NCBI GenBank assembly: GCA_037446095.1
Contig: JBBIJG010000002.1
Span: 1 to 40,896 of the forward strand
Direction: 5' to 3'
Source of the DNA: Caldilineae bacterium
GTDB taxonomy: Bacteria > Chloroflexota > Anaerolineae > E26-bin7
DNA length: 40,896 nt
Below, piece after piece: positions 1-40,896 of this stretch; the first letter of the stretch is position 1, and each line of letters begins with the position of its first letter. Position numbers and translations under genes: made by a program. The notes beneath the pieces are model-generated. The model saw only the letters and a list, made by a program, of their open reading frames with translations. It had not been told where the DNA came from and made no database searches.

Positions 1-44
1 GGCTTGCCTAAAAAATGACGTTGGGTACCATTGAGGAGGAACCG

Positions 45-1688
45 ATGAAGATACCCAAAACTTTAGCCATCCTGACGCCGGTTACCGTTCTGGTCGGGGG
101 TGGGCTGTTGGGATACCGCCTCCTGCGGGGTGGGGAACAGGCCACGACCTACAGTCAAAAGGTGGTTGTGGAGCGGGGCACCATCGTGGCCACTATTGCC
201 CCCACAGGAGAAGTCTATGCCCCCCGCCAAGCGGAGCTGAGCTTCGACGTCACCAAGATTCCCCTCACGGAACTGAACGTCGCTCCGGGCCAACCGGTCA
301 AAGCGGGGGAGATACTGGCGCGCATTGACACCACATCCCTGGAGAGAGCAGTCACCGAAGCGGAGGCCCAACTGACCATCGCCCGGAGCGAGCTGGAGGA
401 AGCCCAAAAACCATACACCGAACTGGACCTGATCCAGGCTCAAGTAGCCGTGGACCAGGCCAAGGTGGACCTGGCGGAAGCCCAGAAGACGCTTCATGAT
501 CTCCTGAACCCTGACATCGCCGCGGCTGAGGCTGAGGTCAGGGACGCTGCAGCCGAACTGGAAAACGCCAGGAACAATTTGATCGCTGTCCAAAATAGCG
601 ATGTCGTTTCCAAAAATGTGCGGGAGCGCGAATTCGAAGCGATTTGGTTTGAGAATAACTATGCCAATTTTTTGAAGGCCTACGAGCGAGGGGAGGAGAC
701 CAAGACCCGTCTTGAGTGGGAGTGGAACGCCCTGGTGACGGCCAAAGCGAGGCTCGAGGCGGCCCGAGCTGAGGCAGCCAAGGCCCTGGGTGAGGCCGAG
801 AACAGGGTGGCCAAGGCCGAGGACGCCCTGCGGGAGGCCCAGGAAAACCTGGCCAGGCTCCAGGCCGGCCCCGACCCCCTCGAACTGAACAAAGCCAAGA
901 CACAGGTGGCGCAGGCCGAATACGCCCTTCGGAAAGCGCAAGCCGATCTGGCCAGGATCCAGGCCGGCCCTGATCCTAAGGACGTCGAGGTGGCCCGGGC
1001 CAAGGTCGTCGCCGCCCAGGCTGACCTCGAAGAAGCCAGAGCAGCCCTGACCGCGGCTACGATGGTCGCTCCCTTTGACGGCACCGTCATAGCGGTGGGA
1101 GCTCAAGTGGGGGATTTGGTCTCCTCGAACATCGTGGTGGTCACCCTGGCCGACCTCTCGCACCTTGAGGTCAAGGCTCTGGTGGATGAGACGGACATCA
1201 GCCAGGTGGAAATAGGGCAAGAGGCCGAAATCACTTTTGATGCCTTGCCCGGCAAAAAGTTCCGTGGCAAAGTTCTCTCGGTACCCCTGCAAGGGACGCT
1301 GAGTCAAAACATTGTGACCTACGAGGTGCCGGTCAGCCTTGAAGGAGCTGAGGGTGCTCCCCTCAAGCCAGGGATGACAGCCAACTTGAAGATCACCGTG
1401 GGCAAGAGGGAGAACGTGCTGCTGGTGCCGGCTATGGCCATCCAGTACGTGGAAGGTCTGCCCACTGTATTGGTGCAAGAAGGCCCCCATGCCTCACCCG
1501 TTGCGACCCATGTGGAGGTCGGTTTATCGGACGGTACCTATACGGAGGTCGTGCGGGGGGTGAACGAGGGTGACCTGGTGGTGATCACTCTCACACCGTC
1601 CGCCACGCCGAGTTTCCCCTCCGGCGGTGGACTATTTGTCGTTCCAGGCGCAGGCCCAGGGCAGAGAAGAGAATTCAGACAGCCGTGA
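45..1688 (+). CDS. HlyD/MacA-type periplasmic adaptor (membrane fusion) subunit of an ABC-type efflux system
   Basis: ORF 15..1688. GGAGGA lies 6 nt upstream of the ATG at 45, favouring that start. N-terminal membrane anchor (LAILTPVTVLVGGGLLGY), long Ala/Glu/Gln coiled-coil hairpin, and C-terminal barrel segments (VAPFDGTVIAVGAQVGDLV, VLLVPAMAI) typical of the HlyD family. A MacB-type permease follows 19 nt downstream. Confidence 0.85.
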   Translation: MKIPKTLAILTPVTVLVGGGLLGYRLLRGGEQATTYSQKVVVERGTIVATIAPTGEVYAPRQAELSFDVTKIPLTELNVAPGQPVKAGEILARIDTTSLERAVTEAEAQLTIARSELEEAQKPYTELDLIQAQVAVDQAKVDLAEAQKTLHDLLNPDIAAAEAEVRDAAAELENARNNLIAVQNSDVVSKNVREREFEAIWFENNYANFLKAYERGEETKTRLEWEWNALVTAKARLEAARAEAAKALGEAENRVAKAEDALREAQENLARLQAGPDPLELNKAKTQVAQAEYALRKAQADLARIQAGPDPKDVEVARAKVVAAQADLEEARAALTAATMVAPFDGTVIAVGAQVGDLVSSNIVVVTLADLSHLEVKALVDETDISQVEIGQEAEITFDALPGKKFRGKVLSVPLQGTLSQNIVTYEVPVSLEGAEGAPLKPGMTANLKITVGKRENVLLVPAMAIQYVEGLPTVLVQEGPHASPVATHVEVGLSDGTYTEVVRGVNEGDLVVITLTPSATPSFPSGGGLFVVPGAGPGQRREFRQP

Positions 1689-1706
1689 TCCAGGAGGGAT
1701 GAGAGG

Positions 1707-2942
1707 ATGAACATTATCCAGAGTGTTCGCCTGGCCTTGCAGGGACTGGCTGCCAACAAGTTGAGGTCAGGGCTGACCATGCTGGGCATCATCATCGGTG
1801 TGGCGGCGGTCATCGCCCTGGTAGCCGTAGGGCAGGGCGCCCAGGCGGCGGTGACCCGGCGTTTCCAGAGCCTGGGCTCCAATCTGCTGGTCATCTCACC
1901 GGGGGTTGCCTTCTTCGGCTGGGTATCCCAGGGGGCCGCCAGCGCCCAAAGCCTGACCAACGAGGACGTGCAAGCCATCGCCCGACTGGCTACCCTGGTG
2001 GAGGCCATCGCCCCGGAATACTCTGTCCGAGGGGCCCAGGTGGTCTACGGGAACAAGAACACCCAGACCAGCGTCCTGGGTGTCACCCCCGAGTATCTGA
2101 CCGTGCGCAACTGGCAGGTGGCCCGGGGGCGCTTCATTGACCGGCAGGATGTGGAGAACCTGGCCAAGGTCTGCGCCCTGGGAACCACCGTGGTCGAGGA
2201 CCTTTTCGGGAGTGGTTATCTCGACCCAGTGGGTCAGACCGTCAAGATCAACCGTCAGAACTACCAGGTGGTGGGAGTCATGGCCAGCAAGGGCCAGACG
2301 GGCTTTACGAACGAGGACGACCAGGTCTTTATCCCCTTGAGCACCGCCCAGGTCAAGTTTGGGGGGGCAGGCAACACCTCCCTTGAGGCTATCAACGTGC
2401 AGGTGACCTCGGCAGAGATGATGGACTTTGCCCAGGCAGAACTGAGGGCCATCCTGCGGGCCCGCCACGGTCTGTCTCCCGGCCAGGCTGACGATTTTAC
2501 CATCCGCAGTCAGATCCAGATCATGGAGATGGCGCAGCAGACGACGGGCACTTTCACCATCCTCCTGGGCTGTATTGCCGCCATCTCCCTGGTGGTGGGC
2601 GGCATCGGCATCATGAACATCATGCTGGTCTCAGTCACCGAGCGCACGCGCGAGATCGGCATCCGCCGGGCGGTGGGGGCCAAGCGGCGTGATATCCTCA
2701 CGCAGTTTCTGGTCGAGGCGGTGGTCCTGAGCAGTATGGGAGGTGTGGTGGGCGTCCTGGTCGGCTGGGGCGGGGCGCAACTCCTGTCCCGTTTGGCCAG
2801 CGAGCTTCTCAGCACCCTGGTCACCCCGGGTTCGGTGATCATGGCCCTGGGCGTCTCGGTGGCTATCGGCCTCTTCTTCGGCATCTACCCCGCCAATCGA
2901 GCGGCCAGGCTGAACCCCATTGAGGCCCTCCGCCATGAGTAG
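1707..2942 (+). CDS. MacB/FtsX-type ABC transporter permease (no ATPase gene inside the window)
   Basis: N-terminal TM helix (LTMLGIIIGVAAVIALVAVG), large extracytoplasmic domain, C-terminal FtsX-type bundle with VTERTREIGIRRAVGA and the tail YPANRAARLNPIEALRHE characteristic of MacB/LolCE-like permeases. Confidence 0.85.
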   Translation: MNIIQSVRLALQGLAANKLRSGLTMLGIIIGVAAVIALVAVGQGAQAAVTRRFQSLGSNLLVISPGVAFFGWVSQGAASAQSLTNEDVQAIARLATLVEAIAPEYSVRGAQVVYGNKNTQTSVLGVTPEYLTVRNWQVARGRFIDRQDVENLAKVCALGTTVVEDLFGSGYLDPVGQTVKINRQNYQVVGVMASKGQTGFTNEDDQVFIPLSTAQVKFGGAGNTSLEAINVQVTSAEMMDFAQAELRAILRARHGLSPGQADDFTIRSQIQIMEMAQQTTGTFTILLGCIAAISLVVGGIGIMNIMLVSVTERTREIGIRRAVGAKRRDILTQFLVEAVVLSSMGGVVGVLVGWGGAQLLSRLASELLSTLVTPGSVIMALGVSVAIGLFFGIYPANRAARLNPIEALRHE

Positions 2943-2996
2943 GCGGACGGACTCAACAGGAACGGAGTATGGAAATTGACCGCTGGGCCGAAAGCA

Positions 2997-3030
2997 GAGC
3001 CGCCCTGGGTTCAGGGCGGCTCCTTTGATG
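2997..3030 (+). terminator. Intrinsic terminator-like hairpin after the permease gene
   Basis: Perfect 11-bp stem GAGCCGCCCTG / CAGGGCGGCTC with loop GGTT (2997-3022), followed by CTTTGATG (weak T tract), 55 nt after the stop codon. Confidence 0.55.
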
Positions 3031-3118
3031 TGAAGCGACGTTACCTTAGGTGGCGGTGCCTGGTACTACTATAGCAGGTTCTCCTGGCCCAGGAGCGCCC
3101 CCTGCGGCAGAGGCGATC

Positions 3119-3274
3119 AGGACGACCCGTGTACGCCGGGGTGACCTGGTCATCCCGGCCAGCGGCACCGGCACATTGATTCCGTCCGCCGAGGTAGACC
3201 TCAGCTTCTCCACCGGCGGTGTTCTGGTCGAGGTAGCGGTGGAGGTGGGCGACCGGGTGGAGGCCGACGTCGTC
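3119..3274 (+). pseudogene. Remnant of the N-terminal part of a second HlyD-type adaptor
   Basis: Frame of ORF 3050..3385 reads RTTRVRRGDLVIPASGTGTLIPSAEVDLSFSTGGVLVEVAVEVGDRVEAD. This is the canonical start of HlyD/RND adaptor proteins (compare residues ~50-100 of the gene at 45..1688). The similarity stops after ~55 aa, where the ORF runs antisense into the next gene. Confidence 0.35.
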
Positions 3275-3279
3275 AACTA

Positions 3280-3633
3280 TCAGGCAACCTCTATCCGCTC
3301 CAGGGCGAAAGTGATATCGGCCGGAATCAGCAGGCCCGTCTGGCCACAGTTTGGGCAAACTGCGGCGGGGTTATCGCTCTCGTAGCGGAGGCCACAACAG
3401 TTCCAACAGATAAAACGGCTGGGCGCCGGGTGGGTGATCACCTGAGCGTGTTCGGCCGGCGTATTCACGCTCAATTCCCGCACTGTTTTTCGCAAAGCTT
3501 CCTCTGTTTCTTGGGATGGATCGTACATCACCAGGTGCAATTCGGTGATGCGGCTGGCACGGCGCGACCGCGCCTCGGCCAGGGCTTGATTCAACATCGC
3601 CCGCACCACTTCTGTATCAGGTTCCACGCTCAA
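3280..3633 (-). CDS. HypA/HybF-like zinc-ribbon protein (putative Ni metallochaperone, divergent N-terminus)
   Basis: Length (105-117 aa) and layout match HypA: an N-terminal alpha/beta part (RITELHLVMYDPSQETEEALR) and two Cys pairs 13 aa apart (CWNCC ... CPNC). The track start is TTG at 3633; the first ATG is at 3597. The canonical N-terminal MHE Ni-binding motif is absent. Confidence 0.5.
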   Translation of the reverse strand: MSVEPDTEVVRAMLNQALAEARSRRASRITELHLVMYDPSQETEEALRKTVRELSVNTPAEHAQVITHPAPSRFICWNCCGLRYESDNPAAVCPNCGQTGLLIPADITFALERIEVA

Positions 3634-3676
3634 ATTGGCTCACCTCGCTCCATTTCCTCAGAGCCTGTCGAACTCT

Positions 3677-3700
3677 GGCGGAGGTTTGCAAACCTTCGCC
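3677..3700. repeat. 24-nt near-perfect palindrome GGCGGAGGTTTGCAAACCTTCGCC
   Basis: Self-complementary except for one G.T position. Lies in the 94-nt spacer between the NACHT gene stop and the HypA-like gene. Its TTGCAA-centred core resembles the GGATTTGCAATCC hairpin family. No T tract follows on the minus strand, so it is not called a terminator. Confidence 0.5.
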
Positions 3701-3727
3701 AGGGCAACTTGCTTTTCAGACTGGCTC

Positions 3728-6700
3728 TTAGCGTACCTCATACCCCCCATTTTGCCTGGCAAAGACGCGGGCTCCAATTCTCTGGCTCACCTGGAAGAGG
3801 GCCTGGTACACATAGGAGCCGATTTCTGCATCATCTAGCAACGCGGTCAGGCCTTCTACTGTCACCCGATCGTCACCCAGAGCACTTAAAGCTTCCACGA
3901 TCTTCAGGCGCACAGAACGATCTAGCTCCCGATCGGACAGGAGGGCTAAGAGCTTAGGGACTTTGGACCTGTCACCTAGAGAACGCATGGCTTCAGCGGC
4001 TTCTCTGCCGACAGGTATGGGAGTCGGGAGTCGAGGTGTGACGGTCTTCTCACCTATCGCCTCGGCCACACTCACCCGCACCGAAGAGTCTACCTTCTCA
4101 TCGGTCAAGAGGTCCAGCAACTCAGGGACCGTAGCCTCATCTTCCATAGCCCCCAGAGCGCTCAAAGCGTCAACGATCTTCCAGCGTATGGAGGGGTCTA
4201 TCTTCTCATTGGCCAGAAGGCGCAAGAGGGGAGGGACCACCGATTTATCGCCCAGATGGCCCAAAGCGGCAGCAACGGTGGCCCGCACATCGGGGTCTAT
4301 TTTCTGCTTGGACAGGATGGCCAGGAGTCGGGGGGCGATGGAGGAGTCGCCCAGAGCACCCAGAGCCTCGGCCACGGCAATCCGCACATTGTAGTCCACC
4401 TTCTCGTTGGGCAAAAGGCGCAGAAGCTGGGAGGTAACAGATTCGTCCTTTCGGCTTCTCCGACTTTCAGGGCAGACACCCAGAGTACCCAGGACCTCGG
4501 CCACACGCACGCGTACCCGATAGTCTATCTCCTCATCAGGAAGGAGGCGGAGAAGGGGAGGGATGAGGGATTCATTCTTTCGACGCCACCTTGGCTCGGG
4601 GCAGGGCTCAGGGCAAGGCTCAGGACAGGTGCCGAAGGCACCCAGGGCCTCGGCCACTGCCATACGCACCCGGTAATCTATTTCCTCATCAGGCAACAGG
4701 GTCAGGAGCTGGGGGAGCACCGATTCATCGCCCAGGGAGCTTAAGGCGGCAGCGACATTGATCCGTACAGCCAGGTCTATCCTTGGATTGGGCAGGAGAG
4801 TCACGAGCCCGGTCACCGTGGATTCGTCGCCCAGAGAAGCCAGGGCTGCGATAATCCACCGATGCACGGTCCGGTATTCCTCCTCTGTCCTTCCCCGACG
4901 GGGGGGAGCCATCACAAGGGACTGAAAGTAAGCGGCGACGGAAGGATCGCCTATCTCGGTCAGCACGCCGATGGCCCACCGTCGAAGAGGCAGGTGATAG
5001 GCTCCTTCGACCAGTTCTTGAAGCTGCTCAATGATGTTTCTCCGGAGTTCCGCATGTTTGAGGCGCGGTTGCCTGGCCAGACAGCGCCCGGCCAGCAGAA
5101 GGTGGCGGCGAAAGACATCGTCTTTTTGGCTCAGGAGGCTTTCCAAAAGAGGCGTGGCATCTTCCAGAATCCCGGCCAGAAACAGGGTTGTCCCTTCCCA
5201 CCAGGGGTCCGGTATGCCCTCCAGGACCAATTCAAGCCGACCTTTTTTGCTGATGGCTACCGCAGCAAAGTACTCCTGCCAGGTCAGGTGGGCGAAGCTG
5301 TACCACCTGGCCTGTTCCCTGAGCAACCCGTATTGGGCCCCGATCCTTTCCAGGATAGTGGGAACCCAGTCCGCCGGCAGGCCCGCTACGGAGCAATAGC
5401 TGGCTATGATCCCACTCAAGTCATCTTCAGGGAAGCAGGAGAGCCGTCGCAGGTGGAAATGCAGGGCTACCTCTTCCAACAGACCCTGTTGATGCTCGGC
5501 TGTGAAGCGAGAAATCCGCCTGCGACCCCGATGAGTTTCCCATTTTTCGAGCAACAACTCCATACCACGCCGGTAGAGCCCGGCCCGCCCCTCCGGCAAT
5601 TCTCCGTCCTGTTCAAAGACGAAAGCTGTGAGGGAGAGAAGCAAAGGGTTGGTGACCCAAGCCCGGACCTGGGGGTTTTGCAGGATGGCCCTCTGCAGTT
5701 CCAGGGCCTGAGCGGGGCCCCGCGGGGAGCGGGACGAACTGTCCCGGCCGAACCAGCCTGCGATGAAATGTTGGACCTCGTCTTGCTCCAACTTCAATAC
5801 TTCCAGGGTATGGAAGCCGGCGCTCAAGAGCCCTTTCCAGCCGGCCTGTCGTGCAGTGACCACGACAGGCACTTTGGGATAGCGGGTCGTCAGGACATTG
5901 ATCTGGCCGACCACGTAGCGATAGGTGGCCTCAGCTTCCTTAGGGGAGCCGACGCAGGTCTCATCCAGACCATCCAGGAGAAGGAGGACAGAGCCTTCTT
6001 CCAGGCGTTCTTCCAGATAGGAGCGCAGCGCGGGGGAGCGGCGGAGGGCATCCATCTCTCTGACGACAAAATCCAGAAGATCGGTCCGAGGAGTTTCAGT
6101 GCCCGTCGCTGAGCCCGGAGACGAAGCCTGAGGCTCAGATTGAAGGACCTCGGCCCCCCGCTCTGAGGCTCCGTCCTGAGGGGGCGCGACGCCTCGATGG
6201 AGCTCGTCGAAGCCTGAGCCCGGCGAAATCTCAGCCGGGCGGCCCGGCTCGAAGGGCGTGGGTCGGGCGGTTCGGCCTGCCGACCCCGGCAAGGCGCCCA
6301 ACCAGGTGGCAGCCAGGCGGTTCAGGGAGAGGAGGATAGGGAAATCCGGCAGGCCTGGCAGCTTGCCCTGGAGAGCCTGAAAAGCCAGGTGTCGGAGTAA
6401 GGTGGTCTTGCCGGCACCGGGCTCACCCAGCAAGGCCAGGCGGTGGAATCGGGCCAGAGCCTCCTGGGGGTACATGAGCTCATCGCCGGCCAGGGGGTTA
6501 ACCTCATCTCTCTCATAGGGGCCGGACCTCTCCCGAACCTTGAGAGGGATGTAGGACGTAGCCAGGTCAAAGGGTGTGGCCACATCCATGACCTTCAACT
6601 GGCTAAGCTGGGCCATAAGCTTGTGGCGGTAAGCCAGAGCCAGGGCTTCAGGCTGGATCTCGGCCTCTTTCTCTGGCCGCCTGGCCAGCCGATTCCTTAA

Positions 6701-6943
6701 ATAGCGCCTGGCGAAATAGCCTGTCAGGGTCAGGAAGAGCAGGCCAATCGCCCCGGCGGCAGCAAGCTGGCGATAACCTATCGGCAGGATGCCGAGGCCA
6801 GGGATAAAGGCTGGCTCTGGCATCTCCAAGATGGGCGTCATCAGAACGAGCAAACCGGCCAAAAGGACCAGGGCCAGAAGCAGAGCAATAACTTTGGTGT
6901 AATAAGAGGAACGTCTGGGGGATTTCAAAACAGTCTCCTCCAT
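3728..6943 (-). CDS. Membrane-anchored NACHT-family STAND NTPase with C-terminal HEAT/PBS-lyase-like repeats
   Basis: Walker A is LLGEPGAGKTTLL and Walker B is VLLLLDGLDE. Two hydrophobic helices lie near the N-terminus (VIALLLALVLLAGLLVLM, AAGAIGLLFLTLTGYF). There are at least 8 C-terminal repeats of the type LLxLLxDExxDxxVRxxxAEALGxLGD. The first ATG is at 6943; the track start at 7039 is TTG. Confidence 0.8.
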   Translation of the reverse strand: MEETVLKSPRRSSYYTKVIALLLALVLLAGLLVLMTPILEMPEPAFIPGLGILPIGYRQLAAAGAIGLLFLTLTGYFARRYLRNRLARRPEKEAEIQPEALALAYRHKLMAQLSQLKVMDVATPFDLATSYIPLKVRERSGPYERDEVNPLAGDELMYPQEALARFHRLALLGEPGAGKTTLLRHLAFQALQGKLPGLPDFPILLSLNRLAATWLGALPGSAGRTARPTPFEPGRPAEISPGSGFDELHRGVAPPQDGASERGAEVLQSEPQASSPGSATGTETPRTDLLDFVVREMDALRRSPALRSYLEERLEEGSVLLLLDGLDETCVGSPKEAEATYRYVVGQINVLTTRYPKVPVVVTARQAGWKGLLSAGFHTLEVLKLEQDEVQHFIAGWFGRDSSSRSPRGPAQALELQRAILQNPQVRAWVTNPLLLSLTAFVFEQDGELPEGRAGLYRRGMELLLEKWETHRGRRRISRFTAEHQQGLLEEVALHFHLRRLSCFPEDDLSGIIASYCSVAGLPADWVPTILERIGAQYGLLREQARWYSFAHLTWQEYFAAVAISKKGRLELVLEGIPDPWWEGTTLFLAGILEDATPLLESLLSQKDDVFRRHLLLAGRCLARQPRLKHAELRRNIIEQLQELVEGAYHLPLRRWAIGVLTEIGDPSVAAYFQSLVMAPPRRGRTEEEYRTVHRWIIAALASLGDESTVTGLVTLLPNPRIDLAVRINVAAALSSLGDESVLPQLLTLLPDEEIDYRVRMAVAEALGAFGTCPEPCPEPCPEPRWRRKNESLIPPLLRLLPDEEIDYRVRVRVAEVLGTLGVCPESRRSRKDESVTSQLLRLLPNEKVDYNVRIAVAEALGALGDSSIAPRLLAILSKQKIDPDVRATVAAALGHLGDKSVVPPLLRLLANEKIDPSIRWKIVDALSALGAMEDEATVPELLDLLTDEKVDSSVRVSVAEAIGEKTVTPRLPTPIPVGREAAEAMRSLGDRSKVPKLLALLSDRELDRSVRLKIVEALSALGDDRVTVEGLTALLDDAEIGSYVYQALFQVSQRIGARVFARQNGGYEVR
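4593..4628. repeat. 3 x 12-nt tandem repeat encoding (CPEP)3 inside the NACHT-HEAT gene
   Basis: GGCTCGGGGCAG / GGCTCAGGGCAA / GGCTCAGGACAG on the plus strand. On the coding (minus) strand this reads CPEPCPEPCPEP between two HEAT repeats. Confidence 0.8.
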
Positions 6944-7098
6944 GTATTGGTACCGTAACCATTCGGGCTCTTTGCTATGAATTACACGAATTGCACAAAT
7001 TCTGTGCCCATTGTATCTCACTTTTATGAACGTTGTCAATAGGATTTATGTCCTGTCATTTCCTTTGCTCCAGGGGCCCCCACTGGAAAACCCCTCCA

Positions 7099-7131
7099 GG
7101 GTGGGGTGAGGGCAATGCCTTCGCCCCACCC
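7099..7131. repeat. 33-nt imperfect palindrome in a divergent intergenic region
   Basis: GGGTGGGGTGAGGGCA-A-TGCCTTCGCCCCACCC. The outer 8 bp are perfect and the inner arm has mismatches. Lies between the divergently oriented NACHT and M24 genes. Confidence 0.45.
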
Positions 7132-7167
7132 TGAACACCCCGGGCACGAGTTTCCGGACGGGCTCTT

Positions 7168-7215
7168 AGTATGTTAAGGGCGTTGCACCTCCAGGCTGGT
7201 CGCCGTCGTCTGACT
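7168..7215 (+). repeat. Degenerate partial copy of the three-hairpin intergenic repeat family
   Basis: AGTATGTTAAGGGCGTTGCACCTCCAGGCTGGTCGCC aligns with AGTATTAAGGGCGCTGCAGCGCCCCTGGGCTGCTCAGCC at 25094-25132, at roughly 70 percent identity by eye. Confidence 0.35.
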
Positions 7216-7288
7216 GGACAAGAAAGCCATGGGCTGTTATACTAATACATGTTTTGGCGGGGCAAAACGAATGGACCAAGGAGGGAAG

Positions 7289-8533
7289 ATGTCTTATGCA
7301 GACTGGGTGCACAAAGAATTGAAGAGGTTAAGCCAGTCCCTGGGCTTCCGGTATATCCCGAAGGAGGAGCTGATGAACCGTCTGGCCAGGCTCAGAAAAG
7401 CCCTGGAGAGAGCAGGCATGGAGGCTTTTCTGGTGGTTCAGAAAATGGACTGTTACTACCTGTCCGGGACTACCCAGGACGGTCTCCTCTTTGTGCCTCT
7501 GGAGGGGAAGCCGCTGCTCATGGTCAAACGGGAAGTGGAGCGGGCCAGGGTGGAATCGCCCCTGGAAGAGGTGGTAGGGTTCCAGTCAGCGCGTGAGCTC
7601 CCTTCCCTGATAGGCAACCATTGGGGCAGGCTTCCCCAGACCCTGGGACTCGAACTGGACGTCCTCCCCGTAAAGGATTACTTCAGGTACCAGGACCTCT
7701 TTCCAGGCGCCAGGCTCATGGACGCCTCCCCGCTCATCCGGGACCTCCGCAAGATCAAATCTCCCTTCGAGATCGAGCTTATGAGGGTGGCGGGGGACAT
7801 AGGCAGGAGAGTGTACCAGGAAGCCAGGGAGATCCTCAAAGCAGGGATGACCGAGATCGAGTTCGGGGGGCTCCTGGAAGCGGTGGCCAAAAGATACGGC
7901 CATGAGGGGCTTCTCAGGGTCCGCTCCCTCAACTACGAGGCGTACACCTGGCATGTGTTGAGCGGCCCCAGCGGGGGCATTGTGAGCCAGTCGGATTCAC
8001 CAATGGGCGGATTGGGGCTTTCGCCGGCCTTTCCCGTGGGAGCCAGCCGCAGGGTCATGAGAGCCCACGAACCCATTCTGGTAGATTTTGGGATCTGCTA
8101 CCACGGCTACCAGGTGGACCAGACCCGCGTGTTCTCTCTGGGAGAGATGGACAGGAAATTCACCGACGCCTACCGTGCCTGCCGGGAGATCCACGATGCT
8201 GTCCTGGCAGAGACCTGGCCGGGAGCGGATTGCGAAGCCATCTTCCAGATGACTCTGCGGCTGGCAGAGAGGCTGGGTTACCGTGAGAGTTACCTGGGCC
8301 CATCGGGGCTCCAGACCCGTTTCATCGCTCACGGCATTGGCCTGGAGCTCAACGAACTTCCCTTCCTGGCCCAGGGCCATTCCTATCCCCTGGAAGAAGG
8401 GATGACTTTCGCCGTGGAGCCCAAAATCGTCTTCCCCGGAGAGGGCTCGGTAGGGTTGGAGGACACGGTGTTGGTCACCCGCGACGGTTACGAGATCCTT
8501 ACCCCCCTGGAGCAGGACATCTTCCAGGTATGA
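7289..8533 (+). CDS. M24-family Xaa-Pro aminopeptidase/dipeptidase (creatinase-like N-domain + pita-bread domain)
   Basis: GGAGGG sits upstream of the ATG at 7289. Metal-ligand context is typical of M24B: VDFGICYHGYQVDQTR, HGIGLELNE, FAVEPK, GLEDTVLVT. Confidence 0.9.
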   Translation: MSYADWVHKELKRLSQSLGFRYIPKEELMNRLARLRKALERAGMEAFLVVQKMDCYYLSGTTQDGLLFVPLEGKPLLMVKREVERARVESPLEEVVGFQSARELPSLIGNHWGRLPQTLGLELDVLPVKDYFRYQDLFPGARLMDASPLIRDLRKIKSPFEIELMRVAGDIGRRVYQEAREILKAGMTEIEFGGLLEAVAKRYGHEGLLRVRSLNYEAYTWHVLSGPSGGIVSQSDSPMGGLGLSPAFPVGASRRVMRAHEPILVDFGICYHGYQVDQTRVFSLGEMDRKFTDAYRACREIHDAVLAETWPGADCEAIFQMTLRLAERLGYRESYLGPSGLQTRFIAHGIGLELNELPFLAQGHSYPLEEGMTFAVEPKIVFPGEGSVGLEDTVLVTRDGYEILTPLEQDIFQV

Positions 8534-8576
8534 GAAACCTGCGCCTAGGGTTAGGCGAAGGCATGGCTTTCTACCT

Positions 8577-10490
8577 TTAATGCTGGCGGGGAGGCTTGGT
8601 GTATGTCTTCGCGAAACCGGTGCGGGCCCTGGAAAGGGCTGCTTCGTCTTTCCACAGGCCACGCAACAGCAATCGTCGCTCCGGGCGCGGTGTACGGTGC
8701 AGGACGTAGTAAAAATTGAGGCGTTTCCCAGACACCTGGTATTCCCGCCGCAGGGCCTCGATCTCACCCTGGAGCTGCGCTTCGATCTCGTCTGCGCTCG
8801 CCGGCTCAAACACGGTCCGATTCACCCGGCAAAAGGGGCCCTTTTCACAACGGCACTGTACGACGATGCCATCCTCTGCCAATTCCCAGGTGCGCTGCGC
8901 CAGCTCCCGCCCGCCCGCAGCGATGACGAAAGCCTCTATGACCGGCCCGGTAGCGTGGGTGTACACCTCGATTCTCTGGCCGGTGGCAGGCAGGGTGCGT
9001 TGTGCTCTAACCGTCTGGCGCCCGGCCGGTGGGGTAGGAGGCTTGGGCTTCTTTTCGGCCTTTTTCTCTACCTCGGGCGCTTTTGGTTCGGGACGGGGTT
9101 CAGGTAGCGGTGCGGGAGGAACTTCGGCTTTGGGAACGAGGCGGGCCGGTTCGCCCTCGGCGGCGTGGCACAGGCCCACGTGTTCGCGGCAGGTGCCCCG
9201 GCCACAGGTTGGGCAGCGGTTCAGGCTGCTGGCGCATACCGGCTGCTCACACACCACACAGGTTTTGATCTGGTCAGCACACAAACCACAGTAGACCCGC
9301 CTGCAATCCACGCATTGGGGCGACAGGCACTCCTCGTGGGCCAGATGGCCTCCGGTGCACAGGAACAGGCGATAAGAGGCATGGCCGCAGACATCGCAGG
9401 CCAGCGGCTCGATGCGGTGCAGCAGGGGGTTCCACACCATGGTCCGGGTGACCATAGCCGTGCGGTTCTCGATGTTCATGGGCAACACCAGGCGAGGCTG
9501 GACGATGACCAACAGGTTGATCAGAGCCAGTTCGACGCGCAGCCGATATTTGGCCTCCGCGTCGGCCAGCTTGGCCTCCCGTTCCGCCTTGATAGCGAGC
9601 AGCTTGTCCTGGAGGGCGGGACGTCGGTCATCGTCAGCGCGTTCGAGGCGGCGTTGCAGATCGCGCTCCATATCATTGTAGTACTGCTCCAGCCGGGCGC
9701 GGTCCAGTTCCAGGAAACGGGCTGCCCGTCGTTGCAGGCTATCCAGCGGCTCAGCCAGCTCTTCCAGCGCGGCGCGTTGGGCCCGTTCGAGCAACCCCTC
9801 CAACGCCTGGTGTGACAGCGGGTTGGCTGGGCTCTGCGGCAGAGCCGCGGGACCCGGCGAAGGGGGTTCTGGGTTGGGCAGCCAGAGGGGGGGCATCACC
9901 GGCAGATGCTCGAAGGCGGGGGTCGTTTCCAGGGCCGTCAGGTGCTCGATCTCGGCCAGCTCTTTCACCGGATAGCCGCCCTGGGCATCCATCAGCACCG
10001 ACAAAAGTTGCTCCCGCTTCTCATCGGTGATCAGCGCGGCCTTGAAATTGAAGCGCACGTAGTGGCCGAGGACGGGGCTTTCGGACGAGCCCTTTTGTTC
10101 CACCAGGCGAGCATTGGGGAAAGACAAGGCGCGGCGGGCCAGGTCGGCCAGGCCGCGCTTGTCCAGTCGCACGGCATTGGCATAGAGGCGGGTACAGGCC
10201 GGCACCTGACGGGCCATTTCGATCAGGTTTTCGACAAGAGGGTGGCCATAGCTCAGGTACGTGACCTCTGCTTCTTCCGCGCCGGGTGGCTCCTTTTCCG
10301 GAGCGGGGCGGAGAGCCGACAGGAGTTCCAGCGAGGTGTCGTCGAAGGCGAAGCGCTGGTAGGCAGACACCCCCAGGCGGGCTGCTAGGGCATCGGGCAA
10401 GAGCACCTCATAGACCCCATAAGCTGGGGGCTCGACGATGGCGCCTGCTTCCTGGCAATAGTGCAATACAAAGTCTGCTAACTCGTCCAT
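8577..10490 (-). CDS. Uncharacterised 637-aa protein: N-domain, ~100-aa coiled coil, 15-Cys multi-zinc-ribbon cluster, Pro/Lys-rich linker, C-terminal domain
   Basis: Long ORF starting 5 nt after the SNF2 stop codon. ATG start (MDELADF). Cys cluster at aa 365-441 (CDVC..C..C..CVDC..CGLC..CVVC..C..CPTC..C..C). I recognise no family. Confidence 0.75.
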   Translation of the reverse strand: MDELADFVLHYCQEAGAIVEPPAYGVYEVLLPDALAARLGVSAYQRFAFDDTSLELLSALRPAPEKEPPGAEEAEVTYLSYGHPLVENLIEMARQVPACTRLYANAVRLDKRGLADLARRALSFPNARLVEQKGSSESPVLGHYVRFNFKAALITDEKREQLLSVLMDAQGGYPVKELAEIEHLTALETTPAFEHLPVMPPLWLPNPEPPSPGPAALPQSPANPLSHQALEGLLERAQRAALEELAEPLDSLQRRAARFLELDRARLEQYYNDMERDLQRRLERADDDRRPALQDKLLAIKAEREAKLADAEAKYRLRVELALINLLVIVQPRLVLPMNIENRTAMVTRTMVWNPLLHRIEPLACDVCGHASYRLFLCTGGHLAHEECLSPQCVDCRRVYCGLCADQIKTCVVCEQPVCASSLNRCPTCGRGTCREHVGLCHAAEGEPARLVPKAEVPPAPLPEPRPEPKAPEVEKKAEKKPKPPTPPAGRQTVRAQRTLPATGQRIEVYTHATGPVIEAFVIAAGGRELAQRTWELAEDGIVVQCRCEKGPFCRVNRTVFEPASADEIEAQLQGEIEALRREYQVSGKRLNFYYVLHRTPRPERRLLLRGLWKDEAALSRARTGFAKTYTKPPRQH

Positions 10491-10495
10491 GCGTC

Positions 10496-12325
10496 CTACT
10501 CTGCGGCAAAGTCCTCTCCAAAGAGGGCTTCATCGTACTCCTGGGTACGCTGGTAAGCCTGGCGCGCCTGCACCAGAGCTTCGCCCAATTGCTCAAAGCC
10601 ACGGACCACTTCGTCGGAGGTGCGAGCCCGCGCCCACACCTCCATCACCAGGTCCTCAAAGTCCCGCTCGTCGGCCAGATGCCCCAGGATCATGCCGGTC
10701 TCTCCAATGACCAGCTCAAACATGTTCAGTTTGCGGTCGAGCAGGTCCAGGATATAGTCCTCGATGGTGCCTTCGGCTGACAGGTTAAAGATGTCCACCT
10801 CGCGCGCCTGGCCAATACGGTGAATGCGGCCCACCCGTTGTTCGATGCGCATCGGATTCCAGGGCAGGTCAAAGTTGATCATGGTGCGGCAGAATTGCAG
10901 GTTGCGTCCTTCGCCAGCGGCTTCGGTGGAGAGGAGGACGGGCGCGCTCTGCTCAAAGCGGCGGATGGCCTCGTCTTTCTGAGCGGTGGACAGGCCGCCG
11001 TGATAGAGCACAAAGTCTACCCCCAGGGCCCGCAAGCGCTCAGCCAGCCGTTCCAGGGTGGCGTTGAAATGGGTGAAGATGATGACCTTCCCGGAGGATG
11101 GGGTATCAACCCGGCCTACCATGGGCAGCAGGAGCTTTTCCAGAGCATCGGCCTTGGCCCACGATTCGATCTGGTTGGCGCGGTCGGCCATGGCCAGCAG
11201 TTGGGCCTGGTAGGGTTTCATCTCCCTCCGCTCGGCCAGCTTTTGCAGGGTGGGAGCAGCAGCCCAAGGGCTGCTGCCGATCTCGCGCTGGATGGTCTGC
11301 AAAGTAAACTTTTGCACCGCCGTGAGCTCGTTGCCTTCTTCTTCAGCCCCATCACCGGACTCCCTGCCTGAGGCCCGGAGTTGCTCTCGCACGAAGGTGC
11401 TGACATCGTCGTACAGGGCCTGTTCGTCTGGGCTGAGCTTCAGGCGGATGGTGTGGGCGTGGCGAGGGGGCAGAGAGATACTCACCTGACTACGCGAGTG
11501 GCGCACCATCACGTCGGCCAGCAGTTCCCGCAGCCGGCCGCGGTTCTTAGGCAGACGTGGGTCGCCCTGTACCACAAATTGCTGTCGAAATTGGCGCGGC
11601 GTCTTGAGCTGGCCTGGCTTTAGGATGGTGATGAGATTATACAGTTCGTCCAGGTCGTTTTGTACCGGTGTGGCGGTCAGCAAAAGGATGTACTTCTTCT
11701 GCAAGGCGTTGACAAACTTCCATGACACGCTGGCGCGGTTCTTCAGGTGGTGGGCTTCGTCCACGATGATGAGGTCATAGACGATCTGGGTGATCTCCCG
11801 GCGGTGTTCGGGGCGGCGGGCAGTAGCCAGCGAGGCGACGACATGGGGGAAGGTCGCCCAGGCCCGTGGGCCGAGGGCGCGGAATTCCGGGTCGGAACTG
11901 GTGACAAACTCGGTGAGGCGAAACTTGTAGGCCAGTTCCTCGCGCCACTGCTCGACGAGAGCTGGTGGGGTGAGAATGAGCACCCGGCTGACCAGGCGGC
12001 GCAGGAGGTACTCCTTCAGCACCAGGCTGGCCTCGATGGTCTTACCCAGGCCGACCTCATCACACAGCAGGCCACGGCCCCGGAAGCGGCGCAGCGCCGT
12101 CTGCGCCGTTTTCACCTGGTAGCCGAAGGGTGCAAAATCGAGGGTATCCAGACAGATCAGCTCGTCGAAGCCAGCGACGAGTAACAGACGCTCCGCCTGA
12201 AGCTGAAGCTGATACAGGCCCGGCCCAGTCCAATCTCCGTTGATGAATGCCTCGAGGACAGCTTCGGCGCCGGGCAGCAGACGCACCTCGTAAGTTTCCT
12301 GTAACGGACGATTCTTCTCGCTCAT
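10496..12325 (-). CDS. SNF2/RapA-like superfamily-2 ATPase (minimal core, ~610 aa)
   Basis: Motif I is DEVGLGKT, motif II is DEAHHLKN, motif VI is QRVGRIHRIGQ; helicase-C region contains LLSTEAAGEGRNLQ. The ATG at 12325 lies 13 nt after the upstream stop; the track start at 12346 is TTG. Confidence 0.9.
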   Translation of the reverse strand: MSEKNRPLQETYEVRLLPGAEAVLEAFINGDWTGPGLYQLQLQAERLLLVAGFDELICLDTLDFAPFGYQVKTAQTALRRFRGRGLLCDEVGLGKTIEASLVLKEYLLRRLVSRVLILTPPALVEQWREELAYKFRLTEFVTSSDPEFRALGPRAWATFPHVVASLATARRPEHRREITQIVYDLIIVDEAHHLKNRASVSWKFVNALQKKYILLLTATPVQNDLDELYNLITILKPGQLKTPRQFRQQFVVQGDPRLPKNRGRLRELLADVMVRHSRSQVSISLPPRHAHTIRLKLSPDEQALYDDVSTFVREQLRASGRESGDGAEEEGNELTAVQKFTLQTIQREIGSSPWAAAPTLQKLAERREMKPYQAQLLAMADRANQIESWAKADALEKLLLPMVGRVDTPSSGKVIIFTHFNATLERLAERLRALGVDFVLYHGGLSTAQKDEAIRRFEQSAPVLLSTEAAGEGRNLQFCRTMINFDLPWNPMRIEQRVGRIHRIGQAREVDIFNLSAEGTIEDYILDLLDRKLNMFELVIGETGMILGHLADERDFEDLVMEVWARARTSDEVVRGFEQLGEALVQARQAYQRTQEYDEALFGEDFAAE

Positions 12326-12338
12326 GGCTGCCCTTATG

Positions 12339-14528
<2,190 letters not shown>

Positions 14529-14647
14529 AAAATCGCTCCGCAAAGCCTTCAAAGGGCCAGGGCCTCTTCCAGAGCCTATGTCCAGAACCGCGCCCGCCCA
14601 TCTTGAAGCAGCAGCACTGCGCCATGGGTCAGCCTCCCGACGAAGCG

Positions 14648-15706
14648 TTAGCCATGCTCGCTGCTCCCGCCCCCCGCGGACGGGCTCAGGTCACCGCCCT
14701 GTTCCACCTTGGGGCAACCGGCCAGGGAGCCCGTCATCACCAGGTTGGCAGCCACATCCAGCAGCGGGCAGGGCCCCTCTTCCCAACCCGTCACGGCCTG
14801 ACAGGCCAGTTCCGCCCGCTCTTCACAGTGCCGGCATCGGTTATGGACCAGGAGCATGGCCCGGCTCAGGCGGGAGTAAAGGGTGGCGGCATCCTGTTCA
14901 TCCAGCTCCGCATCCAGGCCCAGGGCCTCTACTGTCCCCGTCTGGGCAAGGAAATGGGCCAGTTGCCCCTGGGCGAAAAGGGCCTCCGGGCCCGACACCT
15001 CATCATCGGGCAAAGCCTCCCAACGCTCCATCAACTCGGTGTAGAGAGCCGGTTCCATCTCCGCCAACAGGCCATGAGGAAGTCCCGCCGCCCGTTGTGG
15101 CCAACGCATCAGGCTCAGACCCACCAACAGGCTGAACCCTCGCACGGCGAGCGGCAACTCAGGTGCGGCCAGTTCATCGCAAAAAGGCGCTGCCGGACAG
15201 GTCTCACAACCCAATTCTTCGGAAGGCATCAGCCGCATGTGACGTTGCAAATTGGCCCAGGCTGCGACCGCTTCTCGAGCCGATTCGGACAGCTCCTGGC
15301 CCAGCCGCAAGATAGCCAGAGAGATCTCCAGGAGATGCCGGTCTCTCCTCCGGCGACCTTTCCGCAGTCCAAAGCCATCCAGCCAGTCCTCCGGCTCTCC
15401 GTTTAGTCCGAGGTAGTCTTCCAACAAGTCTTCCAGATAATCGAGGGGTGACTCCAGCACGGCGATCGGCAGGGCCTCCCACTCCACCAGGTCCAGGAGT
15501 TCCTCACCAATCTCGATGACCTTATCCAGGTCCGTCAGGAGGTCCAACTGCTTGATCAACGGCAACCAGTCATCGGGCTCCAGGGCGATCCAATCATCGG
15601 GGGTGGTTCCGTCCAGACCACCCACCTCATCGCTGAGAAAGAACAAAGCGGCCATTTCCCTGGCCCACATCTTAATTGAGATGTCCCTGTGACTCCACAT
15701 ATCCAC
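14648..15706 (-). CDS. Uncharacterised, strongly acidic 350-aa protein with CxxC pairs (first gene of the SNF2/Clp-like operon)
   Basis: Long ORF on the same strand and downstream of a good promoter. Start is GTG 15706 or ATG 15700, after GGGGGAGGAGGA. Asp/Glu/Leu-rich N-half, basic patch RKGRRRRDRH, Cys motifs CETCPAAPFC and CRHCEERAELAC. I recognise no family. Confidence 0.7.
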   Translation of the reverse strand: MDMWSHRDISIKMWAREMAALFFLSDEVGGLDGTTPDDWIALEPDDWLPLIKQLDLLTDLDKVIEIGEELLDLVEWEALPIAVLESPLDYLEDLLEDYLGLNGEPEDWLDGFGLRKGRRRRDRHLLEISLAILRLGQELSESAREAVAAWANLQRHMRLMPSEELGCETCPAAPFCDELAAPELPLAVRGFSLLVGLSLMRWPQRAAGLPHGLLAEMEPALYTELMERWEALPDDEVSGPEALFAQGQLAHFLAQTGTVEALGLDAELDEQDAATLYSRLSRAMLLVHNRCRHCEERAELACQAVTGWEEGPCPLLDVAANLVMTGSLAGCPKVEQGGDLSPSAGGGSSEHG

Positions 15707-15776
15707 AACATCCTCCTCCCCCGTATCAAGCCCGACCGACTTTGGCTCTCGGGTTCAGGGCCCAACGAGCACCTCT

Positions 15777-15805
15777 ATTATACCAGCACTTGGCGATATA
15801 AGCAA
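15777..15805 (-). promoter_or_regulatory. Sigma70-like promoter for the minus-strand SNF2/Clp-like operon
   Basis: Minus strand reads TTGCTT-17 nt-TATAAT with TG at the extended -10 position (GCTGGTATAAT), about 70 nt upstream of the first start codon. Confidence 0.5.
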
Positions 15806-15837
15806 CATAACCACGGTTGCCTAGTACTAACGTCTCA

Positions 15838-15866
15838 TTGCCTCCCTGCGGTTCTCATGGTATTAT
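15838..15866 (+). promoter_or_regulatory. Sigma70-like promoter for the protease operon
   Basis: TTGCCT-17 nt-TATTAT with an extended -10 TG (ATGGTATTAT), about 105 nt upstream of the ATG at 15972. Confidence 0.45.
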
Positions 15867-15971
15867 TATAGAAGTATGGGCTCATAGGGGTTGGTGGGTG
15901 AAGTATGGCCAGTTTCACTTCTAAACCGACATGAGGCATGAAGCCTCACGGATTAAGGAGATGCTACAAAG

Positions 15972-18209
15972 ATGAAGCACTGGATTCACGTCAACCAACC
16001 TCTGGCACCATGGCTGATTTGTGCTGCCCTATTATTCGGTTCTCTGTTGCTTTTCACAACCGCTGTCGCCGCCCCTCCACCAGATGGCCCCAAGCCTGGC
16101 GAAGTCAGCCTGGGCGCAGCAGACGATGGCCGCCAGATCGAGCTCGGCGAAGGCCAGGTTCTGGTCATCAGCCTGGAAAGCAATCCATCCACCGGCTATG
16201 GTTGGGAGGTAGAGGAAATAGACAAGGCGATCCTGCGCCAGATGGGGAAGACGGAGTTCGAAGCAGAATCGCATCTGCTGGGTGCTCCAGCTAAGCAGAT
16301 TCTGCGCTTCGAAGCAGTGGCCGCGGGCCAGACCCCTCTCCGGTTGGTCTACCGTCGCCCCTGGGAGAAGGGGGTAGCACCGGCCAGGACCTTCTCTCTG
16401 CAAGTGAAAAGTGCAGGGTCCTTTACCCGCACCAAGGATCCCCTTCCTACTCCTACAGCCGAACCCCTTGTTCAGACTTTGGAAGTTTCGACTGACCAAC
16501 TTGGCCTCCCTACATCTTTTAACTGGTGCGACCTGGGGGGATGCACCCCGGTCAAGGATCAGGCCAGTTGTGGGAGTTGCTGGGCCTTCAGCACGGTCGG
16601 CGCCCTGGAATCCAACATCCGAATCCGGGATGGGGGAGTTGTTAAGGACCTTGCGGAACAGTACCTTGTTTCATGCAACGAAGACGGCTGGGGCTGTAGT
16701 GGTGGGTGGTGGGCCCACGACTATCATTGGTGGAAGAAAGTGTCAGGTGAGACCGACGCCGGGGCAGTTTATGAGGCCGATTTCCCCTATGTGGCCAGGG
16801 ATGACCCTTGCAACCCCCCGCACGCCCATCACGAGAAAATCGTTTCCTGGGCCTTCGTGGGACCTGAGCACGGCGTTCCCTCCGTGGCGGCTATCAAGCA
16901 AGCCATCTACGACCATGGGCCCGTTTCCGCCGCCGTCTGTGTAGGCTCCGCCTTTCACAACTACACAGGCGGCATATTCGAAACCAATGAATGCAGCGAG
17001 GTGAATCACGCCGTGGTCCTGGTCGGCTGGGACGACAATCAGGGAATATGGTACCTCAGGAATTCCTGGGGGACAGGTTGGGGTGAAAGCGGCTATATGC
17101 GTATCAAATACGGGACCTCCAACGTGGGATACTCCGCCAATTACATTGTTTACAATGGCGGCGGCTGCCAGGATGCCTACGAAGCCGATGACACTTACAC
17201 AACCGCTAAAACGATCATTGTGAACGGAGCAGCGCAAACCCACAACTTCCACGTCGCTGGTGACGTGGACTGGGCCAAGGTCGCGGTGTCAGCCGGGAGT
17301 GCCTACACCATCACCACCTCGAATTTGGGGGCCAGCAGCGACACCGTCCTGGCCCTGTATGACGCCAACGGCACCACAAAGCTCGAAGAGAACGACGACT
17401 GCAGTCCGGGCAACCCGGCCTCGTGCATCAACAATTATACCGCTACCATCACCGGCACCTACTACATCTCAGTGAGCCATTCCACTGCCCAGGGTGGTTG
17501 CACAGGATACGGCTACAATCTGGCCGTCACCAGCAATAGTAGCGGTAAGATCGCGGAAATCTTCTTGCCCCTTATTATGAAGGGCAGCACCTGTAGAGAC
17601 ACCCAGGTCGTGCAGAACAATGGGTTCGAGAGCGGCAGGACCATCTGGGTGCAATCGAGCGGTCCGTACGACATCATCGGGCCTAGCTCGCAGGGCTATT
17701 ATCCTCACAGCGGCTCCTGGAGCGCCTGGTTTGGGGGATACAATAACGCCGATGACCGGCTCTACCAGACGATCAACATCCCAGCCGGCATTTCCTCTGC
17801 CAGACTAATTTTCTATCTCTACGTAGAATCAGAAGATGACCCTGATACCCCTTACGACTACTTCCACGCAGAATTGCAAAATGCCTCGGGCGGGACCCTG
17901 GAGAGCTTTCTCTGGGCAGACAATACCATGAGCAGCAGCTACTGGTGGAAAGGCACAATGGAGTGGAGGGATTTCAGCGCCCACGCCGGTCAGACGCGCC
18001 GCCTTTTCTTCCAGGGAACGACCGACGATTACCTGATCACCAACTTTTTCGTGGACGACGTCACCCTCTGGGCCTACTGTGGTGGATTGCCCGCCGGTAC
18101 CCAAACTATGGGCCCGGGTGGATGGACCTGGGAGAAGATAGAAACACCCCCTGGCTATACGCCAGTCCCTCACAGCGAGCAGATCCTGAGAAAGGGCAAA
18201 GGTGAATAA
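15972..18209 (+). CDS. Secreted multidomain papain-family (C1A) cysteine protease: signal peptide, chagasin-like I42 inhibitor domain, C1 catalytic domain, pre-peptidase C-terminal (PPC) domain, jelly-roll-like C-terminal domain
   Basis: AAGGAG RBS. Signal-like N-terminus. I42 motifs NPSTGYGW and YRRPWE. C1 triad contexts CGSCWAFS, VNHAVVLVGWD, NSWGTGWGESGY. PPC-like segment AYEADDTYTTAKTI..GDVDWAKV..LALYDANG. C-terminal NNGFESG..W domain. Confidence 0.85.
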   Translation: MKHWIHVNQPLAPWLICAALLFGSLLLFTTAVAAPPPDGPKPGEVSLGAADDGRQIELGEGQVLVISLESNPSTGYGWEVEEIDKAILRQMGKTEFEAESHLLGAPAKQILRFEAVAAGQTPLRLVYRRPWEKGVAPARTFSLQVKSAGSFTRTKDPLPTPTAEPLVQTLEVSTDQLGLPTSFNWCDLGGCTPVKDQASCGSCWAFSTVGALESNIRIRDGGVVKDLAEQYLVSCNEDGWGCSGGWWAHDYHWWKKVSGETDAGAVYEADFPYVARDDPCNPPHAHHEKIVSWAFVGPEHGVPSVAAIKQAIYDHGPVSAAVCVGSAFHNYTGGIFETNECSEVNHAVVLVGWDDNQGIWYLRNSWGTGWGESGYMRIKYGTSNVGYSANYIVYNGGGCQDAYEADDTYTTAKTIIVNGAAQTHNFHVAGDVDWAKVAVSAGSAYTITTSNLGASSDTVLALYDANGTTKLEENDDCSPGNPASCINNYTATITGTYYISVSHSTAQGGCTGYGYNLAVTSNSSGKIAEIFLPLIMKGSTCRDTQVVQNNGFESGRTIWVQSSGPYDIIGPSSQGYYPHSGSWSAWFGGYNNADDRLYQTINIPAGISSARLIFYLYVESEDDPDTPYDYFHAELQNASGGTLESFLWADNTMSSSYWWKGTMEWRDFSAHAGQTRRLFFQGTTDDYLITNFFVDDVTLWAYCGGLPAGTQTMGPGGWTWEKIETPPGYTPVPHSEQILRKGKGE

Positions 18210-18224
18210 TGTGGAGGATACGCC

Positions 18225-19247
18225 ATGTATGTGAAAATCAGACTCAGTAGATCGCAAAAGATCATTTGGAGTAGAGCCTTCAGGCGGAACTCTCCGGCTA
18301 AAGCCTTGACTCCAGAACCTAATTGCGGTCTACTGAGTCTGCTTGCGCGGAGGCCGGGCCTCACCCTGCTCGCTTCACTTTTCGGGGGGAGTTTGATGTT
18401 GGCCATCGGCTTGGCCAGTACCCCCTCATCCATTCAGGCCGCGACAACTACTCTTATCGGGTCCTCTGGCCCGTTCTGGCGAGACGAAAGGGCAAGCGTT
18501 CATCCAATGGACAACCACAGCGGCGCTGCCGATATCCGTTCCCTGGACGTTGTCACCACTTACGTCTACCTGCCCTTCATTACCAGGGCCGGGGTTTGCC
18601 AGCCCATCCCAGGCGAGAGCTACGGTAATTTCCCGATGAACGGGAGCCCGACCAATCCCTCAGCCGAAGAGCACCCCGACCTGAACCTGGCTATGCTCGG
18701 CTACGAACTTACCGATGCCTACAAGAGGCTGGTGGACTATAGCGGCGGGGCCGATCCCAACGCGCCCCAGTTGCCCGGCCTCTTTGCCGACAACCGCACC
18801 GCCACCTTCAGCGCCGTCTATCAACTGTACAGTTGGGACTGGGAACACAACCGTCGGGGACCGTTGATCACCAATCCAGAAGTGACCCTGGCCGGGCTGG
18901 CCGCGACTTCCGGCGAGACCATCCACGTGCCCGATTCTGGCTACACCATCGGCGGCGGCTACGAAGTGTTGGTGCTGTATGCCAGCACCGAGCGCATCAC
19001 TCTCAAGTACACCCCAGACGATAACGTAGTGTACGGGTACACCCTTCACGTAGAAAACGTCTGCGTGGAGCCCAGCCTGCTGGCCCTCTACGAGTCGTGG
19101 AATAGCGCCGGGCGCAGCCGCCTGCCGGCCTTGCGGGCCAGACAGGCCTTTGGCCGTGCCCGGGGCAGCGAAATCGGGATTGCCATCCGAGACACCGGCT
19201 CCCCGATGGACCCACGCTCGCGCAGAGACTGGTGGCAGGGGCGATAA
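18225..19247 (+). CDS. Secreted/anchored protein of unknown function
   Basis: GGAGGA lies 6 nt upstream of the ATG, 16 nt after the protease stop. Hydrophobic segment LTLLASLFGGSLMLAIGLA. YLPFIT motif at aa 115-120. I recognise no family. Confidence 0.65.
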   Translation: MYVKIRLSRSQKIIWSRAFRRNSPAKALTPEPNCGLLSLLARRPGLTLLASLFGGSLMLAIGLASTPSSIQAATTTLIGSSGPFWRDERASVHPMDNHSGAADIRSLDVVTTYVYLPFITRAGVCQPIPGESYGNFPMNGSPTNPSAEEHPDLNLAMLGYELTDAYKRLVDYSGGADPNAPQLPGLFADNRTATFSAVYQLYSWDWEHNRRGPLITNPEVTLAGLAATSGETIHVPDSGYTIGGGYEVLVLYASTERITLKYTPDDNVVYGYTLHVENVCVEPSLLALYESWNSAGRSRLPALRARQAFGRARGSEIGIAIRDTGSPMDPRSRRDWWQGR

Positions 19248-19294
19248 CGCAGGTGCGACGCCCTTAGTAGTCGCACTTTGGGAAAGGCCAAAAC

Positions 19295-20302
19295 ATGAAG
19301 AGAGTGCTACTGATCGGCGGGAGCGGGACGTTGGGTTCCAACATCGTGGTCTCAGTGGATCACAAATCGCTCCCGCTGGTCCTTCGTTTCACTCAGGATG
19401 GCAATTTGCAATCCAGCGACCAGGCGGCGGATTGCAAATCCGCCGCGAGCACAAAATTTGAGCTGTACCCGACCTACCTGCGGAACCGCATCGCCCATCC
19501 CAGGGCGTTGCAACTGGACATCACCGATCGGGACGGTGTGCTGAAACGAGTGGAGGCCATCCGGCCGGAGGCCATTGTCCACGCTGGTGGGATGACCAAA
19601 CCGACAGCCTGCGAGAAAGAGCCAGCCCTGGCCCATCGGGTCAACGTGGAGGGCACGGCCCACCTGGTCGAGGCGGCCAGAGGCATTGGGGCGCGCTTCA
19701 TTTTCCTTTCCTCGGACCTGGTCTTCGACGGGAGGGCCGAGCGCTACGACGAGGCCAGCCCCACCAGCCCTCTATCTGTCTATGGCCGCACCAAAGTCGA
19801 GGGGGAGGAGCTGGTCCGCGCCGGAAGCGACGATTTCGCCATCGTCCGCACCACGGTGATGTACGGCTGGAGCTCTCGCTACACCGAAAGCATGGCCGAA
19901 TGGATCCTGCGCGGGCTGCAAGAGGGTCACGAACTGAACATGTACCACGATCAATACCGCCAGTTCATCTTCATCAACGACCTGGTGGCAGTTATCCTGG
20001 AGCTAATCCAGAGGGAAGCTTCTCTGAATGAAACCATCCTCGTGGCCGGGCCTGAGCTGATCAGCCGGTACGAATTCGCCCAAAGACTGGCGCTGACCTT
20101 TGGGCTGCCGCGAGCGAGCATTCGCCCTCTGTCCTTTGACAGCACCCCTCAGGTGGCCTTCACCCCCAAGCGCCTGTGCCTCGACACCGGCAAGGCTGCT
20201 CGCATCCTCAAGACCCCCCTGCGCGGCATTGACGATGGCCTGCGGGCTATGGTCACCCTGGCCGAGGAAGGCTACCGGGCACGATTCGGCTGTTTCTTCT
20301 AG
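19295..20302 (+). CDS. RmlD-like NAD(P)-dependent sugar reductase/epimerase (SDR fold) with ~35-aa insertion after the Gly-rich loop
   Basis: GGSGTLGS dinucleotide loop, SSDLVFDG, and YGRTKVEGE (YxxxK), as in dTDP-4-dehydrorhamnose reductases. The segment between the Gly loop and LDITD is about 35 aa longer than usual. Confidence 0.8.
   Translation: MKRVLLIGGSGTLGSNIVVSVDHKSLPLVLRFTQDGNLQSSDQAADCKSAASTKFELYPTYLRNRIAHPRALQLDITDRDGVLKRVEAIRPEAIVHAGGMTKPTACEKEPALAHRVNVEGTAHLVEAARGIGARFIFLSSDLVFDGRAERYDEASPTSPLSVYGRTKVEGEELVRAGSDDFAIVRTTVMYGWSSRYTESMAEWILRGLQEGHELNMYHDQYRQFIFINDLVAVILELIQREASLNETILVAGPELISRYEFAQRLALTFGLPRASIRPLSFDSTPQVAFTPKRLCLDTGKAARILKTPLRGIDDGLRAMVTLAEEGYRARFGCFF
19424..19446. 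repeat. GGATT-GCA-AATCC family hairpin (10-bp stem) inside the RmlD-like CDS
   Basis: GCGGCGGATT GCA AATCCGCCGC. A half-related core, CAATTTGCAATCC, lies 25 nt upstream (19399-19411). Confidence 0.65.
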
Positions 20303-20333
20303 CGAAGCTCCGCCTCAAACCACGAGTAAAATA

Positions 20334-20399
20334 GGACACGGATCAACACGGATGAAATGGGAATAACCGATCAGTGTCTTTCCGTGTTCGTCCGTGTCC
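20334..20399. repeat. Long imperfect inverted repeat (19-nt arms, 28-nt loop) just downstream of the RmlD-like gene
   Basis: GGACACGGATCAACACGGA ... TCCGTGTTCGTCCGTGTCC gives 9+8 bp separated by a 2-nt mismatch. The arms contain the internal direct repeat CACGGA. No T tract follows. Confidence 0.5.
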
Positions 20400-20431
20400 C
20401 AAATCTTGACGTAACTGCTCACCCTGCTCGA

Positions 20432-20450
20432 CTTGGATTTGCAATCCAAG
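20432..20450. repeat. GGATT-TGC-AATCC family hairpin (8-bp stem), intergenic
   Basis: CTTGGATT TGC AATCCAAG. Confidence 0.65.
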
Positions 20451-20492
20451 CCCCAAACACCCCAATCCGCTCAAATTCTGCCCGTTTTCCCG

Positions 20493-20509
20493 CTGGATTA
20501 CAAATCCAG
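20493..20509. repeat. GGATT-ACA-AATCC family hairpin (7-bp stem), intergenic
   Basis: CTGGATT ACA AATCCAG. Its reverse complement, ATTTGTAATCCAGCG, matches ATTTGCAATCCAGCG at 19401-19415 (14 of 15). Confidence 0.6.
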
Positions 20510-20713
20510 TGGAAGCGGCTGAGTAGCTTGGCAATGTCAGATTAAACATTTGTTCTGTGGTTTTGCTGTCGGATGCACTTGCTGAGTTGCCAGCGATCTA
20601 CGCATGACTGTCCGGCTGCTATGAACCGTCACACTGGCCTAAACAACACATTTATGGTATATATAGCAGCATGGACACGAAATCTGAGGTGACCCCCCGG
20701 GTCAACATCTGGA

Positions 20714-21132
20714 TTGATGGCGAGCTTGCCCCAACGTTGGTTTGAAGAGGCGTATGCCGAACGGCGTAAGAAGGTCGGCCTACCTGATACACGCACCTTC
20801 CAAACCAAACCGCAATTGGCTTGGCAGATCATCCAACGGGCTCAAGCCAATCAGTTCCCTTTGTGGCCGTTGACATGGACGACTGGTATGGGCGCAATGC
20901 TCCTCTGCGGCAACGCCTGGACGCAGCAGGCATTGAGTACTACGGTGACGTCCTGGCCAACACCGTGGTCTACTTGGATAAGCCCAAGATCGTCTACCCC
21001 AAGACCAAACGAGGGAAACGCTCGAAGCGCCCCCAAATCAGCGCCACACAAAGGAAGTGCGGGAACTGCTCCATCACCCCAGTCTGGAGCGGGCCGCCGG
21101 TAGTGAACCCCAAAAACTGGACACATCCGTAA
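20714..21132 (+). pseudogene. Frameshifted internal fragment of an IS701-like DDE transposase
   Basis: Two overlapping frames read LPQRWFEEAYAERRKKVGLPDTRTFQTKPQLAWQIIQRAQANQFP and VAVDMDDWYGRNAPLRQRLDAAGIEYYGDVLANTVVYL. This is the pattern of the central region of IS701-family transposases. There is no N- or C-terminal part, and the frame switches near 20865. Confidence 0.55.
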
Positions 21133-21174
21133 CCAACATCGGGATCTAGTGTTATCCAGTGTAGGAGGGTTCCA

Positions 21175-21333
21175 ATGACCAAACGACGTGCATTCTCAGC
21201 TCAATTCAAGGCGCAGGTAGCTTTGGCAGCCCTGCGCGAGGACAACAAGCAGGCGGCCCTTTGCCGGGAATACAACCTCAGTCCCGACTTGGTGTCCCGC
21301 TGGCGGCAGCAGCTCGTCGAGCGAGCCCCATAA
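21175..21333 (+). pseudogene. IS3 orfA remnant (HTH part only, 52 codons)
   Basis: MTKRRAFSAQFKAQVALAALREDNKQAALCREYNLSPDLVSRWRQQLVERAP followed by a stop. Full-length OrfA proteins are about twice as long. Confidence 0.7.
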
Positions 21334-21392
21334 CTCTTCGCCACCCACACCAGCAGGTCGGCCGAGCAAGCCCGCATTGAAGAACTGGAGCC

Positions 21393-22202
21393 TACTACCA
21401 ACCCCTGGGGCGAGATGATACCGAGCTCCGGGACATGATGGAACAGATCGCCCTGGAGTTCCCCTGCTACGGCTATCGTCGCATCACAGCCGAACTGCGC
21501 CGGCGGGGGCACGTCGCAAACCACAAACGGGTGCTGCGCATCATGCGCCAAGAGACCCTTTTGGTACAGGTGAAACGCTACGTGCGCACTAACTTCAGCC
21601 GGCATGGGCTGGAACAGTATCCGAATCTGGTCAGGGACCTGGAGCCGGAAGGGCCTGATCACATTTGGTGCGGAGATATCATCTACATCCGCCTGCGTGC
21701 GGAGTCCCTGTACCTGGCAGTGCTGATGGACATCTTCACCCGCGCCATCCGCGGTTGGTATCTGGGCCGCGACCTGACGGAGGAGTTGGTGCGCACAGCC
21801 CTGGAAAGAGCCCTGGCCGCTCATCCCGCCCCGCGTATCCATCATTCCGCTCAAGGGGTCCAGTACGCCGCTCACGGTTATGTGGCCCTCCTGGAGGCCC
21901 ACGGCACACAGATCAGCATGGCCGCCGTCGGGCGCCCGATGGAGAATGCCTATGCCGAACGGCTCATCCGCACCCTGAAAGAAGAGGAGGTGTATCTGAA
22001 CGACTAAGAAGACTACGAAGATGCGTATCGGCGCATTGGCCGCTTTCTGGACGATGTCTACATGACCAAGCGTGTGCACTCAGCGTTGGGCTACTTGACG
22101 CCCGCCGAGTTCGAGGCGCTTCACGAAGGCAGTTGCTTGTTAATGTGCTATGCTGTCGTGCGCACTTTGAAGTTCAGAAAAATCCCTATACCTGCCAAGT
22201 AG
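21393..22202 (+). pseudogene. IS3 orfB (DDE/rve transposase) remnant with an in-frame TAA at 22005
   Basis: YYQPLGRDDTELRDMMEQIALEFPCYGYRRITAELRRRGHVANHKRVLRIM...WCGDIIYI...HSAQGVQYAA...ENAYAERLIRTLKEEEVYLND-stop-EDYEDAYRRIGRFLDDVYMTKRVHSALGYLTPAEFEA. The orfA/orfB junction, including any slippery site, is deleted (IEELE joined directly to YYQP). Confidence 0.75.
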
Positions 22203-22264
22203 CCCGGCCTGCACTTTTACACAAGATTTGACAAACTACCCATGCCTTTAGAAAGGTAAATATT

Positions 22265-22906
22265 ATGAGAAAAAGTGAAATAATAGTCTTGGGGATAACC
22301 CTGTTTTCCTTCATCGTTGGTATCTATTTTTATTTTTATCCCCAGATACCAGAGAAAATGGCTTCGCATTGGAATGCCCAAGGGCAAGTAGATGGTTATA
22401 TGTCAAAGTTCTGGGGATTATTTTTACTACCTCTTATCCTTGCTGGACTTGCTTTACTTTTTGTTGCCATCCCAAGAATGGATCCATTGAAAGCAAACAT
22501 CGAAGAATTTAGAAAATATTATGATGGGTTTATCATCTTGTTTTTAATATTCATGCTTTCCATTTACTTTCAGGTAATCCTATGGAATGTTGGAATTAAA
22601 ATTAGCCCTAATATAATACTCCCTATCGAGCTTGGACTTCTATTTTTCTACATTGGCACCCTTTGTGAAAATGCAAAAAGGAACTGGTTTATCGGGATTA
22701 GAACACCCTGGACATTGAGCAATGAAAGAGTGTGGGAGAAGACTCACAAAATTGGTGGAAAGTTGTTTAAAATTGCTGGGATTGTTGCTTTTGTTGGGAT
22801 ATTCTTCCAGAGTTATGCATTATTTTTCATCCTTGTTCCGGTGATTTTAGTGGCCATTTATACCATTGTTTATTCATACTTTGAATATCAAAAGGAGACA
22901 AAATGA
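22265..22906 (+). CDS. sdpI: SdpI/YhfL-family membrane protein (DUF1648 + SdpI domains), AT-rich foreign gene
   Basis: Motifs PEKMASHWNAQGQVDGYMSKFWG and NWFIGIRTPWTLSNERVWEKTHK, with 6 hydrophobic helices. Codon usage and base composition are strikingly AT-rich compared with the flanks. Confidence 0.8.
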   Translation: MRKSEIIVLGITLFSFIVGIYFYFYPQIPEKMASHWNAQGQVDGYMSKFWGLFLLPLILAGLALLFVAIPRMDPLKANIEEFRKYYDGFIILFLIFMLSIYFQVILWNVGIKISPNIILPIELGLLFFYIGTLCENAKRNWFIGIRTPWTLSNERVWEKTHKIGGKLFKIAGIVAFVGIFFQSYALFFILVPVILVAIYTIVYSYFEYQKETK

Positions 22907-23053
22907 TAGCGGTGCGAATGACGCACTTATAGAAAAAGCCTCATCCAATTTCATTTTTGGATTTTGGTGGGTTGGTTACTTACGCGACGCCACGAGTTCG
23001 CCCAAGCCTCAAGCGCATAAAAAGGCACAGGCTCACCCGCGCAACGCCCACAG

Positions 23054-23082
23054 TTGCCGTTGCTGACATTCTGTGCTATCAT
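23054..23082 (+). promoter_or_regulatory. Possible sigma70-like promoter upstream of the GT2 gene
   Basis: TTGCCG-17 nt-TATCAT with TG at the extended -10 position, about 95 nt upstream of the ATG at 23178. Confidence 0.35.
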
Positions 23083-23177
23083 TAAACCGTTGAAAATGCT
23101 CCTCGAATAATTGCCCGCCAGCTAGGATTTCAAGGCGTGCTCCAGGAAATCGAACGAATCAAACGGGAGAAACCCAG

Positions 23178-24218
23178 ATGACCGTACCCGTGACCGTGAT
23201 CACCACCGTCAAAAACGAGGAGGCAACCATTATCCCCCTTTTGGAGTCGCTGGCCGCCCAAACCCGCCTGCCTGACGAGGTCGTCATTGTGGATGGCGGT
23301 TCCACCGACGACACGGCAGCCCGGATCAAGGCCTTCGCCCAGAACAGCCCTATGCCGGTTCGGCTGCTGGTGTACCCCGGCTGTAATATCTCCCAGGGAC
23401 GCAATGCGGCCATCAAAGCAGCTCATGGGCCGGTCATCGCCAGCACCGACGCCGGCGTCCGGCTGTCGCCCAATTGGCTGGCCTGCCTGACCGCCCCTTT
23501 TGAGGATGGCCACCCACCTGCCGTGGTCAGCGGCTGGTTCGAGCCAGATCCTCAGACCGCCTTTGAAATGGCCATGGGGGCCACCGTGTTGCCCACCCTC
23601 TCCGAGATTGAGCCGGACAAATTCCTCCCCTCCAGCCGGTCGGTGGCCTTCCTCAAAGAAGCCTGGGAAAAGGTCAGGGGCTATCCCGAGTGGCTGGACT
23701 ATTGTGAGGACCTCATTTTCGATTTCCGTCTGCGGGACCTCTATGGCCCCTTCCCCTTCGTACCGGAGGCGCTGGTCTACTTTCGTCCGCGTGGAAGCCT
23801 GCGGGCTTTTTGGTGTCAGTATTTCAACTATGCCCGAGGAGATGGGAAGGCCGACCTGTGGCGTAAGCGCCATCTCATTCGTTATGCCACCTATCTGCTG
23901 GCCACCGGCCTGCTGGCAGCCGGCCTGTTGTCTTCCCCCTGGCTGCTGATCCCTCTGCTGCCCGGCGCCGCGCTGTACCTTTGGACACCCTACCGGCGGC
24001 TTTTCTCCTCACGCCCCAAACCTCCCGCTTCCCTTCGGGAGGCTATCTTCTGGGTACCTGTCATCCGGCTGGTGGGTGATCTGGCCAAAATGGCCGGCTA
24101 TCCCATCGGCCTCCTCTGGCGCTGGCAACACCGGAAGCAGGGCGAGATCCGCTGGAAAAAAGAGCTGCTCTCCAAACCGGGGTCAGCTTCGGCCGGCCCA
24201 TCCAGACTGGCCTTCTGA
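23178..24218 (+). CDS. Family-2 glycosyltransferase with C-terminal membrane segments
   Basis: VTVITTVKNEEATIIPLLESLAAQT...EVVIVDGGSTDDT is a GT-A/GT2 signature. The acidic residue in STDAGV fits the DXD-like position. Hydrophobic C-terminal helices are present. Confidence 0.85.
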   Translation: MTVPVTVITTVKNEEATIIPLLESLAAQTRLPDEVVIVDGGSTDDTAARIKAFAQNSPMPVRLLVYPGCNISQGRNAAIKAAHGPVIASTDAGVRLSPNWLACLTAPFEDGHPPAVVSGWFEPDPQTAFEMAMGATVLPTLSEIEPDKFLPSSRSVAFLKEAWEKVRGYPEWLDYCEDLIFDFRLRDLYGPFPFVPEALVYFRPRGSLRAFWCQYFNYARGDGKADLWRKRHLIRYATYLLATGLLAAGLLSSPWLLIPLLPGAALYLWTPYRRLFSSRPKPPASLREAIFWVPVIRLVGDLAKMAGYPIGLLWRWQHRKQGEIRWKKELLSKPGSASAGPSRLAF

Positions 24219-24600
24219 GTTTTCCATGCTCCCGCGATAACCCTGGAGGAAAGGGGGAGCGGAATATGCTTTACCGAGCATCTGTACCTGGAACGCGAAG
24301 ATGAAAGCTACGGGGTCTTTGAACTGCATGGCCGACCTGGGGGTTGCCCGCCACCGGTTTGGAGACCGCCTTCTGATCTGGGCCTGGCATTGAAATCGGC
24401 TACCAGCCCTGTGAGGTCAATACCTCTTGCCTGCGGCAGGCTCCCAGGGAGCCCTATCCCGGTAGAGGTTATCCGGCGCTAGCGGAAGCTTCGGCTCCGA
24501 TGCCTATCGGGCCTCAGGAGGGGACGGGGTGTCCGGGCAATGATGGAATAGCTGTACCAGGCGAAGCTCATCACTGACTCGGGGGAAAACGGAGGGGGTA

Positions 24601-24846
24601 ATGAATAACGAAGAAAAGCAAGAAAAAGCCAAGAAGCCAAAGCGCAACTGGGGCCAGAGCCAGGCCGGATATCTGGCCGCCCTGGAGGGCAAGCAGGTGA
24701 CCGTGGTCTTCAACGACGGAAAGGCTATAAAAGGCGAGCTGACAGGGGTGGACACTTACGAGATCTTCGTCCGGCAGGCGAATGGCCTGGAGGTGCTGAT
24801 CAGCAAGGGGGCCATCAAGTACCTGCACCCGGCGGTGGCGGAATAG
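24601..24846 (+). CDS. Hfq-like (Sm-fold) RNA chaperone with Lys-rich N-terminal extension
   Basis: GGAGGGGG RBS. YLAALEGKQVTVVFNDGKAIKGELTGVDTYEIFVRQANGLEVLISKGAIKYLHP aligns by eye with the Hfq Sm1/Sm2 core ([47 protein letters not shown]). Confidence 0.6.
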   Translation: MNNEEKQEKAKKPKRNWGQSQAGYLAALEGKQVTVVFNDGKAIKGELTGVDTYEIFVRQANGLEVLISKGAIKYLHPAVAE

Positions 24847-25099
24847 CCGTCACCCCAGGTTATAGCGTGAAGCTCCTATGCCGGACACCGGAGCCAGCCC
24901 GAAGCGGGGGCAGGCTGTCAACAGGCCCCATATGCATCAACGGCGGTTTTGACTGTTGGGGCGCAGGACGCAAAAAAGCCAGCGACCGAGGCCGCGTCTA
25001 GAGGGCCTTTCTAAGGGGACGTCCCAACTCGACCGCGCAGGCGGCCGGTCGGGTGGGGGCGTCCGGCCGGGCGCCCCCACAGCGTGCTCTGGCAGTATT

Positions 25100-25165
25100 A
25101 AGGGCGCTGCAGCGCCCCTGGGCTGCTCAGCCCTGACGTTTACGTCGGGGCCCTTGGGCTCTCAG
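25100..25165 (+). repeat. Three-hairpin intergenic repeat, copy 1
   Basis: AAGGGCGCTGCAGCGCCCCTGGGCTGCTCAGCCCTGACGTTTACGTCGGGGCCCTTGGGCTC. H1 is GGGCGC-TGCA-GCGCCC, H2 is GGGCTG-CT-CAGCCC, and H3 is CCCTGACG-TTTA-CGTCGGGG. H2 and H3 share nucleotides. Confidence 0.65.
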
Positions 25166-25217
25166 GGTGCGAAAAACAGGCTTAACAGGAGCCTGCGAAT
25201 TCCAACGAGCAGAGATT

Positions 25218-27653
25218 ATGTTTACCACAATTGATCCCCACAAGATGCCAAAGGTTCTGGCCCTTTATTTGAAGATCAGCCAGTATCCCATCCTGGCCCG
25301 CCGGATCAGGGAGCGGATGCGACAGGAGCTTTTTTCCCGGGGCATCATCTCCCCTCAGGTCTTTGAAGAGGAAGTGCGGGAGAAGGCGATCCTCTCTCAG
25401 AAACGGGAAGGGCTGTATGATCCCCTCCTCCAGGAGTCGCCGGAGGTGTGGGAGGAACGCGTCAGATGGATCCGCGAGCACCTCACAGATTTCTATTTTG
25501 CCTACAATCTCCCCCACGAACTCTTTGAGGACATCGTCCAGGAAATCATGTCTGAAAGAACCCCTCAGCCTGAGGGGGTCATCCTGCCCTTCAATCCCGA
25601 ACTGGCACCCTGGGATCTCCTCTTTGCCCAGGGGGAGGAATTTGAATCCTACCCCCCCGAAAAGAAGGCCAAGGTTAAACACCACCTGCAAGAGATCATC
25701 GTCGTGCTGATCAAGAGCATGATCAGCGATCAACTGGGTTTTGTCGGCATCGCTAAGGAATGGTTTACCATCGCCGACTTGAAAGAGGTCCGCCGGCGCC
25801 GCATCGGCCGGGGCAAGATCGGGGGCAAGGCCGCCGGCTTGCTGCTGGCCTGGAAGATTCTGCAACATGAAGATGAGAGCGAACCGGACGAACCGGCCCT
25901 GAGCGGAAGGCGAAGGGGTGACGAAGGAGCCGGCGTGGGGATAGACATCAAAAGCCACCTGGCGATCCCTGAATCCTATTTCATCGGCGCCGATGTATTC
26001 TACGACTTTCTCTCCCTCAACCGCCTGCACGACACCCTGAACCAGAAATACAAGACGCGGGAACAGATTGAGGCCGACTACCCGGCCATCCGGGAAGCTT
26101 ATCTCAAAGGGCGCTTCCCAGACGAGATCGTTTACGGCCTCCGGGAGCTTTTGAAAGAAGTGGGGACCGCCCCTCTGATCGTGCGGTCCTCTAGCCTGCT
26201 GGAGGACAACTTTGGCACCTCTTTTGCCGGCAAGTACGACAGTTTCTTCTGCCCCAACCAGGGCACCCTGGAGGAGAACCTGGAGGCCCTGACCCTGGCC
26301 ATCACCAAGGTCTATGCCAGCGTCCCCAGCCCTGTGCCCATCCTCTACCGTCAACGCATGGGGCTGATTGACTACGATGAGCGGATGGCGGTCCTGATTC
26401 AAAAGGTGCAGGGAACCCAATGGCGCAATTTCTTCTTCCCTGCCCTGGCCGGTGTGGGTTTCAGCCTCAACCCCTTCCGCTGGAACCCCCGGATCCGTCA
26501 GGAGGATGGTTTCCTGAGGATAGTCTGGGGATTAGGCACCCGGGCTGTGGAACGCGTGGCTAACGATTACCCCCGCATGGTCGCCTTGAGCCATCCCCAA
26601 CTGCGGCCGGAGGCGGACGCTGAGGAGATCAGACGCTACTCCCAACGTTTTATTGACTTGATAGACCTGGCGGACAACCAACTCAAGACACTGCCCATCA
26701 AGGAGGTGCTCTCTATAGATTATCCCCCTGTCCGCTTCCTGGCTTCGGTAGACAAGGGGGATTACCTGCAGCCGATGTTCTCTCAAAGCTACGACATTGA
26801 CCCTCAAAAACTGGTGTTGACCTTTGATTGCCTCTTGAAAGACACCACCTTGGTTCCGCTGATGAAGGCCATCCTCAAGAAACTGGAACGACGATATGGG
26901 AGGCCTGTAGACATAGAGTTCACGGTAGACATCAACCCTGCACCCTTCACTCCCGCTCAAGGCAGGTATCCTCAACCCTCCCTGAAGGTGCACCTGGTTC
27001 AATGCCGCCCTCAGAGCAGCTACGAATCCGATTGGCGTGTCCAGATTCCGTCCACGATTCCTGAAGAGGACATCATCTTCTCGACCAACAAGCTGGTGCC
27101 TCACGGCCTGGTCCCTAAGATCCGCTACGTGGTCTACGTGGACCCGGAGGAGTACGACCGGATACCGGATCCCACGACCAAATTGCAGTTGGCACGGGTG
27201 GTGGGCCACATTAACCAGCGTCTGGAAGGGCAGCGGTTCATCCTGATGGGGCCAGGCCGCTGGGGCAGCTCCAATGTTGACCTGGGCCTGAAGGTGACCT
27301 ACGCCGATATCCACAACACCAGTGTGCTGGTGGAGATGGCTATGGCCCGAGGTGATGATGGCACACCGGAACTCTCTTATGGCACGCACTTTTTCCAGAG
27401 CCTGGTAGAGGCCCGCATTTACCCCTTGCCTCTTTATCCCTACCAGGATGACACGGTCTTCAATAAGGCCTTTTTCCGGGAATCCCCCAATATATTGCCC
27501 GACCTGGTCCCATCAGACAGCAGGTATGCCAAGTACATCAAGGTTATAGACGTGCCGGCCATCACCGATGGGCGTTACCTTGAAGTGGTGATGGACAGTG
27601 AGAAGGGCAAAGCCCTGGGCTATCTCAAACGCTACCCCGATCAAGCTATCTGA
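25218..27653 (+). CDS. PEP/pyruvate-binding (PPDK_N, ATP-grasp) domain protein with no recognisable phosphohistidine swivel domain
   Basis: GGKAAGLLLA ... LIVRSSSLLEDNFGTSFAGKYDSF is the PPDK_N/PEP synthase N-domain signature. No GGxTSHAA-type motif was found. C-terminal part contains GPGRWGSSNVDLG and SYGTHFFQSLVEA. The ATG at 25218 is the first ATG. Confidence 0.8.
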   Translation: MFTTIDPHKMPKVLALYLKISQYPILARRIRERMRQELFSRGIISPQVFEEEVREKAILSQKREGLYDPLLQESPEVWEERVRWIREHLTDFYFAYNLPHELFEDIVQEIMSERTPQPEGVILPFNPELAPWDLLFAQGEEFESYPPEKKAKVKHHLQEIIVVLIKSMISDQLGFVGIAKEWFTIADLKEVRRRRIGRGKIGGKAAGLLLAWKILQHEDESEPDEPALSGRRRGDEGAGVGIDIKSHLAIPESYFIGADVFYDFLSLNRLHDTLNQKYKTREQIEADYPAIREAYLKGRFPDEIVYGLRELLKEVGTAPLIVRSSSLLEDNFGTSFAGKYDSFFCPNQGTLEENLEALTLAITKVYASVPSPVPILYRQRMGLIDYDERMAVLIQKVQGTQWRNFFFPALAGVGFSLNPFRWNPRIRQEDGFLRIVWGLGTRAVERVANDYPRMVALSHPQLRPEADAEEIRRYSQRFIDLIDLADNQLKTLPIKEVLSIDYPPVRFLASVDKGDYLQPMFSQSYDIDPQKLVLTFDCLLKDTTLVPLMKAILKKLERRYGRPVDIEFTVDINPAPFTPAQGRYPQPSLKVHLVQCRPQSSYESDWRVQIPSTIPEEDIIFSTNKLVPHGLVPKIRYVVYVDPEEYDRIPDPTTKLQLARVVGHINQRLEGQRFILMGPGRWGSSNVDLGLKVTYADIHNTSVLVEMAMARGDDGTPELSYGTHFFQSLVEARIYPLPLYPYQDDTVFNKAFFRESPNILPDLVPSDSRYAKYIKVIDVPAITDGRYLEVVMDSEKGKALGYLKRYPDQAI

Positions 27654-27855
27654 GAGCTTGTCTGAAGACCACCAAGGACACCAGGACATCCTCGTGGCTT
27701 GGCGGGCTTTTCAGATTACTGGTACCTGGTTTTATTGTCAACCCATCTAGCAGCCTGTCGGAGAGACATTCTGGAGTCGGGGCCTTTGGGCTTGAACGTC
27801 AACGTTCAGGCTGAGCGGCTCAAGCGTGTTGAAGCACGCTGCCCTGGCCGCTGCA

Positions 27856-27915
27856 AGGGCGTTTCAACGCCCTTGGGCTGCTGAGCCCCGACTTTTATGG
27901 CGGGGCCTTTGAGCA
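27856..27915 (+). repeat. Three-hairpin intergenic repeat, copy 2 (preceded by related hairpin units from ~27770)
   Basis: AAGGGCGTTTCAACGCCCTTGGGCTGCTGAGCCCCGACTTTTATGGCGGGGCCTTTGAGC. About 84 percent identical to copy 1 over ~60 nt by eye, with differences concentrated in the loops. Confidence 0.65.
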
Positions 27916-27966
27916 GCCTTGGCATAACGACAAATTCTCCGCTACACTCTGAAGCGGGCTAGCGGA

Positions 27967-28020
27967 GGGCGATTTATCGCCCTTCGTTTTTTAGCCCGAC
28001 GATTTAGGGCGGGGCTGGAG
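27967..28020 (+). repeat. Three-hairpin intergenic repeat, copy 3 (more diverged)
   Basis: GGGCGATTTATCGCCCTTCGTTTTTTAGCCCGACGATTTAGGGCGGGGCTGGAG has the same H1 and H3 layout. Confidence 0.5.
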
Positions 28021-28055
28021 TTAAGGCTTTAGCCGGAGAGTTCCGCCTGAAGGCT

Positions 28056-28526
28056 CTACTCCAACTGAGACTGGCCTTGAGAGGCCCCCGGCCACCTCGA
28101 CATGACCCACTCCCTGGCCACCCTCTCCCCCTCGGTCAACTTACGACAATCGGGGCACAGTCTGACCCACGATAGCTCCGCTGCGTCGGCCTGGAACTCC
28201 CGCGGAATGACTGTCAGGAGCTTGTCTACGATCCGCCCGGTGGTGAAGGGAGCGCCACACCGCTGGCAGCAAAGCAGGTCAAAGGTTGCCATCAGGTATT
28301 CGCCTTCTGGTGCGGCCTCTATCGGCGCAAGGGTAATGGCTTCTTCCGGGCAGACCGCGGCGCAGCGTGTGCAGTCCTCGCTACAGGTGCGGGCGAAACG
28401 CAGGGTGCGCTGTCGGTCCTGGTCGACGAAGGTGATGAGATGGGCCGGGCAGGCGTGGGTACAGGCCCAGCAGCCAACGCACTTGTCCAGGTCAACGAGC
28501 AGTTGGTTAATTTTGCCGGTCGTCAT
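28056..28526 (-). CDS. 4Fe-4S dicluster ferredoxin-domain protein with C-terminal Cys4 zinc-ribbon-like tail (FDH-associated)
   Basis: CVGCWACTHACP and CTRCAAVCP cluster motifs, then CCQRC...CPDC. AGGAGG lies 5 nt upstream of the ATG at 28526, directly after the preceding stop. Confidence 0.75.
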   Translation of the reverse strand: MTTGKINQLLVDLDKCVGCWACTHACPAHLITFVDQDRQRTLRFARTCSEDCTRCAAVCPEEAITLAPIEAAPEGEYLMATFDLLCCQRCGAPFTTGRIVDKLLTVIPREFQADAAELSWVRLCPDCRKLTEGERVAREWVMSRWPGASQGQSQLE

Positions 28527-28535
28527 CTCCACCTC

Positions 28536-29006
28536 CTAGCTCACCGTCGCCCTGACCATGGCCAAAGCGGCCCGGCGCTGGGCTTCCCGGGTGAAGGCTT
28601 CATACTGACCGTAGCTGAGGGCCTGGGTGGGGCAGGTGATCACGCAGGCGGGCGGCTTTCCCTCGGCCAGGCGCCCGGCGCAGAGATCGCATTTGTGCAT
28701 CACCCTGCCAGCCCAGTCAAAGCCGGCCATGCCGAAGGGGCAGGCAAAAAGGCACAGGCCGCACCCCGTGCATTTGGCCGCATCCAAGGAAATCGTTCCG
28801 TCCTCAGCGGGGCTTAACGCCTCGGTGTAGCAAGCCGTGACGCAGGGAGCCTTTTCGCAGTGGCGGCAGGAGAGGGGCACGGCGAAACGGTCCTGGACCA
28901 GCACGACCGAGGTGTTAGAAAGGCCGTTGTGCACTCGCTGGCAGGCCACCTCACAGGCCCGACAGTCAATGCAGCGGTTCAGGTCGGCGTAGATGAGTTT
29001 AGACAT
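28536..29006 (-). CDS. Formate dehydrogenase-type Fe-S (beta/HybA-like) subunit, multiple 4Fe-4S clusters
   Basis: CIDCRACEVAC, CRHCEKAPCVTAC, CTGCGLCLFACP and CDLC..ACVITCP. The ATG at 29006 (MSKLIY) is immediately adjacent to the fdhA stop. Confidence 0.8.
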   Translation of the reverse strand: MSKLIYADLNRCIDCRACEVACQRVHNGLSNTSVVLVQDRFAVPLSCRHCEKAPCVTACYTEALSPAEDGTISLDAAKCTGCGLCLFACPFGMAGFDWAGRVMHKCDLCAGRLAEGKPPACVITCPTQALSYGQYEAFTREAQRRAALAMVRATVS

Positions 29007-29008
29007 GA

Positions 29009-31072
29009 TCACCCCTCCTTGCTCACCTGGCAAGCAGCCACTTTAAACTCGGGTATTTTGGCTTCTGCGTCCAGGGCATCAGTGGTCAGTTGGTTTGGGC
29101 CCGAGAAGTGGAAAGGCATGAACGCCGTTCCAGCTCGGACTCTGTCGGTGAGTCGTGCCCTGGCCTTCGTCTCCCCCCGCGCTGTGGTGATGGCCACGAC
29201 CTGGCCCTCAGTGAGGTTCAGTTGGGCGGCGTCCGCCGGGTTTATCTCGACGAGAAGCTCCGGGGCCCGTTCCATCAGGGACGGGCTGCGGCGGGTCATG
29301 GAGCCGGTGTTGTAATGCACCGCCAGCCGGCCGGTAGTCAGCACCAGCGGGAAGTGGGCGCTGGTCTCCTCGGCCGGCGGGGTGTAACGCACAGGCACGA
29401 TGCGCGCACGTCCATCGGGGGTGGAAAAGGCCTCGGCGTGGAGGATAGGTGTGCCCGGATGATCGGAGTCTGGGCAGGGCCAGAACAGGCCATCTGATAC
29501 ACCTCTGAGCCGTTGGGGAGTGAGACCGCCGTAGAGAGGCACAAATTGATTGATTTCCGATAGCACTGCCTCTGCTCCCCTATAGTCTAAATCCAGACCC
29601 AATCGCCGGCCCACCTGGCCGATAATCCAGAGAGCGTCACGGGCTTCACCTGGGGGGGTGATGGCGCGGCGACTCCATTGCACGCGCCGCTCGGTGGAGG
29701 TAAAAGTACCCTCTTTCTCGGCCCAGGCAGCGGCAGGCAAGACCACGTCGGCCAGTTGCGCCGTGTCGGTCAGGAAGATGTCCTGCACTACCAGGAAGTC
29801 CAGCGACTCCAGGGCCTGGCGCACGTGTCCGGCGTTGGGGTCCGAGTTGACCGGATCCTCACCCATGATGTACATGGCTTTGATGTCACCCGCCGCGGCG
29901 GCGTTCATCATTTCGACCACTGTAAGGCCTGGGGCGGCGGATTGCAAATCCGCCACGAGCGTGAGATCTGATCCCCAGGCCTGGCGGAAAGCCTCGGCCG
30001 CCTGAGGGTCATCCACCCACCGGTAGCCGGGGTAGAACTCGGCCAGAGCTCCCATGTCGCATGCTCCCTGGACGTTGTTCTGGCCGCGCAGGGGCCACAG
30101 CCCGGCGCCCGGTCGCCCCACCTGCCCACAGATGAGGGCCAGGTCGGCGCAGGCGGCCACGTTGTCACTGCCGGCTGTGTGCTGGGTGATGCCCATGCAG
30201 TAGACGATGGCCGCGGCGGACGCTTTGCCGTAGGCGCGGGCCGCCGCGACGATGAGGGCCGGCGGTACGCCGGTGATGGAGGCCACATAGTCGGGGGTGT
30301 ACTCCCGGACAGCCTGGACCAGCTCATGGTAGCCGCCGGTCCGTTGGGCGATGAAATTCCAGTCGGTCAGCCCCTCCTCGATGATGACGTGCATCAAGCC
30401 GTTGAGCAGAGCCACGTCTGTGCCCGGCCTGAGGGGCAGGAAGGTGTCGGCCAGCCAGGCCGTGGGCGTCAGACGGGGATCAGCCACGATAACCCGGGCG
30501 CCTTTTTCTTTGGCCCTCAGCACCCAGCGGGCCACGGGGGCGTGGTTCTCGGCCAGGTTGGAGCCGATGATAAGGATGCAATCGGCGTTGGCCAAGTCGG
30601 GAATGGGATTGGTCATGGCTCCGCTGCCCAAGGCGCGGGTCAGGCTGACCACAGTGGGGGCGTGGCATAGGCGGGCGCAGTGGTCTACGTTGTTGGTGCC
30701 CAACAGGCGGGCCAGCTTTTGGAAGAGATAGTTCTCCTCGTTGGTGCACTTGGCGGAAGCCAGGAACCCCAGGGCATCGGGGCCGTAGGCCTGTCGGGTC
30801 TCACCCAGCTTCTGGCTCACCAGGTCCAGGGCTTCGTCCCACGAGATGGGTTCCCAGCCTCCATGGGTCTTTCTCAGCGGGTGTTGCAGCCGGTCGGGGT
30901 GATTCAGCACCTCCAGGACGGCGTTGCCCTTGGAGCAGAGGGCCCCTTCGCTGACCGGGTGTTCCGGCATGTACTCCAGTCCCACCGCCCGCCCGTCCTC
31001 CACGGCGAGGTACAGCCCGCAGCCGACGCCGCAGTAGGGACAGATGGTGGGGATAAGGGATGGTCGGCTCAT
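29009..31072 (-). CDS. fdhA: Molybdopterin formate dehydrogenase catalytic subunit (FdhF/FdhA type, Cys variant)
   Basis: N-terminal 4Fe-4S motif CPYCGVGCGL..CSKG. Active-site context NNVDHCARLCHAPTV corresponds to E. coli FdhF CARV-U-HGPSV, with Cys in place of Sec. LRGQNNVQGACDMG is also present. Confidence 0.9.
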   Translation of the reverse strand: MSRPSLIPTICPYCGVGCGLYLAVEDGRAVGLEYMPEHPVSEGALCSKGNAVLEVLNHPDRLQHPLRKTHGGWEPISWDEALDLVSQKLGETRQAYGPDALGFLASAKCTNEENYLFQKLARLLGTNNVDHCARLCHAPTVVSLTRALGSGAMTNPIPDLANADCILIIGSNLAENHAPVARWVLRAKEKGARVIVADPRLTPTAWLADTFLPLRPGTDVALLNGLMHVIIEEGLTDWNFIAQRTGGYHELVQAVREYTPDYVASITGVPPALIVAAARAYGKASAAAIVYCMGITQHTAGSDNVAACADLALICGQVGRPGAGLWPLRGQNNVQGACDMGALAEFYPGYRWVDDPQAAEAFRQAWGSDLTLVADLQSAAPGLTVVEMMNAAAAGDIKAMYIMGEDPVNSDPNAGHVRQALESLDFLVVQDIFLTDTAQLADVVLPAAAWAEKEGTFTSTERRVQWSRRAITPPGEARDALWIIGQVGRRLGLDLDYRGAEAVLSEINQFVPLYGGLTPQRLRGVSDGLFWPCPDSDHPGTPILHAEAFSTPDGRARIVPVRYTPPAEETSAHFPLVLTTGRLAVHYNTGSMTRRSPSLMERAPELLVEINPADAAQLNLTEGQVVAITTARGETKARARLTDRVRAGTAFMPFHFSGPNQLTTDALDAEAKIPEFKVAACQVSKEG
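29936..29954. repeat. GGATT-GCA-AATCC family hairpin (8-bp stem) inside fdhA, nested in a 10-bp outer inverted repeat (29925-29934 / 29973-29982)
   Basis: GGCGGATT GCA AATCCGCC. GGCGGCGGATTGCAAATCCGCCACGAGC matches 19423-19450 with one mismatch. Outer arms are AGGCCTGGGG / CCCCAGGCCT. Confidence 0.65.
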
Positions 31073-31112
31073 AGAGGCTCCTTTCTTTTGGTTGTCACCA
31101 TTGTACGGCCCG

Positions 31113-33077
31113 TCAGGCCTCTTGCAACAACGGCACGATGCTCTGGTAGAAATCCAGCGCCGAGGGGTTCATCAGCGCATCCCGGTTCACGACCGGCCGT
31201 CCGTTGATAATGTTGGTAACCGCTGTCTCCACTTTCTTCATGTTGAGGGTATAAGGGACCTCCGGGGTCTCCATGATAACCGCTGGAACGTGGCGGGGCG
31301 AGGCTTTCTCCCGCAATGTCCGGCGAATTTTCTCTTTCAGCTCTTCCGTCAGGGTGAAGCCAGGCGCCAGTTTGACAAAGAGGATCACCCGCTGATCTCC
31401 GCGCCAGCTCTGCCCCACGGCCAGGGCATCGGCGATTTCCGGTAAGGACTCCAGGGGCCTGTAGATTTCCGCCGTGCCGATGCGCACCCCAGAGGGCTTG
31501 AGGACCGCATCCGATCGGCCCAGGAAAGTGATGCCCCCCGTATCGCTGTGCATGATGATGTAATCGCCATGTCGCCAGACGGGGCGATGGGGGTAGAACT
31601 CAAAATAAGCGGCCCGGTACTGCCGGCCGTCTGGGTCGTTCCAGAAATAGAGGGGCATGGAAGGGGCGGGGGCTTCGCACACCAGTTCACCCGGCTGATC
31701 GGAGATGGGGTCGCCTTTCTCGTCGTAGGCCTTAACCTTCATGCCCAGCGCCGGTCCCTGGAGTTCCCCGGCGTATACCGGAAGGGTAGGACTGCCCGCC
31801 GCGAAGCAGCCGTTGATGTCCGTGCCTCCTGAAATGGAGTTGAAGTGCAGGTCGCCTTTGATTTCGTCGTAAACGTACTCAAACCCCTCTGCCGAAAGGG
31901 AGGAGCCGGTCTGGGAAATCTCCCGCAGAGAGGAGAGATCGCAGGACCGGCCCGGTGAAACGCCCTGGCTGCGCAGGAAATAGATGTAACTGGCGCTACA
32001 GCCGAAAATCGTGACCTGTTCCTCCTGGATGAGTTTCCACATCGCATAGGGGTCAGGGTAGTTCGGGTTACCATCGTACAAGACGATGGTGGCGCCGACG
32101 GCCAGGGAGCTCAGCAGCCAGTTCCACATCATCCAACTGCAGGAAGTGATGTAGGTGATGACATCGTCAGGCCGCAGGTCGGTGTGGAGGATCAGTTCCT
32201 TCAGGTGGTTGATCAACACCCCAGATCCCTGGACCATGCATTTCGGCTTGCCGGTGGTTCCGGAGGAAAACATGATGAAGACGGGGTGGTCAAAGGGGAG
32301 CTGTTCAAACTGGATGGGCAGGCCCTTTGCCGGAGCCAGGAAGTCATCCCACAGGACGGCGTGGGGGATGGAGCGGATATCCGGAGCCTCCGTGGCGTAG
32401 GGCACGACCACCACTTTCTGGAGCGAGGGGATACCTTTCGCTACCTGAGCGGCGTTCTCCAGGGTGGGGAAGAGTTTGCCCTTGTAGAAGTAGCCATCGG
32501 CCGTGAAAAGGACCCTGGGCTCCACCTGCCCCAGCCGCTCCAGAGCGGCCGGCGCGGCGATGTCGGTGGCGCAGGATGCCCACACGGCACCCAGGCTGGT
32601 GGCGGCCAGCATGGCCATAGCCGTCTCCATCAGGTTGGGCATATAAGCGACGACCCGATCCCCGGGCCGGATTCCCAGGTCGCGCAGCGATTGAGCCAGG
32701 CGGGCCACCGTATCATATACCTCCGCGTACGTTCGCCGGGCCCTTCGCCCCCGCTCATCTCTGAAAATGAAGGCGACCCGGTTGTCCCGGTAGCGGAGCA
32801 GGTTCTCCGCAAAGTTCAGCCTGGCGCCGATGAACCATCGGGCCCCCGGGAAGCGGCTCAGGTCATCCACCACCTGGGTATAGGGCTGAGAGGCCCGGAT
32901 ACCGACAAAGTCCCATAGGGTGGCCCAGAAAGCAGGGATGTTTTCTACCGACCAGCGGTGCAATTCGTGATAGGACTGGAGGTTCAGACCGAAGCGGTCA
33001 TTTACCTGCTCTATGAAGCGGCTTATATTGGCCTGCCGCTTGCGCTCTTCGGACGGGATCCAAAGTGGCGTCTTCAT
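31113..33077 (-). CDS. Acetoacetate-CoA ligase (acetoacetyl-CoA synthetase), AMP-forming
   Basis: N-terminus LWIPSEERKRQANISRFIEQVN...HRWSVENIPAFWATLWDF is typical of acetoacetyl-CoA synthetases. AMP-binding motif FSSGTTGKPKCMV. The ATG at 33077 is preceded by GGGAGA. Confidence 0.85.
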   Translation of the reverse strand: MKTPLWIPSEERKRQANISRFIEQVNDRFGLNLQSYHELHRWSVENIPAFWATLWDFVGIRASQPYTQVVDDLSRFPGARWFIGARLNFAENLLRYRDNRVAFIFRDERGRRARRTYAEVYDTVARLAQSLRDLGIRPGDRVVAYMPNLMETAMAMLAATSLGAVWASCATDIAAPAALERLGQVEPRVLFTADGYFYKGKLFPTLENAAQVAKGIPSLQKVVVVPYATEAPDIRSIPHAVLWDDFLAPAKGLPIQFEQLPFDHPVFIMFSSGTTGKPKCMVQGSGVLINHLKELILHTDLRPDDVITYITSCSWMMWNWLLSSLAVGATIVLYDGNPNYPDPYAMWKLIQEEQVTIFGCSASYIYFLRSQGVSPGRSCDLSSLREISQTGSSLSAEGFEYVYDEIKGDLHFNSISGGTDINGCFAAGSPTLPVYAGELQGPALGMKVKAYDEKGDPISDQPGELVCEAPAPSMPLYFWNDPDGRQYRAAYFEFYPHRPVWRHGDYIIMHSDTGGITFLGRSDAVLKPSGVRIGTAEIYRPLESLPEIADALAVGQSWRGDQRVILFVKLAPGFTLTEELKEKIRRTLREKASPRHVPAVIMETPEVPYTLNMKKVETAVTNIINGRPVVNRDALMNPSALDFYQSIVPLLQEA

Positions 33078-33112
33078 GTGTTTCTCCCTATAGAAGTTAC
33101 ACGCCGTTGCCA

Positions 33113-33496
33113 TCATAGGATTTCCACCATCGGCATTTCTGGTGAGGCGGGGTTGGGTATAAGAGTTCGCGTTCTCGGATCAATTACGAGGTCCAATATC
33201 TCCAAAACTACGTGTCCGATAAGAGGTGGAGCCCCTTCTACTTCTGCTAACACATCAAAGTTACCCGTTCGTCCTTTAATTTCTATGGTCACCACGCCAT
33301 AGATTGATTTTGACTCTATACCGTTGTTTGCGTATTTAACCTTTGTTTCTCGAATTTTTTTCAATCCAAGTTCACTCACGATATTTTGAGGTAATACTAC
33401 CATCGTTGCACCTGTATCAATGACAGCCTCAACCTCAATGGACCTTGTGGGGTCATTAAAGTTTTCGATCTTAACTTTCTCTATTACCTTTCCCAT
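33113..33496 (-). CDS. Retropepsin-like (clan AA) aspartic protease, AT-rich gene
   Basis: VIDTGATMVVLP active-site motif (DTGA) and a C-terminal LIGHVVLEILDLVIDP flap/dimer region. Size is ~127 aa. Composition is clearly more AT-rich than the neighbours. Confidence 0.75.
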   Translation of the reverse strand: MGKVIEKVKIENFNDPTRSIEVEAVIDTGATMVVLPQNIVSELGLKKIRETKVKYANNGIESKSIYGVVTIEIKGRTGNFDVLAEVEGAPPLIGHVVLEILDLVIDPRTRTLIPNPASPEMPMVEIL

Positions 33497-33665
33497 ATCA
33501 ATCTTTCTGCCATTGTTCAATGGTGATCAATATCCGAAATCGAGTTCGCATGATGTGGGCCTGCCCCGCTTTTCGCGAGCGCTGCCGACCACGAAGCGAA
33601 TCAAGCGGCGCGGGAGCAGCCTGCCGTCAGCAACGCAAGCTGCCCCCGCTTTCCTTATTCGTTGT

Positions 33666-34253
33666 TTACGGCTCGATCTTGCTGCCCAGCAGCTCCAGGA
33701 ATTTGCGCATCCATTCGGGATGGCCGGGCCAGGCCGCTGCCGTGACCAGGTTGCCGTCCACGTAGGCGTTGGAAAAGGTCTCGTTCACCTCCCCCCATTT
33801 GGCCCCGGCGCGGAGCAGATCGGGCTTGACGGCCGGATAGGCCGTGCAGAGCTTGCCCTCCACGACCCCCGCCGCCGCCAACACCTGCTGCCCATGGCAG
33901 ATGGAGGCGATGGGTTTGTTCGCTTGGGCAAAGTGCCGCACGATGTCCAGTACTCTCTCATTCAGGCGGATGTACTCCGGCGCACGCCCGCCCGGAATCA
34001 CCAGGCCATCATAGTCCTCGGGCTTGATCTCCTCAAAGGTGGCGTTGATGGCGAAATTGTGCCCCCGCTTCTCGCTGTAGGTCTGGTCGCCCTCAAAGTC
34101 GTGGACGGCGGTGCGCACGCTGTCCCCGGCCTTCTTGCCCGGACAGACGGCGTGCACCGTGTGACCGACCATGGTCAGCATCTGGAAGGGGACCATCGCC
34201 TCGTAGTCCTCGACGTAATCCCCCACGAGCATGAGAATCTTCTTGGCAGCCAT
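33666..34253 (-). CDS. DJ-1/PfpI-family intracellular protease/glyoxalase
   Basis: [14 protein letters not shown]..., [13 protein letters not shown], and the nucleophile elbow [12 protein letters not shown]. Confidence 0.9.
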
Positions 34254-34286
34254 CTTATCCTCCCTCCTCTCTCCAGTTTTAATAAG

Positions 34287-34796
34287 TTACGCAGCCTGAC
34301 CGCTCAGGTAACCCTCGGCGATCAGCCGGGCCGCCTCCACCCGCTTGACCCTGGCAAAGCTCTCTTCCTCGGCGTAGACCAGAGCTTTGGTAGGGCAGGC
34401 CTCCACACAGGCGGGCACGTCCCGGTCGGGGCAACGGTCGCATTTCACAGCGATGCGCTCTTCGGCACGCCGGCCGATGACGCCGTAGGGGCAGACCATG
34501 GTGCACATCCAGCAGCCGATGCATTTGTCTGGATTGTGGCTCACCACGCGGGTCACGGCGTCTTGGCTCATGGCGCCGGTGCGACAGGCCCGCACGCAGG
34601 GCGCGTCCTCGCAGTGACGGCACAGCAGCGGCACTTTCTGCGCCGCGACATACTCCACGTAGAGGCGTTTGCGCGGCACCGGCCGCTCAGCGAGGGCAGC
34701 GAAGAGGCTTTTGCCCGTCGAGTGTTCCACGGCGCAGGCCAGCTCGCAGGAATGGCAGCTCACACAACGGTCCAGACGGACGAAAATTTCTTTCAT
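34287..34796 (-). CDS. cooF: CooF-type 4Fe-4S iron-sulfur electron-transfer protein
   Basis: CVSCHSCELAC, CRHCEDAPCVRAC, CIGCWMCTMVCP and CDRC..ACVEACP. Located 15 nt downstream of cooS. Confidence 0.8.
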   Translation of the reverse strand: MKEIFVRLDRCVSCHSCELACAVEHSTGKSLFAALAERPVPRKRLYVEYVAAQKVPLLCRHCEDAPCVRACRTGAMSQDAVTRVVSHNPDKCIGCWMCTMVCPYGVIGRRAEERIAVKCDRCPDRDVPACVEACPTKALVYAEEESFARVKRVEAARLIAEGYLSGQAA

Positions 34797-34811
34797 GGTA
34801 GCATCTCCTGA

Positions 34812-36683
34812 CTAGATTCCCAAAGCGGCACGCTTGGCATCAATGTGGTCAATGATGAGCGCTGCTGCCTTGAAGGGATCGGGTTCCACGGCGAATTTGG
34901 CACCTACCACTCCTTCGGCCCCGGCCGTGAGCAACCCGGCGACATTGGCGCTGCCCAACACCGGCGGGGCGGTGCCCAGCACGGTGAAAATCCCGGAGGC
35001 GACCACGTAAGCGCCGATGCTGACTGCCTTCTCGCTCATCCATTCAGGGGCGGCACCAGCCACCGGCAAATCGCAAATGTCCACGCCCAGGGCATTGGCC
35101 GCCGCCGCACAGACCACCAGGATGCGGCTGATATCCACGCAAGAGCCCATGTGCAAAACGGGCGGCACCCCCAGCGCCTGGCAGATTCCCTTCAGCCCAT
35201 CACCAGCCTGTTTGGCCGCCTCGGGCAAAAGCAAGCCAGCCTTGGCGCAGGCCTGGGCGTTGCAGCCGGTGGTGACCACCAGCACGTTGTTCTTGATCAG
35301 TTCCTTGACCAGGTTGACGTGGCCATAGTCTTGTTGCACCTTGGGGTTATTGCAACCCACCACGCCAGCGATGCCCCTGATGGCTCCGCTCTTGATAGCG
35401 TCCAGCAGTGGGTTGAGGCTGCCGCCCAGCGCAGACAGGATGGTCTCGGTGCTGAAGCCGACCATGCACTCGCTCTTTTCGTCGGGGATGTTGACCCTGG
35501 CCGCGTTGCGGAGCGGATAATTCTCCACCGCCGCCTGCACGATGGCTTTGGCCGTCTCGTAAGCGGTCTCCTCGTGGAATTCGATATGCGTCGCGCCGGG
35601 GAACTTGGCCTTGGGCGAGGTGGAGATGAGTTTGGTGTGATAACAACTGGCCAAGTCGCCCAGGGCAGGAAAGATGCACTGCACGTCCACGACCATGACT
35701 TCCACCGCGCCGGTGATGACCGCCAACTCCTGCTGGAGAAAGTTGCCGGCCACCGGGATGCCGTGGCGCATCAACACCTCGTTGCCGGTGCAGCAGATGC
35801 CAGCCACGTTGATCCCCTTGGCTCCCTGCTTCTCGGCCAGCTTCAACAGCTCGGGGTCCTTGGCTGCGGCCACGATCATCTCGGACAGGATGGGCTCGTG
35901 GCCGTGGACGATGATGTTGACCTGGTCAGCCTTGAGCACGCCCAGGTTGGCCTCCGAGCGAACGGGCTGGGGCACGCCAAAGAGCACGTCCTGCAGTTCG
36001 GTGGCGATCATCGAGCCGCCCCACCCGTCGGCGATGCTGGTGCGTAGGCCGTGCAGGATGATGTTGACATAGTCGTTGTCCACGCCGATGTGGGTGCGGT
36101 GCATACATTCCACGATCTCGCGGTCAATGCCTCGGGGGTCAATGCCCAGCTTGCCCCACAGTTCCACCCGCTTGGCCGGGGCACGCCGGGTAAACCGGAT
36201 AGGGCCTTCCTGCTGGCCGAACTCGGCCAAGGCAGCGTTGGCCAGGTCCAGCGCGATTTCCTCCTTGGAGCGCCCCTCGGTGACAATGCCATATTCGCTG
36301 GCCAGACTCTTAAGCTTGGCCTCGTCCTTGATCTCGTAGCCACCGCCCTTGCCCTCTGCTGTCAGCTTGAGGGTGTGGGCCACGTCGCGAGCGTGGTCAG
36401 AGTGGGCCGCCGCGCCAGCAGCGATCATGCGCAACAGGCCGCGGGCCACCATAATGTCGGCCGTGGCGCCACAGACTCCCTTGGTCGGCCCTTCGCCGAA
36501 AGGATCAATGCGGCAGGGCCCCATGTTGCAATTGCGGCAGCAGACCCCCAATTCGCCAAAGCCACATTGAGGTTGCTGCTTCTCAAAACGGTCCCAGGCC
36601 ACCTCCAGGCCCGCCCTCTCGGCCTCTATGAGCATGGCCTGGCTGGCTGGATCAATGCTCCTGCTACGGATCTCTTCCTTCAT
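34812..36683 (-). CDS. cooS: Anaerobic Ni,Fe carbon monoxide dehydrogenase catalytic subunit
   Basis: N-terminal signature QPQCGFGELGVCCRNCNMGPCRI, plus HSDHARD, IIVHGHEP, AGICCTGNE and VVGCNNP. Length is ~620 aa. Confidence 0.95.
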   Translation of the reverse strand: MKEEIRSRSIDPASQAMLIEAERAGLEVAWDRFEKQQPQCGFGELGVCCRNCNMGPCRIDPFGEGPTKGVCGATADIMVARGLLRMIAAGAAAHSDHARDVAHTLKLTAEGKGGGYEIKDEAKLKSLASEYGIVTEGRSKEEIALDLANAALAEFGQQEGPIRFTRRAPAKRVELWGKLGIDPRGIDREIVECMHRTHIGVDNDYVNIILHGLRTSIADGWGGSMIATELQDVLFGVPQPVRSEANLGVLKADQVNIIVHGHEPILSEMIVAAAKDPELLKLAEKQGAKGINVAGICCTGNEVLMRHGIPVAGNFLQQELAVITGAVEVMVVDVQCIFPALGDLASCYHTKLISTSPKAKFPGATHIEFHEETAYETAKAIVQAAVENYPLRNAARVNIPDEKSECMVGFSTETILSALGGSLNPLLDAIKSGAIRGIAGVVGCNNPKVQQDYGHVNLVKELIKNNVLVVTTGCNAQACAKAGLLLPEAAKQAGDGLKGICQALGVPPVLHMGSCVDISRILVVCAAAANALGVDICDLPVAGAAPEWMSEKAVSIGAYVVASGIFTVLGTAPPVLGSANVAGLLTAGAEGVVGAKFAVEPDPFKAAALIIDHIDAKRAALGI

Positions 36684-36752
36684 GGAAGTGCCTCCCTTCT
36701 GAGATTAGATTTGTGATTCGAGACGTTGTGTGTATCACCTCCCTCGCGTAAC

Positions 36753-36828
36753 AAAAAAGGCCCTTGCATCGGAACCCGGTGAGGATGATCTCTTGAGGTT
36801 CAAGCCCGAACCGCCTCCTGCAAAGGCC
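36753..36828 (-). promoter_or_regulatory. Structured element with terminator-like closing helix + U6 in the cooS 5-prime leader
   Basis: Minus strand reads GGCCUUUGCA-(50 nt containing GGUUC-GGGCUU-GAACC)-UGCAAGGGCC-UUUUUUG. The 10-bp closing helix has one G.U pair. Lies ~95 nt downstream of the predicted promoter and ~70 nt upstream of the cooS ATG. Confidence 0.4.
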
Positions 36829-36928
36829 AACTTACAGTATGGATGCCCCCTCGTTCAAAAGCAACGCCACCGGGCATTGGGGGGGCCATGGGATAATAAG
36901 CCTTTTGAAATTGACACTACTATTTTAG

Positions 36929-36957
36929 ATTATAGCACACCCCCGGGCGTTAGTCAA
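36929..36957 (-). promoter_or_regulatory. Sigma70-like promoter for cooS-cooF
   Basis: Minus strand reads TTGACT-17 nt-TATAAT with an extended -10 TG (GTGCTATAAT). This implies a ~240-nt leader. Confidence 0.55.
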
Positions 36958-37036
36958 GGGTTTCCGCCCCCTTTTCCTCATCGCTCCTATCAACGCAAAG
37001 CAGCATAGCCATGCGTGCACCCAAAGGCACAAGAAC

Positions 37037-37065
37037 TTGACAAGAAGCCGATTTTGTGATATTAT
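37037..37065 (+). promoter_or_regulatory. Sigma70-like promoter for the padR-led operon
   Basis: TTGACA-17 nt-TATTAT, about 55 nt upstream of the padR ATG. Confidence 0.55.
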
Positions 37066-37082
37066 ATCTGCGAAATGCAGAT
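37066..37082 (+). promoter_or_regulatory. Inverted repeat ATCTGC-N5-GCAGAT abutting the -10 box (candidate PadR operator)
   Basis: Perfect 6-bp arms directly downstream of the -10 hexamer. The operator role is inference from position only. Confidence 0.35.
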
Positions 37083-37119
37083 AGCTGTTTATACCAATTA
37101 TGTGGAAGGGAGCAACCTC

Positions 37120-37521
37120 ATGCCACGAGGTCGCCGTTGGAGAGGGGGACGGGGGGATGCCCCTTGTCCCCGGCATGTCTATCGTTTCGTAGAACCGTGT
37201 CTGTTGTTGCTGCTACACCGTGACCAGACCCATGGCTATGACCTTATGGAAGGGCTCAAAGAGTTCGGCTTCGCCGAGGCGCCGATAGATTCCAGCGTGG
37301 TCTACCGTACCTTGCGGGCTATGGAAATGGCCGGGCTCGTCACGTCGTCCTGGGATACCACAGGGCCAGGGCCGCCGCGGCGGGTGTACCGCATCACCGC
37401 CGAGGGCGACCGCTACCTGGCCCGGTGGGTGGCCGACCTGCGCGAGACAGACCGGGTGCTGCACGGCTTCTTACAAGCCTACGACGAACACATTCAGGAG
37501 GGTGTCGGTGAGTATCATTGA
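37120..37521 (+). CDS. PadR-family transcriptional regulator with Arg/Gly-rich N-terminal extension
   Basis: Winged-helix core LLLLLHRDQTHGYDLMEGLKEFG...SSVVYRTLRAMEMAGLVTS...RRVYRITAEG. N-terminus MPRGRRWRGGRGDAPCP. GGAAGGGAG RBS. Confidence 0.85.
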   Translation: MPRGRRWRGGRGDAPCPRHVYRFVEPCLLLLLHRDQTHGYDLMEGLKEFGFAEAPIDSSVVYRTLRAMEMAGLVTSSWDTTGPGPPRRVYRITAEGDRYLARWVADLRETDRVLHGFLQAYDEHIQEGVGEYH

Positions 37522-38284
37522 TGACCTGTTGGCCACCGTAACACCACCGCTCAGCCTGGATTTGCAATCCAGGCTGGATGTCCTGGTGCGCGAGATGCGG
37601 ATAGGAGCCTTCTGGACAGCGGTGGTCCTGGAGGATGGTCGCTGTGGCCTGGCCTCGGTGCTGCGGGACGATGACCATCACCGCTGCGGCCAGGACCCGG
37701 TGCGCGAGGCCGGGCACCTGCACGGACGCAGCGCCCGGGAGCTGGCCGAACTGGCCCGTTCCGACAGCCTGCTGGAAGCCAGCATCGGCCTGGCCGCCAT
37801 CAACGCCTTGCTCGACGTGGACGAGGAGGCCTGCGTGGAGCTGAACGCCGAACAGGTCATCCTGGAGCAAGGCGCAGGTAAGGACGTGGCTATCGTCGGC
37901 CATTTCCCCTTCATCCCTCGGGTGCGTGAGGCGGCGAGACAGCTCTGGGTGCTGGAGCAACGCCCCGGCCAGGGTGACCTCCCGGCCGAGGCCGCTCCCG
38001 AGGTCATCCCCCAGGCCGACGTGGTGGCCATCACCGGCACGACTCTCATCAACCACACCTTCGAGGAACTGATGGAGCTGTGTCGCCCGGAGGCCTTCGT
38101 CCTGGTGCTGGGCCCCACCACGCCCCTCTCGTCCGTACTGTTTGACTACGGTGCGGACGTGATCTCCGGCACTCTGGTCACCGATCCGGAGATAGTGCTG
38201 CGTTACGTCAGTCAAGGGGCTTCCTTCCGTCAGATAAAGCGGAGCAAGGGTGTGAAGTTGTTAACCATGACTCGTGATGCGTAA
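37508..38284 (+). CDS. DUF4213/DUF364-like Rossmann-type protein (putative metal-chelation/cofactor-handling domain)
   Basis: Family-typical segments VREMRIGAFWTAVVL..GRCGLAS, ASIGLAAINALL, DVAIVGHFPF and ADVVAITGTTLINHT. The GTG at 37508 is 6 nt after AGGAGG (the track start is GTG 37502). Overlaps the padR end. Confidence 0.7.
   Translation: MSIIDDLLATVTPPLSLDLQSRLDVLVREMRIGAFWTAVVLEDGRCGLASVLRDDDHHRCGQDPVREAGHLHGRSARELAELARSDSLLEASIGLAAINALLDVDEEACVELNAEQVILEQGAGKDVAIVGHFPFIPRVREAARQLWVLEQRPGQGDLPAEAAPEVIPQADVVAITGTTLINHTFEELMELCRPEAFVLVLGPTTPLSSVLFDYGADVISGTLVTDPEIVLRYVSQGASFRQIKRSKGVKLLTMTRDA
37552..37576. repeat. GGATT-TGC-AATCC family hairpin (11-bp stem) inside the DUF364-like CDS
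   Basis: CAGCCTGGATT TGC AATCCAGGCTG. Confidence 0.65.
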
Positions 38285-38313
38285 GAAGTAAAACGTAAAT
38301 TCGGGGAGAGGAA

Positions 38314-39396
38314 ATGATTACCGAGGAAAAAGTTCGACAGGCTCTGGCAAAGGTTATGGACCCGGAGCTGAAACGCAATCTGGTAGAGCTGGGTATGGTC
38401 CGCGATGTGAAAGTACAGGATAGCCAGGTCAGGTTCACTCTGGCGCTGACCACGCTGGCCTGCCCGCTCAAGGATCAAATCATCGCCGAGGCCAGGGCCG
38501 CCGTCATGGCCCTGGACGGCGTGAAAGAGGTCGAGGTGGAGCTGACCGAGATGAGCGCCGAGGAGAAGAAGCGCATTTTGCCCGGCCAGGACCAACCGGG
38601 AGTGGCTGAGCGCTTCAATCACATTGATCGCGTCATCGCCGTGATGAGCGGCAAAGGCGGCGTGGGCAAATCGCTGGTGGCGGGCCTGCTGGCCGTGGCC
38701 CTCCGACGGGAGGGGTATCAGGTAGGCATTCTGGACGCCGACATCACCGGTCCCAGCATCCCCCACATGTTCTTCCCCACCCGGCAGTGGCCGCAAGGGG
38801 GGCCTCTGGGCATCTTGCCGGTGGAGAGCAAGACGGGCATCAAAGTGATGTCCATCAACCTGCTCCTCCAGAGCGAGGACCAGGCAGTGATCTGGCGGGG
38901 GCCGCTCATCAGCGGGGCCATCAAACAGTTCTGGGGGGACGTCGTGTGGGGCGACCTGGATTACCTCATCGTGGACCTGCCGCCCGGCACTTCCGATGCC
39001 GCGCTGACGGTGATGCAATCGCTGCCTCTAAGCGGGGTGGTGCTGGTCACTTCGCCGCAGGGTCTGGCCGGCATGGTGGTCAAGAAGGCAGCGCAGATGG
39101 CTGCTCAACTGAACGTGCCCATCATGGGCCTGATCGAGAACATGAGCTATGTGGTCTGCCCCGACACGGGCAAAAAACTGGAGGTTTTTGGCCCCAGCAA
39201 GTCAGAAGTGCTGGCCAGACAGTTGTATGTGCCTCTGCTGGGCCGGTTGCCCATCGAACCTCGGATTGCCGAGTTGTGCGATGAGGGCCGCATCGAAGAC
39301 TACCCGGCTGAAGAGTTCGCTCCCATTGCCCAAAAGCTGGCCGAGCTGGCACTGCCGGCCAGACAACCTATGTTCCCCATGCCAAGGGCAAAGTAA
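38314..39396 (+). CDS. apbC: Mrp/NBP35/ApbC-family P-loop ATPase with N-terminal DUF59 (FeS-assembly) domain
   Basis: DUF59-like VMDPELKRNLVELGMVRDV..TLACP. Deviant Walker A is MSGKGGVGKS. DLPPGTSD is present. The usual CxxC position reads CPDT. Confidence 0.88.
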   Translation: MITEEKVRQALAKVMDPELKRNLVELGMVRDVKVQDSQVRFTLALTTLACPLKDQIIAEARAAVMALDGVKEVEVELTEMSAEEKKRILPGQDQPGVAERFNHIDRVIAVMSGKGGVGKSLVAGLLAVALRREGYQVGILDADITGPSIPHMFFPTRQWPQGGPLGILPVESKTGIKVMSINLLLQSEDQAVIWRGPLISGAIKQFWGDVVWGDLDYLIVDLPPGTSDAALTVMQSLPLSGVVLVTSPQGLAGMVVKKAAQMAAQLNVPIMGLIENMSYVVCPDTGKKLEVFGPSKSEVLARQLYVPLLGRLPIEPRIAELCDEGRIEDYPAEEFAPIAQKLAELALPARQPMFPMPRAK

Positions 39397-39414
39397 TTAG
39401 TAGGGAGATACGGG

Positions 39415-39942
39415 ATGACAGTACGCAGCTTTGACGGAAAAATCCCTCGCATCGGCGAAGGGAGCTACGTCCATCCCTCGGCTGATGTGTTCGGTGACGT
39501 GACCATCGGCCGGGGATGCTGGATCGGACCTGGGGCCCGACTGCGGGGAGACTATGGCACTATCGTGGTGGGTGACTATTCCAGCATCGAGGACAACTGT
39601 GTGGTTCACGCCCGCCCCGGCGAGACCACCCACATCGGCGATTGGGTGACCATCGGCCACGTCTGCGTGATCCACACCGCCACGGTGCGAGACTATGCGG
39701 TGGTCGGGATGGGCAGCATCGTCAGCGATTGGGCAGTGGTCGGCATCTGGAGTGTGGTCGGTGAGGGCGCGGTGGTCAAGCAGAATCAGCAGGTACCGGA
39801 CGGCCACATTGCCGTGGGCGTGCCAGCCCGTATCCTGGAAAAGCCGGTATCAGAAGAGTACAAGGCGCAGTGGTCAGAGTTCAAGAAAGTCTACGTGGAC
39901 CTGGCCCGTCGCTATCCAGATGAGTTACAGGATTTGGGATAG
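39415..39942 (+). CDS. Gamma-class carbonic anhydrase-like / PaaY-CaiE-type left-handed beta-helix protein
   Basis: Hexapeptide repeats IGEGSYVHPSADVFGDVTIGRGCWIGPGARL. His ligand contexts are NCVVHA, IGHVCVIH. Confidence 0.85.
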   Translation: MTVRSFDGKIPRIGEGSYVHPSADVFGDVTIGRGCWIGPGARLRGDYGTIVVGDYSSIEDNCVVHARPGETTHIGDWVTIGHVCVIHTATVRDYAVVGMGSIVSDWAVVGIWSVVGEGAVVKQNQQVPDGHIAVGVPARILEKPVSEEYKAQWSEFKKVYVDLARRYPDELQDLG

Positions 39943-39984
39943 AGCAAGAGAACAGTGCTGTGAAACGGAAAGGAGGTGATCAGG

Positions 39985-40272
39985 ATGCCAGGTTTCGATG
40001 GAACGGGACCTAGAGGGCTCGGCCCCATGACCGGACGCGGAGAGGGTTACTGCGCAATCGTGCTTCCCTCTTCGGGAATGGCGAGGGCTTACGGATACGC
40101 GGGATTGGCGGGTATGCCGGTGGTAATGAGCTATCCCTATGGCAGACCTCCAGCCTATGGGCCAGTGTCTGCCGTTGCCGCTGCACCCTATAGGCCCTTC
40201 TTCGGGAGGCCGCGTCGGGGGATGCGTTTCGTTCGTGGCAGAGGCGGAGGACGAGGCCGTAGCAGGTGGTAG
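39985..40272 (+). CDS. DUF5320-like Gly/Arg/aromatic-rich small protein (paralog 1)
   Basis: AGGAGG RBS. N-terminal motif MPGFDGTGPRGLGPMTGRGEGYC. RG-rich tail RGRGGGRGRSRW. The family name is from memory of PF17253. Confidence 0.7.
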   Translation: MPGFDGTGPRGLGPMTGRGEGYCAIVLPSSGMARAYGYAGLAGMPVVMSYPYGRPPAYGPVSAVAAAPYRPFFGRPRRGMRFVRGRGGGRGRSRW

Positions 40273-40321
40273 AGACAACTTTAGAAGGTAAATCATTTTG
40301 CAAGGAAAGGAGGTGACTGAG

Positions 40322-40696
40322 ATGCCTGCTGGAGATGGAACCGGACCGATGGGCATGGGCCCGATGACCGGGCGAGCGGCTGGCTTCTGCGCCGGCTACA
40401 ACGTGCCCGGCTACGCCAATCCCATTCCCGGCCGGGGTCTTGGCTGGGGTTTCGGGCGAGGCTTCTGGGGGCGTGGCTGGCGTCACTGGTACTACGCCAC
40501 CGGCCTTCCCGGCTGGGTGCGCTTCGGCTATGGCCCGGCCTGGGGGACGCCACCCTATGCCGCCTACGGTACTCCCTACGCCCCGACGATGACCCGCGAG
40601 CAAGAAATCGAGATGCTCAAGGATCAGGCCGAGTACTTCAAAAGTGCCCTTGACGACATCACCAAGCGCATCGAGGAACTCGAGCGAGAGGCGTAG
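40322..40696 (+). CDS. DUF5320-like Gly/Arg/aromatic-rich small protein with C-terminal coiled coil (paralog 2)
   Basis: AGGAGG RBS in nearly the same context as paralog 1. [25 protein letters not shown], then a [22 protein letters not shown] segment, then [34 protein letters not shown]. Confidence 0.8.
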
Positions 40697-40721
40697 GAGA
40701 ATGCGGCTGGGGAAATAACGT

Positions 40722-40763
40722 CGGGGCGGGTGAACGGAACCGGAAAGCTCGCCACCCGCCCCG
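40722..40763 (+). terminator. Hairpin after the second DUF5320-like gene (terminator-like, no T tract)
   Basis: CGGGGCGGGTG-(20 nt)-CACCCGCCCCG, an 11-bp perfect stem, 26 nt after the stop. A second hairpin, CGGTCGT-TAG-ACGACCG, lies at ~40779-40795. Confidence 0.4.
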
Positions 40764-40896
40764 AGCCCCCAACCTGCACGGTCGTTAGACGACCGGCAAG
40801 ACAGGGCACAAGACAACGGACCTTCAGCCTATTTTCCGCACCCATTGCTATCCAATCCATCTCCAAAAGCATTTTTGAGAGTTGGAGTAGAGCCTT

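Follow-up and report, generated by a model that had tools for sequence, protein, structure and literature searches.

Does a tightly packed run of minus-strand genes in this Caldilineae genome, in which a Clp-like unfoldase and a minimal Snf2 ATPase are flanked by two proteins of no assigned family, encode one dedicated machine, or do only some of its genes form a system? The original prediction, made from the 40,896-nt stretch of DNA analyzed here (the window), favored a single coupled machine. Direct reading of the sequence confirmed the array, which consists of 4 genes and a micro-ORF: an acidic 352-aa gene (14648-15706, although the database gene call begins at the ATG at 15700 and yields 350 aa, 14648-15700), a 42-aa micro-ORF (14497-14625), a ClpB-like AAA+ gene of 729 aa (12339-14528), an Snf2-family ATPase gene of 609 aa (10496-12325) and, directly after it, a 637-aa gene whose product we call the partner (8577-10490). 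The junctions were also as described: 22 nt from the stop codon of the 352-aa gene to the micro-ORF ATG, an overlap of the micro-ORF with the Clp-like ATG, 13 nt between the Clp-like stop and the Snf2 ATG, and 5 nt between the Snf2 stop and the partner ATG. The array is bounded by a convergent plus-strand M24 peptidase gene (7229-8533, Pfam Peptidase_M24 and Creatinase_N), and divergent from the 352-aa gene lies a plus-strand gene for a secreted papain-like peptidase with a chagasin-like inhibitor domain (15972-18209, Pfam Peptidase_C1, Inhibitor_I42 and PPC). A NACHT-HEAT STAND protein is encoded 1.5 kb beyond the array. The single sigma70-like promoter proposed for the array, TTGCTT-17-TATAAT with a TGn extended -10, is present on the minus strand (15777-15805), but it is only a plausible candidate promoter, and a consensus scan missed it because only 3 of the 6 positions in its -35 hexamer agree with the consensus. 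No terminator-like sites lie between the array genes. The micro-ORF is probably not a gene; no counterpart is conserved, not even in L045, the closest relative, where the intergenic region is approximately 690 nt long.

Comparison with other genomes separated the genes of the array. All 41 Chloroflexota loci whose sequence extends upstream of the partner gene carry the Snf2 gene immediately before it, in the same orientation; the set spans Anaerolineae, Thermoflexales, Ardenticatenales and Caldilineaceae. Gaps between the 2 genes are mostly -8 to +100 nt, with a 4-nt ATGA overlap in about a dozen loci, and the identities of the 2 proteins co-vary (r=0.98, 25 loci). A metagenome scan using a DNA motif derived from the partner alone retrieved 55 loci (GC 0.40-0.72), every one of which contained a partner homologue. 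Snf2 was present in 43 of them, immediately upstream and on the same strand in 42; 11 of the 12 loci without it have less than 250 nt of upstream sequence, so that Snf2 adjoins the partner gene in 43 of the 44 scan loci with room for it. One homologue, P0411 (379 aa), is encoded 30 nt downstream of a 779-aa Snf2, and another, P0407, found on 2 contigs, is a 958-aa natural fusion of the partner module (residues 5-360, 25% identity to the window partner, E=5e-34) and a whole Snf2 (residues 381-958, 48% identity to the whole window Snf2). The convergent M24 peptidase neighbor is retained in 2 loci (L005/L006), and the other neighbors of the pair are housekeeping genes that differ from lineage to lineage (among them ftsY, a release-factor gene, rpoC, moaC, a ketoacyl synthase gene, RNase III, smc and proS). 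Viral contigs yielded no relative. Altogether, Snf2 and the 637-aa protein are a real, conserved, translationally coupled two-gene unit, and its context is housekeeping rather than mobile or defense-island.

The other 2 genes lie outside this unit. The original prediction proposed checking whether the Snf2, Clp-like and partner genes co-occur as a trio; the first and last do travel together, but no Clp-like gene was found within 10 kb of any of the 41 other Snf2-partner loci. Clp-like orthologues (65-90% identity) occur in unrelated contexts without Snf2, and more distant ones adjoin mraZ/dcw genes or PPDK/MFS genes; the gene is a conserved Anaerolineae paralogue in varied housekeeping contexts. 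Its ATG start is supported by the 90%-identical L045 orthologue. Its D2 ring is intact, as predicted (GPTGVGKT, VVLFDEAEKAH and GARPLRR), and D1 is degenerate (Walker A GPSGAGKR, Walker B ILFIPDIH), with changes that are family-wide (GxxGxGK-R and FIP[DN]IH); we found neither an M-domain coiled coil nor a ClpP-docking loop. The 352-aa protein is, as described, very acidic (pI 4.35) with 2 CxxC pairs. It belongs to a family of only 87 members, has no match in Pfam, NCBIfam or PADLOC, and its predicted all-helical model (pLDDT 78) has no match in the PDB. A homologue occurs near the Snf2-partner pair in 1 of the 41 other loci (L040), 5 kb off and beyond the peptidase gene, and the gene is paired with a divergent Peptidase_C1/Inhibitor_I42 gene in L040, L042 and L045. 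In L045, the 352-aa (87% identity) and Clp-like genes are adjacent and no Snf2 pair follows. The 352-aa gene tracks the divergent papain-like peptidase, not Snf2.

In Pfam, the Snf2 protein is assigned SNF2-rel_dom (E=8.7e-41) and Helicase_C (E=7.2e-25), and motifs I, II and VI, which had been reported as intact, are so, as is motif III (GLGKT at residue 92, DEAH at 189, QRVGRIHRIGQ at 496 and TATP at 217). It scores under the curated cut-off of each of the RapA, DrmD and DpdE models (for RapA, 202 bits versus 576). RapA is the top solved-structure relative of its core by sequence (E=3e-41), and no RapA-specific domains were found in it, neither the RapA N-terminal domain nor RapA_C.

As the original prediction held for both unassigned proteins, the partner has no assigned family (no match in Pfam, NCBIfam or PADLOC) and no solved-structure relative: its confident AlphaFold model matched no PDB or viral structure significantly and resembled no PDB chain, RapA structures included. 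Its 4 parts are all encoded on the minus strand. The N-terminal module (aa 1-355, 9426-10490) comprises an alpha/beta domain, a helical hairpin and a long beta-hairpin, is YqhG-like, is modeled by AlphaFold2 with pLDDT mostly >90, and is likely the part that docks on Snf2. It is followed by a zinc-ribbon array (aa 360-445, 9156-9413) in which 15 Cys are invariant and 4 His are invariant or nearly so, a set that would be enough for approximately 4-5 Zn sites. The predicted cluster of 15 Cys spans residues 365-441, with 5 of them in CxxC pairs, and the array has weak matches only to FYVE/B-box-like zinc fingers. The Pro/Glu/Lys-rich linker, also predicted (aa 446-500, 8991-9155), is disordered (pLDDT <50) and basic (pI 10.1), and varies in sequence and length among homologues. 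The C-terminal domain (aa 505-637 plus the stop codon, 8577-8978) is basic (pI 9.4), carries a CxCx5C motif, and is modeled with pLDDT 91-98 nearly throughout (approximately 70 in the last few residues). This domain is a lineage-specific module: it is basic and beta-rich in the window partner, a different, helical TPR-like domain takes its place in other long forms (L078, L081, L086 and L088), and the short family has none.

The short family (A4, approximately 350-380 aa) aligns with the partner profile (A2) in hhalign with probability 100 (E=5e-70) and retains the first zinc ribbon only. Ten of its 40 members match PF11079 YqhG co-linearly (best E=2.3e-7), as does the long form in L081, most individually inspected matches being under the Pfam gathering score. 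The 637-aa family itself gave no match to PF11079, and the YqhG link is transitive; sub-threshold YqhG matches recur in the family to which the N-terminal approximately 390 residues of the partner belong. In B. subtilis, yqhG and yqhH adjoin (PMC6123443), and YqhH is a poorly characterized Swi2/Snf2 protein referred to as HepA/RapA (PMC7385302).

We therefore favor, at a probability of roughly 0.7, a reading in which the region comprises 3 evolutionarily independent units packed head-to-tail: an acidic 352-aa protein that goes with the divergent peptidase gene, a lineage-wide ClpB-like paralogue with a dead D1 ring, and the conserved module of a minimal Snf2 gene followed by the partner gene. 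Only the last would be a system, a two-subunit translocase likely clearing RNA polymerase or stalled complexes. Its pairing is obligate, with co-divergence, a natural fusion, modular architecture and a housekeeping context. The 609-aa Snf2 would contribute the ATPase motor alone, and the partner would bring, in trans, accessory domains that are part of the same polypeptide in RapA and other one-chain enzymes. In RapA, the N-terminal domain autoinhibits the motor and RNA polymerase relieves this autoinhibition (PMC8501970). By analogy, the YqhG-like module and first zinc ribbon would dock on the motor and probably gate it, with the rest of the zinc-ribbon array and the basic disordered linker following, and the lineage-specific C-terminal domain may select the target. 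The pair would remodel protein-DNA complexes as a housekeeping function, most likely to clear stalled complexes such as RNA polymerase, or to recycle them, on the analogy of RapA/HepA and of Bacillus yqhH ('hepA')-yqhG. The RapA-like alternative in the original prediction survives in part, as the closest functional analogy for Snf2, drawn from the shared ATPase core only; the four-gene complex with its own disaggregase lacks synteny. The likeliest identity of the pair is a two-subunit Snf2 translocase with a housekeeping role that may resemble that of RapA.

It is possible, with clearly lower probability, that this two-subunit motor acts elsewhere than in RNA polymerase recycling, in DNA repair or recombination, nucleoid-protein remodeling or gene-specific regulation, with the variable C-terminal domain setting the target. 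The lineage swaps of that domain, the missing RapA-specific domain, a weak NCBIfam match of Snf2 to a pilus-regulating Snf2 model, and the role in UV resistance implicated for B. thuringiensis yqhH by mutant resequencing (PMC10054049) are consistent with this. However, no particular target is directly supported, the top solved-structure relative is RapA, and YqhH is treated as HepA/RapA in the Bacillus literature (PMC7385302).

That the pair, alone or with its neighbors, is an anti-phage or anti-plasmid module akin to the DISARM, BREX, Dpd or Zorya helicases is improbable. The highest profile scores of Snf2 are indeed to defense helicases (BrxHI 246 bits, DrmD 236-252 bits), the partner is zinc-ribbon-rich and without a known family, and the NACHT-HEAT STAND gene lies nearby; but these matches are restricted to the generic ATPase core and far under curated cut-offs (DrmD 252 versus 610). 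As originally noted, the gene content is not that of DISARM, BREX, Druantia or Zorya, and methyltransferase, PLD, PglZ and nuclease partners are absent; DUF1998 is missing too. The pair is co-inherited among changing housekeeping neighbors, and its conservation (Snf2 59-87% identity across Chloroflexota orders) exceeds what a typical defense gene would show.

Least probable of all is the proposed four-gene nucleoprotein-remodeling machine of unfoldase, translocase and zinc-ribbon adaptors, which, despite the close packing of same-strand genes after one promoter-like site, the terminator-free junctions and an atypical Clp-like protein, fails because the Clp-like and 352-aa genes show no conserved synteny with the pair. 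In this genome, the 13 nt between the Clp-like and Snf2 genes make a shared transcript of the pair and the Clp-like gene probable, and therefore a local functional link is possible.

Among known systems, the Clp-like protein shares with ClpB/ClpC class-I Hsp100 proteins the Clp_N repeat and two-ring layout, and its D2 retains all catalytic motifs and aligns with ClpB (E=1e-100 or better), but its score (516 bits) is below the 1232-bit ClpB cut-off and it differs in the altered D1 and the missing M-domain and ClpP-docking loop. DISARM DrmD, BREX BrxHI, DpdE and ZorD have the Snf2 core in common with the window protein, which misses every curated cut-off; they are 850-1200 aa with extra domains absent from it, and occur in variable islands with partners absent here. 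E. coli RapA (HepA), an RNA-polymerase-recycling Swi2/Snf2 ATPase, is likewise a bacterial, chromosomal, non-defense gene whose accessory domains regulate the motor, the role proposed for the partner, but it combines Tudor-like N-terminal domains and RapA_C in one chain of 968 aa. B. subtilis YqhH/YqhG is, like the window pair, chromosomal and uncharacterized, a minimal Snf2 ATPase without accessory domains beside a small partner gene. The window pair may represent an uncharacterized two-part DNA motor found across bacteria and related to yqhH/yqhG. Relatives of the partner's N-terminal module match PF11079 recurrently and co-linearly, whereas the partner itself reaches no PF11079 score; the comparison was made through the profile (258 positions versus 637 aa), not a Bacillus sequence, and relative to it the window partner adds the 15-Cys zinc-ribbon array, the basic disordered linker and a 130-aa C-terminal domain.

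We read the ORFs and their junctions directly from the sequence and recovered the five consecutive minus-strand ORFs of the original prediction: the gene for the acidic 352-aa protein (14648–15706; the public gene call starts at the ATG at 15700), a micro-ORF of 42 aa (14497–14625), the gene for a ClpB-like AAA+ protein (Clp-like, 12339–14528), the Snf2 gene (10496–12325), and the gene for the Cys-rich 637-aa partner protein (8577–10490). The predicted spacers (22 nt, an overlap, 13 nt, and 5 nt, in this order) were found at the junctions, and the array ends convergent with the M24 peptidase gene, as had been described. The proposed promoter, TTGCTT-17-TATAAT, is present at 15805–15777 (−) and carries a TGn extension. 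A consensus scan missed this site because its −35 hexamer fits at 3 of 6 positions only; for the minus strand, the same scan gave no terminator-like site in any intergenic region. The features ascribed to the proteins also held: Snf2 motifs I, II, III, and VI are all intact, the 352-aa protein has an acidic pI of 4.35 and contains two CxxC pairs, and the 637-aa protein has 15 Cys within residues 365–441 and a Pro/Glu/Lys linker. Neither of these last two proteins matched any entry of Pfam, NCBIfam, or PADLOC.

The idea that four of these genes form one system for nucleoprotein remodelling or defence was not supported, as synteny splits the array into three units. Surveying the proposed trio of Snf2, Clp-like, and 637-aa genes by tblastn, we found a Clp-like homologue within 10 kb of the Snf2-partner pair in 0 of 41 Chloroflexota loci, and a homologue of the 352-aa gene near the pair in locus L040 only, 5 kb away and beyond the peptidase gene. 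The conserved neighbour of the 352-aa gene (a family of 87 members) is a divergent gene for a secreted papain-like peptidase with a chagasin-like (I42) inhibitor domain, an arrangement present in the window (14648–15700 (−) with 15972–18209 (+)) and in the related loci L040, L042, and L045. In addition, a 352-aa homologue with 43% identity precedes alpha-2-macroglobulin genes, and an alpha-2-macroglobulin gene is also near in L045. This suggests that the 352-aa protein is tied to protease/protease-inhibitor biology rather than to DNA. In keeping with the claim that it resembles no recognised family, Foldseek with its model gave no relative better than E=2.

The Clp-like family is well conserved in Anaerolineae (65% to 90% identity, approximately 732 to 745 aa) and is annotated as ClpC. 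In L045, the closest relative (90% identity for Clp, 87% for the 352-aa protein), the order is peptidase (−), 350-aa gene (+), 72-aa ORF, Clp (+), and a convergent holin-like gene, with no Snf2 pair after it. Clp-like orthologues with 71% and 68% identity adjoin mraZ and the dcw cluster, and a PPDK-like gene and an MFS transporter gene, respectively. Because the Clp-like and 352-aa genes have contexts of their own, the array in the window is a lineage-specific juxtaposition and not a system, which removes the "unfoldase plus translocase" operon as a false lead. The micro-ORF was rejected as a gene, as it has no conserved counterpart: the intergenic stretch between the 352-aa and Clp-like genes measures approximately 690 nt in L045 and holds the unrelated 72-aa ORF. 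Partial conservation between this stretch and the window is limited to the final 80 nt or so ahead of the Clp ATG, and a leader or promoter of the Clp-like gene's own may therefore sit there. The 13-nt spacer between the Clp-like and Snf2 genes implies that the Snf2 pair is probably co-transcribed with the Clp-like gene in this genome, and this may be either coincidence or a recently formed functional link. As predicted, the D2 ring of the Clp-like protein is canonical. Its D1 ring has the Walker A motif GPSGAGKR and the Walker B motif ILFIPDIH, and these deviations run through the family, with GxxGxGK-R in about 90 of 120 homologues and ILFIP[DN]IH wherever the motif could be matched. ClpB and ClpC have two active AAA+ rings, whereas the degenerate motifs make the D1 ring of the Clp-like protein look catalytically dead, and the protein would be an Hsp100 with a pseudo-ATPase ring. 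The protein also lacks the M-domain of ClpB (the alignment skips ClpB residues 397 to 520) and the ClpP-docking loop of ClpA/C (the D2 alignment to ClpC is approximately 11 residues shorter there).

Two further features of the window were recorded. A gene at 3728–7039 (−) encodes a STAND NTPase of 1103 aa that combines a NACHT domain with a Pro/Ser-rich low-complexity insertion and a long C-terminal array of HEAT/PBS-lyase repeats; it matched the PADLOC HEAT-ARM_XIII model (5.8e-13) and is a possible sensor of the defence type. Between 22001 and 23000 the GC content falls sharply to 0.40, versus about 0.60 elsewhere. This drop coincides with an SdpI/DUF1648 membrane-protein gene (22265–22906 (+)), making recent acquisition of this gene possible.

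The part of the original prediction that endured is the synteny of the Snf2 and 637-aa genes. More than 540 partner homologues with 50% to 80% identity were found, all unnamed, and the few with an assigned taxonomy belong to Anaerolineae or Chloroflexota. On contigs encoding diverged partner homologues, the sole constant neighbour was a Snf2 gene of approximately 605 to 625 aa located directly upstream. A one-genome-per-species scan gave 33 loci, all from Chloroflexota MAGs (Anaerolineae, Thermoflexales, Ardenticatenales, and Caldilineaceae), and in tblastn with all window proteins the gene immediately preceding the partner was Snf2 in each of the 41 Chloroflexota loci that include upstream sequence, of which roughly 30 are non-redundant. 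Identity to the window proteins across these loci ranges from 59% to 87% for Snf2 and from 39% to 74% for the partner, and the two values co-vary (r=0.98, n=25, the points not being independent). The distance from the Snf2 stop to the partner start is mostly −8 to +100 nt (5 nt in the window), with a 4-nt ATGA overlap in about a dozen loci. The remaining neighbours are ordinary chromosomal genes that vary by lineage, among them ftsY, a release-factor gene, rpoC, moaC, a ketoacyl synthase gene, RNase III, smc, proS, and genes for MFS transporters and the M24 peptidase. As a separate observation, genes for a SLFN/AlbA_2-HATPase protein, a KaiC-like ATPase, and an integrase lie at 1645–3782 in loci L001/L002, approximately 4 kb upstream of one Snf2-partner pair; this group, which other loci do not conserve, might represent a small islet of mobile or defence genes.

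We also scanned metagenomes with a hand-built degenerate DNA motif derived from the partner family alone. The scan returned 55 loci (GC 0.40–0.72), all 55 encoding a partner homologue, and 43 of them also encode Snf2, directly upstream and on the same strand in 42. Of the 12 loci without Snf2, 11 have less than 250 nt of upstream sequence and one, L050, is a genuine exception. Snf2 is thus beside the partner in 43 of the 44 metagenome loci with room for it (upstream and co-oriented in 42), and, when the Chloroflexota loci are added, a YqhG-like partner is paired with a bare Snf2 in 84/85 loci with room. In L050, where the contig ends, a reversed gene order is possible. A metagenome scan with the single protein P0412 gave no confirmed locus. 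The short partner relative P0411 begins 30 nt after a Snf2 of 779 aa, and P0407 is a natural fusion of 958 aa, found on two independent contigs, in which residues 5–360 resemble the window partner (25% identity, E=5e-34) and residues 381–958 the entire window Snf2 (48% identity). In this fusion (P0407/P0477, two Logan contigs) the partner N-module precedes Snf2, whereas the separate genes usually come in the opposite order. Altogether, these results show that Snf2 and its modular partner are inherited together, encoded together, and sometimes fused. The pair is real, conserved, and essentially unstudied, and is probably a two-subunit Snf2 machine.

To describe the partner, we used an AlphaFold2 model built from 100 homologues (mean pLDDT 87.7). 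The model comprises an alpha/beta domain (aa 1–205), a long helical hairpin (aa 227–314), a long basic beta-hairpin (aa 318–354), a zinc-rich region (aa 360–445), a disordered basic linker (aa 446–500), and a basic C-terminal domain (aa 505–637). In the zinc-rich region, 15 Cys are invariant and 4 His are invariant or nearly so, which would suffice for about 4 to 5 Zn sites. Foldseek yielded no significant relative of the model, in agreement with the earlier claim: the best PDB match had E=0.2, and the best BFVD matches (E=3.5e-3) were short zinc-rich stretches of giant-virus proteins. The profile of the protein searched against PDB sequences gave nothing but a chance-level FYVE-RING match (E=0.67). 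An ARAGORN call of a 92-nt tRNA-Ala(cgc) on the opposite strand within the partner gene (9149–9240 (+)) was rejected; a scan at Rfam gathering thresholds found no RNA family anywhere in the window, and the call is almost certainly spurious, the coding sequence here being GC-rich.

A HMMER search of 1.84 billion representatives with the partner profile returned 1322 clusters, in which full-length forms occur beside many proteins of approximately 350 to 380 aa that cover profile positions 1–380 only. The profile of 40 such short proteins (A4) aligned with the window family over residues 1–417, including the first CxxC ribbon (hhalign probability 100, E=5e-70). A second long form (620–647 aa) is encoded directly after a Snf2 gene in the metagenome loci L078, L081, L086, and L088 (GC 0.40–0.51). 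It has the shared N-module, a multi-CxxC zinc array, and a Lys-rich linker, followed by a helical TPR-like domain that replaces the Chloroflexota C-domain. The different C-terminal domains of the long forms indicate that this part acts as an interchangeable module.

The short proteins also connect the family to Bacillus. PF11079 ("Bacterial protein YqhG of unknown function", profile length 258), which we take to be built on the Bacillus protein, was matched co-linearly by 10 of the 40 short-family members, by the fusion P0407, and by the long form of L081 (best E=2.3e-7); those inspected individually (13.9 to 24.9 bits) mostly lie below the 25-bit gathering score. The 637-aa family itself had no direct match to PF11079. 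Because its profile (A2) aligns with A4 and A4 members match PF11079, the window partner is a probable homologue of YqhG by a transitive route. The B. subtilis genes yqhG and yqhH lie next to each other (PMC6123443), and YqhH is a poorly characterised Swi2/Snf2 protein (alias HepA/RapA) approximately 30% identical to E. coli HepA (PMC7385302). UV resistance has been linked to yqhH of B. thuringiensis (PMC10054049). Our literature search retrieved no paper tying YqhG to its Snf2 neighbour. The E. coli proteins named YqhG and YqhH, a DUF3828 protein and a lipoprotein, respectively, are unrelated and were discarded as a name collision.

The in-cis accessory domains of RapA regulate its motor (PMC8501970), and by analogy the partner N-module would bind and regulate the Snf2 motor, while the zinc array, together with the linker and C-domain, both of them basic, would touch nucleic acid or a target protein. 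The pair would thereby carry out housekeeping remodelling of protein-DNA complexes, with RNA polymerase, either stalled or post-termination, as the most plausible substrate. Repair or gene-specific regulation is a serious alternative role. A function in defence is unlikely, and the pair does not represent a new defence-system class: it is highly conserved and its two genes diverge in step, housekeeping genes and no defence partners lie beside it, the partner has no PADLOC match, and scanned viral contigs contain no relative of it. We put at roughly 0.4 the probability that the pair is a widespread two-subunit remodeller, distinct from RapA in its mechanism, in which the partner gates the motor and picks the target. 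The motor would be bare and the partner would have a fold with no counterpart in the PDB or among the viral structures searched, with interchangeable C-terminal modules: a zinc-ribbon array and basic domain in Chloroflexota, and a TPR-like domain or nothing elsewhere. In this one lineage, placement of the pair behind a seemingly D1-dead ClpB-like unfoldase could reflect a newly evolving functional coupling. The pairing across Chloroflexota and metagenome loci of GC 0.40–0.72 (no taxa assigned), together with one fusion, lets two "hypothetical" genes be viewed as a putative two-subunit machine that is well defined and can be tested, and the genetically tractable yqhG/yqhH genes of B. subtilis gain a clear hypothesis, with the partner as regulatory and targeting subunit.

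To our knowledge, bacterial Snf2 ATPases beyond RapA and defence systems are almost unstudied, and the window Snf2 falls outside RapA, DrmD, DpdE, and ZorD by curated cut-offs. RapA is its best relative of solved structure, and yet its score against the curated RapA model NF003426 (202 bits) is below the cut-off of 576. RapA has N-terminal Tudor-like domains and RapA_C in one chain, whereas the window Snf2 lacks both, with about 90 residues before motif I and no match to RapA_C or a further domain. The partner model has no PDB match, although the PDB includes RapA structures. The gene content lies outside DISARM and BREX, as had been argued. Scores against DISARM DrmD models (252 and 236 bits) miss the cut-offs (610 and 950, respectively), and DISARM contains DrmA, DrmB, and a methyltransferase or PLD, whereas the neighbours in the window are the M24 peptidase, Clp-like, C1 peptidase, and NACHT-HEAT protein genes. 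For BREX, the PADLOC BrxHI match of Snf2 spans the core only, and neither the scanned ORFs of the window nor the related loci showed a PglZ or methylase. In pairs of SWIM zinc-finger and Snf2 proteins the finger is CxCxnCxH, whereas the C-domain of the partner has CxCx5C with no His after it; the partner had no SWIM (PF04434) match at E up to 5. The YqhH/YqhG type consists of a minimal Snf2 (approximately 550 to 620 aa) with the helicase core alone and an adjacent, co-oriented partner gene. The window Snf2 has 609 aa with SNF2-rel_dom and Helicase_C as the sole domains detected, and its partner gene follows after 5 nt. We classify the Snf2-partner pair as probably of the YqhH/YqhG kind, extended by predicted zinc ribbons and a C-domain.
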